Notes under the pieces: generated by a model
What the model was told of the DNA's origin: nothing
The model's input: the letters and a program-made list of their open reading frames with translations, nothing else
Database searches by the model: none
Program-made: the position numbers and the translations under genes
From: a virus
Length of the DNA stretch: 64,000 nt
Strand: one strand, 5' to 3'
Virus record (IMG/VR): IMGVR_UViG_3300031963_000020
Coordinates: 32,001 to 96,000 of that record
Part shown: in pieces, positions 1-64,000 of the stretch
How positions within the stretch are numbered: position 1 is the stretch's first letter
How the letters are laid out: every line of letters starts with the position of its first letter

Positions 1-66
1 AAGTTAGAAGATGAAGGAAAAGATATCGAAGAAGATATCTTTGCAATCTCAAAGAGAGTTAAGTAA
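1..66 (+). CDS. 3' end of an upstream gene (partial; ...KLEDEGKDIEEDIFAISKRVK*)
   Basis: Frame open from the window edge to TAA at 64-66, which overlaps the next ATG (TAATG). Confidence 0.6.
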   Translation, partial: KLEDEGKDIEEDIFAISKRVK

Positions 67-1589
67 TGGCTACTGGCATTGGTGCTAGAATACAAACAAG
101 AACAAATGGTGTAAAAACCATACTTCCTGGTGCGCCAGGTTCTCAACCAATGCAAGCAATTATGGACAGTTTCATTTATGAAGCTGCACAAGTTGAGGAC
201 ATTGTAATTAATGAAGCGGATGATAGATCTGGTAAAACTGGTAGCTCCGCTAACGTAGGAAGAGTAAAGATTAGATTTGTAAATACAGAAAAAGGTGCAA
301 AAGGAGAAGATTTACCCTGGGCAGATCCTTTATTCCCATATCAGTCAACATATCCCTTGATTGGTGAGTATGTATTAGTATTCAAAGCTATATCAACATA
401 TTTTTACATAGGTCCAGTAAATATAAAAAGAAAAATTACTGAAAATGCTGCACCACTTATTGGTAAACTACAAGCCAGACAAGACAATAGTGTAAAAAAT
501 CAACGTGCACAAGCTGCTGGTGTACTTACACAACCCAAAGAAAATGTAAATCAAATAGGAACGAATTTCAAATCATTAAAAGTAAATCCATTAAAAACAT
601 TTGAAGGTGATGTATTATTCCAAGGACGATATGGTAATTCAATTCGTCTTGGAAGTAGTCAAATGATACGTTCTGCATTGGGTGAACAAAACCCGAACAT
701 TATTATGCGTGTTGGTCAAGGACCAGCGACATCTTTGACTAACGAAGATCGTAGTCCACAATCACTAACGAATGAATCCATAAACACTGATGCTAGTTCT
801 ATATGGATGGTATCAAAACAGATATTGGGACTAGTACCAGCTACCTTTAATACAAATGTGTTTCTGGCGTCGTTGTTTGAAAAACCTACAGTATTTGGTG
901 GAGCATCTATACTATTAAACTCAGATAGAGTTATTTTAAATTCAAAAGATACATCAATTTTCTTATTTGCTAAAAAAGGTATACATTTAAATTCTCTAGA
1001 AGATGGTATTTCACTAGATACATCTGGGCAAGTTTCATTAACTACTCCAAATAATATAACGCTTTCGTCGGGTAAAACAGTAAGTTTGACCAGTACCAAA
1101 GAAGATATAATTATTAGTACTAAACGTGATGTGACCATTTCAGGTGATAGAAACATTGTAGTTCACGGAAATGAAATATTCTTAGGTGGTAGAAGTGTAC
1201 AAGCATCACCAATTGTAATGGCAAGACCACTAAAGTTGTTTATGTATGAACTTTTACGAACTTTAATGTCAACTTCACCACTGACACTCGGACCAAGTGG
1301 TATAGTAAACCCAGCGTTGATAGCTAGAATGTTGATAGTATTTTCAAAATACATGGTATTACCCGATCCATTTAATCCATTATGGGCATCAAATGATAAC
1401 TTTGTAATGAAAACCAATACCAGAACTACTGCATCAGACTTACCACCAAGCCAAAACTTTAAACAACTTACTGGTCTTGGAACCAGAGGTAGTCAAGATG
1501 CATTTACCACAGTCAGTCAAGTAGCAGATAATGCTGGGGTAAAAAATCTACGTAAGTTGTATGGTGAAGAACTTATTTCTAAGTTATAA
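66..1589 (+). CDS. Baseplate hub/central spike protein (T4 gp5/VgrG-like, no lysozyme domain evident)
   Basis: N-terminal OB-fold-like segment (GRVKIRF...WADPL...YPLIGEYVLV), EGDVLFQGRYGNSIRLG motif, beta-helix-like repeats (ISLDTSGQVSLTTPNNITLSSGKTVSL); lies upstream of gp25/gp6-like genes. Confidence 0.7.
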   Translation: MATGIGARIQTRTNGVKTILPGAPGSQPMQAIMDSFIYEAAQVEDIVINEADDRSGKTGSSANVGRVKIRFVNTEKGAKGEDLPWADPLFPYQSTYPLIGEYVLVFKAISTYFYIGPVNIKRKITENAAPLIGKLQARQDNSVKNQRAQAAGVLTQPKENVNQIGTNFKSLKVNPLKTFEGDVLFQGRYGNSIRLGSSQMIRSALGEQNPNIIMRVGQGPATSLTNEDRSPQSLTNESINTDASSIWMVSKQILGLVPATFNTNVFLASLFEKPTVFGGASILLNSDRVILNSKDTSIFLFAKKGIHLNSLEDGISLDTSGQVSLTTPNNITLSSGKTVSLTSTKEDIIISTKRDVTISGDRNIVVHGNEIFLGGRSVQASPIVMARPLKLFMYELLRTLMSTSPLTLGPSGIVNPALIARMLIVFSKYMVLPDPFNPLWASNDNFVMKTNTRTTASDLPPSQNFKQLTGLGTRGSQDAFTTVSQVADNAGVKNLRKLYGEELISKL

Positions 1590-1592
1590 TTT

Positions 1593-4499
1593 ATGACATT
1601 TTTACAAGACCTCAGAAGTGCAACAAGAAGTGCGCAAACAAACCCATACTTTGCGTCATATATACAAAATGCTACCAATGATGTATCGAAAATAGCATCA
1701 GTTTCTCGTGTGCCATCGGATGTACCGTTAGAAACATTGGTGGCATTATCTACATTCCGTCCAATCACTGCACCAGGAACAGTAACACAGACATCTCCGC
1801 AAAATATACAAGGTGTACAAGACGCAATACGAGCTAGATTACAAGCGTCAAATGTAAACATAACAAATTTATCAAACTTTGTACCATCTATTGCAGGAAA
1901 TGCAATACAAACACGGGGTAATCCAACAGCAAATGACAGAAGAGTAAATGGTGTTCTTCGTGGATTGAATGCAAGACAACGAGTACTGGCTGGACTAGAC
2001 CCAAAAACTAGAAAACTAGTTGAAGATTTGCAAGATTTAAAGAGATTACGAGAACTACAAGCAAAACTTGAAGCACTCGCAGCTAGACTGGAACAAGAAA
2101 TTATAAAATACACAGGTATATTTAATGCAATCGTGAACGGACCAGATGCAATTGCATCTGCATTTTTGACTAGTGTAATTAATAAAATAGAATTGTTAGA
2201 ACGTTCATACACTTCTGCAAAGAACTTGATATTATTGGTCAAGAAAACAATAGAAAACACAGTAAGAGCGATAACAAAAGCTTTATTCAAAGATATTCCA
2301 CAAAGTATAGCTAGAATTAGAACTGGATTTGACGCATTAACAAAAATATTGAAGCTACCTGAAATATCTTTACGATTACGGTTCCCAAAACGTCCTAAGT
2401 TCCCACGGATGAATTGGACGATTGGGGATTTCTATCAAAAGTATAGAAAAGCCTTTGAAACTCTAAAACAAAAAAACAGTCAATTCTATCAAAAAGCTTT
2501 AGACACAGCTATACAGCAATCTGGTGTAGAAATTATTGACCCAAACAAAGATAAAATTCAACAAGGATTAACCAAAGCAAGAAATGCTCTTAAAGAAGCA
2601 CGAGCACAATTACAAGCAAGACAAGCTGTACGTAATGAAGCAATTAACAGAGCAAGAACACAACTTATTGATAATATTAGAAAGACAACTCAGGTCACAG
2701 AACGTGAACGTGAACGTATTGCACGTGGTGATACTGGATTACAAAGAAACGCAAAGAATGCAATTGCTAGAGCACAAGCTAGATTGGCAGATATCGCGGG
2801 TAGAAGATTATATCTTACACCAGAAGAACAACGTATTATACAACCATCTAGTAGAGTTGCTGGTAGTACAACAAATGCATTTGGAGATTTGTCATATTCT
2901 GTAAACGATCGTATTGTTGTAACTCCTGATGGTAGAACTGTATATAAGGATAGACGAACAGATAAATTGTATGTAATACAATCACCACAAGACCGTGTTC
3001 GTGAGTTAACGGCCACCTCAGTAAATCGCTTGCAAGCAAATGCTCAAGAATTTACCGCAGGTATAGGTACTATCAATACGGCAATAGCGACAGCAGCAGA
3101 AGTTCAAGCTACGATGAATAGTAAAGTATTAAAAGCAGAATTTGGTATTAATTTATTACAAGAAGCGCAAAATGTAAATAATATAACACGAGAAGCCAGA
3201 CAAAGTACAAATGAAGTTACTCAACAGCAAAATCCTGTATTAGCTGACGAATTTACAATAGATGCAGAAACACGAACAGTAACAACCATTACACGAAGAT
3301 TATCTGCATCAGAAGCTACTAACCAAGCAACTGCTTATAATAGAAGAACTGCTGAATTTAATGGATATACAACACCGTTAACTATCAGACCAAGTGGACC
3401 AAAACTATTGAATGTAAGTGGTCAAAACGTGTATGAATTAGTATTGGCAATAACATATAAAAATTTTAATAACTTAAATCAAGCTAGACTTGAACAATTA
3501 GGACAACAGCAGTCGGCTGTAGCATTCGATAGGAGTACGGCTACTGTGGGAACTCCGATAACCTCAGTTCCAGCATCAGCACCAATTTCAGTTTCACCAC
3601 AAGTAGAAGTACCAACTTCACAATTTGTTGCGGCTAGTGCAACTCCAAGAACATCCACTCCTGCACCTACACCACCAATTGCAACACCAGGATTTGATAT
3701 AGACCAATCACAATCAATATTTGGAACACCACGTAAGTTGTCCGTGTTTGAAATAGAAGCATTAAATAATAGATTAGCTAGTCCGCTTATCTCCGATGAA
3801 GAAAAAGTAAGAATACGACAAATACTAGGAGTTGCAAACCAACTTCCAACGGATTTGCAACTACCAAAAGATGCTGAATTAGAATTTTCACAAGAGGTTA
3901 CTAGACCAAACTTAAATGTAAACCTTAGTGGTAACACTGCAACACTATCATTTAATGCAAGATCAAATAGCGATCCAAGAGTAAATGTAGAATATAGTTT
4001 AGATAATGGAAATACGTGGACTGCAGCAAACCCACCAAGAGTTTCAGGTGACATTGTAATACCTAATCTAGATACTGGTATTTACGCTGCTAGAATTCGT
4101 GGTATACGAGCAGACGGGACAACCAGTATTTCTTCTCAACCAAAACCAATCGTAATCAATATAAGTAAACCTGTTATATTTGCGATAAGACCACGTACAT
4201 CTACTAGTGCAAAAATATTATTTGATGATACAGTATCTACAGTACAGATACAAGTGTATCAAGTCAAAGCAACAACTGGAAACCAGCCTAGTGCATGGTA
4301 CGATGCACTTCCTGACGATGGGCAAAGTGATCGTAAAGCTATAAGATCTCCTATAGTGGTATATGGTTTGGAAACAGATAAACCATATACAATTGCAATA
4401 CGAGCTAGATACGCAGACGGTACATTTGGAAACCCATCGAATGCAATAACGTATACACCATTTAAAATGGCATCTGAAGGTGGTGGAGTTATTGCCTAA
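1593..4499 (+). CDS. Large putative virion protein: helical N-terminal part, Pro/Thr linker, two C-terminal fibronectin-III-like domains
   Basis: 968-aa ORF; EYSLDNGNTW...NLDTGIYAARIRG and GLETDKPYTIAIRARY...GNPSN are FN3-type patterns; baseplate context. Confidence 0.55.
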   Translation: MTFLQDLRSATRSAQTNPYFASYIQNATNDVSKIASVSRVPSDVPLETLVALSTFRPITAPGTVTQTSPQNIQGVQDAIRARLQASNVNITNLSNFVPSIAGNAIQTRGNPTANDRRVNGVLRGLNARQRVLAGLDPKTRKLVEDLQDLKRLRELQAKLEALAARLEQEIIKYTGIFNAIVNGPDAIASAFLTSVINKIELLERSYTSAKNLILLVKKTIENTVRAITKALFKDIPQSIARIRTGFDALTKILKLPEISLRLRFPKRPKFPRMNWTIGDFYQKYRKAFETLKQKNSQFYQKALDTAIQQSGVEIIDPNKDKIQQGLTKARNALKEARAQLQARQAVRNEAINRARTQLIDNIRKTTQVTERERERIARGDTGLQRNAKNAIARAQARLADIAGRRLYLTPEEQRIIQPSSRVAGSTTNAFGDLSYSVNDRIVVTPDGRTVYKDRRTDKLYVIQSPQDRVRELTATSVNRLQANAQEFTAGIGTINTAIATAAEVQATMNSKVLKAEFGINLLQEAQNVNNITREARQSTNEVTQQQNPVLADEFTIDAETRTVTTITRRLSASEATNQATAYNRRTAEFNGYTTPLTIRPSGPKLLNVSGQNVYELVLAITYKNFNNLNQARLEQLGQQQSAVAFDRSTATVGTPITSVPASAPISVSPQVEVPTSQFVAASATPRTSTPAPTPPIATPGFDIDQSQSIFGTPRKLSVFEIEALNNRLASPLISDEEKVRIRQILGVANQLPTDLQLPKDAELEFSQEVTRPNLNVNLSGNTATLSFNARSNSDPRVNVEYSLDNGNTWTAANPPRVSGDIVIPNLDTGIYAARIRGIRADGTTSISSQPKPIVINISKPVIFAIRPRTSTSAKILFDDTVSTVQIQVYQVKATTGNQPSAWYDALPDDGQSDRKAIRSPIVVYGLETDKPYTIAIRARYADGTFGNPSNAITYTPFKMASEGGGVIA

Positions 4500-4582
4500 A
4501 AACGGTCTAAATCGTTCTAAATCATATATTTTTGATATTTAAATAGAGGGGCTAAATCGGTTATTTTTATCAGGAGAGACAA

Positions 4583-4930
4583 ATGGACAAAACATTACTA
4601 AAAGCATACATCAGAACAATAGTCGAAGAAGAAGTCAATAGAATTCTTCCTGACATTTTGGGTGAAGCTGTGGCACAAATCAAGGGTACACAACAAGTTA
4701 ACGAAACTGTTGCGCCCCCAAGTAAGCCAAAGTTTGACCGTTCAAAGTTGGCTGCGATGATGGGATTGGAACGTCACGGTGACACCATTTCGGCAACAAC
4801 CAGTAATATAAGATTACCAGAAAATATTCCACAGGGTTTAGACTTAAACAACCCATCAGTGCAACCAGCGGTAGAGGCCATTACCAAAGACTACAGCGCT
4901 TTGATGAAAAAGATGGGATTGAGTAAGTAG
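4583..4930 (+). CDS. Hypothetical protein
   Basis: 115-aa ORF with strong SD (CAGGAG); N-terminal LKAYIRTIVEEEV amphipathic helix. Confidence 0.7.
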   Translation: MDKTLLKAYIRTIVEEEVNRILPDILGEAVAQIKGTQQVNETVAPPSKPKFDRSKLAAMMGLERHGDTISATTSNIRLPENIPQGLDLNNPSVQPAVEAITKDYSALMKKMGLSK

Positions 4931-4931
4931 T

Positions 4932-5447
4932 ATGGCAAAAACCGTCTATCTAGGACAAACACTTCCGTTACAAAGAACCAATCGTGGATATTTTCAATCT
5001 ACTACGGACCCTTTAGAAAATGAAAAGTCAAAGTTTATTAACCTAATTTTGACAAAAAAAGGTGAACGTGTATCCAATCCAACGTTTGGGTGTGACCTGT
5101 GGAGATTATTGTTTGAGCAAAAAAACGGTGACACGCAAGATTTAGCAAAACAATATGTTCTAGATGCGGTAAATAGATTTATGCCATACCTAGTACTCCA
5201 AGAAATTCAAGTCACAAACACAGAAACTTTTTTAAATGACAATTATATTATATTGTACGTCAGATATGGATTTACTAACAACCCATTGGCATCCGATTCG
5301 GTAGAACTAACACTTGGAACTAGTGTTTCTGGTCAATTAGTTACTTCTGGTAGAACTGTGAGTTCTAATATTTTTGACACACAAACCGACCCAAACGTTT
5401 TAAGTTCTTTGGGAAGAAGAACTACCTCAAACGGGCAAACTATTTAA
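4932..5447 (+). CDS. Baseplate wedge protein, gp25/GPW-like
   Basis: NLILTKKGERVSNPTFGCDLWRLLFE is the typical gp25-family signature. Confidence 0.85.
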   Translation: MAKTVYLGQTLPLQRTNRGYFQSTTDPLENEKSKFINLILTKKGERVSNPTFGCDLWRLLFEQKNGDTQDLAKQYVLDAVNRFMPYLVLQEIQVTNTETFLNDNYIILYVRYGFTNNPLASDSVELTLGTSVSGQLVTSGRTVSSNIFDTQTDPNVLSSLGRRTTSNGQTI

Positions 5448-5461
5448 TTTTGAGATAGAAA

Positions 5462-7384
5462 ATGGCTACAACCAACCACGTATTAAATAAACTATCAGTA
5501 GCACCCAAAGAGGTAAGTTACCTCAACAAGTCATTTACTGACTTTAAGGGTGATCTAATTACGTTTGTAAAAAATTATTATCCTACAACGTGGACAGATT
5601 TTAACGAAGCCAATCCAGGCATGATTATGTTGGAATTGGCAGCATATGTTGGTGATGTGTTATCGTTTTATGTGGATAATTCATTTAAAGAAAATTTATT
5701 AGCATACGCTGAAGAAGAAGGAAACGTAATTACAATAGCACAAGCTTTAGGATATAAACCAAAAACAATAGTACCGGCTACAGCAGAAGTTTTAATTTCT
5801 CAAGTAGTACCAGCATTAGGTGCATCGGAAGGTTATATTCCTGACGCAACATATTTTTTAAAAATAGATAGGAATTCAACAGTTTTCACGCAGGCACCAA
5901 ATGTTGTGTCATTTAGAACAACAGAACTTGTGGATTTTGCAGATCCTACAGGCAGGTCTATAATTCCTAGACAATTAGATTCTACAACATTATTACCAGT
6001 AACGTATCTAGTAACTAAAAAAGTTAAAGTTATTGCGGGTGATGTTCGTCAAGAAACATTTACGTTTGGTGATCCAGAAAAATTTTCTGCAATTACCATA
6101 GGTGATGTTAATGTAACAGCTATTAGTGATGTAGTTGATGCAGACGGATATAAATTTTATGAAGTAGATTATTTAGCACAAGATACAATAATTGATGACA
6201 AAGAAGTAAGCTATGTTTCAAGTGTTAGTGAATCGGTAGCACCTACATACGCTATAAAATACAGAACAGTTCCACGTAGATTTGTCACACGACTAACACC
6301 AGATAAAAGAACACAGGTAATATTTGGTTCTGGTCGAGGAAACGCATCAGAAGATATCGTATATCTAGATTCACAACAGGTAGCAAATAGTGAATACGGT
6401 ACACAATTAGCAAGTGTTTCACTTAGTAATACAGATTTGTTGAACACAGATAACTTTGGTATAGCACCAGCAAATACAACACTTACGGTTACATATTTTT
6501 CTGGTGGTGGAGTAGCAAGTAATGTTGCATCAGGAACAATAGTAAACGTTGGTGAATTAAATATTTTAAATAGAACAACAGAATTCAATCAAACCGAAAC
6601 TGATTTATTTAATGACATAGTAAAAACGGTAACAGTATATAATGAAATGCCAGCAACAGGTGGTCAAGATGGTGAAACTGTTGAAGAAATTCGTCAACGA
6701 GCACTCGCAATATACAGTTCACAAAATCGTGTAGTTACCAGAAGAGATTACGAAGCACGTGTGTTATCTATGCCTTCAAAATACGGAGCAGTAGCAAAAG
6801 TACTAGCAGTCACAGATGCCTCACAGACAACTATACAATCGCAGCAAACATCAACACAACAAGAAATAAATACTCCAAAACCAAACGCAATTAATCTTTA
6901 TGTGCTTGGATATAATCAAAATAAAAAGATTACAACCTTAAACAGTTTGGTAAAGTCAAATTTACAACAATATCTATCGCAATATAGAATGTTAACGGAC
7001 CAAGTAAACATTCTTGACGCATTTATTGTTAACATTGGTGTAAATTTTGATATAACTGTATATAAAAACTATAATATACAAGATGTATTAGCAGTGTGTT
7101 TGGGTGCAATTAAAGAGTATTTCGATAGTACCAAATGGAACATCAATCAACCAATTAGACTAGGTGATTTAGCACTATTAATACAAGCACAAGATGGAGT
7201 GCAGAGTGTAAATTTTGTAGAAATAGTAAATAAGTATTTCTTTAAAGATGGTAGAGATTATCAACCATATCGTTATGACATCACAGACGCGACCGTTGAT
7301 GGAATAGTATATCCATCACTTGACCCATGCATCTTTGAAGTTAGATACCCAGAAGATGATATCGTAGGAAGTGCAAGACAATGA
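5462..7384 (+). CDS. Baseplate wedge subunit, T4 gp6/baseplate J-like
   Basis: DFNEANPGMIMLELAAYVGDVLSFY...ALGYKP and GGQDGETVEEIR...QNRVVTRRDYE motifs; follows gp25-like gene. Confidence 0.85.
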   Translation: MATTNHVLNKLSVAPKEVSYLNKSFTDFKGDLITFVKNYYPTTWTDFNEANPGMIMLELAAYVGDVLSFYVDNSFKENLLAYAEEEGNVITIAQALGYKPKTIVPATAEVLISQVVPALGASEGYIPDATYFLKIDRNSTVFTQAPNVVSFRTTELVDFADPTGRSIIPRQLDSTTLLPVTYLVTKKVKVIAGDVRQETFTFGDPEKFSAITIGDVNVTAISDVVDADGYKFYEVDYLAQDTIIDDKEVSYVSSVSESVAPTYAIKYRTVPRRFVTRLTPDKRTQVIFGSGRGNASEDIVYLDSQQVANSEYGTQLASVSLSNTDLLNTDNFGIAPANTTLTVTYFSGGGVASNVASGTIVNVGELNILNRTTEFNQTETDLFNDIVKTVTVYNEMPATGGQDGETVEEIRQRALAIYSSQNRVVTRRDYEARVLSMPSKYGAVAKVLAVTDASQTTIQSQQTSTQQEINTPKPNAINLYVLGYNQNKKITTLNSLVKSNLQQYLSQYRMLTDQVNILDAFIVNIGVNFDITVYKNYNIQDVLAVCLGAIKEYFDSTKWNINQPIRLGDLALLIQAQDGVQSVNFVEIVNKYFFKDGRDYQPYRYDITDATVDGIVYPSLDPCIFEVRYPEDDIVGSARQ

Positions 7385-8418
7385 GATTAATATTAACCGC
7401 ATCCGCAGATACCACTATCTATAAAAGATATCCACTAAACAACGCTGGACTGGATGAAATTATAGAGGTAGGTAAAGTAGCAAAACCAGAAGATTTAGAT
7501 ATAGCATATAGCGCCAGTGCCGCACGTACATTGGTAAATTTTGCATTACCAACAAGTGGATCAATTCCAGATACGGCATCATTTTATCTTAACTTGAAGA
7601 TTGCAAATGCAGAAAAAATGCCATATTCGCAACAACTAGAAATATACGAAATTTCTGGTTCGTGGATAGAAGGTAGTGGATACTTCGTTCAACAAAATGT
7701 AAATCCTCGTGATGGTGCAACGTGGAGTGGTAGTAATGCATCAGCGGGTGTGTCGTGGAGTATTTTGGGTGGTGATTATTACGCATCACCATCAACCAGT
7801 GTTATATTAAATGAATATCCAATGCAAGATTTACGTGTTGATGTATCGAACATAATGCAAGACGTGTTGGTTAATAATAGAGATTTTAAAGGATTTATAG
7901 TTAAATTTTCATCTGCATCAGAAGCAGATTACGTAAATGAAGGAAATATCAAATTCTTCTCAAAACAAACACACACCATCCACGCACCAGTTTTGGAAGC
8001 TGCGTGGGACACATCAACATTTTCAACTGGTTCGTTAAAAGTAATACCAAATACAACAGATATCGAAGTTGTTCCCAAGAATGCAAAAGAAACGTATATT
8101 CGTAATACAAAAGAAAAAATTCGTTTTGTAGTACGTGATAAGTATCCACGTAAAAATTTTGATTCAACATTACGATACACGAGTAGATATTATTTACCAA
8201 CATCGTCATACTTTAGTGTAGTTGATAGACAAGCAGGTACAACAATATATCCAGCAGATAGTTTTGCAAAGTTGAGTTGTGATGCAACTGGGTCATATTT
8301 TGTATTGGATACATCACCACTTTACAAAAACAGATACTACGCTGTAAATTTAGAAATAAATAACGGAAGTGAGGATACCACCACCATTCCAGAAATATTT
8401 ACTTTCTTGGTGAAGTAA
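7381..8418 (+). CDS. Putative virion structural protein (beta-rich)
   Basis: 345-aa ORF, ATGA-coupled to gp6-like gene; ADTTIY...N.G.DEIIE and WIEGSG...DGATW patterns. Confidence 0.55.
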   Translation: MRLILTASADTTIYKRYPLNNAGLDEIIEVGKVAKPEDLDIAYSASAARTLVNFALPTSGSIPDTASFYLNLKIANAEKMPYSQQLEIYEISGSWIEGSGYFVQQNVNPRDGATWSGSNASAGVSWSILGGDYYASPSTSVILNEYPMQDLRVDVSNIMQDVLVNNRDFKGFIVKFSSASEADYVNEGNIKFFSKQTHTIHAPVLEAAWDTSTFSTGSLKVIPNTTDIEVVPKNAKETYIRNTKEKIRFVVRDKYPRKNFDSTLRYTSRYYLPTSSYFSVVDRQAGTTIYPADSFAKLSCDATGSYFVLDTSPLYKNRYYAVNLEINNGSEDTTTIPEIFTFLVK

Positions 8419-9143
8419 TGTCGTTCGATGATTTGATTAAAACGTTTAAGGTGCAACCAGACTTGAATAGAGAGTTCTGGACATCTAATAACAAGCTTAA
8501 TCCAACTATTCGTGCAGCGTTGATGAAGATTGCAAAGGAGTTCTACGATAGTATTGACCTCGAAAATAAACCAAAGGTCAAAGACATTGTATTTACTGGT
8601 AGTTTAGCAAACTATAACTACTCACAATACTCCGATGTTGACCTTCATTTGTTATTTGATTTTGGTAAAGACAAGGAAATATTATCACAATTTTTCTTGT
8701 TAGCAAAGTCAAAATGGAATGATAAGCACGACATCACAATCAAGGGATATGATGTCGAAGTTTATGCAGAAGATGCAAGCTCACCTCACGTTGCAACGGG
8801 TTTGTATAGTGTATTGAAAAACAAATGGATTAAGGAACCAAAAAAAGAAACACCAGTATACGATGAACAAGACGTAATGACTAAGGTAAAACACATAGTT
8901 GGTATATTTGACCAACTAGTGAATCAATATAAGTCTGGTCAACTTACTGGATTAGATAAAAAAATTGAAAAATTTAGAGACAAGTTGGGTAAGTTTAGAC
9001 AATCTGGATTAGATACAGGTGGAGAATTCTCGACAGAAAATCTCACATTTAAGTTATTACGTCGAGCAGGATATATGGAAAAGTTAGCAAATCTACAAAA
9101 TATGACAACGGACAGACAACTTTCGGTCAAGGAAGTAAACTGA
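8418..9143 (+). CDS. Pol-beta-superfamily nucleotidyltransferase
   Basis: hGS-x-DhD catalytic motif FTGSLANYNYSQYSDVDLH with a third acidic residue in DVEVY, followed by a helical C-terminal domain. Confidence 0.75.
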   Translation: MSFDDLIKTFKVQPDLNREFWTSNNKLNPTIRAALMKIAKEFYDSIDLENKPKVKDIVFTGSLANYNYSQYSDVDLHLLFDFGKDKEILSQFFLLAKSKWNDKHDITIKGYDVEVYAEDASSPHVATGLYSVLKNKWIKEPKKETPVYDEQDVMTKVKHIVGIFDQLVNQYKSGQLTGLDKKIEKFRDKLGKFRQSGLDTGGEFSTENLTFKLLRRAGYMEKLANLQNMTTDRQLSVKEVN

Positions 9144-9144
9144 T

Positions 9145-10431
9145 ATGGCACAACTGATAGCAATAAACAAAACAACAGTAGAAGCAACAGATTTTACTAC
9201 AGGGTCATCAGACTTAGTATTACGTATACCACTAACGTCCGGCGAAGTTGTACAGTTTACCGCTGAAACACAATTTTTTACTCCAAGACAAATCGCAACA
9301 AGTAAATCAGATGTATTGGGATTGCCAAGTCAAAGTGTTGTAGAATACACAGCAAATAGTATTCCAGTAGTAAAATTACCATTGGGTGACGCCGAAATAC
9401 CTGCTACACAATATTATCCTATTTCCGTTGTAAGTGATGTATATATTGACGCACCAATTGATAACTTTTTTAGAGAGTTAGTGGATGATTTAGAACTACC
9501 AGAAGATCCTACACTTACTCAACTTCGTGACCAACGAGCAGCAGCAATGCAAGCAGCAATGGCACTAGAAGATTTATCCGCCGCAGCACAAGTAGCAGAC
9601 CCAGAATTGTTTGCCGAAGCTGATGATGCAATTACAGAAGGATTAGCAGAAGCAGTTCCAGCTGAACAACCAGACCCAACAGCAATCTTAACTCCGGAAG
9701 AAGCAGATGAATTAGCTGCTCTCGACCTAGTGGGTATTACGGACGCATCGGGTGTCACCGATGGTGCAGACGATATTATCGACCCAACCCCAGAAGTATT
9801 ATACGACGATTTAATCCAGAAACTTCCAAGAGTTCCTGGAAACGATAAAATTGAAGGTATTGATACAATCAACAAAGCAATTGATTTACTTAATGAAGGT
9901 ATTCAAGCAGTTGAAGAATCGACAAAAACTGGTGTTGACGAAGATGGTAAATGTAAGTTTATTACCGTTGCAAAGGGTAAAAAAGGATTCCGTGGTATTG
10001 GTAAAAAGAAAGAACGTAAGGTGTCTCGTGCAGATACAGAAGCTAAGTTAAAGTTGGTCAAAGAAGATATCGCTGCACAAGAAGCAAGCACTACAATATT
10101 AAAAAATCCACAAAGTGGTGTCAAACCACTTGTAAAAATTAGTAGATTGGCAGCATTTGGATCGGCAGTTGCAGGGTTTGCAAAAGGTGCAGGATTTCTT
10201 GGAGCGGTAGTTGGTGCGGTTGCAACAGTAGCTACAGGAGGATTGGCTGGTGGATTAATCGCAGCAGCAGGAACCACAGCAGCAGGTATTGTTGGGGGTG
10301 TAGCAACTAGTGCTGCAGGTGCTTTGGTCATTCCTCGTGGATACACATTGATGAGAAAAAATGATTATCTAAAAGTACTTAGAAAAACATCAGAACAATT
10401 AGAAAAAATATTGAATAAGGATTGTGACTAA
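9145..10431 (+). CDS. Hypothetical protein with acidic middle and C-terminal Gly/Ala-rich hydrophobic segment
   Basis: 428-aa ORF; ~60-aa glycine-zipper-like stretch AAFGSAVAG...SAAGALV. Confidence 0.6.
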   Translation: MAQLIAINKTTVEATDFTTGSSDLVLRIPLTSGEVVQFTAETQFFTPRQIATSKSDVLGLPSQSVVEYTANSIPVVKLPLGDAEIPATQYYPISVVSDVYIDAPIDNFFRELVDDLELPEDPTLTQLRDQRAAAMQAAMALEDLSAAAQVADPELFAEADDAITEGLAEAVPAEQPDPTAILTPEEADELAALDLVGITDASGVTDGADDIIDPTPEVLYDDLIQKLPRVPGNDKIEGIDTINKAIDLLNEGIQAVEESTKTGVDEDGKCKFITVAKGKKGFRGIGKKKERKVSRADTEAKLKLVKEDIAAQEASTTILKNPQSGVKPLVKISRLAAFGSAVAGFAKGAGFLGAVVGAVATVATGGLAGGLIAAAGTTAAGIVGGVATSAAGALVIPRGYTLMRKNDYLKVLRKTSEQLEKILNKDCD

Positions 10432-11381
10432 TGCCCAATCAAAATAATTTCGTTCAGGTTATTCCTAATAACCCACGATCATTTCCAGTATCACGTATTG
10501 CTGAATCGGATGCCGACCAAGATATTTTGGAGGGTAGACTTCCTGGACAATTTGGGTTTGATGCAGACGATACAATTGAAATGCATTTCTATGATACAGC
10601 AAATAGTCTAGTAGGGTCGGTAGTCATACCAGTAAGTACAGGAATAATATCGGCAAAAACTATTGCACTACCAGACGGAACTACTGATGAAAAAGTTATT
10701 ATAGATATGACCAGAGTTCAACAAGAACTTGGTTTACTAGTACCTCCGGGAAACTATAATGTATCTATAAACTTTTTTTCAGATGAAATTGGATCATACA
10801 CCGACCCAAAAATGATTGTTGAAGAAGTATCACCATCAAGAACAGAATTACGATTGGGATTTACTAACAATACGGTTACAACCACAGAACAAAGTGAATT
10901 ATTTGAATTTGTCCAACAATCAGTTCCTCGGGTAATTGCAGCAGGATTAGTTGCAGATACACTTGGGGTTAATCAACAAGGTACTGGTGTAGAAATAAAT
11001 CCAGAAATAGAAACATTAATTGATACATCAAGAACTGCAATTCAGGGATTTATAGATACTGTTGTAGAACAACTTATCGCAGAAAATCCAGACATTATAG
11101 GACAACTAGCAGATTTACAACCAGATGCTCCAGAAAACTTAAATTTTACTATAGAATTTTTAGTTGGTTCTATTTATGATGAGATGGTTGCCTTGTTGTC
11201 AACAACAAAGAATTCTAAGCAATTTGATAGATTACAAGAAGATGAGATGACAGTATTATTAACGCAGGCAATAGATAATGTCCTTAAAAATACTAATTTA
11301 AATTTATATACGCAAGACACAGTACGATACGAAACTAATTTGGTTGCAGACACATTTGCAACATCATTGGCATTGGGGTAA
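10431..11381 (+). CDS. Hypothetical (putative virion/baseplate) protein
   Basis: 316-aa acidic ORF, TAATG-coupled; GNYNVSINFF...EEVSPSRTELRL. Confidence 0.55.
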   Translation: MPNQNNFVQVIPNNPRSFPVSRIAESDADQDILEGRLPGQFGFDADDTIEMHFYDTANSLVGSVVIPVSTGIISAKTIALPDGTTDEKVIIDMTRVQQELGLLVPPGNYNVSINFFSDEIGSYTDPKMIVEEVSPSRTELRLGFTNNTVTTTEQSELFEFVQQSVPRVIAAGLVADTLGVNQQGTGVEINPEIETLIDTSRTAIQGFIDTVVEQLIAENPDIIGQLADLQPDAPENLNFTIEFLVGSIYDEMVALLSTTKNSKQFDRLQEDEMTVLLTQAIDNVLKNTNLNLYTQDTVRYETNLVADTFATSLALG

Positions 11382-11384
11382 TAT

Positions 11385-12983
11385 ATGGCTAACGCGGCAG
11401 ATTATTTAATACTAGATACAACACAGTTGATAAATACTTACAAGTTGAGAACTCGTAGTATACAATCTCGTACATTTGTAGCTAGAAATTCGGCACCAAA
11501 TTATATTCTATCGGCGGTTATAACATCAAATTTGGACGGGGTAGTAGTAACCCCAGGTGCATTTAAGCTGCAACCAGATGAAAGTATTACCGTATCAGTA
11601 GAATACGATACAAATCAATTAGAAGTGTACCCAGCGGGAACACTTGAAGGTTCACTTGACATCGCTGTTTCTGCAAATCCTGTGGTAATACCACAAATAC
11701 CAGTAGCACCTCCAGCTCCAGAACTACCAGAGGCTCCAAGACAAATTATTTCTCGTATACAAATTTTACCAACAAACTTTACTTTGTCCGAAGTTGGCGA
11801 AACAACACAGTTTAGTGCAGTGTTGTATGTTGACGATGTACCGGAACCCGCTACATTCCGGTGGAGTTTAGAAAATAATAGAGCGGGTGCATTTATAATA
11901 AACGAAAATACTGGTATTGTCAAAGCGTTAACTCCTGGAGTTACAAAAGCAAACGTAAAAGCTGTATTGTTAACCCCAACCAAATATTTGGGTACCGAAG
12001 GATTATCAATTGTTGCATCAAATATCGCAGTTGTAGTTCCTGTTGGAGGAGCACCAGTACCAACAACAGGTAACTTAACAGTTATTGTTAATGGTATGAC
12101 GAGAAATATAGGAGCAAGTGTAACAATATCTGGTATAAACCAATCAATAACTCAAACAACGACATTTAACAACATTCCAGCAGGTAATTACACAATTACA
12201 CCAAATGTTGTAACGGCTGGAGGAGTAAATTATAATCCAGTTGGTGGTGGTGAAATTTACGTAGCACCAGGACAAAATGCAGAGGTTACAATTCAGTACA
12301 CCAAACAACTACCACCTGATGTAAACTCAATTCAAATAGTAACGGTGTCTGACTCCGCAGGTAATGTATTACAACCAGGACAAAGAGTTAAGACTGGTGA
12401 AAGAATAGTTGTTGTAGCAAATACATACAGAAACGGTATTGTAGCAAATATTGGTGATGTACAGTTTACTGCAAACAACACACAAGAAGGTGTACAAACA
12501 GTACAATCTAGATCAGACGGTACATATAAAGTACTATTTACTGTTACGCAACCAGGTGAAATAAACATAACAGCGTTTAATCAATCAGCGGGTTCTGTAA
12601 CTGGTCAATTATCCGCAACACGTGCAACAGAATATAGTATTAGATTGGTAGCACCATCAACCTTAATTCTAGGACAATCTTCACCGTTAACTGCGGTAGT
12701 ACTACAAGATGGAGTAGAAACAAATATTCCTGTAGAAATTGAAATAGCAAGTGGTACAGGAACAATATCTAGTAAACGACCGGCAGAACTAAGGACGCAA
12801 CCACCAGTAACACCACCACAAGAACAACCAACTTTCGTAGCAGCGACCGAAGCAGCACAAACTGGAACGGCAACTGGTGGTACAATAGTAGACACTAGTG
12901 CAGCAGGAACATCTGGTGGAGTATCTACGGGTGGTGAATTTGACCAAATAGCATTTATAAATCAGGGACAAAACGCAATTTAA
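11385..12983 (+). CDS. Putative virion protein with several Ig-like beta-sandwich domains
   Basis: IQILPTNFTLSEVGETTQFSA...FRWS...INENTGIVKALTPG (Big_2-like) and FNNIPAGNYTITP. Confidence 0.6.
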   Translation: MANAADYLILDTTQLINTYKLRTRSIQSRTFVARNSAPNYILSAVITSNLDGVVVTPGAFKLQPDESITVSVEYDTNQLEVYPAGTLEGSLDIAVSANPVVIPQIPVAPPAPELPEAPRQIISRIQILPTNFTLSEVGETTQFSAVLYVDDVPEPATFRWSLENNRAGAFIINENTGIVKALTPGVTKANVKAVLLTPTKYLGTEGLSIVASNIAVVVPVGGAPVPTTGNLTVIVNGMTRNIGASVTISGINQSITQTTTFNNIPAGNYTITPNVVTAGGVNYNPVGGGEIYVAPGQNAEVTIQYTKQLPPDVNSIQIVTVSDSAGNVLQPGQRVKTGERIVVVANTYRNGIVANIGDVQFTANNTQEGVQTVQSRSDGTYKVLFTVTQPGEINITAFNQSAGSVTGQLSATRATEYSIRLVAPSTLILGQSSPLTAVVLQDGVETNIPVEIEIASGTGTISSKRPAELRTQPPVTPPQEQPTFVAATEAAQTGTATGGTIVDTSAAGTSGGVSTGGEFDQIAFINQGQNAI

Positions 12984-13001
12984 TATAGAAGGATTTTATT
13001 T

Positions 13002-13862
13002 ATGACAACTACAAGATACGTAACTGGTGATGGAATAGGTGCATTAACTCTCGTTGCTAGAGCAGTCGATCCTAACGGAAATTCAATCGTACAACAAACA
13101 ACAATTACAGTAAATCCGTCACCTTCTGTACCAAAATGCTATAGTGCAGTTTTAACACTTAGTACAGTACAAAGTAGTATTGAAACAGCATGTGCTCAAT
13201 TTGGAGCACTTGGTACATACTATTTGGGTTCACCAACTGCTACGGTATATAGCACCGATAGCTGTTCAGAAGTAGCGGTAGATGGATTTTACAAAACAGA
13301 AGATGGTAATTGGATTAATATTAATGCCGGTACAATAAGTCAACGTGGATCGTGTGTAACATTAACAGCACCAAGAGCAGTAGAAAGACGCCCACAAGAA
13401 TTTAATATCGGTGGTGTAACAAATACAGTATTTTTAACTCCACCAATAGCAGCTAGAATACCTGGAACACCAGATAGAGGTGAAGATTTTGTAAGAAAAC
13501 CATCGTTTACAAATCCGGCACCAAGCACAATTCCTGTAAAAGAACAATTTGTTAATGTACGTCAATCCGAAACAGTACCCCAACGCCTACCAGAACAATT
13601 GGTAGCTCGTATAAAAGAATTAGCTCCTACGAATGTTGATGAATTAATTTCACGTGCAAGGTCTTTGGGATTGAGTGTATCTCAAGATACTGCTACAACT
13701 ATTACTAGTGTTAGAGGTGGGCCGAAAAAACAAGCATTGTTTGTACGATTACGTCAACAGGTACAGGCAGCTATTGATAAAGCAGAAAGACAATCGGTTA
13801 ACGGTGGAGTAGTTGTATCAGAAACAAATCAAACAATATCCGACACCAACACAGAATTATAA
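13002..13862 (+). CDS. Hypothetical protein with a Cys-containing beta domain
   Basis: 286-aa ORF in structural operon; four Cys within ~75 aa. Confidence 0.55.
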   Translation: MTTTRYVTGDGIGALTLVARAVDPNGNSIVQQTTITVNPSPSVPKCYSAVLTLSTVQSSIETACAQFGALGTYYLGSPTATVYSTDSCSEVAVDGFYKTEDGNWININAGTISQRGSCVTLTAPRAVERRPQEFNIGGVTNTVFLTPPIAARIPGTPDRGEDFVRKPSFTNPAPSTIPVKEQFVNVRQSETVPQRLPEQLVARIKELAPTNVDELISRARSLGLSVSQDTATTITSVRGGPKKQALFVRLRQQVQAAIDKAERQSVNGGVVVSETNQTISDTNTEL

Positions 13863-13868
13863 TAAAAT

Positions 13869-16800
13869 ATGGCACTTGCATCTGGTATTAAATCATTAAA
13901 AACTGTAGTAGCAGTTTACGAAGCAGATATAGATCAATCACAGAAGTCAGTATCACTTCAAACTAATTTACAACAGTACGAACCTGTTGTAGTTGATTTG
14001 CGATCTGCTTTGGTAAAGGCACTTACCAGTCAAGTTAATTCTAAAATACGTGCGTATAATGACAAAGAACGTTTTCTAAAAACATTATTGAATTTTGGTG
14101 ATGATACGCAACGTATTATTACTAATTGGAAGTTGGACCCAAACGATTCCACAAAACTTTTAGTCAAACTATTAACACCACTTGATTTTAATTTGGATGT
14201 TGGTAATAGAGTATTTTTAAGTCGTGAAGTAGTAAATACAGTTGTAGATACAATCAAACTAGACGCACCACCACAACCAGATACTACATCGGTAGTATTA
14301 CGAACTAAAAATACAGATTTAACAAACATTGGTAGCTCTGATATTGAATTACTAAACGTTCAAAATCGTAGAGTTGCAAATCAGACGTTATCAAGCATTG
14401 GAATAGACATAACAGGATCAGAAGATCAATATGGTGGATTTACATTCCAAGACAATTTACTACGTAAATGGTATACCGACGATTATCGTTCCGCAGAACT
14501 TAATATAGATTATACAGACTACGCAAATTTCGTCACATATAGTTCTGCAAAATTACGATTGGATGCATTTAAACAAAAAATTACAAAAATACGTGAACTG
14601 GAAACAAAATCTAGATTCTACGCCACAGGAACTACAGGATCAATATTTGGATTTTCTGAAACCGTTATTGATACACCAACTATTTTTTATGAAGATACAA
14701 CATTAGCAAGTCCAGTATTAATTGATGAATCAGGTTCGGCAACAGTATCTTCTGGGTCTACTTTAACAATATACGCAGTGGATGCACTACCTTCTGCTGC
14801 GGTATATCTTGTAGAGGGTGCTAAAGTTGCTGCACTTGAAATAGAAAATATTATCCGTAGTTTTGATGGATATGAACGATACCTATTCAACCAATCAGGT
14901 AGTGCATATAGTGCAAGTGTGTACTGGCAATTAAGCGGAACAGAGTATAATGTCGATGGCACTTGGCCAAAGAAAAATTCAAATGGAGACTTGTACCCAC
15001 CATCTAGCGTACAAGTAGCTGATTGGTACGAAATACAATCTAATATTGCAAGAAGATATGATGAAAATAATGTAAACTTATTATCAAATGCAATACCGCA
15101 ATATCTAGTAGACGATGTAAACTCACAAGAATTTATTAAGTTTACACAAATGATTGGGCACTTATTTGATAACATTAAATCATATATTGATCAATTACCA
15201 AATATTTACGACAGAAAAGTAAATGCTACGGAAGGATTATCGCAAGATTTAGTATGGGAAGTTGCAAAGTCGTTCGGGTTATCATTGACCAATCCTGATT
15301 CAGCAGCATCGTTATATAGTTTTACCACAGATACATCATTAACAAAGAAACGTGAACAAGTTACAGAACTTTGGAAGCGTTTCTTACATAATGCTCCATA
15401 TCTCAATAAAACACGTGGTACTGTAAATTCACTTAAAGCGTTACTTAGTATTTTTGGATTAAATGAACAAGTTGTTGGCATTCGTGAAACAGATACAACG
15501 AGTACTGGTAGCTATGAGATATTTGACGAAGTAACTAACGCATTAAATTTTAATACCAGTTCATATCTAGTATTACCTATGAGTGGTGCTTCTCAACGTG
15601 AAACATACACGTTGCAATTTAGATTTAATAATCCTACACAAGTAAACACCACGTTGGGTGTTGGAGATACAGGAACACCTTCAGGTTCGTGGACAGTAGA
15701 ATTACAAACATATCCATCAGCATCGTCACCATATGGACGAGTAGTTGTTAAAGACACAATAGGTGAAGTGTTACTCAGTAGTAGTTATGCAGATATGTTT
15801 GATAGTGAAGATTACTATGATGTAATGCTTCGTTATAATGTAAATTCTGTAGATTTATTAGTAGCACACTCTGATGGTGAAGAAATTTTATACTCATCAA
15901 GTATGAGTACCACTGGTTCATACTTACGTGACGCATGGAAAGCTACCCAAAATTTCTTCCTTGGTGGATCTGGTTCATTAAGTTTAAACAACTTTAACGG
16001 ATTTGTTGACGAAGTTCGTGTGTGGGGAGAACGCATCACAAATCAACGATTCTATGAACAAGTATTAGACCCAGGAAGTTTTGTCGGTAATACTTATACG
16101 TCACCTGTTGAAAACTTATGGGTAAGATTATCGTTCCACACACCAAAAAATCTTTCTTCGGGAAGTATCGCAAACGAATCACCGTACAGAAATAAAGACG
16201 GTGCTTCCGACCCACTATTACCATTGTTACCAAACTTAACAAATGTTGTGGCGGTTGGGTTTGTAAGTCAGACATCATATCCGTATAGTATGGCTCGTGT
16301 AAGTAGAAAAGTTAAACAATATACAACAAACGCTGGGGCATACTCATACGGTAGTAATAATATATTGATAGCTCCACCACCTGTATTTACAGAAGTATCT
16401 ACCGACGGTGGACTGGTTCTTCACAGAACAAAAAGTATCGTTGATAACGAAACTCGTAGACAACAACAGCAAACAAAAAAATATCTTGGATTTTTTGTAT
16501 CACCGACAGATGCAGTCAACAATCTATTAATTCGTTCACTAGGTAATATTGATGTACGTGGACTTGTAGGTATTAATCCACGATACAAATCAAAATACGA
16601 AGGTATTGAAGCAATACAAAATTATTACAAACAATACTATAATGCAACAGTAAATATTGCACAATTTGTTCGCTTTTTTGACCAACTTGCACCAACACTT
16701 TTTGAACAAGCAAATCAATTAATACCAGCAAGAACAGTACTAGGTTCCGGTGTTGTCATTGAACCAAATATTCTTGAACATAAAAAAGTTACATTTGAAA

Positions 16801-18500
16801 AACCAGTAAAATTAAGTGGTGCAAATACAAGAAGAAATAGCACGTTTGCAAACACAGAAAAAACTTATGTACGTGATTTTGATATAACCGTATCAACAGA
16901 AACTACAATTAATATTAGAGCACGTGAAAGTCAAAGTGCATTCTTTACGGATTATAATACAGCTCTTAATATGAACGATGAAATGGTATTACGTGGGGAT
17001 TCAAACAACACGTTTACCACAGAATTAACAAGTTCATTAATTGTTCCGTCTGGTGATTATCATAACACGTATAATGCACAACCATTGTTTATGACCTCAT
17101 CAATGCCACAAGGAGAAATACTTACTGGATTATTAGATGGTGTTACGATTGAAAACGCTGGTGGAGTAATGTTAGGTGACTACAGCTATTATGAAGGGCC
17201 AGCATTCCATCCATATACATCACGTTCTATTGAATCACAATACGATGTATTTGATTCTGATATTGACAAATTAAGTTATATTAATTACTTGCAAACTTAC
17301 GCAGGTATGACACCAACTGAAGCAAGACAAGCTGCGGTAAAGTACAAACCAGGAAACATTATTGATATCAATGATATTATTGGTACTAATGATAATCTTA
17401 CTTATGCAAGTTTAATTAATGTCATTCCACCAACTGCGGATTTTGATGATTTGGGAGTTACTAGTTATTTTATTAGAGATAGTGGTATTTACTCATTTGA
17501 AACTGTGTATAAAGAAATTATAGGACAAAACCAACTAAATTTCTTAACTGGTGCGGCAGCAACGTGGTCGTTTGGAACACAGTATGGTAGAAACGATGTA
17601 GTAGTTCAACTCGGAGCTACAGGATCAGCTAAAACGTCAAATGGTAAACTATTTAGATATATTGCCCAAGACGCACCATCGGTATCATATAATTTCCCAT
17701 CACAAGACAAAAATAGATGGGCACCTGTATTTTACCGTGGGAAAGCAGTTAATACACCATATCGTCTTATTTTTGATATTAATAAGGCACAAGGTGATGA
17801 ATCGGTATTTACACTACCAATAACACGAGTATTGGTAAGTAGACCAATTGTTACACCTGGTAGATATTCTAAAAAGTTAAGTTTCGGTTCATTCTCTGCA
17901 AACACTAGAGAAACAGGTCTTATTCGTTTACAGGCGATTGCGTCATTATTTTCTGTAAATGTTGGTGTTGGTGATTCACCAGCACCAAATATACGAGTTA
18001 GATTGTATGATAGATCTGACAAACGTGATGCAGATTTAAACAGAGTATTTGGTATAGAACCAACTGGTGACCACGGTGTTCTATTCGATATGAAGTTTGA
18101 GTCTGGGTCGGTTAGTAAAAATGTTGGATTGTACCCACCCGTAACTCTAGTAAACAATGATACTGGTCTGGCATCAAGCCCTATTATTTATTATACAGTT
18201 GACGAGTTGGGTGGTAATACCTACGGTAATGGATTTATCGTAACATTTAATTACTTCGCTATTGAAGCACCTATCGAACTTCCAATTGGATATCTACCAA
18301 GACATTATAAGTTTTATAGAGACACACTTTTAGCCACAAAACGTAGAAATTATGTGGGATGTCTACAAACACAAGACACAACAACAGATGGACGTTCACC
18401 AGTTGAGGTCACATTCACCGCAGGTACCACGATTACGGTATCTCCAAACATCCTCCAAGAAGAAGATAATTTGGGTGGAATTAACCTAAATGTGAACTAA
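13869..18500 (+). CDS. Large baseplate/tail protein with a LamG/concanavalin-like domain (gp7/wedge-like)
   Basis: 1543 aa; YLNKTRGTVNSLKALLSIFG (P2 gpI/T4 gp7-like wedge motif); FFLGG...FNGFVDEVRVW (LamG-like). Confidence 0.6.
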   Translation: MALASGIKSLKTVVAVYEADIDQSQKSVSLQTNLQQYEPVVVDLRSALVKALTSQVNSKIRAYNDKERFLKTLLNFGDDTQRIITNWKLDPNDSTKLLVKLLTPLDFNLDVGNRVFLSREVVNTVVDTIKLDAPPQPDTTSVVLRTKNTDLTNIGSSDIELLNVQNRRVANQTLSSIGIDITGSEDQYGGFTFQDNLLRKWYTDDYRSAELNIDYTDYANFVTYSSAKLRLDAFKQKITKIRELETKSRFYATGTTGSIFGFSETVIDTPTIFYEDTTLASPVLIDESGSATVSSGSTLTIYAVDALPSAAVYLVEGAKVAALEIENIIRSFDGYERYLFNQSGSAYSASVYWQLSGTEYNVDGTWPKKNSNGDLYPPSSVQVADWYEIQSNIARRYDENNVNLLSNAIPQYLVDDVNSQEFIKFTQMIGHLFDNIKSYIDQLPNIYDRKVNATEGLSQDLVWEVAKSFGLSLTNPDSAASLYSFTTDTSLTKKREQVTELWKRFLHNAPYLNKTRGTVNSLKALLSIFGLNEQVVGIRETDTTSTGSYEIFDEVTNALNFNTSSYLVLPMSGASQRETYTLQFRFNNPTQVNTTLGVGDTGTPSGSWTVELQTYPSASSPYGRVVVKDTIGEVLLSSSYADMFDSEDYYDVMLRYNVNSVDLLVAHSDGEEILYSSSMSTTGSYLRDAWKATQNFFLGGSGSLSLNNFNGFVDEVRVWGERITNQRFYEQVLDPGSFVGNTYTSPVENLWVRLSFHTPKNLSSGSIANESPYRNKDGASDPLLPLLPNLTNVVAVGFVSQTSYPYSMARVSRKVKQYTTNAGAYSYGSNNILIAPPPVFTEVSTDGGLVLHRTKSIVDNETRRQQQQTKKYLGFFVSPTDAVNNLLIRSLGNIDVRGLVGINPRYKSKYEGIEAIQNYYKQYYNATVNIAQFVRFFDQLAPTLFEQANQLIPARTVLGSGVVIEPNILEHKKVTFEKPVKLSGANTRRNSTFANTEKTYVRDFDITVSTETTINIRARESQSAFFTDYNTALNMNDEMVLRGDSNNTFTTELTSSLIVPSGDYHNTYNAQPLFMTSSMPQGEILTGLLDGVTIENAGGVMLGDYSYYEGPAFHPYTSRSIESQYDVFDSDIDKLSYINYLQTYAGMTPTEARQAAVKYKPGNIIDINDIIGTNDNLTYASLINVIPPTADFDDLGVTSYFIRDSGIYSFETVYKEIIGQNQLNFLTGAAATWSFGTQYGRNDVVVQLGATGSAKTSNGKLFRYIAQDAPSVSYNFPSQDKNRWAPVFYRGKAVNTPYRLIFDINKAQGDESVFTLPITRVLVSRPIVTPGRYSKKLSFGSFSANTRETGLIRLQAIASLFSVNVGVGDSPAPNIRVRLYDRSDKRDADLNRVFGIEPTGDHGVLFDMKFESGSVSKNVGLYPPVTLVNNDTGLASSPIIYYTVDELGGNTYGNGFIVTFNYFAIEAPIELPIGYLPRHYKFYRDTLLATKRRNYVGCLQTQDTTTDGRSPVEVTFTAGTTITVSPNILQEEDNLGGINLNVN

Positions 18501-18515
18501 AACCAAACTATAACA

Positions 18516-18523
18516 TATTTATA
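18516..18523 (+). promoter_or_regulatory. Putative late promoter TATTTATA
   Basis: Intergenic, 40 nt before ATG 18556; recurs in many intergenic gaps. Confidence 0.6.
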
Positions 18524-18555
18524 TTAGACAATTTACGTCAGGAGAGGTACAAATT

Positions 18556-19182
18556 ATGGGATATCTAAACAAATCAACAATCACAGTTGATGCGGTGTTA
18601 ACGAAAAAGGGTAGAGAACTTCTATCCAAGGGAAGAAGTGAATTCGAAATCACTCAGTTTGCAGTGGCTGATGACGAAGTAGATTACACATTATATACTA
18701 CTTCTCACCCACTTGGTTCTGCATACTATGGTTCAATCATTGAAAGTATGCCAGTTCTTGAAGCTTCTCCTGATGAAACACAAGCAATGCGTTATAAGCT
18801 TGTTTCATTAGACAGAGGTACCAAGGAAATTCCAGTTATTTCATTGGGTGTTTCTGCATACTCACTTAATTACAACGACTCGGTTGTAGTAAGTCCAACC
18901 ACAACCGCAGAACTTGCAACCGCTGGTTACACAGCAATTCTTTATGATGGAAACGTAGCAACGTTGACCACCAACCAACCATTGGCAGCTGGAACAACAG
19001 TTCCATTCTTCCAAGTCAACCAAGCAACATCTGCTAACGCAGTTGTTGTCCAAGGATTTAGTTTCAACTTAACATCCAAGGAATTAACAGTTGACCGCAC
19101 AACACAATTAACAATTGTAAACAATCTTACTGGTGCAACCAAGACGGTCACCGTTTCTGTGGCTGCTAAGCCAACAGTATAA
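18556..19182 (+). CDS. Putative baseplate/tail-fibre attachment protein
   Basis: AVLTKKGRELL...ITQFAVADDEVDY resembles the N-terminus of fibre-attachment (P2 gpH-type) domains; strong SD CAGGAGAGG. Confidence 0.55.
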   Translation: MGYLNKSTITVDAVLTKKGRELLSKGRSEFEITQFAVADDEVDYTLYTTSHPLGSAYYGSIIESMPVLEASPDETQAMRYKLVSLDRGTKEIPVISLGVSAYSLNYNDSVVVSPTTTAELATAGYTAILYDGNVATLTTNQPLAAGTTVPFFQVNQATSANAVVVQGFSFNLTSKELTVDRTTQLTIVNNLTGATKTVTVSVAAKPTV

Positions 19183-19196
19183 TAGGGGTTTAACAT

Positions 19197-20327
19197 ATGG
19201 CAATTAGAACTTTCGTCCCATTTAACATTGATGAAGATGTAGTACCAGCGAACCAAACCACGGTAACAACTGGTTTGTGGTCTGGTGACACAGGTAGTTT
19301 GACTACACTCTTCACATCAACCACACAGATTTCTGCTAGTGGTGAATATTATTTTGATGCATATGATAAGAACCCAGCAACCGATACCACAGCAGAAGTT
19401 CAATTTGCTGTAGCATACGGTCATATTTCTGGTGGTGGTTCTCCAACATTAGCACAAGATGACTTGGCAGTATTAGCAACTAAAGCAACATATCTACAAT
19501 ATAAGAACATTTTGTTAGACCCATCGGATGACTTATTTACATTTGGTAACACAAACGCAGACCACATTTATGTTATTAATGTTCAACGCGCAAGACTACG
19601 TGAACAACTTGACCCAGGCAATTGGCTCTTGACATTATCTGGATCGTTAGGTAAATATACATTTATTGACGATAGTGGTCAAACATTAAGTGCAAAGTCA
19701 AAAACCAGTAAGTCTGGTCGTGTATTTAACGTAGCATCGGGATCATTAACAGGTCCAAGTGGTAGTACAGTACTAACCAGTCAATCAGCAGCAGGTAAGG
19801 GATTTGGTCTTGTATATCCAGATTTGGGTATCATCGTATTAAATCCAGATGCAATCATTCCAACCGTTGGTTTTGAATCCGCATCAGCTGGATTTGGTTG
19901 TGGTAACGCTGGTGCACAAGATTTCACATATGATACTACTAACACTGTAGTTCCATTTGCACCATTTACAGGTTCATTAACAACTAACAGTGGTGCTGGT
20001 CGTGAACAACGTGCACACGATGGATTACTTCGTTCAATCAAGTTGGGTGCAGATTTCCAAGCACGTTCAGCAGAAACAATTTCGTCAACACATTATTTCG
20101 TTCGTTTAAGAAATAAAGACTTTAACTATACAAATAATCCAACATTCTACAACAATACAAATGGTCAAATCTTGAACGATGACTTCGTACAAGACCCACG
20201 AGTATACGCAACAAGTATTGGATTATATAATGGTAAGAATGAATTATTAGCAGTTGCAAAACTCAGTCGTCCATTAGAAAAGTCATTTGACAAGGAAGCA
20301 TTAATCCGCGTTCGTCTTGACTTCTAA
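19197..20327 (+). CDS. Putative virion structural protein
   Basis: C-terminal VYATSIGLYNGKNELLAVAKLSRP motif (fibre-attachment-like), shared with the next gene. Confidence 0.6.
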   Translation: MAIRTFVPFNIDEDVVPANQTTVTTGLWSGDTGSLTTLFTSTTQISASGEYYFDAYDKNPATDTTAEVQFAVAYGHISGGGSPTLAQDDLAVLATKATYLQYKNILLDPSDDLFTFGNTNADHIYVINVQRARLREQLDPGNWLLTLSGSLGKYTFIDDSGQTLSAKSKTSKSGRVFNVASGSLTGPSGSTVLTSQSAAGKGFGLVYPDLGIIVLNPDAIIPTVGFESASAGFGCGNAGAQDFTYDTTNTVVPFAPFTGSLTTNSGAGREQRAHDGLLRSIKLGADFQARSAETISSTHYFVRLRNKDFNYTNNPTFYNNTNGQILNDDFVQDPRVYATSIGLYNGKNELLAVAKLSRPLEKSFDKEALIRVRLDF

Positions 20328-20345
20328 TGAACAAAGGGAGGTTCT

Positions 20346-21317
20346 ATGAGAGCAGTAAAACCTCTCGACACGGATGGATATACTAAAAATGATTATGTAG
20401 CGTATGTGTCCCAGAGTTATACAATTACCTCTGGGTCATTTACGAATACAGAATATGTAACAATTGATTTTGCTGACCAACCTTCCGATGATTGGAAGTA
20501 TCAACAAACCAGTGATTTTGATTTAGGTTATCTCAATTCTAGTAGCGGTATATATTCTTATCCGTTGTACAGTTTATTAAATCGTGCATTTTATTCTTCA
20601 CAATCAATTGTGGAATATGGTACATCGTCTATAGCTGTAAATAAATTTACACCAAGTCAATCGCTGTATGTCTTTAATATAGCAAACCAATCGGTGGGGG
20701 ACGGAATAAAACCAGGTAGTTTTAGTATTAGAGTATCTGGGTCGTCTCCAATTCTTGATGATGGTTATGGTCGATTATATGTAAATAATACTGGTAGTGT
20801 GGTGGGTAATGTTTTTTACAAGCATGGTATCGCAACTGTAAAAAATAATAAAACATCACCTTCACAATCTATTTCTACAAATGGATTAAAGTTAGCACCA
20901 TTCTTACCAGTAGACGTAAACTACACATCGTCATATACAATTACAGAACACACTGTAGTGTGTAAAATTCGACCAACAGAATTTAACGCATCTGTATTTA
21001 ATCACACAATAGGTTACTATAAAGTAGTTACTGGTTCGTATGTATCGGCTTCACAAACTGTTATATACACAAATTATGAACCGAATGTATCTTCGTCGGC
21101 AGTTGCACAAAATTATGTAGAAGTTAACGGAACGGGAAGTTTAGTAGTAGGACAAGCACTATCAGAACTATTTGATTCCGGAAGTTTAACACCATATGTT
21201 ACAACGATTGGATTATACGACAAAAATTACAATTTGGTTGCTATGGCAAAGTTAGCAAATCCAGTACCAAGAACGAAAAACGTAGACCAAACTTTTATTG
21301 TAAAGTTTGATACCTAA
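20346..21317 (+). CDS. Putative virion structural protein, paralogue of 19197..20327
   Basis: C-terminal PYVTTIGLYDKNYNLVAMAKLANP; GIKPGSF...DDGYG compared with LDPGNW...DDSG in the previous gene. Confidence 0.6.
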   Translation: MRAVKPLDTDGYTKNDYVAYVSQSYTITSGSFTNTEYVTIDFADQPSDDWKYQQTSDFDLGYLNSSSGIYSYPLYSLLNRAFYSSQSIVEYGTSSIAVNKFTPSQSLYVFNIANQSVGDGIKPGSFSIRVSGSSPILDDGYGRLYVNNTGSVVGNVFYKHGIATVKNNKTSPSQSISTNGLKLAPFLPVDVNYTSSYTITEHTVVCKIRPTEFNASVFNHTIGYYKVVTGSYVSASQTVIYTNYEPNVSSSAVAQNYVEVNGTGSLVVGQALSELFDSGSLTPYVTTIGLYDKNYNLVAMAKLANPVPRTKNVDQTFIVKFDT

Positions 21318-21332
21318 TGTGGAGAACATAGT

Positions 21333-21788
21333 ATGTCAAAGTTAGTAGAACTATTAGAAAATAGACAAAAGTACGATAGATTAAATAAATTAAGTGCACA
21401 CTCACCAAATACAGCAAATCCAAAAGAGTTCAGTGCTCGTAATCAATCTGATTTAACGCAAGGTAGAGAAGAAATTATTCAATCTAACTCGGTTGATTTT
21501 TTTGGTAATACTTATCAAACTGGGTTTGATGCATTTAGACCAACCTTGAGTGTAACAGGATTTAGAAAATCAGACGGTGCACAAAATTCAAAATTTACAG
21601 GAAACCCAGCTGGGGCAGCTACAACTGAAGATAATGCATTTGATTCGTACAATAGATTTGCAAACGATTCGGTTCGTAAAAATTACGACTCAAAATTAGT
21701 TCACAGATATCTAGCAACAAATAACGAACAACAATATAAGACACAACAAGCAGCAGCACCAGGATTAATATTAACATATAACGTCTAA
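21333..21788 (+). CDS. Hypothetical protein (MSKLVELLE leader)
   Basis: 151-aa ORF with SD GGAG. Confidence 0.6.
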   Translation: MSKLVELLENRQKYDRLNKLSAHSPNTANPKEFSARNQSDLTQGREEIIQSNSVDFFGNTYQTGFDAFRPTLSVTGFRKSDGAQNSKFTGNPAGAATTEDNAFDSYNRFANDSVRKNYDSKLVHRYLATNNEQQYKTQQAAAPGLILTYNV

Positions 21789-21804
21789 TATAGACGAGGT
21801 TACG

Positions 21805-22155
21805 ATGAAACCCAGAAGTGCAAAGAACAAGGGTAAACGGTTACAAAATGCAATACGAGATTTAATATTAGAACACTTTCCACAGCTCGAACCTGACGAT
21901 GTAGTATCTACATTGATGGGTGATTCGGGGACAGACATCAAGCTGTCCCCAGCTGCTCGGAAAGTGTTTCCGTATTCTCCTGAATGTAAAAACCAAGAAA
22001 AGGTGAATATTTGGGCCGCCCTTGAACAAGCAGAAGATAATACCAAAGAAAATACCTATCCAGTCGTATTCTTTAAACGAAACAATACGAAAACATATGC
22101 GATTATACCCGCAGACCATTTCTTTGAGTTGACTAAACCAAAAAATACAAATTAA
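21805..22155 (+). CDS. PD-(D/E)xK nuclease, Holliday-junction-resolvase-like
   Basis: SAKNKGKRLQ...GTDIKL...ECKNQE...ALEQA...PVVFFKRN pattern of phage resolvase-like nucleases. Confidence 0.7.
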   Translation: MKPRSAKNKGKRLQNAIRDLILEHFPQLEPDDVVSTLMGDSGTDIKLSPAARKVFPYSPECKNQEKVNIWAALEQAEDNTKENTYPVVFFKRNNTKTYAIIPADHFFELTKPKNTN

Positions 22156-22166
22156 TAAATCAACAC

Positions 22167-22197
22167 TTGATTTTTTGATAAAGAGATGTTAGTTTTC
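22167..22197 (+). promoter_or_regulatory. Host-type housekeeping-sigma promoter, probably giving a leaderless primase mRNA
   Basis: TTGATT-17 nt-TAGTTT with extended TG; also fits TTG-20 nt-TAnnTTT(C); ends a few nt before the ATG at 22203, which has no SD. Confidence 0.45.
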
Positions 22198-22202
22198 ATC
22201 GT

Positions 22203-23117
22203 ATGAACCTAATATCTCTGTTATCGCAAATACTCGGTGATTACAAGCAAATGGGCAAGGGGGAGCACTACTTCTCCTGTCCATTCTGCCATCATCACAA
22301 TAAGAAGTTTGCGGTGAATGTTGTTAAGAACAAATGGAAGTGTTGGGTCTGTGGAGCACGTGGTCGGCATTTGATTGGATTGTTCAAGAAGTTGGATGTC
22401 TCACCAGCACAAATCAAAGAGTTAAAGAAGTGTCTCAACGAAGATGATGTTAAGAGTTATGTAGATACTGACCCAGATGAAGTCGTAGAGCTTCACCTTC
22501 CGTATGAGTTCAAACCTCTTTGGAAACCAATCAATACTTTTGAATACAAGCACGCAATCAATTATTTAAAAAAGCGTGGTATTACGGGGTATGACATCAT
22601 CAGGTATCGTATGGGATATTGTGAAACAGGCACCTATGGTGGTCGTATCATTGTCCCGTCCTATGATGTATATGGGAAACTCAACTACTTTATTGCCCGC
22701 GCATATCACGACTCGGGTATGAAATATAAGAACCCACCAGTCTCGAAGAATGTGGTAGTATTCGAGGAACAAATCAACTGGAACGAACCTGTTGTGTTGG
22801 TGGAAGGAGTGTTTGATGCACTGGCGGTTCGTCGTAATGCAATCCCGATGTTGGGGAAGTTTATACCGAAGAAGTTGGAAGTCAAACTACTTGAAAATCG
22901 TGTCAAGAGAGTATATATTCTTCTTGATGATGATGCAAAGACGGAAGCAATACAGCTGGAACGCAAGTTGTCGGCATACGGAATACAAGTATCACAGGTG
23001 TCGGTGAGTGGTGGTGACGCCGCTGACCTTGGGTTCCAAAAGACCTGGGAGTTTATCAATGACTCGAAGGCAACTACCTTTAAGGACTTTATACAAAATA
23101 GGTTATCAAACGCATGA
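22203..23117 (+). CDS. DNA primase (DnaG/T4 gp61-like)
   Basis: Zn-binding CPFC...CWVC; GRIIVP...YFIAR; KYKNP; Toprim motifs LVEGVFDA and LDDDA. Confidence 0.85.
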   Translation: MNLISLLSQILGDYKQMGKGEHYFSCPFCHHHNKKFAVNVVKNKWKCWVCGARGRHLIGLFKKLDVSPAQIKELKKCLNEDDVKSYVDTDPDEVVELHLPYEFKPLWKPINTFEYKHAINYLKKRGITGYDIIRYRMGYCETGTYGGRIIVPSYDVYGKLNYFIARAYHDSGMKYKNPPVSKNVVVFEEQINWNEPVVLVEGVFDALAVRRNAIPMLGKFIPKKLEVKLLENRVKRVYILLDDDAKTEAIQLERKLSAYGIQVSQVSVSGGDAADLGFQKTWEFINDSKATTFKDFIQNRLSNA

Positions 23118-26100
23118 ATATAAGTGTCCCATTTAATAAACTAAAGAAAATAGTCCACCTCGCAGATATTCATATTCGATTATTTAAGCGACACGACGAA
23201 TACAACGAATGTTTCCAGACCCTCTATAACCAGTTGCGTCAAGAAGATTTGACCGACTCGGTTATTGTTGTTGCTGGTGACATCGTGCATGCTAAGACGG
23301 ATATGAGTCCTGAGATGGTGGTGATGGCTACGCAGTTCTTAAAGACGTTAGCTGACATGGCACCGACCATTATTATCGCAGGTAATCACGACCTCAACTT
23401 ATCCAATATGAACCGATTGGATAGTTTGACCCCTATCGTCGATAGTATCAATCACAAAGACCTGCATTACTTTAAGCACTCTGATGTTTACACGATTGCA
23501 GACACCGACTTTGCCGTATACTCCATTCTTGATGACAAGGAGAAGTGGCCGTCCCACAAGGATTGTCATTCTCGTCGTAAGGTGGCTCTCTATCACGGAC
23601 CTGTTCACGGCGCAACTACGGATGCACGATATACCATTACGAACCGACATGTCGAAGTCTCGGCATTCAACGGGTTCGATATGGTCTTACTTGGAGACAT
23701 TCATAGACATCAAGTATTGCAAGAACGAGACACAGAAAGCAAGAAACCTATCGTCGTATACGCATCGTCACTTATCCAACAGAACCACGGGGAAAGTGTC
23801 GATAATCACGGATGGTGCATGTGGGATGTGAATAGTTGTTCGTTCGAGTTCCGTCCACTTCCAAACAACTATGGCTACTACACAATAGAGGTGAAGGGTG
23901 GAAAGGTACCTGTATTGAATGATGTCCCGAAGAATGTTCGTATGCGCATATTCACGGGGAACCTTGATACTTCTGCGGTCAAGAAGTTGACGGCGGTATT
24001 ACGAAAGCAATACAACATTATTGAGTTAAGTATCAACAAGTCCAGATACGACAATACCAATCAAGAAAAGATGAAGAGTGGGATTGAGATTGTAGATGTC
24101 CAGAACATCAACAACCAGAACCAACTTATCCAAGATTGGTTAGAACGACAATATGACGATACGATTGACAAGCCGTTAATGGACAAAATCTTGGATGTCA
24201 ACAAGAACCTTAATGCTCAAATCAATCACGATGACCATTCCCGTAATGTGAACTGGCGCCCTCTTCAACTGAAGTTCTCGAATATGTTCTCGTATGGTGA
24301 GGACAATATCATCAACTTTGGCAAGATGAAGGGTATATATGGTATCTTTGCCAATAACGCATCGGGTAAGAGTTCCGCAATGGATGCCCTCATCTTTACC
24401 CTTTACGATAAGACTCCACGTGCGTTCCGTGGTGACCATATAATGAATAATCGTAAGGATACCTTTACCTGCCAGTTAAAGTTTGAAATCAACAATGAAA
24501 TCTTCTATATCCGTAGAACAGGTACCCGTAAAAAGACGGGTGATGTCAAGGTTGATGTCTCATTCTGGCGGGAAAACGAGGATGGAACCCACGAGTCGTT
24601 AAATGGTGAGGACCGCCGTGATACCAATGCCAATATCCGTAACTATGTCGGCACCTATGAAGATTTCGTCCTAACGGCACTCAGTAGTCAGAATAGTAAT
24701 GCGTTATTCATTGACAAGTCCCACTCTGAACGTAAAGACCTACTTATCCAGTTTATGGGATTAAGTATCTTTGACAAGTTATGTGACACCGCCAACGACG
24801 AGATGAAGGAAATCTCTGGGGCACTCCGTAAGTTTAAGAAGGTCGATTTCTCTCAGACATTATCCGATACCCAGAGTAAGTTGGATGCCACCCGTGAGGA
24901 ACACGAACGGGTAGAAGGGTTGTTCTCTAACATTAAACAGGAACAGGAAACCCTCTACGAGAAGTTAAAGGGATTACAGGAACAAAAACGACCTGTTCCG
25001 AATATTGAGTTGGATATTGATACCCTCTTATCTACGAAGGATAAGGTGGTTGACCTTGCGGCATCCTACGAAGAAGATAAGGGTGAAGCAGAAGGACGAT
25101 TACAATATATTCACGATACAATCGCAGAGAAAACAAAGGAAGTAGTAGATGCAAATATTCCAGAACTTCGGAACTCTGTTGAAGAATATAATAGATTATC
25201 TGACCTCTTTAATAAGGGTAGTAATGCCTTGAAGTTAACCACCTCGAAGATTGGGGAAAAGGTAAAGTTCCAAATCAAACTTGATAGTTACAAATACAAT
25301 CCAGATTGTGATGTTTGTGTTGACAACAATAAAACAATCATTTCTGATAAACAACAAGTAGCACAAGAGTTGTTGGAGTTGGAAGAGGTGCGAATCAAGC
25401 AAACAGCTGCTATCGAAGAAATCAAACAGCAGATGGAACCACTGGTCGAAAAGGTTAATCTCTGTGCATACTACGAGAAGATACAGAGTGAAGTCCAACA
25501 ACTCCAGAAAAAGGCAAGTGGGATTGAACTTGACATCCAAAAGATATTGACCAACATCGAAAAGTGTGACCGCAAGCGTGAGCAAGTGGAAAAGGACATT
25601 GAACTCCATCGGTCAAACAAAGAAAATATAGAATATAATATTGAGATAGATGAACGTATTGACCATATCCAATACGACATCACTACATCTAAAAAGAAGG
25701 CCGACCACATGGAAAAGGTTGTCCGTGACTTGCATGGTGAGATTAAAGTATTAGAAGCCACCAAGACAGACATTATGAACCAGATTAAGGAAGCTGAGGA
25801 GTTAGAAGCAACCTACGAGGCGTACAAGTATTATATGGAAGCGGTGGGTCGTGATGGTATTCCATATGACTTGATGAGTAAGGCAATCCCGAACATCGAA
25901 GCTGAAATAAATAATATTTTAAGTCAGATTGTGGACTTCACTATCTCACTCGAAGTGGATGGAAAGAACATCGTCGGTAAGTTAAACTACGATTATGACC
26001 GCGTATGGCCGCTGGAAAACTCATCTGGGATGGAACGCTTCATTAGTAGTCTGGCAATCCGTGTAGCCTTGATGAACGCTTCGAACCTTCCAAAGTCCAA

Positions 26101-26293
26101 CTTCTTGATTATTGATGAAGGATTGGGGACATTAGACGCCGAGAATATGACTTCGATGCATACCCTATTCGGTATCTTAAAGGCTCAATTTGATTTCCTT
26201 ATCGTCATCAGTCATTTGGATGTGGTCAGAGATATGGTAGACAACTTAATTGAGATAAAAAGAGAGGACGGATTCTCCTATATTCAGTCGTGA
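23114..26293 (+). CDS. Fused Mre11/SbcD nuclease - Rad50/SbcC ATPase (T4 gp47-gp46-like)
   Basis: Phosphoesterase motifs LADIH, AGDIVH, GNHD, YHG, GDIH; then Walker A NNASGKSS, coiled coil with CDVC hook, signature SSGME, Walker B LIIDEG, H-loop ISH. Confidence 0.9.
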   Translation: MNISVPFNKLKKIVHLADIHIRLFKRHDEYNECFQTLYNQLRQEDLTDSVIVVAGDIVHAKTDMSPEMVVMATQFLKTLADMAPTIIIAGNHDLNLSNMNRLDSLTPIVDSINHKDLHYFKHSDVYTIADTDFAVYSILDDKEKWPSHKDCHSRRKVALYHGPVHGATTDARYTITNRHVEVSAFNGFDMVLLGDIHRHQVLQERDTESKKPIVVYASSLIQQNHGESVDNHGWCMWDVNSCSFEFRPLPNNYGYYTIEVKGGKVPVLNDVPKNVRMRIFTGNLDTSAVKKLTAVLRKQYNIIELSINKSRYDNTNQEKMKSGIEIVDVQNINNQNQLIQDWLERQYDDTIDKPLMDKILDVNKNLNAQINHDDHSRNVNWRPLQLKFSNMFSYGEDNIINFGKMKGIYGIFANNASGKSSAMDALIFTLYDKTPRAFRGDHIMNNRKDTFTCQLKFEINNEIFYIRRTGTRKKTGDVKVDVSFWRENEDGTHESLNGEDRRDTNANIRNYVGTYEDFVLTALSSQNSNALFIDKSHSERKDLLIQFMGLSIFDKLCDTANDEMKEISGALRKFKKVDFSQTLSDTQSKLDATREEHERVEGLFSNIKQEQETLYEKLKGLQEQKRPVPNIELDIDTLLSTKDKVVDLAASYEEDKGEAEGRLQYIHDTIAEKTKEVVDANIPELRNSVEEYNRLSDLFNKGSNALKLTTSKIGEKVKFQIKLDSYKYNPDCDVCVDNNKTIISDKQQVAQELLELEEVRIKQTAAIEEIKQQMEPLVEKVNLCAYYEKIQSEVQQLQKKASGIELDIQKILTNIEKCDRKREQVEKDIELHRSNKENIEYNIEIDERIDHIQYDITTSKKKADHMEKVVRDLHGEIKVLEATKTDIMNQIKEAEELEATYEAYKYYMEAVGRDGIPYDLMSKAIPNIEAEINNILSQIVDFTISLEVDGKNIVGKLNYDYDRVWPLENSSGMERFISSLAIRVALMNASNLPKSNFLIIDEGLGTLDAENMTSMHTLFGILKAQFDFLIVISHLDVVRDMVDNLIEIKREDGFSYIQS

Positions 26294-26297
26294 TAAC

Positions 26298-26305
26298 TAT
26301 TTATA
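26298..26305 (+). promoter_or_regulatory. Putative late promoter TATTTATA
   Basis: 34 nt before ATG 26332, where structural genes resume after the replication island. Confidence 0.6.
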
Positions 26306-26331
26306 TTGAGTAGTTATTACGGTGAGAAACT

Positions 26332-28149
26332 ATGGCACGAACTAGAAAAGCATTAGGAAAGCAATTTTTAAACCAGGTACCTGTCTTGATTGAAGATTCA
26401 AGTCAGGAATCTGTGTATTTTAATATAAAAAAATTAGATAGTTATTTCACTGGTGGTAAGAACGCTTTTCTTGTTACTGGAACAGGATTACTGGAACCAA
26501 ACACCACCATTCAAATTGAAATATTAGACGTTGATGGAAACAGTATTTATGTAGAAGCTATACGTAATTTTTCTGAAGCAGGGTCACGTGTGGTGGTAGT
26601 TGAAATATACGAAAACACACCACGAGGACCAGCTATTCTCACGATATTAGGAACTGCTAGACGTTTAGCAAACGGACAATCTATACCTGATATTTGGCAA
26701 GGTCGTGTTAATTTACGTTGGCAAAAGAAACTCATTGTAGAACCAAAAGCAAGAAACAACACACCAATACGAATTAAAAGACAACCTGAAATTATTACAA
26801 GTGAATTACTATTGACAGGTTCATTACTCAGTCAATCTCGTATCAATAATCCTATAGGTCAAATTACATTAACACCAAAAAATGTATTAAATAAACAACG
26901 TGGTTATATAGTAACTCTTAATAGTGGTAGTGCGTTCAAAGGATTTCATTTAACACCAAAAATAACAGGAAGTTTTAGTTTACAAGAACGTAAATATACG
27001 GGGACAATACCAGCAACAACTGAATCAATACAGATACTTTCAAACCACACAGCATCCGTAGATTTACCACTTTCTCATTTAAATGCATCACGGTCATTTA
27101 CCGATGTAAATATTACTAGCTCGACAGATAATAATATACTTAATTTTACACCAGTAAGAAATGGACAATACGAAATAGGTGAAACATTATATACAGCGTC
27201 ATCTACCACGTATATTAGAACTGCAAAATCAATCACATCCTCACTTAACTACAGTTTTATAAGTGAAAGTTCTACATTGATAACCAGTAGTATATTATCG
27301 TTTGCGAAACTTCGTATCATAAATCTAGATACAGTTAGTGGTGAAATCTTTAGAATTAAGGCGTCGGGTAAGCAAGCAGGTGCACAAACAGATTTCGGTT
27401 TCATAGCAGATACACCAACTACAGTAGGTGAACTATTAATAACCAGTTCTACAGACCAAGATGATAGAGAACAACCAATTGGTATATTTAACACTCATGC
27501 GATATTAACTGCAAGTTGGTATGCACATAATGTTACGGGGTCTGGTATACCTGATACCTCATATGGTGATGATACGTTAAATGCATCTACGCATATTAGT
27601 TTAAGTCTTGATGATAGTAATATCTTGGATGCAGGATATGCGGTCACTGCTACAAGTAGCTACTTTATAGGAACACGAGAAGAATTTGCTTTATTTCCAA
27701 CATCTGAGTATACACTAAAATTTGATAGTTATGTATATACTACATCTGGAGCATTCGCATACACAGCAAGTGCCTATAATACAGACGTATATATAACTGG
27801 TTCCGCTATCGCTGGTAATAATCTATTTGGTCAAAAAATAGGTTCAATCACCACTACGGGCAAAGCAGGATATTTCCCAAATAAACAGTTTAATTTTACA
27901 GTTCCACGTAGTGGTAGTGCTGGATTACGATTTGTAGTAAATAATGGGTTCTGGCAATTTGCAAATATTTCATTAAAGGTTGCGGAAGAGTATGCATTTA
28001 GCCCCGACGAAGTTATCGTTACGATTCCAAACGATGCGGCAAATACGTCAAGTTTGATATTTAAAACAGATTTGTTTGATATTAACAATAATGCATTAGA
28101 TTTAAATATTCAGTCAGTTCCAACTATCTTTACAGGTTCAAGACGATGA
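26332..28149 (+). CDS. Putative virion structural protein (beta-rich)
   Basis: 605-aa Ser/Thr-rich ORF preceded by the TATTTATA element. Confidence 0.55.
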   Translation: MARTRKALGKQFLNQVPVLIEDSSQESVYFNIKKLDSYFTGGKNAFLVTGTGLLEPNTTIQIEILDVDGNSIYVEAIRNFSEAGSRVVVVEIYENTPRGPAILTILGTARRLANGQSIPDIWQGRVNLRWQKKLIVEPKARNNTPIRIKRQPEIITSELLLTGSLLSQSRINNPIGQITLTPKNVLNKQRGYIVTLNSGSAFKGFHLTPKITGSFSLQERKYTGTIPATTESIQILSNHTASVDLPLSHLNASRSFTDVNITSSTDNNILNFTPVRNGQYEIGETLYTASSTTYIRTAKSITSSLNYSFISESSTLITSSILSFAKLRIINLDTVSGEIFRIKASGKQAGAQTDFGFIADTPTTVGELLITSSTDQDDREQPIGIFNTHAILTASWYAHNVTGSGIPDTSYGDDTLNASTHISLSLDDSNILDAGYAVTATSSYFIGTREEFALFPTSEYTLKFDSYVYTTSGAFAYTASAYNTDVYITGSAIAGNNLFGQKIGSITTTGKAGYFPNKQFNFTVPRSGSAGLRFVVNNGFWQFANISLKVAEEYAFSPDEVIVTIPNDAANTSSLIFKTDLFDINNNALDLNIQSVPTIFTGSRR

Positions 28150-30959
28150 ACATAAACAAATTATTTGAACAAATAGTAGCACTTGACGATTATGTTGAGC
28201 AACACAATTTCTTGGTAGAGACACTTGCACCACAACTTGTGGAAGAATTAGCTATTACAACGACTGATACATTGGAAGAAGCAAAAAAGAAGCGTAAGAA
28301 GGCAAAAGAAAAGATTAAACGATATGGATTTTTCTATCCATTATATCCTCGTGTAATTAAAACTGGTGAACAACCAAAAGAAGAACCAACAACACCACCA
28401 ACGGAACCAACCGATAGTGGTGATGCTGGAGCTGGTGATACTGGTGGTGTGGATGAAATTAAGCCACAAAATGTAGATAACGCATTTGCATTTCCTTATT
28501 CACTTGGTCCGGAGCAAGATGATGAATTCTTACAAAAAGAAGCACTATCAAGTACGGAACGGATGCGTAGGTACAACAAGCGTCACCCCGAAAAAGTTCG
28601 TCAGTACCTTAAAAAGACTCAGGATGACCGCGTTGCCCGTAACCGCGACCGTAAAAAAGCAGTAAAGAAATACGGCAAAACAAAGATGAAGAACCATGAC
28701 GTACATCATCCAAACGGACCACATAATGGTGGTGCTCGCTTGGTACGTAAAGATCATGGACGAGATAAGAAAAACGAAAATATTGAGTACGTATATCTCT
28801 CCGAGTTATTAGAAGGTAATGTACCAAATGGTCCGTGGATATTGTTATCAGAGGGTGGAGCAGCAGGACATTTAGCGCATCCATACGAAGATGATAGTTT
28901 GACGTTTAAAGATTTAAAAGAAATGGCAAAACGTGGTTTGGTCGGTGGATTAGATGCAGAAGGTCCAGTCACCGAAAAACTTGACGGACAGAACATCACC
29001 TTTAGTGTACGTGATGGTCGTGTGGTATTTGCTCGTAATAAAGGTCAAGTCAAAAATCGTGGACAGAACGCATTACCAGCAGCAGACTTACGACAAATGT
29101 TTGCTGGTCGTGGTGATATAGAAAAAGCATTTGGAAACTCAGCAGATGACTTACAAGCAGCAGTAGACGCATTACCACAAGAACAACGAGACGCGATGTT
29201 CGGTGATGGTCGTAAGTTTATGAATGTAGAAATTATATTCCCAGATACAAAAAATGTTATTCCATACGGTAAACCAGTGTTGGTATTTCATGGAACTATT
29301 GAATATGATGATGCAGGGGAAGAGATTGGTCGTAATGTAGATGATGCAAAAATTTTGGACCAACAACTTCAAGCAGTTAGTGCACAAAAACAACGCACAT
29401 TTGGCATATCAGGTCCACAACCTATTACATTTAATGATGCCGACACAGTACGCAATAAAGAACGATTACAACAATACGGTGCAGAAATTGCACGTATTCA
29501 AGAAGAATATGACCTTGATGATAATTCTACATTAGAAGATTACAAGGTGGCATGGTGGAATAGAGAAATTGATAATATGGGTATCGATTGGACTCCACAA
29601 GAACGTGAAGGTCTTATTCGTCGTTGGGCAATGGGTGAAAAGAAGTTTGGGGTCAAAGATATTGAAGATCCTGAAAAGAAAAAGGCATTTAGACAATTTG
29701 AAGTAAACGAACTTAAAGATAAACAAAAGGCTGCTACTCGTCCAATAGAACGTATTTTTTTACGTATTGGTGCAGATACGTTACTACGCGTCACTAATAC
29801 TCTTGGAGCTAATAATCCAGAGATGGCAGCACAATTAAAACAAGAAGTTAGAGATGCTATAGAAAAGATTAAAGACGCTGGTGATGAAAATCAATTGGCA
29901 ATGTTACAGCAACAAATAGAACGGTTAGATGACCTTGGTATTGAACGTGTGGTTCCAAGCGAAGGGTTGGTCTTTATCTATAATGGTAAACCATATAAAT
30001 TTACTGGAGCATTTGCACCAGTCAATCAAATCCTTGGTATGATGAAGTTTCAACGAGGTAAAGCTAAAGTTGTTGATGAACCAGAAAAGAAACCAGCAGA
30101 AGAACCACAAGTAACCACACAAACAACAACTACACCAACTGGTGAAAAACGAACCATTGCTATTTTTCCTGGTCGTTTTCAACCATTCCACGCAGGACAT
30201 TACAGTATCTATCGTGCTTTGGTCGAAAAGTTTGGTAAAGAAAATGTTTATATCGCAACCAGTGATAAGACCGACCCAACCAAATCACCATTTGGGTTTG
30301 TTGAAAAGAAAGACATTATCACAAGAATGTTTGATATTCCGGAAGATATGGTGGTACAAGTAAAAAATCCATACGCACCAGTTGAAATCACCGGTAATAT
30401 GCCAGACAATACAGTTGTGGTAACTGCAGTCAGTGAAAAAGACTCAGAACGATTAACGGGTGGTAAATACTTTACACCGTATGATGGTGAAACAGCGACA
30501 CAAGGATTTAAAGATAAAGGATATTTCATAGTTGCACCAGAAATGCAACTACAACTTCAAGGCAAAAACATTAGTGGAACTCAAGTTAGAGCATTGTTAG
30601 GTAATCCAAATATTACTGACGAAGCAAAAGAAGAAATATTCACAATGATATATGGTAAGTTCGACCCAGACATATTTAAAAAGATTGTTAAAACTACTAC
30701 GGACTCAGAAAAAGCATTGGCACTTACACAACAGCATGGTGGTAAAAAAGCTGCAAAACCACGAGTAAAAAAGAAAGCGGGAGAACCACAAAAAGGTGTG
30801 AGAAAAAAAGCAGTAAAACCAGAACCAAAAGATCCATCATTTTACAAACCTGGTGAATCGTGGGAAACTGAAACTGGAAACTTTGGTGGCAAGAATAAAA
30901 AGAATCAAGTAAGATATTTTGGTACAAAGGACCGAGCAGACAAATTCGCTAAATCATAA
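28146..30959 (+). CDS. Multidomain protein: degenerate HNH-like segment, RNA-ligase-like covalent nucleotidyltransferase and HxGH cytidylyl/adenylyltransferase
   Basis: TEKLDGQN (motif I), NVEII, LVFHG, SEGLVF...PYKF (motifs IV/V); PGRFQPFHAGH and ISGTQVR of the HIGH-superfamily fold. Confidence 0.7.
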   Translation: MNINKLFEQIVALDDYVEQHNFLVETLAPQLVEELAITTTDTLEEAKKKRKKAKEKIKRYGFFYPLYPRVIKTGEQPKEEPTTPPTEPTDSGDAGAGDTGGVDEIKPQNVDNAFAFPYSLGPEQDDEFLQKEALSSTERMRRYNKRHPEKVRQYLKKTQDDRVARNRDRKKAVKKYGKTKMKNHDVHHPNGPHNGGARLVRKDHGRDKKNENIEYVYLSELLEGNVPNGPWILLSEGGAAGHLAHPYEDDSLTFKDLKEMAKRGLVGGLDAEGPVTEKLDGQNITFSVRDGRVVFARNKGQVKNRGQNALPAADLRQMFAGRGDIEKAFGNSADDLQAAVDALPQEQRDAMFGDGRKFMNVEIIFPDTKNVIPYGKPVLVFHGTIEYDDAGEEIGRNVDDAKILDQQLQAVSAQKQRTFGISGPQPITFNDADTVRNKERLQQYGAEIARIQEEYDLDDNSTLEDYKVAWWNREIDNMGIDWTPQEREGLIRRWAMGEKKFGVKDIEDPEKKKAFRQFEVNELKDKQKAATRPIERIFLRIGADTLLRVTNTLGANNPEMAAQLKQEVRDAIEKIKDAGDENQLAMLQQQIERLDDLGIERVVPSEGLVFIYNGKPYKFTGAFAPVNQILGMMKFQRGKAKVVDEPEKKPAEEPQVTTQTTTTPTGEKRTIAIFPGRFQPFHAGHYSIYRALVEKFGKENVYIATSDKTDPTKSPFGFVEKKDIITRMFDIPEDMVVQVKNPYAPVEITGNMPDNTVVVTAVSEKDSERLTGGKYFTPYDGETATQGFKDKGYFIVAPEMQLQLQGKNISGTQVRALLGNPNITDEAKEEIFTMIYGKFDPDIFKKIVKTTTDSEKALALTQQHGGKKAAKPRVKKKAGEPQKGVRKKAVKPEPKDPSFYKPGESWETETGNFGGKNKKNQVRYFGTKDRADKFAKS

Positions 30960-30968
30960 GAGGTTACT

Positions 30969-31583
30969 ATGGCACGCATGGATGAAAAAGCAGTAGCAGA
31001 TGTAAGAAAAAGAATTGGTGAAGTAATGAACAAACAAGAACAAAAACTTGTATTTGGATGGCGTCCGCAACAAGTAGAGCGACAAGAAGGTGAAGTGTGG
31101 GAAGATCATGATGGTAAAAAATGGACAAAGAAGAATGGTCTTGTTCAAACCGTTACAAAACTTGATGGATTTAAAACTCCGTGGTGGTGTCCAAAATGTA
31201 ATACTCCACTAAACGGTATTCATCTTAAAGCATACAAAAAAGCAGGGCATTGCCACGAATGTATGTTAAAAGAAGAAATGGAATTAAAAAAGTCTGGTAA
31301 ATGGCATGACGTAATAATTGAAAAAGGTCGTCAAAATCATATGGCGATAATACGAGACAAGATACAAGAATTACAAAGCTATCACGATAATCTCTCACAA
31401 CCAGAATTTATTCACGCAGACAATGAAAAAATATTGATGATTGAAAAGTGGGATATGGATATCAATACGGTCAAAAAAGATTTGATGGAAGAAATTACCA
31501 AGCTGCAAAAGCATTTAGAAATGGTTGAGTCTGGAATGAGTGAAGAAGAAATCAGACAATACTACGAAACACAGGAACAATAA
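30969..31583 (+). CDS. Hypothetical Zn-finger protein
   Basis: CPKC...CHEC; SD GAGG. Confidence 0.6.
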   Translation: MARMDEKAVADVRKRIGEVMNKQEQKLVFGWRPQQVERQEGEVWEDHDGKKWTKKNGLVQTVTKLDGFKTPWWCPKCNTPLNGIHLKAYKKAGHCHECMLKEEMELKKSGKWHDVIIEKGRQNHMAIIRDKIQELQSYHDNLSQPEFIHADNEKILMIEKWDMDINTVKKDLMEEITKLQKHLEMVESGMSEEEIRQYYETQEQ

Positions 31584-31584
31584 T

Positions 31585-32211
31585 ATGTCAAGAATAACAA
31601 ATAATATTACTACATTCGTTGTAAATCTTTGTATTTTTTTCGGTTTAGCACTAGCTATATTTTTCTTCGTCAGTAATTCAAAGCAAGACGAAGTGGACAA
31701 GTATATTGCGGAATACAAAGTATTTCAAGCTAAGGCAGATTCAGTCACCGAGTTAGCCGATAGTTTAAAAGCAGAAATTGTAGTTGCTGATAACGAGTCA
31801 CGAGCAGCAGAAAGTCGAGCAAAGGTATTGAGTCGTCAAGTTAATACTTTACGAGATGAAACGTTGAGTATGGAAGAACGTGCAGAAGTAATGAAAGAAA
31901 CACTTTTAGACACTCTTGTTTTAGCTCGTCAATTATTACCACTCAAAGATTCAATTATTGCAAAGCAAAAGGAAACAATTGATGTGCAGGGTGGTCAAGT
32001 AAAAGAATTAGAAAGTGCATTGTCAAGTAAAGACAACGCACTACGTATGGCATTGATACGTGGAGATAGTCTCCAAGCGGTCATCAATCTTATTCCACCA
32101 GCACCAAAGAACCCAAATCGTATGTTTGGTATCAAACTCCCAAGTCGTAAGGCATCATTCGCAGTTGGATTAGCAATGGGTCTTGGAGCAGGAGTTCTCG
32201 TAATCAAGTAG
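31585..32211 (+). CDS. Membrane-anchored coiled-coil protein (spanin-like)
   Basis: Start reassigned to ATG 31585 (TAATATG junction); N-terminal TM helix, ~130-aa coiled coil, PPAP hinge, C-terminal hydrophobic helix. Confidence 0.5.
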   Translation: MSRITNNITTFVVNLCIFFGLALAIFFFVSNSKQDEVDKYIAEYKVFQAKADSVTELADSLKAEIVVADNESRAAESRAKVLSRQVNTLRDETLSMEERAEVMKETLLDTLVLARQLLPLKDSIIAKQKETIDVQGGQVKELESALSSKDNALRMALIRGDSLQAVINLIPPAPKNPNRMFGIKLPSRKASFAVGLAMGLGAGVLVIK

Positions 32212-32218
32212 AGGTATT

Positions 32219-33805
32219 ATGAACGCAACAGCACAGCAGTTACGTGAACGTATTAAAGAAGAATATAAGAAGTGTGCAATACAGCCAGATTACTTCTTAT
32301 CAAAATATTCATACATTCAACACCCGATTCGTGGTCGGGTGTTGTTTGATTTATACAAATATCAAAAAAACGCTTTATATGACTTCGAGAAAAGTGATTA
32401 TAATATCGTTCTCAAAGGCCGTCAGATTGGTATTTCTACATTGGTCGCAGGATACGCTCTGTGGTTAATGTTGTTCCATAAAGATAAGAATATCCTTGTT
32501 ATCGCAACTAAACAAGAAACCGCAAAGAACTTAGTTACCAAAGTTAAGTTCATGCATCAAAACCTCCCAACATGGTTACGTGGTGAAGTAGTCACGGATA
32601 ATAAGCTATCACTCCAATTTTCTAACGGCTCACAGATTAAAGCGGTGGCATCATCACCAGACGCAGGACGTTCTGAAGCATTGTCTCTTCTTATTCTCGA
32701 TGAAGCTGCATTCATCGATGACGCAGATATCATCTGGACGGCAGCATCATCCACATTATCAACGGGTGGTAAAGCAATATTACTTTCTACTCCAAACGGT
32801 GTGGGTAACTTCTTTCACAAGATGTGGCAACAAGCGGAGGTCAAGACCAACGGATTCAATCCTATTCTATTAGATTGGCGAGTTCATCCAGAACGTGACC
32901 AAGCATGGCGTGATAGACAAACGGAACTGATGGGTGAAATGCAAGCGTCACAAGAACACGATGCGTCATTTATCTTCTCTGGTAATACGGTGGTTCCGCC
33001 AGAAATTATTGAGTTTTACAAAGCATCGTTTGTTCAAGAACCAGTTACCAAAGGTGGGTTTGACGGAAACTTATGGGTATGGGAATATGCACAACCTGGT
33101 CGGTCATACATTGTCTGTGCTGACGTTGCTCGTGGAGATGGTGAGGACTATTCGGCATTTCACGTAATAGATGTAGAATCGTCTACCCAAGTAGCAGAAT
33201 ACAGAGGAAAGGTAGAAACTAAGCAGTTTGGTAATATGTTGGTATCTATCGCAACCGAATATAATGACGCACTACTCATCCCAGAAAATAGTAGTATAGG
33301 ATGGAACGCTGTGCAACAAATTATTGATCGTGGATATAAAAATCTCTTTTATATGTCCAAAGATTTACAATATGTTGACGTAGAACATCAAATGACAGGA
33401 CGATATAGAGCAGAGGAACGGCAAATGGTTCCTGGATTCACCACATCACAACGTACTCGTCCGTTAGTTATTGCACGATTAAAAGAATATATGTTAGAAA
33501 ATAGTTTTACTATTAGGTCAGCAAGAATGTGTGCTGAATTAGAAACATTTATTTGGAAGAATGGTAGACCAGAAGCATTATCTGGTTATAATGATGACTT
33601 GACAATGGCATTATGTATTGGTCTGTGGGTTCGTGATACTGCCCTCCGTTTGCGTCAGGAAGGTATAGAACTGACGAAGATGGCGTTAGACAAGGCCAAG
33701 TATAATGTGGTCGGTCACATCTACACAAACAGAGACAGAGCACAAAATCCATACGAGATGCAAGTTGGAACTGGAAAGGAAGATATTAGGTGGTTACTAG
33801 GATAA
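32219..33805 (+). CDS. terL: Terminase large subunit (T4 gp17-like)
   Basis: LYKYQK adenine-binding motif, Walker A KGRQIGIST, Walker B LILDEAAF, LSTPNG, nuclease motifs ADVARG...DYSA and NDDLTMA. Confidence 0.95.
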   Translation: MNATAQQLRERIKEEYKKCAIQPDYFLSKYSYIQHPIRGRVLFDLYKYQKNALYDFEKSDYNIVLKGRQIGISTLVAGYALWLMLFHKDKNILVIATKQETAKNLVTKVKFMHQNLPTWLRGEVVTDNKLSLQFSNGSQIKAVASSPDAGRSEALSLLILDEAAFIDDADIIWTAASSTLSTGGKAILLSTPNGVGNFFHKMWQQAEVKTNGFNPILLDWRVHPERDQAWRDRQTELMGEMQASQEHDASFIFSGNTVVPPEIIEFYKASFVQEPVTKGGFDGNLWVWEYAQPGRSYIVCADVARGDGEDYSAFHVIDVESSTQVAEYRGKVETKQFGNMLVSIATEYNDALLIPENSSIGWNAVQQIIDRGYKNLFYMSKDLQYVDVEHQMTGRYRAEERQMVPGFTTSQRTRPLVIARLKEYMLENSFTIRSARMCAELETFIWKNGRPEALSGYNDDLTMALCIGLWVRDTALRLRQEGIELTKMALDKAKYNVVGHIYTNRDRAQNPYEMQVGTGKEDIRWLLG

Positions 33806-33810
33806 TACAC

Positions 33811-33818
33811 TATTTATA
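33811..33818 (+). promoter_or_regulatory. Putative late promoter TATTTATA
   Basis: 34 nt before ATG 33845, at the head of the small-gene array. Confidence 0.6.
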
Positions 33819-33844
33819 ATGTAGTGTTTTTATTGGATTTATCT

Positions 33845-34003
33845 ATGATTAAATTAGTTGATATTTTGTTGACAGAAAAATGGACAAACAGATACAAAAA
33901 GTCCATAAATTGTAGTAATCCAAAGGGTTTCAGCCAAAAAGCACATTGCGCTGGACGTAGAAAGCGTAAACGTGGTGGGAAAACAACATCAAAACCGGTA
34001 TAA
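33845..34003 (+). CDS. Small basic protein MIKLVDILLTEKWTNRYKKSINCSNPKGFSQKAHCAGRRKRKRGGKTTSKPV (not in the ORF track)
   Basis: 52-aa ORF translated by hand; fills the gap after terL, lies 34 nt after TATTTATA and carries the shared leader. Confidence 0.75.
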   Translation: MIKLVDILLTEKWTNRYKKSINCSNPKGFSQKAHCAGRRKRKRGGKTTSKPV

Positions 34004-34006
34004 GAT

Positions 34007-34267
34007 ATGACCAAAGATGAACTTTTAGAAATTATTCGTGAAGAATTAGAAGCGGAATTGGCAGAACGCACCGTAGCTCGCCGTGAACCACCACGTAAAA
34101 TGGATAAGTCCCAAGTCAAAAAGCGTGATGGTATTGGCAAGAAGTTGTTAAAGAACAAGCGTTCTATCCGTTATTTTAAGGATAAGTTCGGTGATGATTG
34201 GAAATCATACCTTTGGGCAGCATCAACCAACAAGGCAATAGATAGTAAGAAAAGTAAAGGTAAGTAA
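34007..34267 (+). CDS. Small protein with acidic leader and basic body
   Basis: MTKDELLEIIREELEAELAE followed by a K/R-rich domain ending YLWAASTNKA. Confidence 0.7.
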   Translation: MTKDELLEIIREELEAELAERTVARREPPRKMDKSQVKKRDGIGKKLLKNKRSIRYFKDKFGDDWKSYLWAASTNKAIDSKKSKGK

Positions 34268-34268
34268 T

Positions 34269-34754
34269 ATGGAATATAAAGAATATTACACCTACATTTT
34301 TGAGGATTGCGGTTGTCTCCACGAAGCTGATTGTGGTTGTGGAGAACAAGAAGAGGGATATCCTGGATTTGGATATAAAGAAACAGAGAGTGATTTTAAA
34401 GATCCACGATTACAAAAAGCTGAAGAGATTGTAACGTTGTTAGAAAAGAACACACCAACCAGTCCTGAAAAGTGGGCACGAGCAAAAGCAGCCGCACGTG
34501 CCAAGTTCAAAGTATATCCATCAGCATACGCTAACCTTTGGGCAGCAAAGAAGTATAAGAGTATGGGTGGTGGTTGGAGAAAAACTAAGAAAGAATATCA
34601 TATACCACACAAGCGACGTGATCCAATGGGTCAAGAGGACGCAGATGTAAATAATGATGGAAAAGTAAATTTAATAGATAAAATGTTAAAAGCAAAACGT
34701 GATTTGTATAAGAGATATTTGGTGGCACAAAAGAAGGGACAAAAATCCCTCTAA
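34269..34754 (+). CDS. Small modular protein (basic YPSAYAN domain and EF-hand-like loop)
   Basis: KFKVYPSAYANLWAAKKYKSMGGGW; DADVNNDGKVNLID. Confidence 0.7.
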   Translation: MEYKEYYTYIFEDCGCLHEADCGCGEQEEGYPGFGYKETESDFKDPRLQKAEEIVTLLEKNTPTSPEKWARAKAAARAKFKVYPSAYANLWAAKKYKSMGGGWRKTKKEYHIPHKRRDPMGQEDADVNNDGKVNLIDKMLKAKRDLYKRYLVAQKKGQKSL

Positions 34755-34772
34755 ACACTTTGGAGAAGTAAT

Positions 34773-35243
34773 ATGATTAGACTTATGGGATTGGTAGCTG
34801 GTATCAAGGGAATTGGTGATAAGCCAGTTGGAGCTGTAAAAGAAGCTCTTGACGCCGTTGGTAAAGAAGATGGTGATATCGATAATGATGGTGATAAAGA
34901 TTCATCAGACAAGTATTTAAAAGCTCGCCGTGATGCTATCGGTAAGTCAATGGAAAAAAAGGAAGAAATCGGACCTAAAGATGCAGTTGATTCTGGTGAA
35001 TATGATTACGAAGGTGACATGGCAAAGAATCAATTACAAACCATTATTAGAAATGCACAAATGTTGCATGATATGTTGGCAGACGACACCAACTTACCAG
35101 AATGGGTACAAAATAAAATTTCTTTAGCTAAGGAATATACTGAATCTGCTGCACAATATATTAGTAGTGAAAAGGACCAAAATGGTACAGCTGAAGTTCC
35201 TGGAGCAGCAGGTGCAGTTCCAGCACCATCGGGAACAATGTAA
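34773..35243 (+). CDS. Small modular protein (EF-hand-like loop and helical domain)
   Basis: ALDAVGKEDGDIDNDGDKDSSDKYLK; EGDMAKNQL...LPEWVQNKI; SD GGAG. Confidence 0.7.
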   Translation: MIRLMGLVAGIKGIGDKPVGAVKEALDAVGKEDGDIDNDGDKDSSDKYLKARRDAIGKSMEKKEEIGPKDAVDSGEYDYEGDMAKNQLQTIIRNAQMLHDMLADDTNLPEWVQNKISLAKEYTESAAQYISSEKDQNGTAEVPGAAGAVPAPSGTM

Positions 35244-35605
35244 TGGAAACTGTAGCCAAGTTTTTATCCACACTATTCAATAGTCGTGACCAAGCACATA
35301 TCTTTCATCTCCAAACATCATCGTATGCCGTTCACAAAGCATTAAACGATTATTATGATGCAGTTGTAGGGTTGGTTGATAGCTACGCAGAAACTTGCCA
35401 AGGTCGCTATGGAATTATCCGTGGTTATACTCCACAAAAACAATACTTTGAAAACGATGAAGTAATTAAGTATTTTACTGGATTATCAACCTATATTGAT
35501 AGTGTTCGTAAGGGACTACCACAAGATGGTGACCTTAATAATATTGTTGATGAAATCTCAGCGTTGGTGAATTCCACTATCTATAAGTTAAAATATTTAA
35601 AATGA
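35243..35605 (+). CDS. Ferritin/Dps-like four-helix protein
   Basis: AHIFHLQTSSYAVHKALNDYYD...DSYAE resembles the Dps H-x-x-H-W...H...D-x-x-AE ferroxidase pattern; ends IYKLKYL. Confidence 0.6.
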   Translation: METVAKFLSTLFNSRDQAHIFHLQTSSYAVHKALNDYYDAVVGLVDSYAETCQGRYGIIRGYTPQKQYFENDEVIKYFTGLSTYIDSVRKGLPQDGDLNNIVDEISALVNSTIYKLKYLK

Positions 35606-35925
35606 TTCTTTTAACTGACCTTTTAGACGAAGTTGTAACTGAACTTGACGAAAAGTATAAAACCAAAGGTAATCTTGGTAAATGGCTTCGTCAAAAATGG
35701 GTAGATATTTCTCGCAAAGATAAAAAAGGAAAACATCCACCATGCGGTGCTTCGGCTGGTAAGAAAGAGCGAAAGGGTGGTAGTGCAAAATATCCAAAGT
35801 GTCGTCCCGCTCGTTCCGCAGCAGCGATGAGTAAAGGTGAAAAACGTTCGGCTGTAGTTAGAAAGAGAAAAGCAGGAAATCCAGGTGGAAAACCAACAAT
35901 GGTTTCTACCTTTAAAAAGAAATAA
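35602..35925 (+). CDS. Small very basic protein with acidic leader
   Basis: MILLTDLLDEVVTELDE followed by LGKWLRQKWVDI...PPCG...KYPKCRP. Confidence 0.7.
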   Translation: MILLTDLLDEVVTELDEKYKTKGNLGKWLRQKWVDISRKDKKGKHPPCGASAGKKERKGGSAKYPKCRPARSAAAMSKGEKRSAVVRKRKAGNPGGKPTMVSTFKKK

Positions 35926-35947
35926 ACTCTTGACTTTGAGAGAGAAA

Positions 35948-36517
35948 ATGATTAGATTAACTGATATTCTTTGCGAAGGTTGTTGGGAAGGATATAAGCA
36001 AGTTGGTATGAAGGAAAAGAACGGTAAGATGGTTCCCAACTGCGTTCCAGTAGAAGAACTTTATCATCGTCCAGAAAGTGATGTTACATCGGATAGTGAT
36101 TTCAAGCCAGACCAAGATAATGAACGTGACCAATTCGGCTCGGAAACACACGTTTCAGGTCACGAAGATGAAATAAACGATGGTGAATACTGCACAGAAT
36201 GTCTTATTGAAGTTCTTGAAGGATTACACGAAAATCAACTCGGTGAAGCAGAATATCGTGGTCGTAAGGTTGCTCTCGGTAAGATTATGAGAGGTGATGT
36301 TAAGAAGTTTAAGGTGTTCGTCAAAGACCCAAAGAGTGGAAATATTAAGAAGGTTAATTTTGGTCATGGTGGAACTTCGGCAAAACGTCGAGGTGAAAAG
36401 ACAATGAAGATTAAAAAAAATATCCCTTCTCGTCGTAAGTCGTTCCGTGCAAGACACAATTGTGATAATCCAGGTCCAAGAACAAAAGCTCGTTACTGGG
36501 CATGTCGTACCTGGTAA
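35948..36517 (+). CDS. Small modular protein (CWEGY...PNCVP module and basic C-terminal domain)
   Basis: Start reassigned to ATG 35948 (MIRLTDILCE); C-terminal KKVNFG...RRKSFRARHNC...ARYWACRTW. Confidence 0.7.
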   Translation: MIRLTDILCEGCWEGYKQVGMKEKNGKMVPNCVPVEELYHRPESDVTSDSDFKPDQDNERDQFGSETHVSGHEDEINDGEYCTECLIEVLEGLHENQLGEAEYRGRKVALGKIMRGDVKKFKVFVKDPKSGNIKKVNFGHGGTSAKRRGEKTMKIKKNIPSRRKSFRARHNCDNPGPRTKARYWACRTW

Positions 36518-36518
36518 T

Positions 36519-36839
36519 ATGAAAAAGAAAATCTCACGGGAACAATCCGACAAGATATTAGATAAAATGGGTTATAAGTTTAATCCAACAGAATTCTTTT
36601 TAGGGATGAATGTTGAGTTGGAACACCAAGATGTGACCAACGGAAACGTGGTCAAGACTGCAAAAATCGCAGCAGCACACTTGAAAGAAAACCCGAAGTA
36701 TTATTCATTATTAATGAAGTACGTAGAAAAGAAGCATGAACAACTAGTTGGACCTGGTGGGGCAATCAACGCAGCACCAAAACCACAAGATGTTAAAAAA
36801 ATGCGAACAGCATTGGATAGGGAGAAAAAGCATGATTAA
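36519..36839 (+). CDS. Small protein with GMNVELEH...IAAAHLKE...YY motif
   Basis: Start reassigned to ATG 36519 (TAATATG junction); E-x-E-H and H-x-x-E could bind metal. Confidence 0.65.
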   Translation: MKKKISREQSDKILDKMGYKFNPTEFFLGMNVELEHQDVTNGNVVKTAKIAAAHLKENPKYYSLLMKYVEKKHEQLVGPGGAINAAPKPQDVKKMRTALDREKKHD

Positions 36840-37182
36840 GCTCACAGATTTAATCACAGAAGCAGGTAAGGAAAACCGCATCAACTCAATGCGTTTGGTC
36901 GCATTACTTGAAAAGTTAACTCCAACCCTTAAAGAAGCTCAAGAAGAAAAGTTGGCAAAACTAACCGCAGAATTACTTGCAGGAATCACCAAGGTCAATG
37001 AAATACCATACAACTACAACACAATGTCAGAATGGCATATGACCGAATTGGCAACCGTAGTAATGCCAGCTCGTGATTTACGTGAAGCATTAAATAGTCT
37101 ATTGAAGAAACCAGCTAAGGGATTAGATACACACATCGTTGAAATGGTTATCAAGTCAATAGACGAATTGTATATCTACTAA
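36832..37182 (+). CDS. Small helical protein (MIKLTDLITE leader)
   Basis: Start reassigned to ATG 36832, preceded by SD GGGAGA. Confidence 0.7.
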   Translation: MIKLTDLITEAGKENRINSMRLVALLEKLTPTLKEAQEEKLAKLTAELLAGITKVNEIPYNYNTMSEWHMTELATVVMPARDLREALNSLLKKPAKGLDTHIVEMVIKSIDELYIY

Positions 37183-37196
37183 CAAGTTGAGGGGTT

Positions 37197-39089
37197 ATGG
37201 CTGATAACAGCATATTTGGCAGACTAAAGAAATTATTTTCTACTAATACGGTAGTTCGTAATGTTGGTGGAAAAAGACTTAAAGTAGCCGACACAGATAA
37301 CATTCAATCGTTTATCAATAGACGCGGTATTGATAGATACCACCGCGTCTATTCTTCTATGACGGGTGGATATGGTTCTGCCCATGGACGATATGAAGCA
37401 GCGGCTGCGTTCCAAGGTTCCCGCTTGCAATTGTTCCGTGATTATGATATGATGGATAATGACCCCATTATTTCATCGGTGATGGACATCTATGCTGACG
37501 AATCAACCACCAAAGATGAATTTGGTAATCTCCTTACCATTCATTCGAAGAATACACAAATACAAGAAATCTTACATAACTTATTCTATGATGTATTGAA
37601 TGTGGAATTCAATATGTGGCCTTGGATTCGTAATATGGTCAAGTATGGTGATTTCTTTTTATTCCTAGACATAGACCCAGAATTTGGAATTGTAAATGTA
37701 TTACCCCTTTCTGTCTATGAAACTATTCGTATCGAAGGTCAAGACCCAGGTAATCCATTCTCAGTCAAGTTCAAGATTGAAAACGATTTCTTATCGTTAG
37801 GTAAGACTGAATTCGATAATTACGAAATAGCTCACTTCCGTCTCCTTTCGGACACCAACTTCCTTCCATATGGTAAGGCAATGGTTGAAGGTGGTCGTCG
37901 TGTGTGGAAACAACTTCAATTGATGGAAGATGCGATGTTAATTCATCGTATTATGAGAGCGGCAGATAAGCGTAAGATTTTAATTGATATCGGTAATATC
38001 CCACCAGCAGAAATCGATACGTTTATGAATCGTATTATGGATAGAATGAAGAAAACACCATTGGTAGATCCTGCAACTGGTGATTATAATCTTCGTTATA
38101 ATATGCAAAATATCACAGAAGATTTTTATCTTCCTGTTCGCGGTAAAGATTCTGGAACAGACATCCAAAACCTTCCAGGTCTACAATTTAATGCTATCGA
38201 AGATATTGAATACCTCCGTAATAAGTTAATGGCAGCATTCAAGGTACCAAAAGCATTCTTAGGATACGAAGAAGATTTAAGTGGTAAGGCAACATTGGCG
38301 GCACAAGATGTACGTTTCGCACGTACTATAGAACGTATCCAACGTATTATGGTGTCAGAACTCACCAAGATTGCAATTATCCACTTATACGTTCAAGGAT
38401 TTACTGATGAAGATTTGATAGACTTTGAATTATCGTTGACCAACCCATCAATTGTCTATGAACAAGAAAAGTTAAACTTATGGAAGGAAAAGATTGGGGT
38501 TGCAGAATCTATTATGAACAGTAAGATGTTATCACAAGAATGGATATACCATAATATTCTTGAATTATCTGATGATGAAATCGTGGAAGAACGTACTAAG
38601 ATTGCAGAAGATGTAAAACGTATGGCACAGTTAGAACAATCAGCACAACCACAACAACCAGGTGCTACAGGTGAACAACCAGCAACAGATGAAGCACCAC
38701 CAACCGAAGAAGAGGAACAACAAGTTTCTGATGTTGATAGTATTTTGGCCTCATTAGAAGATGGTGGTGAGGAAAGTGAGTTGGAAGGATACGGTGATGA
38801 AGAAGCTGAATTAGAAGAAGCTAAGATGGGCCGTCCAAAAACAGGAATGAAATTTGGTCAAGACAGTCACCCACGTGGTCGTGACCCACTCGGACACAAA
38901 GAAAATATGGGTTCGTTGACGGTCAGTAAACAACGAAATGATAAAAGAAAGTCTCCGTTGGCACTTACTAAAGAAGTTCAGGCATTAGTTGCAAACTTAA
39001 AAAAGCCAAGTAAGAAAGTCTTAATGGAAAACCAAGAACCAACTGGTTCTTTATTAGACGAAAGTAATATTTTGGACCTAGAAAACTAA
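37197..39089 (+). CDS. Portal protein (T4 gp20-like) with acidic/basic C-terminal extension
   Basis: QLQLMEDAMLIHRIMRA...IDIGNIP, EDFYLPVRG...GTDIQNLPG, IEDIEYLRNKL...KVPK motifs. Confidence 0.93.
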   Translation: MADNSIFGRLKKLFSTNTVVRNVGGKRLKVADTDNIQSFINRRGIDRYHRVYSSMTGGYGSAHGRYEAAAAFQGSRLQLFRDYDMMDNDPIISSVMDIYADESTTKDEFGNLLTIHSKNTQIQEILHNLFYDVLNVEFNMWPWIRNMVKYGDFFLFLDIDPEFGIVNVLPLSVYETIRIEGQDPGNPFSVKFKIENDFLSLGKTEFDNYEIAHFRLLSDTNFLPYGKAMVEGGRRVWKQLQLMEDAMLIHRIMRAADKRKILIDIGNIPPAEIDTFMNRIMDRMKKTPLVDPATGDYNLRYNMQNITEDFYLPVRGKDSGTDIQNLPGLQFNAIEDIEYLRNKLMAAFKVPKAFLGYEEDLSGKATLAAQDVRFARTIERIQRIMVSELTKIAIIHLYVQGFTDEDLIDFELSLTNPSIVYEQEKLNLWKEKIGVAESIMNSKMLSQEWIYHNILELSDDEIVEERTKIAEDVKRMAQLEQSAQPQQPGATGEQPATDEAPPTEEEEQQVSDVDSILASLEDGGEESELEGYGDEEAELEEAKMGRPKTGMKFGQDSHPRGRDPLGHKENMGSLTVSKQRNDKRKSPLALTKEVQALVANLKKPSKKVLMENQEPTGSLLDESNILDLEN

Positions 39090-39146
39090 AGTCTTATTAA
39101 TATTCGTTATATTTAATATATGACGGTATACTGTCACTAAAATGGG

Positions 39147-40031
39147 ATGTTTATGAAAGCAAACGTCAAGCATAACAAAATTCGGAATACGGGCATACTA
39201 TTTGAACTATTAGTCCGTAAAATAACCTCAGACGCATTGGAAAACCGTAGTAATGATACTGCGGTCAAACTAATGAAAGAGTATTTCAATTCTAAGACAG
39301 AACTTGGTAAAGAATTGATACTTTATCGTTCCTTCTTCAATGCACAACAACTCAGTGAAACTAAGGCATTTGAACTTATCAACGTATTGATATCACAACG
39401 TAAAAAGTTAAATGAAGTGGCATTAAACACACAAAAATACAAGTTAATTCGTGAAATTAAAAACAACTACGATTTAAAAGAATTTTTAAATGCCCGTATT
39501 CCGTCTTACAAAGTTTATGCTTCTGTATATAAGGTATTTGATGGTGCAGTAAACGAAATCCAAGACTTCAATGAAATTCAAGGTATGGTTGAAGCTAAGT
39601 TTACTATTGTTGAACATTTAAGTGGTAAGATTGTCAACAAGGAAATTAAGAAGGAAACTGCATTATTTGAAACCGTAAAGAACCAAGAAGAAGATTTACG
39701 TTTATTAACCTACAAGATTTTGATGGAAAAGTTCAATCAAAAGTATGTAGACCTTAGTGATAAGCAAAAAAACCTTCTCCGTGAATATATCTATAACGTA
39801 TCCAATTCAGCAGCTCTTCGAGCATATGCCGTAGATTTGGCAAAAGAATTGATTGCCGAAATAACAAAGAAGATAGCTAAAATTGATAATAAAGTGACTA
39901 CCATCAAGTTGTCAGAAGTTGTTTCACAATTGGAAAAGTTAAAGACAGTTCAAATGGTCAAGGAAAATCACATGACCGCGTTATTAATTGCCTTGGAAAT
40001 TACCAAGACACTAGACACTTTAAAGAGTTAA
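39147..40031 (+). CDS. Helical head-module protein of unknown function (start may be 39153)
   Basis: 294-aa ORF between portal and protease; KHNKIRNTGILFELL. Confidence 0.65.
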   Translation: MFMKANVKHNKIRNTGILFELLVRKITSDALENRSNDTAVKLMKEYFNSKTELGKELILYRSFFNAQQLSETKAFELINVLISQRKKLNEVALNTQKYKLIREIKNNYDLKEFLNARIPSYKVYASVYKVFDGAVNEIQDFNEIQGMVEAKFTIVEHLSGKIVNKEIKKETALFETVKNQEEDLRLLTYKILMEKFNQKYVDLSDKQKNLLREYIYNVSNSAALRAYAVDLAKELIAEITKKIAKIDNKVTTIKLSEVVSQLEKLKTVQMVKENHMTALLIALEITKTLDTLKS

Positions 40032-40034
40032 TCT

Positions 40035-40532
40035 ATGGACAAAACACAACAAATTCGTGAACGCGTCCGACAAATTATCAAGAAAAAACTTGATGAAATG
40101 ACAACGACAGCAAATGTTCCTGGATACCTAACTCCATATTCGTTTCGTGGTAATAAAGCAAAGAGTGTAGCACGTTCTAAGCATATTGCCACCGCAACCA
40201 CAGGATTTAAGTTAACTCCAAAGGGTGAAGAAGAAGCAAATCGTCCAGCCGATAAAATGGAAATTGTCACTAAGGAATTAAACGAAAACAAGTATTACGA
40301 ATATAAGAACGACACATCAAAGACACCACACAGAAAGATTGCAGAAGCTATTTCACAACTTAATAGAAATTTACAAGAAGTTGAACGTGTTATTAGAATG
40401 AATAGTCGTTTAAAGACTGAATCAGGTATCGCAAGTGAACAACTATGGAAGCGTACACAACAAGGATTATTGAAGTTGGAATCAAGACTTCTTGGACTTG
40501 CAACACGCATCCGTGAAATCCGTGGGCAATAA
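40035..40532 (+). CDS. Hypothetical head-associated protein
   Basis: IRERVRQIIKKKLDE leader, then MTTTANVPGYLTPYSF and a C-terminal coiled coil. Confidence 0.65.
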   Translation: MDKTQQIRERVRQIIKKKLDEMTTTANVPGYLTPYSFRGNKAKSVARSKHIATATTGFKLTPKGEEEANRPADKMEIVTKELNENKYYEYKNDTSKTPHRKIAEAISQLNRNLQEVERVIRMNSRLKTESGIASEQLWKRTQQGLLKLESRLLGLATRIREIRGQ

Positions 40533-40533
40533 T

Positions 40534-41121
40534 ATGCAAACATTACTCGTAGAATATAATGTCATTTCTTATGACACTACTTTATTAAAAGAAGCAGCAG
40601 ACATCAGTAAACCTTTGATGTTAAAAGATGTTTTACTTCAACGTGCAGAAATGAAGAACCAGAATGGTCGTGTATATCCAAAGGAAATCTTATCACGTGA
40701 AGCAATGGTATACAAGAATAACTTCGTATCACAACGCCGTGCACTTGGTGAACTCGACCATCCAGAAAGTCCTGTCGTCAACTTAAAAAACGTCTGTTGC
40801 AACGTCACCGAACTCTGGTTCGAAGGTGATGATGTCAAGGGCAATATCGAAATTTTATCTACCCCATCAGGCAATATCGTTCGTGAACTCATCAAGAACA
40901 ATATCCGATTGGGTGTTTCATCCCGTGGTATGGGTTCTGTCAAACCAATCGGTGAGAATACTGTAGAAGTTGGTGATGACTTCTCACTTATCTGCTTTGA
41001 TATTGTCAGTAATCCAAGTACTCACGGGGCATTTATCAACGAAAACAAGGGTGGTCAAATTATCACCCCCTATAGTCGTATTGATACATTGATATATGAC
41101 TTTTTAGGTGAACTAAAGTAA
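40534..41121 (+). CDS. Prohead maturation protease (T4 gp21-like)
   Basis: Start reassigned to 40534; NQNGRVYP, ALGELDHP, GVSSRGMGS, FDIVSNPSTHGA. Confidence 0.92.
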   Translation: MQTLLVEYNVISYDTTLLKEAADISKPLMLKDVLLQRAEMKNQNGRVYPKEILSREAMVYKNNFVSQRRALGELDHPESPVVNLKNVCCNVTELWFEGDDVKGNIEILSTPSGNIVRELIKNNIRLGVSSRGMGSVKPIGENTVEVGDDFSLICFDIVSNPSTHGAFINENKGGQIITPYSRIDTLIYDFLGELK

Positions 41122-41130
41122 GGAGTTTTT

Positions 41131-41388
41131 ATGACAACATTTTTAGTAGTAGTATTCGTATTAGCAGTTGTAATTTATTTTGTTAATCGTAAGGTAATGG
41201 AAGCCCCAGCACCTTTGTTAAAGGCAACCAAGAAGGTTGAAGCAGTTGCAGTTAAGGTTGTTGATGTCAACGGTGATGGTAAGGTTGACCTCAAAGACGC
41301 AGTTGCAGCCGTTAAGGCAGTAGAAGCAACTAGTAAAAAGGTTGTTAAGAAGGCAAAAAAGATAACAACAAAGAAAAAGACCAAATAA
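41131..41388 (+). CDS. Small membrane protein with EF-hand-like loop and Lys-rich tail
   Basis: N-terminal TM helix; DVNGDGKVDLKD; SD AAGGAG. Confidence 0.7.
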   Translation: MTTFLVVVFVLAVVIYFVNRKVMEAPAPLLKATKKVEAVAVKVVDVNGDGKVDLKDAVAAVKAVEATSKKVVKKAKKITTKKKTK

Positions 41389-41394
41389 TTTTCT

Positions 41395-41763
41395 ATGCGA
41401 CTTAAAGCTTTACTAAATGAAAATATCACAAATGAATTTGTAAAGTTTGTCGCAAAAGAGCTACAACTTCAATCACTACCTGCCAATATTAAATTTGTGG
41501 GTAGTGATTATTCTAAAGAAAATTTAACCTTTGGAACCTATAATCCACAAACTGACGAAATTATTATCGTAAAAGGTAATCGTCATATTGCGGATGTATT
41601 ACGAACCTTGGCTCACGAGATGGTGCATCACAAACAACGAACCAGTAATCAAGAGTTGAATGGTGAAGATGGGTCAAACACAGAAAACGAAGCAAATGCA
41701 AAAGCAGGTGAATTAATGCGTAAGTTTAGATACTTACGACCAGAAATGTACGTGGAGAGATAA
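41395..41763 (+). CDS. HExxH zinc metallopeptidase-like protein
   Basis: GTYNP...LRTLAHEMVHHKQ...ENEANAKAG (zincin, IrrE/ImmA-like pattern); MRLKALLNE leader. Confidence 0.7.
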   Translation: MRLKALLNENITNEFVKFVAKELQLQSLPANIKFVGSDYSKENLTFGTYNPQTDEIIIVKGNRHIADVLRTLAHEMVHHKQRTSNQELNGEDGSNTENEANAKAGELMRKFRYLRPEMYVER

Positions 41764-42246
41764 ATGCCATCAGTTAGTAAAGCACAACAAAAATTATTTG
41801 GTATTGTTAGAGCTATCCAAACTGGACGAGCAAAAGCAAGTGATTTTAGTCCAACCGCAAGAAAGTTAGCACAGACTGTGGCAAAAGGTAGTGTAGAAAA
41901 GTATGCATCTACTCCACACGATAAACTACCAAAGAAAAAGGACGAAGTTGCAGGAGCAGTCCCAATCTCCGATTTTCCAGTAGCATCTGACGATACCACA
42001 CCAACTGTATCGAATGACCCACACTTGGTCACCACTAGTGAAGATTATAGTTCTAAGCAAAGTCAAATATTGAGTATTGTAAAGGACAGAAAACCAGCAG
42101 AAGTTGGTGGTGTAATGTTAGACATTTACACCGCAGCATTATTGACTCGTGTATTACACAAGTTATCACCAGACAATAGAAAGAAGATGTTGTCCCTTCC
42201 AACCGAAAAGATGGTAGCAACTGCATATAAGTTAGTAACCCGTTAA
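41764..42246 (+). CDS. Hypothetical two-module protein
   Basis: MPSVSKAQQKLFG...YASTPHDKLP N-terminal module and a C-terminal helical module. Confidence 0.65.
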   Translation: MPSVSKAQQKLFGIVRAIQTGRAKASDFSPTARKLAQTVAKGSVEKYASTPHDKLPKKKDEVAGAVPISDFPVASDDTTPTVSNDPHLVTTSEDYSSKQSQILSIVKDRKPAEVGGVMLDIYTAALLTRVLHKLSPDNRKKMLSLPTEKMVATAYKLVTR

Positions 42247-42247
42247 T

Positions 42248-42931
42248 ATGGGTAAAACCGCATATATTACTGATTTTGACGATACCCTAGTGCATACAGA
42301 CGCTAGGGTTATTGTTATTGACAAGGATGGAAAGAAAAAAGATATAAGTCCCGCTGATTACGTATCATACGAAAAACAGCCTGGTGATACGTTCGACTAC
42401 TCAGAGTTTGAACAATTGAAAAATCCCCGTCCTATAAAAAAATATGTCAATCTATTAAAGAAAGTCATTGATCAAAAGAAAGCAGATAAAGTAGTAGTCT
42501 TAACTGCTCGTGGTCATACTAAACCTATTGCGCAATTTTTAAAGTCACAAGGTATCACATCGGGTATCACAATTGCTGCATTAGGTGATAGCGACCCGAT
42601 GGAAAAAGCGCGATACATAGAAAAACATATTAAAAATGGATATACCAGAATAGCATTTGTTGACGATGCACCAAAGAATGTAAAAGCAGTCAAAACATTA
42701 ATGGACAAGTATCCACAAACAAAGTTGGTCGTGCAACAAGCACAAGAAAAAGATACAAAACAAGCTGGTGGAACACCAACAAAACAAACACGACTAAAAG
42801 ATTTATTAAAACATCGTATTAAAAATCCACAAACTGGCCGTGATATTTTGGTTAAGAGTGCATTGGGTTATGGAACAGATTCGGTAGTCAGAAAGACGGC
42901 GATGAATTATATCGCTAAAAATATGAAATAA
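42248..42931 (+). CDS. HAD-superfamily phosphatase with C-terminal IKNPQTGR module
   Basis: Motif I DFDDTL, motif II LTAR, motif III K, motif IV FVDD...N. Confidence 0.75.
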   Translation: MGKTAYITDFDDTLVHTDARVIVIDKDGKKKDISPADYVSYEKQPGDTFDYSEFEQLKNPRPIKKYVNLLKKVIDQKKADKVVVLTARGHTKPIAQFLKSQGITSGITIAALGDSDPMEKARYIEKHIKNGYTRIAFVDDAPKNVKAVKTLMDKYPQTKLVVQQAQEKDTKQAGGTPTKQTRLKDLLKHRIKNPQTGRDILVKSALGYGTDSVVRKTAMNYIAKNMK

Positions 42932-42967
42932 CCTATTTATTTACAAGTTTTATTAATGGAGATAGTT

Positions 42968-43291
42968 ATGGCAACAGAAGAAACCCCAGTATCACAAGAA
43001 AGTAAGTTCCAAGAAATGTTGTTCAAGATGATGGCTCGTCGTTGGAATATCACGGGCATCGTTCTTGTCACATTTATGTTAATCGTTGCAGGCATCACTG
43101 GTGCAGTGTATATGCAAACACCAATTGACGGTGAATGGAAAGAACTTTTACTTCTTATGCTTGGTGCATTTATTGGTTCATACGGTAAGATTATTGACTA
43201 CTGGTTCTCAGATACCGATAAGGATAAGATGTTAGTACAAAAGATGGACGAAGAAGATGGTCAATCATTCTCAAATACATTAGGTGGCTAA
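42968..43291 (+). CDS. Two-TM membrane protein, holin-like
   Basis: Two hydrophobic helices, IIDYWFS and a charged tail; start reassigned to 42968 (SD GGAG). Confidence 0.5.
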   Translation: MATEETPVSQESKFQEMLFKMMARRWNITGIVLVTFMLIVAGITGAVYMQTPIDGEWKELLLLMLGAFIGSYGKIIDYWFSDTDKDKMLVQKMDEEDGQSFSNTLGG

Positions 43292-43303
43292 TAAGGAGGT
43301 TGT

Positions 43304-43522
43304 ATGTATGTAGAAGTAAGAGGGGACAGTCTTGGTGATTTAGATAGAGCACTTCGACAATTCTCTAAAATGGTTAAAAAGGCAGAAATAGTAAACGAAG
43401 TGAAGCGCCGTGAGTTTTATGTCAAGAGGTCAAAGAAAAAAATCTTAAAGCAACAAGAAGCACTTCGTCGCCGTATTCGTGAAGAAAAGAAGGTAGAGAA
43501 GAAAAAGAATTCAGAATGGTAA
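43304..43522 (+). CDS. rpsU: Phage-encoded 30S ribosomal protein bS21
   Basis: V.VR...LDRALRQFSKMVKKAEIVNEVKRREFYVKRS matches the bS21 consensus; SD AAGGAGG. Confidence 0.85.
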   Translation: MYVEVRGDSLGDLDRALRQFSKMVKKAEIVNEVKRREFYVKRSKKKILKQQEALRRRIREEKKVEKKKNSEW

Positions 43523-43651
43523 AAAATAGTGTTTTTTGTCAAAGCACTAATATATATTATATAGATTACACCTCTTTTGGGGTGTCTATGCTTTTGTATT
43601 AATAACCGTATAATAGTTAAAATAACTATTGAAACAAACGAGAGGCATTAT

Positions 43652-44911
43652 ATGGCAGAAATTACAAACGAACTTCTAAAGCAAGCAATTGCAGATGCAG
43701 ATGCAGTCCGTGATATGGCTATCGCAAATGCAAAGATTGCATTAGAAGAAACCTTCACACCCCAAATCAAGTCCATGCTTGCAAAGCGCTTACGTGCCGA
43801 AGCAATGGAAACAGCAGAAGGTGCGGAAAAGGCAAAGGAAGAACCATTCCAAGACGCAACACACGTAACAGGTGGTGGTCCAGAAGATACTTCCGCAATC
43901 GGAACTGGTGACAACAAGGAACCATCCGATGCAGCAAACTACTCATCGGATATTGATCAAGGCGGTGAAGGTGAAACCGACTCATCAACCGATTGGTATG
44001 ATGATTGGTCAGAATCAGATTTTGACCTTGACGAAGTAATCAAGGAATTAGAAGGAGATGTAAACGCACTTTCAGAAGCTGAAGAAGAAGAACTCGACGA
44101 AGCTAAGCATGAAGGTGAAGAAGAGAAGGAAGAAATGAAGGAAGGTTATAATGAAGAAATGCATGATGATGAAGAAAAGGAAGAGGAAGAGGAAAAGGCA
44201 GACGAAGCAGCTAAGGTTGTAGACCCAACCGCAGATGCAGGCACCCCACCAGAAGCAGCTAAGAAACATTCAGATGCAATGCAAAAGAAGGGTGATGACA
44301 AGCCATCCGCTCCAGCAGTAAATCCTATGGGTAAGGCAGAAGGTGCAGAAGATGCATCAGACCCACATAAGTTCGCAATGAACCCAGCAGAACCAAAGAT
44401 GGAAATGGGTTATGGCGCAGGTGAAGGTGAAGGCGAAGAAGAACTCGATCTTGAAGCAATCCTTCGTGAATTAGAAGCCCAAGATGCTAAGGACACAGAA
44501 CAAAAGCATCAAATGGCATCTAAGATGGCAGATCTTCAAAAAGAGCTAGCAGAATATCGTAAGGTTGTAGAAGTCCTACGAGGCAAGCTTAACGAAGTAA
44601 ATCTTCTAAACGCAAAACTCCTTTATACCAACAAGATCTTCCGTAAGGAAGGTTTGACCAACGAACAAAAGGTTGCAATCCTCGAATCATTCGACAGAGC
44701 AATCAATGTACGTGAAGTCAAGATGGTATATGCAACATTAGCAGAAGCAATGACTGTAACTGCTAAGAATGCAAAGGGACGCACCGTATCAAGTAAGGTT
44801 GTTACCGAAGGTTTGGCATCAAAGCCAACCCCAAGTACAGCACCAAAGAAGGAAATTTTAGAAGAAAATACAGTCGCAAAGCGTCTACAACAACTCGCAG
44901 GCATTCTATAA
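43652..44911 (+). CDS. Prohead scaffold/core protein (T4 gp22-like)
   Basis: Start reassigned to 43652 (SD GAGG); very acidic and coiled-coil; directly upstream of MCP; many L/I/V-x-E sites; ends RLQQLAGIL. Confidence 0.75.
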   Translation: MAEITNELLKQAIADADAVRDMAIANAKIALEETFTPQIKSMLAKRLRAEAMETAEGAEKAKEEPFQDATHVTGGGPEDTSAIGTGDNKEPSDAANYSSDIDQGGEGETDSSTDWYDDWSESDFDLDEVIKELEGDVNALSEAEEEELDEAKHEGEEEKEEMKEGYNEEMHDDEEKEEEEEKADEAAKVVDPTADAGTPPEAAKKHSDAMQKKGDDKPSAPAVNPMGKAEGAEDASDPHKFAMNPAEPKMEMGYGAGEGEGEEELDLEAILRELEAQDAKDTEQKHQMASKMADLQKELAEYRKVVEVLRGKLNEVNLLNAKLLYTNKIFRKEGLTNEQKVAILESFDRAINVREVKMVYATLAEAMTVTAKNAKGRTVSSKVVTEGLASKPTPSTAPKKEILEENTVAKRLQQLAGIL

Positions 44912-44931
44912 CAATTTAGGAGATAAATCAT

Positions 44932-46512
44932 ATGTCAGGTGTATCAGAATTTATCAACGAAGCCGGTTCAGCACACCGCGTAGTAGTTGAACAAACCCGC
45001 CAATTGGCAGGTAAGTGGGAAAAGTCAGGCCTTCTTGAAGGCTTAACTGGTCACGAAAAGCAAGGTATGGCAGTAATGCTTGAAAACCAAGCAACACAAC
45101 TTCTTTCAGAAGCAACAACCACCAACCCAGCAGGTGCAGGTTCAGCTGGTGAAAACTGGGCAGGTGTCGCACTTCCATTAGTACGTAAGGTATTCGGTTC
45201 AATCGCAAGTAAGAACTTCGTATCAGTACAACCAATGAACTTACCAGCAGGTTTGGTATTCTTCATGGATTTCAAGTATGCAAACACAGTAAACGGTAAG
45301 ACCGCAGGTGGTTCACTCTATGGTACAACCAGTGGTTCAGGTGTTCTTCCACGTGGTGGTTTCTACGGTGCTGGTGAATACGCATACTCAGTAAATGATG
45401 CAACATTAACACTTGCACCAGCAATTGGTTCAGGTTCAGCAGTTGGTTATGGTGATGTAAACTACAACGATACATACTCATCATCATTTGCATCATTCTT
45501 CAAGTTCGTTGTTCCAGCAGTAAGTTTCTCAAACGCTGACTTCAACGCAGTTCGTTCATTCCGCGTAACAACAAACGTTGCAGGTGGTGCACTTCTTCCA
45601 GAATTCACCAAGTATGACGGAACAAACGTTACACTTATCGTAAGTGGAACATCAGCTCTTGGTTCAATGGTATCAATGTCAGCAGTTGAATACAATAAGC
45701 AACCAACAGACACCACCCGTGGTGACTTCGAAGATCGTGATAACTCAGTAACAAACTTGAACATTCCACAAATTGATTTGGAACTTCGTTCAGAAACAAT
45801 CGTAGCAAAGACCCGTAAGTTGAAGGCAGTCTGGTCACCAGAACTTGCACAAGACTTGAACGCATACCACTCAGTTGATGCAGAAGCAGAATTAACAGCA
45901 ATGTTAAGTGACTACATCTCAACTGAAATCGACCTTGAAATTCTTGATATGTTGATTGCAAACGCAACCACAACAGAATTCTGGAATGCAGAAGTTGGTA
46001 AGGTATGGAACGGTTCAGCATTCGTAGCAAGTGCAACGCTCAGTGGTCAAGCTTGGACATCAATGACTTGGTTCCAAACACTTGGTCAAAAGATGCAAAA
46101 GGTATCAAACAAGATTCACCAACTCACAATGCGTGGTGGTGCAAACTTTGCAGTATGTTCACCAACCGTTGCAACAATCTTGGAAACAATCCCAGGATTT
46201 ATGGCAGCAACAGACGGTGATAAGATGGAATTTGCAGGTGGCGTAACAAAGGTTGGTTCATTCCAAAACCGTTACACAATCTACAAGAACCCATATATGA
46301 CCGAAAACACATTGTTAATGGGCTTCCGTGGAAGTAACTTCCTCGAAACTGGTGCAGTCTACGCACCATATATCCCACTTATCATGACTCCATTGGTATA
46401 CGATCCAAACAACTTCACACCACGTAGAGGCGTAATGACCCGCTACGCGAAGAAGATCGTACGTCCAGAATTCTTCGGTAAGATCTTCATCGATGGATTA
46501 GCAACTGTCTAA
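44932..46512 (+). CDS. Major capsid protein (T4 gp23-like)
   Basis: KW...LLEG...AVMLENQ, VSVQPMNLPAGLVF, AKTRKLKAVWSPELAQDLNAYH, YAPYIPL...F.PRRGVMTRY. Confidence 0.95.
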   Translation: MSGVSEFINEAGSAHRVVVEQTRQLAGKWEKSGLLEGLTGHEKQGMAVMLENQATQLLSEATTTNPAGAGSAGENWAGVALPLVRKVFGSIASKNFVSVQPMNLPAGLVFFMDFKYANTVNGKTAGGSLYGTTSGSGVLPRGGFYGAGEYAYSVNDATLTLAPAIGSGSAVGYGDVNYNDTYSSSFASFFKFVVPAVSFSNADFNAVRSFRVTTNVAGGALLPEFTKYDGTNVTLIVSGTSALGSMVSMSAVEYNKQPTDTTRGDFEDRDNSVTNLNIPQIDLELRSETIVAKTRKLKAVWSPELAQDLNAYHSVDAEAELTAMLSDYISTEIDLEILDMLIANATTTEFWNAEVGKVWNGSAFVASATLSGQAWTSMTWFQTLGQKMQKVSNKIHQLTMRGGANFAVCSPTVATILETIPGFMAATDGDKMEFAGGVTKVGSFQNRYTIYKNPYMTENTLLMGFRGSNFLETGAVYAPYIPLIMTPLVYDPNNFTPRRGVMTRYAKKIVRPEFFGKIFIDGLATV

Positions 46513-46546
46513 TCTCTTGATGTAAAAGGGTAACACAATAGAAATT

Positions 46547-46579
46547 GGGGTGGCCGAAAGGTCACCCCTTTTTCTTTTT
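46547..46579 (+). terminator. Rho-independent terminator after MCP
   Basis: GGGGTGGCC-GAAA-GGTCACCCC stem followed by a T tract. Confidence 0.9.
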
Positions 46580-46595
46580 ATATAAACTAAACTAC

Positions 46596-46603
46596 TATTT
46601 ATA
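46596..46603 (+). promoter_or_regulatory. Putative late promoter TATTTATA
   Basis: Just after the MCP terminator, 38 nt before ATG 46634. Confidence 0.65.
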
Positions 46604-46633
46604 CTATAGAGTTTTTCCATTTATGAGATTACT

Positions 46634-47800
46634 ATGGCAATACTAAGTGATGATCCAATAGTTTACGATGGTAACCCACAAGACCCAGACGGCCTCACTC
46701 CATTTGCGTTATTTGATGATGAACCAGCATTTAGAACAGATGCCCCACGAGTAGCTGATTATGTAGCTAATCGTTTAGGATATCCTGTATTGGATGTTGA
46801 ATTAATTGACAAAATGATCTACACATGCTTCGAAGAAGCAGTCACCACATATGGTTCACAAGTTAATCAGTTTCAAGCACGTGAACATATGTTGTCATTA
46901 CAAGGATTGTCAACTGGTAGTGTTTTAACACAAAGAAATATTATTGGGTCATCTTTACCGCAAATCATTCGTTTGTCAACACAATATGGTGTAGAAGCAC
47001 AATCTGGTGGTAATGTGCAAGTAAAAAAAGGATATATTTCCGCATCTGCACTTACACAATCATATGACTTAAAAACATTGTGGGCCGATACATACGAAAG
47101 TGGGTCAGCAATAGAAATTCGTCGTATATATCACTATATGCCATCAGCAGTCGCACGTTATTATGACCCATTTGCAACCACGGGTCTTGGTCTTACAAAT
47201 TTAATGGGTGAATTTGGATTTGACGGATATTCACCACCAGTTACTTTCGTAATGATGCCAGCATACGAAGATTTACTTCGTATCCAAGCAATCGAAATAA
47301 ACGATTTAATTCGTAAAAGTCAATATTCATTTGAAGTATCAAACAACATCGTAAGATTCAGTCCGATATTTAAACAAAGTGCAACAGTTTGGTTCGATTA
47401 CGTAGTGGTTGGTGATAAAGAAGGTGCAGGTAAAACCTATAATACATCTACATCACTAGTATCGGATTATTCAAACGTTCCATATAATCATATTCCATAT
47501 TATAGTATAAACTCCATAGGTAAAAATTGGATATACCGATACACACTTGCATTAGCAAAAGAAACGCTTGGTAATGTTCGTGGTAAATATGACAATGTAC
47601 CTATTCCAGACCAAATAATTAAAATGGACGGTGACCTTCTTCGTCGTGAGGGTAAAGAAGAACGTGAACTTCTTATTAAAGAAATACGTGAAACATTGGA
47701 ACAAACCGGATTACAAGCACAAATGAAGAAGCAAGCAGAAAATGCTAAAATGATGCAAGAATTATTTGGTAAAGTCCCAACTTTAATTTATATCGGATAA
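46634..47800 (+). CDS. Neck/head-tail adaptor protein (T4 gp13-like)
   Basis: RLGYPVLDVEL...; WIYRYTLALAKETLG.VRGKY...DG..L..EG. Confidence 0.75.
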   Translation: MAILSDDPIVYDGNPQDPDGLTPFALFDDEPAFRTDAPRVADYVANRLGYPVLDVELIDKMIYTCFEEAVTTYGSQVNQFQAREHMLSLQGLSTGSVLTQRNIIGSSLPQIIRLSTQYGVEAQSGGNVQVKKGYISASALTQSYDLKTLWADTYESGSAIEIRRIYHYMPSAVARYYDPFATTGLGLTNLMGEFGFDGYSPPVTFVMMPAYEDLLRIQAIEINDLIRKSQYSFEVSNNIVRFSPIFKQSATVWFDYVVVGDKEGAGKTYNTSTSLVSDYSNVPYNHIPYYSINSIGKNWIYRYTLALAKETLGNVRGKYDNVPIPDQIIKMDGDLLRREGKEERELLIKEIRETLEQTGLQAQMKKQAENAKMMQELFGKVPTLIYIG

Positions 47801-47801
47801 T

Positions 47802-48260
47802 ATGCCACGTTTCGTATCTCAAAGAGATTTTAATTTTTTTCAACACATTAACCGTGAATTATTGGTCGATGTGGTGGACGTAGATGTAATCTTATACAAG
47901 ATTGCATTAGAAACCACTGCGATTAACATCTATGGAGAATCAACAGAAAAAGCACGTTATACTGGTGTAGAACTTAAAGCATTAGTTAAATATCCAAAAG
48001 TTCAAACTGATACAAGGGATGGGTTCGGTGTAGACGTAACACAGAATGTTGAATTTAGATTTGCGAGAAGATTGTTGGCAGAAGTAGAAACCTATCCAGA
48101 ACCAGGTGATATTGTAGAGTATAACGGACTATTCTATGAAATAGACATGACGCAAGATTCACAACTTATCGCAGGTCAACCAGAATATTCCACATCACTA
48201 CTTTGCTTAGCACATCTAACTCGTCGTAGTGGTATTCAAATTGAGGAGGCTAATACATAA
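47802..48260 (+). CDS. Head closure/neck protein (T4 gp14-like)
   Basis: NIYGES...YPEPGDIVEYNGLFYEI; position between neck and tail terminator. Confidence 0.65.
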   Translation: MPRFVSQRDFNFFQHINRELLVDVVDVDVILYKIALETTAINIYGESTEKARYTGVELKALVKYPKVQTDTRDGFGVDVTQNVEFRFARRLLAEVETYPEPGDIVEYNGLFYEIDMTQDSQLIAGQPEYSTSLLCLAHLTRRSGIQIEEANT

Positions 48261-49069
48261 TGGCCGACTATAGTAACAGAAAAGTAACAGATAAAGTAAA
48301 ACAAGTAGTTGATAATACAAAAACTACAGAATACCAAAATCGTGCGTATGACACAAAAACCGATGCATCGGATACACCAATCACGGTTACATTATTAACA
48401 ATTGATGAAACACTTATTAAGTATTTATCTGCAAGAATACAACCTATTTTATCACAAGATGGTAAATCGGTAAAGGTACCTATAATTTATGGTAATCCTG
48501 AACGCTGGAAAAGTGTTCAAAAAGATGGTGTTATACGTGATAAATTTAATAAGATACAACTACCAATCATTATGATACGTAGAACTGGTCTAAAGAAGAA
48601 CTTAAAACAAAACTCACCAGTTAACAAGTATTTAGAACGGGAATTTGAAACTGGATGGAACAAATATAACCCATATGATAGATTTGCCGCAGTAAATGGT
48701 ATTAAACCAGTTAAAAAGTATATTACAACAGTAACTCCTGACTATTTTGATCTTACATATGAATGTATAATCTGGACAGAATATATGGAACAGATGAACA
48801 AAGTCATTGAACAAGTGTCATTTGAGGACGATGAGTATTGGGGTGACAGAGGGCAGTACAAGTTTAGAACACGAATTGATGAGTACAAAACTGATACAAC
48901 TCTACCAAACGTACAAGATAGATTGGTCAGAACTACGTTTACATTAAATGTGTCTGCGTACCTCCTACCAGAGAGAATGGTCAATAAAACAGGTCAAATT
49001 ATGCAGACCTCTCAAGAACGATTTTCAGTTAAAAAAATCGTCACTTTTACTGAATTAGAAGAGGGTTAA
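48260..49069 (+). CDS. Tail terminator/sheath stabiliser (T4 gp15-like)
   Basis: KVPIIYGNPERW...LPIIMI...PDYFDLTYE...EQMNKVIEQ. Confidence 0.7.
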   Translation: MADYSNRKVTDKVKQVVDNTKTTEYQNRAYDTKTDASDTPITVTLLTIDETLIKYLSARIQPILSQDGKSVKVPIIYGNPERWKSVQKDGVIRDKFNKIQLPIIMIRRTGLKKNLKQNSPVNKYLEREFETGWNKYNPYDRFAAVNGIKPVKKYITTVTPDYFDLTYECIIWTEYMEQMNKVIEQVSFEDDEYWGDRGQYKFRTRIDEYKTDTTLPNVQDRLVRTTFTLNVSAYLLPERMVNKTGQIMQTSQERFSVKKIVTFTELEEG

Positions 49070-49095
49070 AAGTCGTGTTTCACAAAAATAATCTA

Positions 49096-49103
49096 TATTT
49101 ATA
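49096..49103 (+). promoter_or_regulatory. Putative late promoter TATTTATA
   Basis: 39 nt before ATG 49135 (sheath unit). Confidence 0.6.
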
Positions 49104-49134
49104 ATACGAGTACAGATATACATAAGGAGGTTAT

Positions 49135-49410
49135 ATGACAGAAGTTACGAAGTTAACGGATGAAGAGTTATCATCTGTTAAAAGTTTGCGTGAAGAAATT
49201 ATTGGTTCCATTTCCACAGTGGGTCAATTAAAATTGACGCACGATTTAATGAACGAAGATTTAACATCGGTAAAATCAAAGCTTGAAGAAGAAGTAGTAA
49301 AATACAAAGCATTACTAGTTAAAGAAAAAGGATTAGTTGATGAATTGTTAAAGAAATATGGAATGGGTTCTTTGGATGTCGAAACTGGTGTATTCACCCC
49401 TGAGCAATAA
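49135..49410 (+). CDS. Small coiled-coil protein
   Basis: 91-aa ORF, SD AAGGAGG, ends KYGMGSLDVETGVF. Confidence 0.7.
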   Translation: MTEVTKLTDEELSSVKSLREEIIGSISTVGQLKLTHDLMNEDLTSVKSKLEEEVVKYKALLVKEKGLVDELLKKYGMGSLDVETGVFTPEQ

Positions 49411-49429
49411 GTAATATTGGAGATTCCGT

Positions 49430-51784
49430 ATGGCAGAACGCATTGTTAGTCCTGGCGTTTTCACACAAGAACGTGACCTTAGTTTTCTAGAACAAGGCGT
49501 TGGTGAAATTGCTGGTGCATTTATCGGTCCAACAGCAAAAGGACCAGCATTTATTCCAACTGTAGTTACAAGTCAACAAGACTTTGAAAACAAGTTTGGT
49601 GCACCTGATGGTAAGTCATTCTTAGGATTGACTGTAAAAAACTATCTTCGTGAATCAGGACGAGCAACTGTTGTTCGTGTTCTTGGTCTAGACGGATATA
49701 GTAATACAAGCCACACACCAGCAATTATTAAAGCAACTGGTACTAGTGGTTCGTTTGTATATGCTGTTATTCATCCTACCGTGTCCGGAAGCGACCTTAC
49801 AGCAGTAAGTGCTTCTGGAACATCAACAAACTTTGCAGTTACCGTTACAAGTTCAAATGGATCATTTACCGGCACAGGATTAACATCAACCACAGCAGCA
49901 GGTGGATATATCGGAAACTTCTTTGGATTTGGAACTACTGGTACAAAGGGTGGATACATCTATTCTATCTTCCCAGAAGCAATAGTAAGTGGTGGTGCAT
50001 CGGTAGTAATGTCAGCAGAACTTAGTGCAGACTTATTGTTCTTAACTGGCAGTACATATGGACCATACTCATTTGCAACAACTCCTTGGATTCAATCACA
50101 AACACTTGGTGGTGTTAACCAAAACTTATTTAAGGTTCATACATTAAGTGATGGCACATCAGCAAATAAGCAAGTAAAAATTAGTGTTCTTGGTCCAAAG
50201 AAAGCAATTGTATCTGGAACTTACGGAACATTCTCACTTCAAGTACGTGACTTTACAGACACAGATGCAAATCCAAGTGTACTAGAACAATATGATAATT
50301 TAACACTTGACCCATCTGACGCAAATTTCATCGCTCGTCGTATCGGTAACAGTGCACCTGTAACCGACCCAAATACTGGTGAACGTTATTTCCAAGGTGA
50401 TTTTCAAAATAACTCAGCATATGTTCGCGTTGAAATGGCAGATGGTTCGGAAAATATATCACCAGATGCATTACCATTTGGATTTGCAGCATTAAAGTCA
50501 CCAATTGGATATTCTGGTTCAGCAGTTCCAGTACCAACATACATTAGTTCAAATTGGGTATCTGGTAGTAGTCGTGGATATAGTACCACCGCAACATACA
50601 ACAGTAACGCATGTTATGGATTTGAATTCTCTGATATTCCAACTACTAATATGTCATACTTGGCACCACTTCCAAGTGGTTCAATAACTCGTGGTAGTGA
50701 CTTCAATCTTGAAAACTTAGCATCAAATGAATTATATGATGCAAACGGTACTGGATATACAGTTGCACAATATCTTGCAGGTGCAGCACCAACATTAGCA
50801 TCACTCTTGAAGTTTACAGTTCCATTCCAAGGTGGATTTGATGGTGACAATCCAGCACGTTTGATTAATATGTACGATGGTATTACATCAACAAACACAC
50901 AAGGATTTAACTTAAGTTCAGCAACAACAGCTGGTTCACGTGCATATAAGAAGGCATTAGATGCAATCAGTAATCCAGACGCATACGATATTAACTTGTT
51001 GGTACTACCTGGTGTTATCTACAACGACCACTCATACATCGCAAACTACGCATTAAGTGTTTGTGAAACACGTGGTGACTGTTTCTACATTATGGATACA
51101 GTGGGTGCAAGTGCAACAATTACAGAAGCTGTAAATACCGCAGCATTAATTGATAGTAACTACGCAGCAACATACTATCCTTGGGTAAGAGTGTTGGATA
51201 CAAACACAAATAAGTTTGCATTTGTTCCACCATCAGCGGTACTTCCAGAAGTATACGCATATAGTGATAATACAGCAGCAGAATGGTTTGCACCAGCAGG
51301 TTTAAATCGTGGTGGAATTCCAGGAGCAGCAGGTGTTAAGGTTCGTTTGGCACAAGCACAACGTGATTCACTATACGAAGGTAAGGTTAACCCAATCGCA
51401 CAATTCCCAGGACAAGGTATCTGTGTATGGGGTCAAAAGACATTACAACGTCGCTCATCAGCACTTGACCGCGTAAATGTTCGTCGTTTGTTAATCACTG
51501 TTAAGAAGTTCATCGCAAGTTCAGCACGTTTCCTCGTATTCGAACAAAATGTTGAAGCAACTCGTCGTCGTTTCCTCAACATCGTAAATCCATTCTTGGC
51601 AAACGTACAAGAACGTTCAGGTCTCTACGCATTCCGTGTTATTATGGACGAAACCAATAATACACCAGACGTAATCGACCGCAACTTATTGGTTGGTTCA
51701 TTGTATCTCCAACCAACAAAGACCGCAGAATTCATCAAGTTGGATTTCAACATCCTTCCAACTGGTGCAACATTCGCTGGTTAA
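49430..51784 (+). CDS. Contractile tail sheath (T4 gp18-like)
   Basis: SPGVFTQERD, WFAPAGLNRG, WGQKTLQ...SALDRVNVRRL, FRVIMDETNNTPDVIDRN. Confidence 0.95.
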   Translation: MAERIVSPGVFTQERDLSFLEQGVGEIAGAFIGPTAKGPAFIPTVVTSQQDFENKFGAPDGKSFLGLTVKNYLRESGRATVVRVLGLDGYSNTSHTPAIIKATGTSGSFVYAVIHPTVSGSDLTAVSASGTSTNFAVTVTSSNGSFTGTGLTSTTAAGGYIGNFFGFGTTGTKGGYIYSIFPEAIVSGGASVVMSAELSADLLFLTGSTYGPYSFATTPWIQSQTLGGVNQNLFKVHTLSDGTSANKQVKISVLGPKKAIVSGTYGTFSLQVRDFTDTDANPSVLEQYDNLTLDPSDANFIARRIGNSAPVTDPNTGERYFQGDFQNNSAYVRVEMADGSENISPDALPFGFAALKSPIGYSGSAVPVPTYISSNWVSGSSRGYSTTATYNSNACYGFEFSDIPTTNMSYLAPLPSGSITRGSDFNLENLASNELYDANGTGYTVAQYLAGAAPTLASLLKFTVPFQGGFDGDNPARLINMYDGITSTNTQGFNLSSATTAGSRAYKKALDAISNPDAYDINLLVLPGVIYNDHSYIANYALSVCETRGDCFYIMDTVGASATITEAVNTAALIDSNYAATYYPWVRVLDTNTNKFAFVPPSAVLPEVYAYSDNTAAEWFAPAGLNRGGIPGAAGVKVRLAQAQRDSLYEGKVNPIAQFPGQGICVWGQKTLQRRSSALDRVNVRRLLITVKKFIASSARFLVFEQNVEATRRRFLNIVNPFLANVQERSGLYAFRVIMDETNNTPDVIDRNLLVGSLYLQPTKTAEFIKLDFNILPTGATFAG

Positions 51785-51809
51785 TAGGTTATATTTTTAA
51801 CTTACCGAC

Positions 51810-51817
51810 TATTTATA
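51810..51817 (+). promoter_or_regulatory. Putative late promoter TATTTATA
   Basis: 30 nt before the tail tube ATG 51840. Confidence 0.6.
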
Positions 51818-51839
51818 GTAAATCTGTTAGGAGATACAC

Positions 51840-52334
51840 ATGGCAAACAATATCGTAGCCGAAAATGAAATTTTCTTTACGGCGTTCGAACCAAAAGTTA
51901 AAAATCGCTTTTTAATGTTAATTGAAGGCGTACCAGCTTACATCGTAAGAAAGGTCAGCCGTCCAGAAATTCGTCAAGATACCATTAAAGTTCCACACAT
52001 CAACACCGTTCGTTTTGTTAAGGGTGTGTCTGTATGGCAACCAATGACTTTGACCCTTTACGATCCTGTTGTACCATCAGGTGCACAAGCAGTAATGGAA
52101 TGGGTTCGTCTCCACCACGAATCAGTAACAGGTCGTGACGGATATGCAGAATTCTATAAGAAAGATTTGACCCTTCAAGTTCTTGGCCCAGTAGGTGATA
52201 AGGTTGAAGAATGGATTATCAAGGGTGCACAAATTACACGTGCAACATTTGGTGACCTTGAATGGGCAGATACCAGTGATAACGTAGCAATTGAATTAGA
52301 AATTCAACCAGACTACTGCGTATTGAACTACTAA
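51840..52334 (+). CDS. Tail tube protein (T4 gp19-like)
   Basis: 164 aa directly after sheath; NRF...RPEI...WQPMTLTLYD...WVR...YKKD...W.IKGA...FGDLEW. Confidence 0.85.
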   Translation: MANNIVAENEIFFTAFEPKVKNRFLMLIEGVPAYIVRKVSRPEIRQDTIKVPHINTVRFVKGVSVWQPMTLTLYDPVVPSGAQAVMEWVRLHHESVTGRDGYAEFYKKDLTLQVLGPVGDKVEEWIIKGAQITRATFGDLEWADTSDNVAIELEIQPDYCVLNY

Positions 52335-52357
52335 TCCAAAAAACTCAGGATGTATTT

Positions 52358-52403
52358 ATCCCCTTCGTGATGCAGGTGTTCTATACTCACGAAGGGGATT
52401 TTT
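52358..52403 (+). terminator. Terminator-like hairpin after tail tube
   Basis: ATCCCCTTCGTGA...TCACGAAGGGGAT 13-bp inverted repeat followed by TTTT. Confidence 0.75.
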
Positions 52404-52479
52404 ACTTATAAAATCTATTTGTATCAATTGAAATGATACTTATATAGAGGTAGAAATATTTTTAACTTGGGTGTGTAAT

Positions 52480-52827
52480 ATGCCACAATTAACAGAATTA
52501 CGAGTGGGTCAAGGGGAAACATTTGAAGTACTCGTAACGTTATTACAAACTGTCTCAGGCACACCATTAGATATTACACATTACAATATCACTGGTCAAG
52601 TACGTGAAAATTATACAACAGATGAAATTGCTACATCATTTAATGTAGCAAAAGTTTTACCATATACATCTGGTAGTTTACGTATTACATTAAATGAAGA
52701 TCAAACAATAAATCTTACACAACGTAGATATGTGTATGATATTTTAATTACAAGCGGTTCAGGCACCCCAGTAAATCGTCGTATTTTAGAAGGACCACTC
52801 ACCGTTCGTCCAGCTGCAACGAGATAA
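52480..52827 (+). CDS. Fibre-adaptor/BppU-like small protein
   Basis: QGETF...PLDIT...GQVR...G.LRITL...T..L...RYVYDI...RILEG...V.P; precedes fibre genes; ATG 52480 preferred to GTG 52471. Confidence 0.6.
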   Translation: MPQLTELRVGQGETFEVLVTLLQTVSGTPLDITHYNITGQVRENYTTDEIATSFNVAKVLPYTSGSLRITLNEDQTINLTQRRYVYDILITSGSGTPVNRRILEGPLTVRPAATR

Positions 52828-52830
52828 AAG

Positions 52831-55800
52831 ATGAGCTTACCAGATATTACTGTTGTTATACAAAAACCAGATGTAGTTGTCAGAAACTTAGGTGGTTCAG
52901 GATCATTTTTAAATGTCGCTGATTCCGCAGTAAGTTCTTCTTATGCATTGACTGCAAGTTATGCATTAAATGGTGGTGGTGGAGGTGGTGGTGGAGATGG
53001 TGCAACAGGTCCAACTGGTGCAACTGGTCCTCGTGGTGCAACGGGTGTTGCAGGCTCTCCAGGTGGTGCAACGGGACCAACAGGTCCATCAGGTAGTCAA
53101 GGTGCAACAGGTATTCAAGGTTTAACAGGTGCACAAGGTGCAACAGGTGTACAAGGTACCACAGGTCCTACTGGTGCGCAAGGACCAACTGGTAGCACTG
53201 GTCCACAAGGTATTCAAGGTGTCACAGGTCCAACTGGTGCAATTGGTCCACAAGGTGTAACAGGTAGTACAGGACCACAAGGTATTCAAGGTGTTACTGG
53301 ATCTACTGGTCCTATCGGTCCACAAGGTGTAACAGGTAGTACAGGACCACAAGGAATCACGGGGCCAATAGGTGCAACTGGTCCGGAAGGTCCAACAGGT
53401 GCATCTGGTCCAACTGGTAGTACAGGTCCTACGGGTATTCAAGGTATTCAAGGACCAACTGGTAGTACAGGTCCGCAAGGTGATACAGGTCCACAAGGTT
53501 CAATTGGTCCAATAGGCCCAACAGGTCCAACTGGTAGCACAGGTCCACAAGGACCACAAGGTGATATTGGTATTACTGGTGCAACAGGTATCCAAGGACC
53601 AACAGGGTCAACAGGACCGCAAGGTATCCAAGGTGTCACAGGTCCAACAGGTCCAATTGGTCCTGGATTAAATATTAGTGGTAGTTTACCAGATACGGGT
53701 AGCCTTCCTCCATCGGCGCCAACTGGTTCTGCATTTATTATTGGTCAAGATTTATGGGTATATAATGGAACTTCTTGGGTAGACGTTGGTGATATCTACG
53801 GACCATCGGGTTCTACAGGCCCAACAGGTCCACAAGGTACCACAGGTCCAACAGGCCCAATAGGTCCACAAGGTGTAACAGGCAGTACAGGCCCAACAGG
53901 ACCAGAAGGCCCAACAGGTGCATCTGGTCCATCTGGTAGTGTTGGTCCACAAGGTCCAGTCGGTCCAATAGGTCCAACAGGTCCAACTGGTAGTACAGGT
54001 CCACAAGGACCAGAAGGTAACCAAGGAGAAACAGGTCCAACAGGTGTACAAGGTGCAACAGGTATTCAAGGGCCAACTGGTAGTACAGGTCCACAAGGTA
54101 TAACAGGTCCAACAGGACCAATTGGTGTAACTGGACCAACAGGTGTTGCAGGACCAACGGGTTCAACAGGTCCAGCAGGTACTGCTGGACCAACAGGTAG
54201 CACAGGTCCAATTGGTCCAGAAGGACCAACGGGTAGTACAGGACCAACAGGTCCACAAGGTGTAACAGGTAGTACAGGTCCAGTAGGTTTACAAGGTGTT
54301 ACTGGTTCTACAGGCCCAACAGGTCCACAAGGTGTAACAGGCTCAGAAGGTGCAACTGGTCCAATTGGTGTTACTGGTGCAACTGGTGTTACAGGTTCCA
54401 CAGGTCCAACAGGTCCAGTAGGTCCAACAGGTAGCACAGGTCCAACAGGTCCACAAGGAACCACGGGTCCAACTGGTGCAACTGGTTTACCTGGTGACAT
54501 CTATTCTACAACCAGTAGCACATCACTTTCTATCGGAACTGGTTCAAAAACATTAACTATTGCAACGGGACTTGCATATAGTATTGGTCAATCTGTTATT
54601 ATCGCATTCGATAATAGTAACAAAATGGAAGGTAGTGTTACCTCATACGATAGTGGAACAGGTCAATTAGTAGCTAATATTACAACGGCTACTGGTTCGG
54701 GTACATACACAGCATGGCAAGTAAGTTTGGCAGGTGCACCAGGACCAGCAGGTGTTACAGGTCCAACTGGTCCTGCAGGTCCAATTATTGCAGGACTCGT
54801 CAGTAGTTCTGCACAATACCCAGGATGGGTCACTAGTTCCGCACAAATTGATTATAACGCAATCACTAATAAGTTGAGTGGTGTAATATCCTCCTCAACT
54901 CAGTTTAATGCATTAACTGGTACATCTGCCTCATATTCAGCTACCGCATCGTTGTCTACAGCAGTAAGTGGTGGAACAGAAGATTATATACCACTTTGGT
55001 CATCAGCAAATACACTTACACGTAGTAGATTATACCAAACTGGTTCTAGTATTATATTTGGTGGAACGACATTCTATGATGAAACCGCACCAGATATCTT
55101 TGGCTTGTACGGTGGTATAACAGACTCATTTAATTTAATCACTGCGCACGCAATAATTGACAACTACTTACAAATAAATGTTCGTAACTTAAGTACAGGT
55201 TCTTCTGCATCATCAGATATAGTTGCGGTTAAGAGACTAGGAACAGAAACATCTGGCTTCATTGATATGGGTATCAATGATGACAATTATGTTGGTACGG
55301 AAATTTATGATGTTGCGGGTGATGCATACCTTTATACAGTAGGTGGAAATTTAGTAGTAGGTTCTGCAAGTGATACAGGAAGTGTAGTATTATTTACTGG
55401 CGGTGATACTCCATCGGATAAAAAAGTAGAATTACGAGCAAATAATTTACACGACATCACTGGTAGTCTTACAGCAACACAAGGATTTACTGGTTCGTTA
55501 TCTGGTATAGCAACGACCGCATCATTTGCAACAGCAGTTAGCGGTGGAACTACAAACTATATTCCATTCTTTAATACAGCAAACACGTTATTTAGAAGTA
55601 GATTATATCAAACTGGTTCTAGTATTATATTTGGTGGAACTACATTCTTTGACGAAACCGCACCAGATATCTTTGGTTTATATGGTGGTCTAACAAATTC
55701 ATATAATTTAATCACTGCACACGCAACAATTAACAATTACTTACAAATCAATGTTCGTAACTTAAGTACAGGTTCTTCTGTATCGTCTGACATAGTTGCA

Positions 55801-58659
55801 GTAACACCATTAGGTACAGAAGATTTTGGTTACATTGATATGGGTATCAATAGTGATAACTACGTTGGTAATAGAATTTATGATTTACCAGGAGACGGTT
55901 ATCTGTATACCACAGGTAGTAATTTAGTAGTTGGTACATCAACCGCAAATAGTAACGTTACTATTTTCGCAGGTGGTGACACTTACGCCAATCGTAAGTT
56001 AACATTAAAAGCAAGTAATCAACACGAAATAACAGGTAGTGTAAATATCAGTGGTAGTATATTACCATCAAATGATTCTGTATTTGACCTAGGTTCACCA
56101 TCATTAAAGTTTAGAAGTTTATATCTTTCTGGTTCTACTTTATATCTTGGCACGCTCGCAATCTCTGATAATAATGGTACATTATCTATAACACCATCGG
56201 GGTCATCGACTCTTTCACCTGTATCTGGTGCATTTACTGGGTCGTTCCTTGGTAATTTGATCGGAAATGCTAATACAGCAACAACAGCATCGTTTGCAAC
56301 CACAGCATCATTTGCACTAAATGCACAAAACGTACCACTCGGTACAGTATCAAGTTCAGCACAATATCCTGGTTGGGTCACAAGTTCTGCGCAAATTGAT
56401 TATAATAGTATACAAAATAAGTTAAGTGGTGTAATATCTTCATCAACACAATTTAACTCATTAAGTGGTACATCAGCATCATTTGCAACAACCGCAAGTT
56501 ATGTAGCAGGTGCAGCAAGTGACTGGGCATCATTAGCAAATAAACCAGCAGATATCGTAAGTAGTTCTACCCAAGTCAAGGCGTTCTTACCTGGTGGCAC
56601 TGTAAGTGCATCGGCACAATATCCTGGTTGGGTAACCGCATCATCACAAATTGATTATAATAATATTACCAACAAATTATCTGGTGTAGTTTCCGCATCA
56701 GCACAAGTAGTACCATTACTTCCTGGTGGAACCGTTTCAAGTTCAGCACAATACCCAGGATGGGTCACTAGTTCCGCACAAATTGTGGTGCAAAATACCA
56801 CTGGTATTGGTGCGTTAGCAACAACTGGTTCAAATACATTTGTTGGTAATCAAGTAATTAGTGGTTCATTAACTACCACCGCAGATACAATGACCTTCAA
56901 TGGGTCGATGGCCGTATCGGGAACACTTTCATTAACTGGTAGTTTAAATGTATTAAACGGTGGATTTACTGGTTCATTAACGGGTAGTGCAACTACAGCA
57001 ACATCGGCGTCATTTGCAACTACCGCAAGCGCAGCAACCAGTATAACATTTATACCAGCAACGTCATCATTTGCATTAACAGCAAGTTATGTTCCTGGTG
57101 CAGCAAGTGATTGGAATTCTGTAGCAAATAAACCAGCAGATTTGGTCAGTAGTTCTACCCAAGTCAAGGCGTTCTTACCTGGTGGAACTGTTTCAAGTTC
57201 CGTACAATACCCAGGATGGGTAACCGCATCAAGTCAAATTGACTATAACTCAATTCAAAATAAGTTAAGTGATGTTGTATCAAGTAGTGCACAAGTTCAA
57301 CCACTACTTCCTAACGGAACAGTATCAAGTTCCGCACAATACCCAGGATGGGTAACCGCATCAAGTCAAATAGAATTAAATAGTATTACAGGAACCACAT
57401 TTGCAACAGCAAACTTTACTTTCCCACAAAACTTAACTGTCGCTGGAACACTTACCGCTCAAGAAATACAAACCGAATACGTAACATCATCTATTATTTA
57501 CGAATCTGGTTCAACTAAGTTCGGTGATACAGCAGACGATACACATCAATTTACAGGTTCATTAAGCGTTCTTGGAACAATTAGTGGTGGATTGGTATTA
57601 CCAGCAGGAACTGTAACAGCATCATCACAAATTGATTATAACTTAATTCAAAATAAATTAAGTGGTGTGGTAAGTAGTTCATCACAAATTCAACCACTAC
57701 TTCCAGCAGGAACAGTATCAAGTTCTGGTCAAGTAGATGTTCGTAACACAACTGGTATTTCAACACTTGCAACTACTGGTTCAAACACATTTACCGCAAC
57801 ACAAACAATAATTGGAAACGTATTCTTAAGTTCATCGTTCCCATTAGTTTATAATAACGATAACACTAACAATATGTTGTTTGGGTTCTTTGATGGTAGC
57901 TCCATTTACGGTGCATATTATCAAACATTTGGAAATAACTACACGGCACTAAATCAACGTGGTGGTGCAGAGTTTGTATATGATATTAGAAATAATAGTG
58001 GTGCAAACTTCCATATCGCATCATTTAATGGTGCAACTTGGACTGAAAAGTTTAGAGTAGATGATAACGGAGCACACGTAACTGGTTCATTGGTATCAAC
58101 TGGTGGTATTACTGGTTCATTACTTGGAACAGCAAGTTTCGCAACTACAGCTTCATTTGCATTAGCAACCGCAGGAACCGTAGAAAATGCAAATACAGCA
58201 TCATATGTAGCATATACAAATATTGATGGTAAACCAACACTAGTATCTGCATCATCACAAATAGATTACAATTCTATTACGAATAAGTTGAGTGGTGTAT
58301 ACAGTAGTTCGGCATTCGCATCACCAAACCAAGGTACTGTAAGATTAACATTAAATGGTGTTCAGTTAACTGACGTTGATTTGGGTGTACAAACATCTGA
58401 TACCCCAACATTTGCTGGAGTAAGTAGTTCAAATCATATCACTCCAACCGCAGATAATACTTATAACTTGGGTGCACCTGATAAGAGATGGGCAAACATA
58501 TACACGGGTGACTTAATATTATCTAATGAAGGTTCTTCAGGTAATACCGTAGATGGAACAACAGGTAACTGGACTATTCAAGAAGGTGAAGAACATCTAT
58601 ACATTATCAATAACAAGTCTGGTAAGAAGTTTAGATTTATGTTATCGGAGATTAACTAA
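52831..58659 (+). CDS. Giant fibre protein with collagen-like G-X-Y blocks and repeated modules
   Basis: 1942 aa; two long G-X-Y blocks, a duplicated 191-aa domain, [10 protein letters not shown] repeats, C-terminal YNLG...[10 protein letters not shown]...WTIQEG module. Confidence 0.75.
52999..54783 (+). repeat. Collagen-like (Gly-X-Y)n coding repeats
   Basis: Blocks at 52999-53667, 53800-54495 and 54733-54783, dominated by [15 protein letters not shown]. Confidence 0.95.
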
Positions 58660-61600
58660 TGCCAATTATAGCAGGTCAGATTACAGGTTCAGCACTTAGT
58701 GGTTCGTTAAATTATACGTTCCTATCTAATATTCCTTCTGGAATAGTATCTGGAGCTGCCCAAGTAGCCGCAAATCTACCAGCAGGGACAGTATCAAGTT
58801 CTGGTCAAGTAGATTATAACTCAATAACAAATAAACTGTCTGGTGTTGTTTCTTCGTCAACGCAAATTCAACCATTATTACCTGATGGAACAGTTAGTGC
58901 ATCAAATCAAGTAGATATTACAGCAACTACCAACTACTCGACATTTAGTTCATCGTTGGCAACAGTTGATGCAGGTCAAACCACTCGTATTGATAATCTA
59001 GCAAGTTTGACCAGTTCGTATGCAATTAACGCAACTATTCAAGGCCAACTTGCTGGAGTTGCATCAAGCAGTGCACAAGTAAAAGCATACTTACCAGCAG
59101 ACACAGTATCAAGTTCTGGTCAAGTAGATATTACCGCAACTAGTGGTTATTCAACCTTTAGTTCATCAATTGCAACCAAAAACGATACACAAGACGTATC
59201 TATCGGTGCATTAAATGCAGCAACCAGTTCATACGCAATTAACGCAACTATTCAAGGACAACTTGCTGGTGTTGTTTCTTCTTCTACACAAGTTAAACCA
59301 TTACTTCCTGGTGGAACTGTATCAAGTTCCGCACAATATCCTGGTTGGGTCACTGCGTCATCACAAATTGATGTACGTAATACTACAGGTATTGCAACAA
59401 TTGCAACTACAGGATCAAACACATTTAATGGTACTCAAACCGTTACAGGTAGTTTATTTACTAGTGGGTCAAATAGTTTAGTAGGAAGCACTACGTTATC
59501 TGGTAGTTTAGTTGTCTCTGGTGCAGCAATTACCTCGACTCCAAATATTCAAATTTACGGAGATACAGAATTTACTGGATATGCAAAGTTTAACCCAGTC
59601 ACCAGTAATATTGATACCTCAATTTCCGCATCCTACATTTATGTTAGTGGGTCAACCCAAGATTTATATTTCTCTCAAAATAGTGCTGGATATAATAACG
59701 TTACTCGTTTACGTTGGTTAGAAAGTAACCTCTACACGGGTCTATTAAAGGGTGGAATACTAACAACAACAACAGGATCTACCACGTTTAATATCAGTGC
59801 AGGTGAAGGTATTGTTGTAACTCTTAACGCATCAACAACCCAAGACCCATATCCAACAATTAAGTTGGTTCGATGGGACGCAAAAACCAACGTTCCTATT
59901 ACGTTTTCGGGTTCAGCAAAGATTACCTACGTTGGATTAGATGTTGCAGGTAATGTTATACAACAAGTTGTTCCTTGGGGTAGTACCGACATCAATCAAT
60001 TTGATACCCAAATCAATTTAGGTGTTATTTTACATTCAAGTGCATCAATATCAACAGGAGCATATAACGCTCCACAAATTTCATATGGAGCTCCGCAAAA
60101 GGCGGACGACTTCTTTAGATCATTTGGTCCACTAAAAGTTTCTGGTCACACCTTACAAGCAAGTGGTAGTAGCCCATCACTTAGTATTAAAAAGACCGCT
60201 GGTACATCATATCGTGAAGGGTCAAATTATGCAAATAATCCAAACCATCCCAACACGGTCACAGAAGAAAGTGATATTACAATATCTAAGATATATCGTT
60301 ATTATATCTCAGGATCAACTCCTGTTATTGATACGGGTGCTAGTGGATCAGGATATCCCACTCTCGATAACCAAAACCGCGTTGATACAGCAACGGGGTT
60401 ATTAACATCAATTGGTTTAAGTAATTGGTCTATTCAACGCGTATTCTGGGTTCCAGGGTCACCAACCAACGCGTTTATTGTCTATTATGGTAACACCGCA
60501 TACAGCACACTACTCAATGCAGTTAACGCAATTAATACGGAACCATTCACGGAAGCACCAGATACGGCAGCTAATGCTGTATTCATCGGATACATCGTAA
60601 TTCAAGGTGGTAGTAATCGTGACTTACTAAACGCGACGGATTGTACTATTATTCAAGCTGGATTGTTCCGTAACATTGCTGGTGTTGGATCGGGTGGAAC
60701 ACAACCAGTAGCAACCACGTTAGCAGGATTATCTGATGTCGGTATTAGTAGTCCAGCTATTGGTGACTTGTTGGTATATACTGGGGCAACGTGGAATAAT
60801 ACAAAGTCATTAAATGGTAGTTATTCACTTACTGGTAGTTTAGCAACAAATGATGGTATTACGGCAATAACAATTAATGCAACAGCAGTATCCGCATCAC
60901 TTTCTGGTAGCGGTGCTGGAGTATTTGGCGTCAACTATAATACCTTATCAAATATTCCAGCAGGTATCGTCAGTAGTTCAACACAAGTTCAACCACTACT
61001 TCCTGGAGGAACAGTAAGTAGCTCAGCACAATATCCAGGATGGGTCACGAGTTCAGCACAAATTGATATTACCGCAACAACTGGATATTCTACCTTTAGT
61101 TCATCACTAGCCACCGTAGATGCTGGCCAAACCACTCGCATCGATAACTTGGCAAGTCAAACAAGTTCCTACGCAATCAACTCAACAATACAATCGCAAC
61201 TTGCTGGTGTAGTATCAAGTTCCACACAAGTTAAACCACTTCTTCCTGATGGAACTGTTTCCTCATCAGCACAATACCCAGGATGGGTCACTGCATCATC
61301 ACAAATAGATTATAATAATATTACTAACAAGTTAAGTGGTGTTGTAAGTAGTTCTGCACAAGTAGTACCATTACTTCCTGGTGGGACAGTATCAAGTTCT
61401 GGTCAAGTTAGTTTAACTGCCACCTCAGAATACTCTACATTTAGTTCATCAATTGCAACTAAAAATGATTTGCAAGATGTTTCTATCAACGCACTGAACG
61501 CAGCAACTGGTTCATATGCAATTAACGCAACAATACAAGGACAACTTGCTGGTGTCGTATCATCGTCGGCTCAAGTTAAACCATTACTTCCTGGTGGAAC

Positions 61601-63167
61601 GGTATCATCATCTGGACAAGTAGACATCACAGCAACAACCAACTATTCAACATTTAGTTCCTCGTTGGCAACAGTTGATGCAGGACAAACTACTCGTATT
61701 GATAATCTAGCAAGTTTGACCAGTTCGTATGCAATTAACGCAACTATTCAAGGTCAACTTGCGGGAGTAGTTTCTTCTTCAACACAAGTTAAGCCACTTC
61801 TTCCTGGTGGAACAGTTAGTGCATCAAATCAAGTTGATATCACCGCAACTACGGGATACTCTACATTTAGTTCATCACTAGCAACAGTAGATGCAGGACA
61901 AACTACTCGTATTGACAACTTGGCGAGTTTGACCAGTTCGTATGCAATCAACGCAACAATACAAGGACAACTTGCTGGTGTTGTTTCTTCTTCAACACAA
62001 GTAAAACCATTACTTCCTGGTGGTACAGTAAGTGCTTCTGGTCAAGTAGACATTACAGCAACTACTGGATACTCTACATTTAGTTCATCACTAGCAACAG
62101 TAGATGCAGGACAAACTGCTCGTATTGATAATTTAGCAAGTCAAACAAGTTCCTACGCAATTAATGCAACTATTCAAGGGCAACTTGCTGGTGTTGTTTC
62201 TTCTTCAACACAAGTTAAGCCACTTCTTCCTGGTGGTACAGTAACCTCATCAGCACAATATCCTGGGTGGGTAACCGCATCAAGTCAAATTGACTATAAT
62301 AGTATTCAAAATAAGTTAAGTGGGGTAGTATCGTCATCAACACAAATTGTTCCGCTATTACCAGCAGGAACTATTAGTGCGTCATCACAAGTGGCATTAA
62401 ATGCTATTACTGGAGTTACTTTTAGTAATTCCTCATTCTATTTCCCAAATAATTTACGAGTTGAAGGAACATTAACCGCACAAGAAATTAATACAGAATA
62501 TGTTTCTTCATCGATTATTTATGAATCTGGTTCTACCAAATTTGGTGATACAGCTGACGATGTAATGAGTGTTACTGGTTCTATTCGTGTCTTGGGTGGA
62601 AATATTAGTGGGTCGTTTATTGGATTGGTTTCTTCATCGGCACAAATAGACTATAACTCTATACAAAATAAATTATCCGGTGTTGTTTCTTCATCAACAC
62701 AAGTTCAACCACTGCTTCCAGTTGGAACTGTTAGTAGTTCCGCACAATATCCAGGATGGGTAACTTCGTCAACACAAATTGTTTGGTCATCAGTAAACTA
62801 CAACGGAGGTATCGTCAGTAGTTCGGCACAAGTAAAACCATTACTTCCTGATGGAACCGTATCAAGTTCAGCACAATATCCTGGTTGGGTCACCGCATCA
62901 AGTCAGGTAACAATTACTGGTATATCAGGATTGGGTGCTAACGTAGCGACATTCTTGGGAACACCAAGTTCTGCAAATTTAGCAACAGCAGTCACAGATG
63001 AAACAGGTACGGGTGCGTTAGTATTTGCAGGAAGTCCAACATTAACTGGTACGGCTACTGCAAATAACATTGTAATGTCTGGGTCGCAATTCTCAGGAAT
63101 AGTATCAGGTAGTGGATTACAATATAGATTAGTGGTTCCAGTCGGAACTAACCAATACGCAACCTAA
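58659..63167 (+). CDS. Giant repeat-rich fibre/virion protein
   Basis: 1502 aa, TAATG-coupled to the previous gene; 71-aa repeats flank a unique central domain; shares modules with 52831..58659. Confidence 0.7.
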   Translation: MPIIAGQITGSALSGSLNYTFLSNIPSGIVSGAAQVAANLPAGTVSSSGQVDYNSITNKLSGVVSSSTQIQPLLPDGTVSASNQVDITATTNYSTFSSSLATVDAGQTTRIDNLASLTSSYAINATIQGQLAGVASSSAQVKAYLPADTVSSSGQVDITATSGYSTFSSSIATKNDTQDVSIGALNAATSSYAINATIQGQLAGVVSSSTQVKPLLPGGTVSSSAQYPGWVTASSQIDVRNTTGIATIATTGSNTFNGTQTVTGSLFTSGSNSLVGSTTLSGSLVVSGAAITSTPNIQIYGDTEFTGYAKFNPVTSNIDTSISASYIYVSGSTQDLYFSQNSAGYNNVTRLRWLESNLYTGLLKGGILTTTTGSTTFNISAGEGIVVTLNASTTQDPYPTIKLVRWDAKTNVPITFSGSAKITYVGLDVAGNVIQQVVPWGSTDINQFDTQINLGVILHSSASISTGAYNAPQISYGAPQKADDFFRSFGPLKVSGHTLQASGSSPSLSIKKTAGTSYREGSNYANNPNHPNTVTEESDITISKIYRYYISGSTPVIDTGASGSGYPTLDNQNRVDTATGLLTSIGLSNWSIQRVFWVPGSPTNAFIVYYGNTAYSTLLNAVNAINTEPFTEAPDTAANAVFIGYIVIQGGSNRDLLNATDCTIIQAGLFRNIAGVGSGGTQPVATTLAGLSDVGISSPAIGDLLVYTGATWNNTKSLNGSYSLTGSLATNDGITAITINATAVSASLSGSGAGVFGVNYNTLSNIPAGIVSSSTQVQPLLPGGTVSSSAQYPGWVTSSAQIDITATTGYSTFSSSLATVDAGQTTRIDNLASQTSSYAINSTIQSQLAGVVSSSTQVKPLLPDGTVSSSAQYPGWVTASSQIDYNNITNKLSGVVSSSAQVVPLLPGGTVSSSGQVSLTATSEYSTFSSSIATKNDLQDVSINALNAATGSYAINATIQGQLAGVVSSSAQVKPLLPGGTVSSSGQVDITATTNYSTFSSSLATVDAGQTTRIDNLASLTSSYAINATIQGQLAGVVSSSTQVKPLLPGGTVSASNQVDITATTGYSTFSSSLATVDAGQTTRIDNLASLTSSYAINATIQGQLAGVVSSSTQVKPLLPGGTVSASGQVDITATTGYSTFSSSLATVDAGQTARIDNLASQTSSYAINATIQGQLAGVVSSSTQVKPLLPGGTVTSSAQYPGWVTASSQIDYNSIQNKLSGVVSSSTQIVPLLPAGTISASSQVALNAITGVTFSNSSFYFPNNLRVEGTLTAQEINTEYVSSSIIYESGSTKFGDTADDVMSVTGSIRVLGGNISGSFIGLVSSSAQIDYNSIQNKLSGVVSSSTQVQPLLPVGTVSSSAQYPGWVTSSTQIVWSSVNYNGGIVSSSAQVKPLLPDGTVSSSAQYPGWVTASSQVTITGISGLGANVATFLGTPSSANLATAVTDETGTGALVFAGSPTLTGTATANNIVMSGSQFSGIVSGSGLQYRLVVPVGTNQYAT
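61407..62258 (+). repeat. Four tandem 213-nt (71-aa) coding repeats
   Basis: Units start at 61407, 61620, 61833 and 62046; further copies at 58911, 59124 and 61062. Confidence 0.9.
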
Positions 63168-63188
63168 TAAAAGTTGATATTTTATGGT

Positions 63189-63218
63189 AAAAAAGGCATC
63201 CAGACGGGTGCCTTTTTT
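63189..63218. terminator. Rho-independent terminator, possibly bidirectional
   Basis: AAAAAAGGCATCC-AGAC-GGGTGCCTTTTTT. Confidence 0.85.
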
Positions 63219-63240
63219 CGTTTATTCCGGTATAAAATGA

Positions 63241-63248
63241 TATTTATA
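63241..63248 (+). promoter_or_regulatory. Putative late promoter TATTTATA
   Basis: Just after a terminator, 40 nt before ATG 63281. Confidence 0.65.
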
Positions 63249-63280
63249 CGGGGGTGTATACACTTTAGTTTGAGTCTAAT

Positions 63281-64000
63281 ATGAGTTTATTAAAAGTCAA
63301 TAATATCGAACTTGCTACATCTGGTAGTACTAACGTTACATTTAATGACGACGTTACATTCGGTGCCGCAGTTAATATTTCTTCGGGATCTATCACAGCA
63401 AGTTTCGCTATTGCAAACGCATCTATCGAAAAAGAAAAACTAACAAATGACGCCAGAGACTTCGTAAATATTCTTAATAAACCAGCAGGTCTTATCAGTA
63501 GTTCTGGTCAGTTCGTTAGTGCAATTTCTGGTTCCTCTTTAGAACTTGGTGGTATATTAGCAACGGGTAGTATTAGAACAACGAGTGTATTTAGTGGTAG
63601 TGGTGCACAACTATTTGGAATTCCAAACGCAGCATTAAATAATAGTTCTATTACAATCAACGGTGGTGCAGTTTCACTCGGTGGAACTAGAACGCTTACC
63701 ACAAGTGATATTACAGAAGGAACAAATCAATATTATACTGACGCACGTGTAAAATCAAAATTAGATAGTGAAACCGTAGTCAGTAGTTCTGGTCAAATTA
63801 ATTATCAAGCTGTAACGGGGCAACCTACAGTTAATACGTTTGGTGGAGATGGTAATCAATCGTTTACTATTGTAAATGGTATTTTTATTAGTGCATCTGG
63901 TGGTGCAGATGGTATTATTGTCACAAACGATTCAGGTAACCAACTATTACGTTTTAGAACTGTTGGTGGAACAGTTTCGTCCTCCGCACAAGTAACAGCA
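63281..64000 (+). CDS. 5' part of another fibre-like protein (partial, runs off the window; not in the ORF track)
   Basis: MSLLKVNNIELATSGS...; contains GLISSSGQ, TSDITEGTNQYYTDARV, VVSSSGQINY; ATG lies 40 nt after TATTTATA. Confidence 0.75.
   Translation, partial: MSLLKVNNIELATSGSTNVTFNDDVTFGAAVNISSGSITASFAIANASIEKEKLTNDARDFVNILNKPAGLISSSGQFVSAISGSSLELGGILATGSIRTTSVFSGSGAQLFGIPNAALNNSSITINGGAVSLGGTRTLTTSDITEGTNQYYTDARVKSKLDSETVVSSSGQINYQAVTGQPTVNTFGGDGNQSFTIVNGIFISASGGADGIIVTNDSGNQLLRFRTVGGTVSSSAQVTA

Follow-up and report, generated by a model that had tools for sequence, protein, structure and literature searches.

A ligase-like domain joined to an NMNAT-type HxGH nucleotidyltransferase domain in a protein of a large T4-type phage

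A 937-residue protein of a large T4-type phage combines a ligase-like domain, here called LIG, with an HxGH nucleotidyltransferase domain of the NMNAT type. The protein is encoded by a single uninterrupted open reading frame within a window of 64,000 nucleotides (positions 32,001 to 96,000 of IMG/VR record IMGVR_UViG_3300031963_000020), and its translation shows a multidomain layout (Table 1). LIG is predicted to be an RNA/DNA-ligase-like enzyme of a new kind, belonging to a divergent branch of the superfamily of lysine-nucleotidyl enzymes (ligases and capping enzymes). Our preferred reading, for which we see an even balance of probability, is that the two domains are a putative coupled adenylyltransferase pair for the repair of nucleic-acid, probably RNA, ends that is possibly packaged and ejected. 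A first-pass annotation had recognized the reading frame and the motifs of both domains, all of which we recover at the same positions. Beyond it, we find a huge phage family with the two domains in either order, synteny on the terminase side, a leader with a protease-site signature, a third conserved block near the N-terminus and a small C-terminal module.

Table 1. Features of the 937-residue protein and its surroundings (nucleotide positions in the window)
Feature	Residues	Nucleotides	Strand	Basis or remark
Promoter-like element TATTTATA		26298..26305	+	heads operon 26332 > 28146 > 30969 > 31585 > terminase
Upstream gene, 605 aa, Ser/Thr-rich		26332..28149	+	ATGA overlap with 28146 ORF
ORF P0001	1-937	28146..30959	+	ORF translation
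Leader MNINKLFE	1-8	28146..28169	+	ends L-x-E; may act as propeptide and T4-type capsid-targeting sequence
Basic N-block	135-215	28548..28790	+	near-invariant columns; modest-confidence model
Disordered stretch, candidate prohead-protease sites LSE220, LLE223, LSE236		28797..28853	+	pLDDT 43-48; directly ahead of LIG
LIG, divergent ligase-like covalent-nucleotidyltransferase domain	237-634	28854..30047	+	model pLDDT 80.8, in-register ligase matches, residue conservation
Motif I TEKLDG	276-281	28971-28988	+	K278 codon 28977-28979
Motif Ia	R297		+	residue conservation
Motif III FMNVEIIF	358-365		+	E362
Motif IIIa LVFHG	379-383		+	H382
Helical insertion, ~170 aa, between motifs IIIa and IV	431-600	29436..29945	+	secondary structure, both models
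Motif IV SEGLVF	605-610	29958-29975	+	E606-G607
Motif V PYKF	616-619		+	K618
Disordered linker, Lys/Glu/Pro/Thr-rich	635-664	30048..30137	+	pLDDT below 50
HxGH (HIGH-superfamily) nucleotidyltransferase domain, NadM/archaeal-NMNAT-like	668-864	30147..30737	+	PF01467, MJ0541, Foldseek
PGRFQPFHAGH	675-685	30168-30200	+	HxGH signature; GRFQPFHAGH at 30171-30200
ISGTQVR	809-815	30570-30590	+	SGTxxR signature
C-terminal module, small, beta-beta-beta-alpha	897-937	30834..30956	+	pLDDT 84-91
Zinc-ribbon protein, four-Cys, 204 aa		30969..31583	+	C74, C77, C95, C98 invariant in alignment
Large terminase, final gene of the operon		32219..33805	+	phrog_2, 172 bits
T4-type prohead serine protease (Peptidase_S77)		40492..41121	+	PF03420, 94.3 bits

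The LIG motifs follow one another in the order I, Ia, III, IIIa, IV, V. In the LIG domains of representatives taken at 50% identity, K278, D280, G281, R297 and E362 are each present in 146 of 147 sequences, H382 in 144, and E606, G607, K618 and G621 in all 147. These catalytic candidates, on whose conservation the first-pass annotation had made its reading depend, are retained across representatives; the LIG and HxGH motifs are not chance occurrences. Motif V has the form K-x-T with a single lysine; in ligases it is K-x-K. A strictly conserved extra motif, GGAxGHxxHP (here GGAAGHLAHP), is specific to the family and lies N-terminally in LIG, in a segment modelled with low confidence.

The LIG model (pLDDT 80.8, pTM 0.78) has a fold compatible with that of the ligase nucleotidyltransferases. 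Its top Foldseek matches in the PDB are the RNA ligases T4 Rnl1, Rnl3, Rnl2 and Trl1, each of them weak when taken singly (E 0.1-1), and a BFVD search gave, in an extended tail of matches, viral proteins annotated as RNA ligases. In VIA, Z does not exceed 5.6 over about 100 residues and every single match is statistically weak, and the list as a whole is dominated by helical bundles owing to the helical insertion, which had been noticed in the first pass and is present in the model. The model nevertheless aligns in register with over 12 solved structures of ligases and capping enzymes, K278 facing their catalytic lysine; model residue 57 stands opposite position K+2 of that lysine, and the mutations named in the titles of two PDB entries confirm this register (T4 Rnl1 K99M at residue 101 and P. 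pacificus K92A at residue 94). Among these matches, DNA ligases are represented by Pmar-Lig (Z 5.6) and the ligase of ASFV (Z 4.9), and the capping enzymes Cgt1 and Pce1 likewise superpose in register. On the ordered motifs and this superposition, we regard membership of LIG in the ligase superfamily as highly probable.

LIG thus resembles the ATP-dependent RNA ligases (T4 Rnl1, T4 Rnl2, archaeal Rnl3 and the ligase domain of fungal Trl1) in its ordered motif set, in a predicted adenylyltransferase core, rich in beta-strands, whose K278 falls on the catalytic lysine upon superposition, in its occurrence in phages and in having relatives fused to kinase and tRNA-end enzymes. It differs from them in scoring 15-17 bits against Pfam RNA_ligase, under the cut-off of 27, in matching no solved ligase in sequence or sequence-profile searches, in carrying its helical domain between motifs IIIa and IV rather than as a C-terminal accessory domain, in motif V and the GGAxGHxxHP motif, and in being nearly always paired with HxGH.

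The second domain is a genuine HxGH nucleotidyltransferase with a Rossmann fold, as proposed in the first pass, and is very probably an active adenylyl/nucleotidyltransferase. Among the HxGH domains of the family, H685 is conserved in 111 of 112 and S810 and R815 in 105 of 112. The domain passes PF01467 (25.5 bits, cut-off 21) and the TIGR00125 cut-off, matches the MJ0541 NMNAT in sequence (E 8.7e-6) and also NadM, and its model matches NadD, NadM, PPAT and NMNAT with a Foldseek probability of 1.00. Its best neighbours in sequence and structure are NadM and the archaeal NMNATs (M. jannaschii MJ0541, Francisella NadM, phage KVP40 NatV); with NadM/NatV it shares GRFQPFHxGH, (S/N)PF..E(K/R) and SGTxxR, and its closest outside relatives are phage NMNATs of the NatV type (about 25% identity to that of KVP40). 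Unlike these enzymes, the phage HxGH domain, at ~17-25% identity, falls far under every NMNAT equivalog cut-off (26-28 bits versus 127-449), is fused to a ligase-like domain, and has neither a Nudix partner nor NadV/NAPRTase in the 148 kb examined (~72% of the genome). Classical NadV-NadM salvage, a form of the NAD regeneration first considered, is not supported by this gene content and these scores, and NAD+ is rather less likely than not to be the product.

The kinship with NadM and NatV nevertheless raises the possibility, which we consider unlikely, that the HxGH domain genuinely acts as an NMN adenylyltransferase at the heart of an NAD-directed protein. LIG might then be an NAD+-dependent ligase fed with NAD+, the released NMN being recycled on the same chain, or LIG might be a separate activity while HxGH rebuilds NAD+ lost to the NADases of host defence. 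NADases liberate nicotinamide, not NMN, so that an NMNAT by itself could not rebuild NAD+ after their action. Obligate pairing in either order fits cofactor channelling, and GGAxGHxxHP is placed where NAD+-dependent ligases carry the NMN-binding domain Ia (PMC9503650), but that segment is of low confidence in the model. The missed equivalogs and the lack of Nudix and NadV/NAPRTase in those 148 kb also speak against this alternative; NadV was always present in surveyed phages with NadM (PMC9503650).

The LIG family is confined to phages and comprises no fewer than 1816 clusters when grouped at 50% identity; a word-index search with the 937-residue ORF found 899 homologues. The pair, in either order, occurs in over a thousand phage protein clusters. 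Both domains are present in 108 of 150 representatives: HxGH comes first in 91 (five with two HxGH domains), LIG in 16, and one has a mixed order, so that the protein studied here, with LIG first, has the order opposite to that of most. Several members that seem to have LIG only bear a divergent GGFKPPHxGH domain, one such case is an artefact of a contig edge, and in another the HxGH domain is encoded by the gene next to it; a sub-clade has GxHH in place of HxGH. In all likelihood, the two domains are functionally coupled. The fusion partner is in some members a CCA-adding enzyme (PolyA_pol, RNA-binding and HD domains, 216 bits) and in others a P-loop kinase of the Zeta_toxin/AAA_33 type. Because of these partners, the RNA repair role suggested in the first pass gains contextual support, the activity itself being predicted; the phage moreover has a separate canonical ATP-dependent DNA ligase and, in the 148 kb examined, no other RNA-ligase match. 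RNA is somewhat favoured over DNA as the substrate.

Outside the two main domains, the N-block is modelled, with modest confidence, as two long helices and a beta-hairpin bearing HDVHHPNG...KDHG; a reading as HNH was not supported. The C-terminal module (PGESWETETG..GGKN..RYF) is kept within the clade, occurs twice in a different head-cluster gene (locus L007) and has no Pfam match.

The promoter-like element TATTTATA occurs seven times in the window, always intergenic, on the plus strand and never inside genes, 30-40 nt ahead of the plus-strand gene starts at 18556, 26332, 33845, 46634, 49135, 51840 and 63281, and is common to virion operons and the LIG-gene operon. Late expression, an assumption of the first-pass annotation, is made more plausible by this element and by the operon position. 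The 605-residue upstream gene, without matches in Pfam and PHROG searches, is translationally coupled to the LIG gene by the ATGA overlap. The order LIG gene, zinc-ribbon gene, small gene, TerL, T4 portal, S77 protease is kept in distant phages, the zinc-ribbon gene lying directly 3' of the LIG-family gene there too; the L010 clade is an exception, with the gene pair located in a replication module, away from the terminase.

This neighbourhood, the DNA ligases among the best VIA matches and the ROS_MUCR and Toprim_3 domains of some relatives would suit a role in which LIG, with the zinc-ribbon protein and terminase as partners, seals nicks or processes genome ends before or during packaging or immediately after ejection. 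We judge it quite improbable: the phage already encodes a separate canonical ATP-dependent DNA ligase, terminase synteny is not universal, the CCA-adding enzyme and similar partners point toward RNA, and the LIG model lacks an OB domain and any other accessory domain of DNA ligases, because the chain stops about 15 residues past motif V, ahead of the linker. A further alternative, which we consider very unlikely, is that LIG is not a polynucleotide ligase but, through a lysine-nucleotide intermediate (or none), nucleotidylates a protein or small molecule or caps RNA 5' ends, and that with HxGH it counters host defence by making or destroying a signalling nucleotide or a dinucleotide. In favour of this, LIG is separated from all characterised ligases by the lone lysine of its motif V, by its unique GGAxGHxxHP motif and by the large helical insertion; capping enzymes superpose too, and the reverse reaction on dinucleotides is possible for HxGH enzymes (PMC8131947). 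Against it, the closest structural neighbours of LIG are RNA and DNA ligases, 76 long relatives contain no defence-signal-related domain, and partners such as kinases and CCA-adding enzymes typically belong to end repair.

In T4, gp21 cuts after L/I-X-E, and both the enzyme Alt and internal proteins are loaded by means of capsid-targeting sequences of ~10 residues (PMC9026906, PMC3012670). L6-x-E8 of the leader is present in 32 of 40 close homologues; related leaders occur on family members irrespective of the domain that follows and on small ORFs of the head cluster in the window, of which MNINKLFE is a loose version. The downstream sites are retained in 31/34 (LSE220), 26/34 (LLE223) and 40/40 (LSE236) homologues, and the S77 protease would be the enzyme that reads them. 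The site listing among homologues contains no conserved (L/I)-x-E in the linker. Family-wide, the residues before GGAxGH are L/I at P3 in 130 of 135 and Glu at P1 in 109; since P1 is Cys or Met in 24, this (L/I)-x-E could simply be part of LIG. We hold capsid targeting of this candidate to be as probable as its opposite. The leader, the T4-type protease and portal, and the location within the head-morphogenesis region recall T4 Alt and the internal proteins, which are capsid-targeted, gp21-processed and ejected; here, unlike there, the candidate cargo would pair a ligase-like enzyme with an adenylyltransferase, in place of an ADP-ribosyltransferase or restriction inhibitor. Long chains with unrelated enzymatic domains, disordered linkers and variable make-up are shared with the polyvalent proteins that phages and conjugative elements encode and for which injection along with the DNA has been proposed (Iyer et al. 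2017, PMC5512222); their hub domains MPTase and ArdC-N are not found here, and their survey does not report ligase-superfamily or HIGH-nucleotidyltransferase domains.

Under the preferred reading of coupled end repair, LIG would form Lys278-AMP and seal broken polynucleotide ends, tRNA or other RNA being the likelier substrate, while the HxGH domain, of NadM/archaeal NMNAT descent, would transfer AMP from ATP to a phosphate acceptor, either NMN (giving NAD+) or some other 5'-phosphate, in the same pathway. Like T4 Pnkp and Rnl1, this would be a phage-encoded kit that rejoins RNA cut by host nucleases, extended in some family members by a P-loop kinase or by a CCA-adding/HD enzyme. The T4 enzymes differ in being separate, unpackaged early proteins, and the adenylyltransferase of the present protein has no counterpart in T4 repair. 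Counted against this reading are the weak single fold matches, the failed RNA_ligase cut-off, the K-x-T motif, the loose leader, the L010 location, the lack of an end-healing domain (kinase, phosphatase, 2H) in the protein and, to our knowledge, of any role of HxGH enzymes in RNA repair; the 148 kb contain only a distant 144-residue P-loop kinase for end healing. The protein would be produced together with virion proteins, its leader probably directing it into the prohead, where the T4-type protease probably trims after LFE8 and LSE236 to leave LIG and HxGH as a single chain (residues 237-937). That chain would be ejected with the DNA, and end repair would therefore be in place ahead of any phage gene expression. 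If packaged, the protein may thus represent a ready-made nucleic-acid repair kit within the capsid.

The 937-residue protein encoded by ORF 28146-30959 on the + strand belongs to a phage that, as judged from its sequence, can broadly be classed as a T4-type myovirus. The source record has 148,340 bp (about 72% complete), of which the window covers bases 32001-96000; in the window, every large gene is encoded on the + strand. SbcD and SbcC, which are two genes as a rule, are encoded here as one chain. The first-pass annotation had listed the motifs of an RNA-ligase-like domain and of an HxGH nucleotidyltransferase in the 937-residue protein, and each of these was recovered where it had been placed. 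The protein was modelled at full length with AlphaFold (mean pLDDT 69.4), and residues 224-650, which include the ligase-like domain (LIG), were modelled separately (pLDDT 80.8, pTM 0.78).

Landmark genes of the phage (window positions) and parts of the LIG-HxGH protein (residues, aa)
Feature	Position	Remarks
Baseplate wedge	5462	
Primase	22203	
SbcD-SbcC single-chain fusion	23114-26293	1059 aa; SbcD-like nuclease N-terminal (phrog_100), SbcC-like ATPase (phrog_77)
Large terminase	32219	
T4-type portal	37197	Portal_T4, 220 bits
T4-type prohead protease	40492-41121	Peptidase_S77, 94.3 bits
Major head protein	44932	
Head-tail adaptor	46634	
Helical N-terminus	aa 1-60	models
Disordered segment	aa 61-134	models
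Basic conserved block, hairpin and two long helices	aa 135-215	modest model confidence
Disordered stretch, last residue E236	between aa 215 and LIG	models
LIG	aa 237-634	models
Disordered linker	aa 635-664	models
HxGH domain	aa 668-864	pLDDT ~80-88
Disordered segment	aa 865-894	models
Small beta-beta-beta-alpha module, confidently modelled	aa 897-937	models

The catalytic residues proposed for LIG are conserved in 144-147 of the 147 domains (representatives at 50% identity) over which conservation was counted. Within motif I (TEKLDG, residues 276-281), K278, D280 and G281 are each present in 146 domains, as are R297 of motif Ia and E362 of motif III; H382 of motif IIIa is kept in 144, and E606 and G607 (motif IV), K618 and G621 are invariant. 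Motifs Ia, III, IIIa and IV are collinear, in canonical order and on predicted β-strands, and the family alignment yields the set EK(L/T)DGQN, (F/A)ARNKG, FMNxE, LVFHG, PSEGxVF and YKxTG. In the domain model the conserved residues occupy the strands expected of a ligase adenylyltransferase core, with a helical insertion of about 170 residues between motifs IIIa and IV. This insertion distinguishes LIG from known ligases, as do the lack of a C-terminal accessory domain, an invariant extra N-terminal motif, GGAxGHxxHP (G237, G238, G241, H242 and H245 kept in 143-145 of 147), and a motif V of the K-x-T rather than the two-lysine K-x-K type (Y-K618-F-T620-G, with T620 in 145 of 147).

The membership tests did not place LIG in any named ligase family. 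The PF09414 RNA_ligase (Rnl2-like) profile matches the motif I region only, at 15.2-17.2 bits against a threshold of 27, and 5 of 20 members of the LIG family (phage proteins carrying the domain) give such sub-threshold matches. PDB searches with the single sequence and with a 20-member profile retrieved no solved ligase; the best profile matches, to eS6 (E 0.02), fall within the helical insertion and were judged spurious. In a Foldseek search of the PDB with the LIG model, the top matches are nearly all RNA ligases (E 0.1-1), and VIA alignment, at a Z of just 3.2-5.6 over about 100 residues, brings more than 12 structures into register, including Pmar-Lig, ASFV ligase, Trl1, Rnl3, Rnl2, REL1, Cgt1, Pce1, LigD and Rnl1. 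Model residue 57 is aligned from residue 101 in T4 Rnl1 K99M and from residue 94 in P. pacificus K92A; in the remaining structures it presumably falls likewise two positions past the catalytic lysine. A VIA-wide search placed designed helical bundles on top, owing to the insertion, and did not address the core, and a BFVD search returned LIG family members first and, after them, a long series of viral proteins annotated as RNA ligases. We consider it very likely that LIG constitutes a new branch of the covalent nucleotidyltransferase superfamily; it probably descended from RNA/DNA ligases and would work like them.

For the HxGH domain, the fold and catalytic motifs are secure, in agreement with the first-pass call. 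The signature motifs FHAGH (residues 681-685) and ISGTQVR (809-815) are present, the predicted fold is Rossmann-like, and the scores exceed the thresholds of PF01467 CTP_transf_like (25.5 bits against 21) and TIGR00125 (27.8 against 27.7). The best PDB sequence matches are M. jannaschii NMNAT (E 8.7e-6) and Francisella NadM, and all top Foldseek matches of the full protein model are NadD, NadM, PPAT or archaeal NMNAT (probability 1.00), NadM having the highest identity (17-22%). The nearest phage sequences outside the family, with about 25% identity to the domain, are NadM/Nudix enzymes of KVP40-like phages. The domain is a member of PF01467 and lies outside the NMNAT equivalogs: it scores 26-28 bits against NCBIfam equivalog/subfamily cut-offs of 127-449, and the equivalog profiles align over their first ~60 residues only. 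An NAD-centred machine, in the form of an NAD+-dependent ligase with on-chain recycling of NMN or of a system for NAD+ restoration, would draw on this NadM-like fold; we regard it as unlikely, since the equivalog cut-offs are missed and the 148-kb record (about 72% complete) has no match to NAPRTase (NadV) or NUDIX. The same lack of matches speaks against classical NadV-NadM salvage; surveyed phages with NadM always have NadV (PMC9503650).

Several further HxGH-type proteins were noted. The phage encodes a second HIGH-family enzyme about 70 kb away, a minimal 118-residue HxGH nucleotidyltransferase (GRFQPWHKGH ... ISATKIRK) whose gene is preceded by that of a 144-residue P-loop kinase; the pair lies outside the window, at about 132611-133368 of the record (positions 1495-2252 of locus L005). 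In roughly one-fifth of the family's HxGH domains, GRFQP(F/M)GxHH replaces the HxGH motif, an unusual form of the signature in which the first histidine is displaced by two residues (members P0150, P0211, P0212, P0214, P0223, P0243 and others). A virion 'cytidylyltransferase' of S-CREM2 (PMC10665884) is a lead that may be related to the HxGH domain.

An exhaustive search with LIG alone yielded at least 1816 representatives at 50% identity, 1297 of them at E < 1e-10. According to Atlas and BFVD the family is almost wholly viral, and its database name is just 'cytidyltransferase-like'. When architectures were mapped with custom HMMs on the best 150 of the 1816 representatives, 86 had HxGH followed by LIG, 16 had the order seen here, five had two HxGH domains and 42 had LIG only. 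Several of the LIG-only members hold a divergent GGFKPPHxGH domain; one is truncated at a contig edge, the last part of an HxGH domain being encoded directly upstream, and in one the HxGH domain is encoded by the overlapping next gene. Between the two domains, linkers can be as long as 1292 residues. Fusion in both orders and over such a range of linkers argues strongly that the two enzymes serve a common process; a complex prediction for LIG (245-634) with HxGH (666-866) scored 0.00 and was counted neither way. Partners in 76 long relatives include a complete CCA-adding enzyme (PolyA_pol, 216 bits, with RNA-binding and HD domains) and Zeta_toxin/AAA_33 P-loop kinases, classic companions of RNA-end repair, as well as ROS_MUCR zinc fingers, DUF5661 and Toprim_3. 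Beside a short LIG-only relative, in locus L009, there is a NUDIX gene two genes off and a phage bS21 gene nearby (2038-2436, 4498-4752).

The sequences flanking the two enzymes bear on possible delivery from the capsid. In T4, the prohead protease cuts after L/I-X-E, the first ~10 residues of internal proteins serve as a capsid-targeting sequence, and Alt, an enzyme that is ejected, loses a 7-residue propeptide (PMC9026906, PMC3012670). Many LIG family members open with a shared leader irrespective of the domain that follows (e.g. MNELSKFLVESILLEA, MNKLTEWLVKPFLEE, MKTFLDFSKQTLVE), and 80% of members have (L/I/V/F/M)-x-E among their first 22 residues, versus 31% in shuffles. The present protein starts MNINKLFE, its L-x-E being kept in 32 of 40 close relatives, and a leader ending in (L/I)-x-E coexists with a gp21-type protease in the phage. 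Similar starts are seen in small ORFs situated among the terminase, portal and protease genes (MIKLVDILLTE, MILLTDLLDE, MIRLTDILCE, MIKLTDLITE, MRLKALLNE). Leader-bearing small ORFs of the head cluster lie at 33845, 35602, 35948, 36832, 41395 and 21333, with MSKLVELLE also among the starts, and these sequences suggest a group of internal proteins targeted to the capsid as in T4.

Apart from LFE8, the only conserved candidate sites in the protein form a cluster at residues 218-236 (LSE220, LLE223 and LSE236, in disordered sequence). LSE236 stands immediately before GGAAGH, and 40 of 40 homologues have it; family-wide, the site before GGAxGH has L/I at P3 in 130 of 135 and E at P1 in 109 of 135, although this L-x-E may simply be part of the domain. 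Other candidate L/I/V-x-E module boundaries were discarded: LEE45 is found in just 9 of 37 homologues, and VDE and QKE lack the L/I needed at P3. As the linker between LIG and HxGH has no conserved (L/I)-x-E site, the mature product, if processed, would be a single LIG-HxGH chain of about 79 kDa. Whether the protein is packaged in the capsid appears to us evenly balanced on these signals.

Outside the enzymatic core, the C-terminal module (PGE.W.T..G..GGKN..RYF) occurs twice in a 415-residue gene product of a related phage (locus L007, 9030-9197 and 9336-9440), the gene lying between terminase and portal, and has no further copy in the window; it is apparently a module that moves among head-cluster proteins. 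For the N-block (HDVHHPNG...KDHG, HNH_3-like by eye), an HNH identity is unsupported: there is no Pfam match even at E 10, a PDB search gave repeat proteins only, and the Atlas score is just 0.75-0.78, one cluster having HNH_3 in 51% of its members.

The gene overlaps the stop codon of an upstream gene for a 605-residue protein (ATGA) and is followed by genes for a 204-residue four-Cys zinc-ribbon protein and a small membrane/coiled-coil protein, and then by the large terminase. This order recurs around relatives just 35-45% identical, including a 764-residue HxGH-LIG protein, a 1909-residue form and a short form, and runs on to the T4 portal and S77 protease; the homologue in Microcystis phage Mel-JY01, at 11243-13162, also lies a few genes upstream of the terminase. 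Since one clade has its LIG family gene pair in a replication module instead, terminase-side synteny is common and not universal. The zinc-ribbon protein (30969-31583), clearly homologous across the compared loci, has four invariant cysteines and conserved tryptophans. In distant phages its gene invariably stands between those of the LIG-family protein and the terminase. Neither Pfam nor PHROG has a family for this protein, which may act in packaging, perhaps in a small-terminase-like way, or together with LIG.

On its + strand, the window holds seven copies of the word TATTTATA (18516, 26298, 33811, 46596, 49096, 51810, 63241), usually preceded by (a/c)(a/c). The total count of the word is at chance level, but its placement is not chance-like: every copy is intergenic, 30-40 nt before gene starts, and the genes behind them are those of the operon described here and of operons for head, neck and tail. 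As a candidate phage promoter, TATTTATA equals the T4 late promoter word TATAAATA read backwards; TATAAATA itself is absent in gene orientation. The earlier description of the protein as late-expressed gains indirect support from this placement, which would imply co-expression with virion genes.

Taken as a whole, sequences and models give about an even chance that the protein couples two adenylyltransferases for the repair of polynucleotide ends, probably RNA ends, and is probably delivered from the capsid. RNA is slightly favoured over DNA as substrate because of the CCA-adding enzyme and kinase partners, the separate canonical DNA ligase of the phage (PF01068, genome 137941-138462) and the lack of any further RNA-ligase-like gene in the 148-kb record, about 72% complete. 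The canonical ligase also led us to reject replicative DNA ligation as the main role of LIG. Sealing of DNA nicks or ends in connection with packaging, a role to set beside the frequent proximity to the terminase, faces the same points in favour of RNA, and we judge it less probable than the NAD-centred machine.

Still more speculative is a closed adenylyl cycle, pre-made in the capsid and delivered when DNA enters. LIG might be an NAD+-dependent RNA ligase whose NMN by-product would be remade into NAD+ on the same chain; in a second version, HxGH would adenylylate a nucleic-acid 5'-phosphate, or else add NMN to a 5'-triphosphate (post-transcriptional NAD capping), and LIG would use the product. 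To our knowledge, no cycle of this kind has been described for RNA. A non-ligase role in nucleotidylation, capping or dinucleotide function, to be weighed against the ligase-like motifs and fold matches, seems the least probable.

A literature search found no paper on the LIG-HxGH fusion, which is also missing from surveys of RNA-repair, NAD+ and polyvalent proteins in phages. If the end-repair reading is true, LIG represents a widespread phage branch of the ligase superfamily, with at least 1816 clusters at 50% identity and named in no domain library, that is obligately partnered with an NMNAT-like enzyme. The constancy of this partner is the most interesting trait of the family and would raise the question of why end joining should call for a second adenylyltransferase. 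An RNA- or NAD-directed enzyme pair would join the short list of catalytic T4-type head cargo and would broaden current views of how phages forestall defences that use anticodon nucleases or deplete NAD, and the family may yield a new type of RNA ligase, NAD+-dependent or not, for the molecular-biology toolbox.

Follow-up and report, generated by a model that had tools for sequence, protein, structure and literature searches.

A conserved N-terminal decapeptide on unrelated head-module proteins of a T4-like freshwater phage shares the layout of T4 propeptides

Four proteins encoded between the large terminase (terL) and portal genes of an uncultured phage begin with closely similar leader peptides, and the sequences behind these leaders fall into separate BLAST clusters. 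The leader is real, confined to N-termini, defined at the peptide level and portable among unrelated proteins; it is conserved in relatives and has the layout of T4 propeptides. Judging from these sequence features, the decapeptide is probably a T4-type capsid-targeting propeptide carried by mostly very basic head cargo. It is a known kind of feature, the concept of capsid targeting being already established for T4. All coordinates below are positions in the window, i.e. the whole 64,000-nt stretch of DNA that was analysed (record positions 32,001 to 96,000), in which all listed ORFs lie on the + strand; the genome comprises 148,340 bp with 173 predicted proteins and 37% G+C.

Leader peptide and its occurrence in the genome

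Similar N-terminal peptides on unrelated ORFs had been proposed for eight genes in a sequence-only reading of this DNA, and all eight are genuine, correctly located ATG-initiated ORF starts. A tight set of four and a fifth member with a shorter leader are assigned to the leader family:

33845..34003, + strand: 52 aa; leader MIKLVDILLTE, then a 41-aa very basic Cys-pair module (pI 11.5)
35602..35925, + strand: 107 aa; leader MILLTDLLDE, invariant L-D-E next, basic mature part (pI 10.7)
35948..36517, + strand: 189 aa; leader MIRLTDILCE, CWEGY...VPNC module, acidic linker and basic C-terminal module
36832..37182, + strand: 116 aa; leader MIKLTDLITE on a helical-bundle protein of no known family
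41395..41763, + strand: 122 aa; HExxH motif, weak Peptidase_M78 match; 9-residue leader form MRLKALLNE

In the first four ORFs, the leader immediately follows the start Met, spans 10-11 residues and conforms to the common pattern M-I-(K/R/L)-L-x-D-(L/I)-(L/I)-x(1-2)-E, with L4, L/I7 and L/I8 present in all four as well as in relatives. The leaders end in L-T-E, L-D-E, L-C-E and I-T-E, respectively, i.e. in the (L/I)-x-Glu cleavage motif of gp21 with Glu at P1. When residues 2-11 of the 173 predicted proteins were compared all against all without supervision, the four leaders formed a clique in which all six pairs scored 20-29 (BLOSUM62), with just one true paralogue family above them. The motif, expressed as a regular expression, matches 4 of the 173 N-termini, none of 794 internal Met positions and nothing else in 46,940 residues. 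The four observed matches compare with a mean of 0.009 for shuffled N-termini, although the motif definitions for the enrichment tests were picked post hoc with the data already in view. Over the 2,749 open ATG contexts of the two strands, matches occur at these four ORFs only. A position matrix trained on the leaders of relatives alone, for which 0.06 matches of at least 5 bits are expected by chance, assigns the four leaders 31.3, 26.2, 24.3 and 16.7 bits and the next-best N-terminus 3.6 bits. The DNA upstream of the four ORFs is dissimilar and synonymous codons within the leaders vary (TTA/CTC, ACT/ACA, GAT/GAC, AAA/AGA/AAG), and the common feature is therefore the peptide and not the DNA.

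Not every peptide of the initial list of eight belongs to this family. The protein at 41395 fails the strict motif, and its inclusion is supported by its orthologues, which start with MKLMDLLYE or MLLKTLLTE, while some carry no leader. The peptide at 21333 was rejected because its Glu is unconserved, with orthologues starting MSKLVELLQN, MSKLLNLFNG or MSKLVELLQD. The remaining two candidates, together with two further conserved N-termini of the region, are:

28146..30959, + strand: 937-aa nucleotidyltransferase-containing protein; phrog_395 cytidyltransferase match
34007..34267, + strand: 86-aa basic protein; second conserved N-terminal type MTKDELLEIIRE
34269..34754, + strand: 161-aa protein; third N-terminal type MEYKEYYTYIFE
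34773..35243, + strand: 156-aa acidic protein starting MIRLMGLV; PHROG module matches

The N-terminus at 34773 has neither Asp6 nor Glu10, its first hydrophobic-x-Glu lies at residues 22-24, and its status as a loose leader variant is doubtful. At 28146, the N-terminus has a conserved ...(K/N)LFE end that differs from the common leader and is possibly a propeptide of another type. Relatives of the 34007 protein start M-x-K-x-E-(L/I)-x-x-(I/M)-(I/V)-x-E, and those of the 34269 protein start MKYRDFFPE or MKYKEFYE. Judged by eye, the N-terminus at 34269 resembles MKTYQEFIAE of T4 IPII/IPIII. The suggestion that the leader loads many different small proteins and enzymes thus shrinks to five proteins in the genome, one of which has an enzyme-like motif (HExxH at 41395).

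Head module, cargo families and conservation in relatives

The leader genes lie in the head module, whose landmarks are the following:

32219..33805, + strand: large terminase, Pfam Terminase_6N 2.3e-12; upstream border of the cargo cassette
37197..39089, + strand: gp20-type portal, Pfam Portal_T4 5.4e-65; downstream border of the cargo cassette
40534..41121, + strand: gp21-type prohead protease, Peptidase_S77; own N-terminus MQTLLVE
43652..44911, + strand: presumed scaffold (gp22 position); acidic; assigned by adjacency to the major capsid protein and by composition
44932..46512, + strand: gp23-type major capsid protein, Pfam Gp23 1.4e-72

That the leader ends in an L/I-x-E site of a gp21-type protease, as previously noted, agrees with the presence of such a protease in the phage. 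It matches Pfam Peptidase_S77 (PF03420) at 8e-27 (94.4 bits vs a cut-off of 27) and PDB 5JBL at 1.2e-14, and His76 and Ser129 (GELDH76P, GVS129SRG) align with T4 H85 and S140; with catalytic His and Ser in place in the sequence, the enzyme is apparently active. The presumed scaffold, for which alignment A2 was built, has no family match in Pfam and PHROG-type profile searches and holds 12 (L/I)-x-E sites vs 6.9 expected; such sites are also enriched in the core-position proteins neighbouring it. The major capsid protein starts with MSGVSEFINE ahead of a conserved AGSAH, and this N-terminus is kept in relatives. Like the leaders, the N-termini of protease and major capsid protein have hydrophobic-x-Glu ends, and N-terminal hydrophobic-x-Glu occurs in 9 of 25 head-module proteins vs 6 of 138 elsewhere (p = 3e-5, with a post hoc motif definition).

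Relatives comprise 80 related metagenomic contigs, in which orthologues retain the leader pattern down to approximately 70% portal identity and the leader heads 6-8 unrelated families in total. The phage portal is 25% identical to T-even-type portals and 45-49% identical to those of Flavobacterium and Microcystis phages. The cassette between terL and portal is retained, in rearranged form, in 31 of the 31 relatives that have both genes. Phages immuto and Mel-JY01, the nearest isolates, have terL immediately next to the portal gene without the cassette; their heads are built without it, and the cassette is therefore not core assembly machinery. A marine T4-like contig is arranged in the same way and uses a different leader, MK(I/V)xEV(V/I)xE, on homologous as well as unrelated small proteins.

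The individual families differ in how strongly leader and mature part are conserved. No other 10-residue stretch of the 36832 family is as well conserved as the leader (identity 0.62 vs 0.44 for the mature part); in alignment A1 (26 sequences, overall identity down to 28%), M1 and E10 never vary and conservation of L4 is at least 90%. The 35602 protein has a match to phrog_23735 and a weak one to DUF5872; in its alignment A3, the leader sequence is variable with its pattern kept, and the mature part is approximately 90% conserved. The 35948 family carries the leader in full or in a short form, M-E-N-(I/L)-x-E, the latter in more distant orthologues, and an invariant L-x-E precedes the basic C-terminal module of the 35948 protein. 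Orthologues of 33845 retain the leader, and each of 239 homologues of near-equal length has a variable N-terminal peptide with a hydrophobic-x-Glu end directly before the module. This hydrophobic-x-Glu is invariant ahead of the basic module even where the module lies deep within large proteins (121 of 121), and the Glu could therefore belong to the module fold instead of marking a cleavage site. Of the four mature parts, three are very basic (pI 11.5, 10.7 and 9.1), in which they resemble the T4 internal proteins. Searches of Pfam and PHROG detected no homology of the mature parts to known internal or virion proteins, the matches being modules of unknown function and DUFs. Homology to the T4 IPI, IPII and IPIII families was rejected, as Pfam and PHROG gave no match to an internal-protein family, and the claim made here is one of working alike.

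Possible role of the leader and competing explanations

For the leader proteins we infer that they bind the core, are cleaved, reside in the virion and are ejected. The genes of the terL-portal cassette and 41395 would be expressed together with the head genes, and the amphipathic leader would bind the prohead scaffolding core through hydrophobic residues 4 and 7, so that the attached protein becomes incorporated into the assembling head. The gp21-type S77 protease would then cut after Glu, reading hydrophobic residue 8 and Glu10, and thereby free the mature, mostly very basic proteins within the capsid, where they would remain with the DNA and probably accompany it into the host.

The same position in the head module, the (L/I)-x-E enrichment in core-position proteins, mature parts basic enough for DNA condensation and the persistence of the rearranged cassette in all 31 relatives would also suit a simpler role, in which the leader is just a propeptide removed by the protease, or a structural element, and its proteins belong to the head core as scaffold accessories or DNA-condensing internal peptides; the leader would then neither address interchangeable cargo nor mark injected effectors. 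This explanation appears unlikely, if still worth weighing: heads of immuto and Mel-JY01 are made without the cassette, and the leader occurs on unrelated folds and is gained and lost on the same domain families, with DUF5661 homologues and homologues of 41395 found in both states, and thus behaves as an address label. An uncleaved N-terminal helix with a non-capsid role (oligomerisation or a common host target), or selection on translation of early codons, is improbable. The AlphaFold2 (AF2) model of the 36832 protein (pLDDT 85.9; just 51 for residues 1-10) does place a helix at residues 4-15, spanning the proposed cut site, and at 37% G+C, A+T-rich codons for Lys, Ile and Leu often follow ATG, but synonymous codons vary freely so that it is the residue pattern that is constrained, the other 169 N-termini lack the motif, the terminal Glu is invariant and occurrences are limited to the head module.

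A tag for another partner, be it a radical SAM/SPASM enzyme acting in RiPP style, a chaperone or an export system, is very improbable. A radical SAM gene is present in the same genome (genome coordinate 106571) and two cargo modules have conserved Cys pairs; however, that gene lies approximately 37 kb away among fibre genes, and among five relatives' records with leaders and enough downstream DNA, two (91 and 99 kb, both fragments) lack a Radical_SAM match. Moreover, the leader end fits gp21 specificity and the T4 rule for positions 4, 7, 8 and 10, and the leader lacks the basic-then-hydrophobic build of Sec/Tat signals. The shortness of the motif is the sole point in favour of chance or of recent duplication of a 5' gene segment, an explanation with a negligible probability that is refuted by the shuffling result, the lack of DNA similarity upstream and at synonymous sites, and the conservation of the pattern in relatives.

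Beyond the capsid-targeting propeptide favoured here, the decapeptide might, more tentatively, be just the N-terminal part of a broader, modular grammar of head cargo in aquatic T4-like phages, combining lineage-specific leaders with invariant hydrophobic-x-Glu sites before basic Cys-pair modules; in such a scheme, the prohead protease would process polyproteins and so release a shuffled set of DNA-associated peptides and effectors inside the capsid. The small basic Cys-pair modules occur alone, in tandem or within more than 2,000 larger proteins. Leaders that such a grammar would class as lineage-specific are MIKLxDLLxE in this phage, MK(I/V)xEV(V/I)xE in the marine contig and MQTFKEFLSE elsewhere. 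If capsid targeting holds, the T4 rule of an address label plus a clip (positions 4, 7, 8 and 10) would be ancient and conserved in enterobacterial T-even phages as well as in T4-like lineages of freshwater and sea that are very distant from them. The sequences of thousands of uncultured phages would then suffice to predict which proteins are packaged and injected, and the leader could act as a packaging tag in the engineering of non-model phages. The tagged proteins are candidate DNA-condensing peptides, anti-defence factors or host-takeover effectors.

Comparison with T4 and other phage systems

The leader had been described as the phage's own, a view that does not hold because its architecture is that of T4. 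In sequences read from NC_000866, its layout, M-x-x-hydrophobic-x-(D/E)-hydrophobic-hydrophobic-x-E, is also that of IPII/IPIII, gp24 (MAKINELLRE) and Alt (MELITELFDE). For T4 IPIII, residues 4 and 7 serve targeting and residues 8 and 10 serve processing by gp21 (PMC9026906); exactly the first 10 residues are removed from gp24 and the first 9 from gp21 (PMC9958956). As with the capsid-targeting sequences (CTS) of IPI, IPII and IPIII, a 10-residue N-terminal peptide is found on unrelated, mostly basic small proteins, with positions 4, 7 and 8 hydrophobic or aromatic, position 6 acidic and position 10 occupied by Glu, in a phage encoding a gp21-type S77 protease. Here, Leu/Ile replaces the Tyr/Phe of T4 and Asp6 its Glu6, no homology to IPI-III is detectable in the mature proteins, and the genes form a cassette between terL and portal, whereas T4 CTS genes are scattered among early genes. 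Nearest to MIKLTDLLxE in actual sequence are the gp21-removed propeptides of gp24 and Alt, which share Ile/Leu4, Glu6, Leu7, Leu/Phe8 and Glu10; these two proteins, a vertex protein of the shell and an enzyme of 682 aa, respectively, differ from the tagged proteins of 52-189 aa, which belong to no known family. In phiKZ-like and SPN3US-like jumbo phages, ejection and inner-body proteins likewise carry propeptides, and a gp21-related protease cleaves many head-internal proteins behind Glu (PMC9026906), but at short, often internal and multiple sites, and no common N-terminal decapeptide has been reported for them. A further parallel are the polymorphic internal-protein loci of T-even phages, in which one conserved leader is combined with cargo genes that vary between related phages (PMC3012670, PMC9026906), and the content of the terL-portal cassette likewise varies among relatives. 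Those loci have been described for close enterobacterial relatives of T4 only, whereas the cassette described here belongs to a distant lineage from freshwater metagenomes.

The T4-like head module and its small-gene cassette

The source record, of which the window covers bases 32001-96000, is a single viral contig of 148,340 bp, linear by IMG/VR, with a CheckV completeness estimate of 72%, a G+C content of 37% and nearly all genes on the + strand. Judging from profile matches, the head module of this phage is T4-like, with the following predicted genes:

32219-33805, + strand: terL
37197-39089, + strand: gp20-type portal (Portal_T4, 5e-65)
40534-41121, + strand: gp21-type protease (Peptidase_S77, 8e-27)
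43652-44911, + strand: presumed scaffold, acidic
44932-46512, + strand: gp23-type major capsid protein (MCP; 1e-72)

Among isolates, Microcystis phage Mel-JY01 (49%) comes closest by portal identity, followed by Flavobacterium phage immuto (45%), and T-even-type portals share ~25% identity with the window portal. Since the portal gene directly adjoins terL in both isolates, the nine small genes at 33845-37182, an insertion relative to immuto and Mel-JY01, represent a lineage-specific cassette (ORFs are named here by their start in the window). Among 31 metagenomic relatives the terL-portal gap measures 2.9-6.3 kb and holds 5-13 genes in rearranged order, 1-4 of which bear the N-terminal leader described below. 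A TATAAT(A/G) element located 30 nt upstream of 33845 may be a late promoter, hinting at late expression. The element was observed 11-43 nt upstream of the structural genes 13869, 19197, 43652 and 49135 and of 33845, the first cassette gene, and likewise before 70646 and 71429 (window-relative coordinates, past the window end).

Several further features of this region were recorded. A 72-aa homologue of ribosomal protein S21 (43304-43522, + strand; phrog_21469, 4e-9) is encoded between protease and scaffold, and Mel-JY01 has an annotated RpsU in the equivalent position. The cassette also includes a leaderless DUF5856/phrog_858 protein (35243-35605, + strand; 'starvation-inducible regulator', Dps-like). 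EF-hand/dockerin-like DxDxDG motifs of the calcium-binding type occur in 34269-34754, 34773-35243 and 41131-41388 (weak Pfam Dockerin_1 and EF-hand_1 matches), and these three proteins consist of short modules that PHROGs locate within larger phage proteins (phrog_4359, 38880, 3326). The scaffold (43652-44911, + strand) ends in ...RLQQLAGII and the immuto ORF L001:55-519 starts with MKKQILSEQFRRMQKLAGIITE, 'QxLAGII' being common to both.

A shared N-terminal peptide on unrelated proteins

The peptides quoted in the sequence-only reading are all genuine ORF starts. When residues 2-11 of the 173 predicted proteins were compared all against all without supervision, 33845 (MIKLVDILLTE), 35602 (MILLTDLLDE), 35948 (MIRLTDILCE) and 36832 (MIKLTDLITE) emerged as a clique, with the motif M-I-(K/R/L)-L-x-D-(L/I)-(L/I)-x(1-2)-E. 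The motif was found at 4/173 N-termini, compared to 0.009 matches expected from shuffled N-termini, at none of 794 internal Met and nowhere in 46,940 residues. A matrix built from the leaders of relatives scores these four at 16.7-31.3 bits and the next-best N-terminus at 3.6. Chance is thus excluded as the source of the similarity. The mature parts following the leader are unrelated by BLAST, as had been proposed. The leader genes have dissimilar upstream DNA and differing synonymous codons, so it is the peptide that selection acts on; an origin at the DNA level, by duplication or as a regulatory cassette, was rejected because no similarity exists upstream or at synonymous sites. The observation of a common leader is therefore confirmed. 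Three proteins encoded outside the window (genome positions 22832-23524, 23544-24179 and 146050-146766) have the N-terminus M(K/R)(V/Y)(A/C)VFS(T/S)(P/Y)RT in common; they are true paralogues over their full length, and their N-terminus is unrelated to the leader.

Relatives were collected through a portal-based IMG/VR scan that yielded 80 loci with 68-96% portal identity. The strict motif starts 87 of 1,294 ORFs at these loci, and apparent 'internal' matches derive mostly from naive start-codon choice. Relaxing the definition slightly places the leader at the head of six families (36832, 35602, 33845, 35948, a DUF5661 variant and 41395) and two singletons. Within the 36832 family, overall identity drops as low as 28%, yet M1 and E10 never vary and conservation of L4 is at least 90%; the leader averages 0.62 in pairwise identity versus 0.44 for the mature part, in which no 10-residue window exceeds 0.60. 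The 35602 family is the opposite: the mature part is ~90% conserved, whereas the leader sequence drifts with its pattern kept (MILLTDLLDE, MKLQDILVE, MTRFADILVE) and L-D-E before the basic part is invariant. DUF5661 homologues carry the leader (MILLRDLLTE) in some relatives and lack it in the window, homologues of 41395 occur with (MRLKALLNE, MKLMDLLYE) or without it, and distant orthologues of 35948 have the short form M-E-N-(I/L)-x-E.

The looser candidates fared differently. Orthologues back the inclusion of 41395, while the likeness of 34773 holds for a conserved MIR(L/M)MGLV and is limited to that stretch. The candidate 28146 has a different conserved end, ...(K/N)LFE, and does not belong to the set; 21333 was rejected, as its orthologues have Gln or Asn in place of Glu. 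The cassette has two other conserved N-terminal types: 34007 starts with MTKDELLEIIRE, and 34269 with MEYKEYYTYIFE, or MKYRDFFPE in relatives. In immuto, a cultured relative, ORFs upstream of terL (L001:641-955, 1568-2326, 2386-4911 and 6011-7311) have the leader-like starts MRLLELLRE, MKKSQLRQIIKE, MKKLIRIVE and M..NF(N/D)L(R/K)(S/K)FL(T/V)E. N-termini of this kind are present in Mel-JY01 as well.

Leader-bearing proteins and the basic Cys-pair module

The model of the 36832 protein shows a helical bundle and is confident overall (pLDDT 85.9), but of low confidence in the leader; Foldseek returned only weak four-helix-bundle matches (Xcc0516, Avd, S23p family; E ~0.2, TM ~0.6), so no function was assigned. 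For the 35948 protein, the AF2 model was too poor for use (mean pLDDT 45.7) and the ESM Atlas search retrieved unnamed viral clusters only. The HEMVHH (HExxH) motif of 41395 (41395-41763, + strand), which has weak Peptidase_M78 similarity, suggests a small zinc metallopeptidase. Another weak match of this protein is to a PHROG with the annotation 'minor head protein/DNA pilot'.

The 33845 protein contains a basic Cys-pair module of 41 aa with 239 near-length homologues, and every one of those listed has a variable N-peptide ending in hydrophobic-x-Glu directly before the module. Among 120 listed of the 2,035 longer homologues, 121/121 module occurrences, including 53 internal ones, have Glu two residues, and I, L, V or M four residues, ahead of the Trp. 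This invariant hydrophobic-x-Glu fits modules delimited by a protease, and it fits equally well a Glu that would simply be part of the fold. The module was also seen, always preceded by hydrophobic-x-Glu, within proteins of 440-1,475 aa with nucleotidyltransferase (PF01909, PF01467), ParB (PF02195) or DUF5661 domains (P0121-P0240, from the longer homologues).

On a marine T4-like metagenome contig (L085:1373-6129), the module gene lies among small neighbouring ORFs with another leader, MK(I/V)xEV(V/I)xE, whose carriers include ORFs homologous to the modules of 33845 and 35948; one carrier has the CW-x-GY module. The contig provides an independent case of the arrangement seen in the window. In this T4-like phage the L085 leader ORFs adjoin the genes for DsbA, AhpC, IMPDH and DNA polymerase B.

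Competing explanations and comparison with T4

The proposal that the leader is a capsid-targeting code is partly supported. The window protease aligns with T4 gp21, the prohead protease (PDB 5JBL, 1.2e-14), with catalytic His and Ser kept; its own N-terminus is MQTLLVE and that of the MCP is MSGVSEFINE. Two hydrophobic residues followed by x(1-2)-Glu and ending at residues 7-13 were found at 9/25 head-module N-termini versus 6/138 elsewhere (p = 3e-5, for a motif definition picked after the data were seen), and (L/I)-x-E is present at ~2x its expected frequency in the scaffold and in the 39147 and 40035 proteins. Both enrichments fit the T4-type picture. Alternatively, the peptide may be a functional helix that stays uncleaved, or a propeptide serving cleavage only. 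Recognition by a radical SAM enzyme is possible in principle, given that one is encoded in the same genome; however, its gene is distant from the leader genes and is absent from the records of two long leader-carrying relatives, both fragments, leaving this idea weakly supported. On balance, packaging and clipping of the leader proteins, argued by analogy with T4, seems the somewhat likelier course of events. A search of the literature turned up no account of capsid-targeting leaders from distant T4-like phages such as cyanophages or pelagiphages.

Published work on T4 backs this functional interpretation. In T4, incorporation of IPIII into the head requires only its first 10 residues, with residues 4 and 7 acting in targeting and residues 8 and 10 in processing (PMC9026906). 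Gp24 is shortened by exactly 10 residues, gp21 removes its own first 9 (PMC9958956), and the T-even internal proteins are diverse, with the capsid targeting sequence (CTS) alone in common (PMC3012670). The T4 N-termini (NC_000866) are MKTYQEFIAE for IPII and IPIII, MKTFKEF... for IPI, MAKINELLRE for gp24, MELITELFDE for Alt and MNEPQLLIE for gp21. Those of IPII/IPIII, gp24 and Alt are like the leader described here in that positions 4, 7 and 8 are hydrophobic, position 6 is acidic and position 10 is Glu, and MQTFKEFLSE, one N-peptide variant among the homologues of the 33845 module, resembles the T4 leader. In 33845, 35602 and 35948 the mature part is very basic (pI 11.5, 10.7 and 9.1, respectively), against pI 9.6-9.7 for IPII and IPIII of T4. 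Based on these correspondences, the leader is a putative propeptide of the T4 CTS type in a distant, uncultured lineage.
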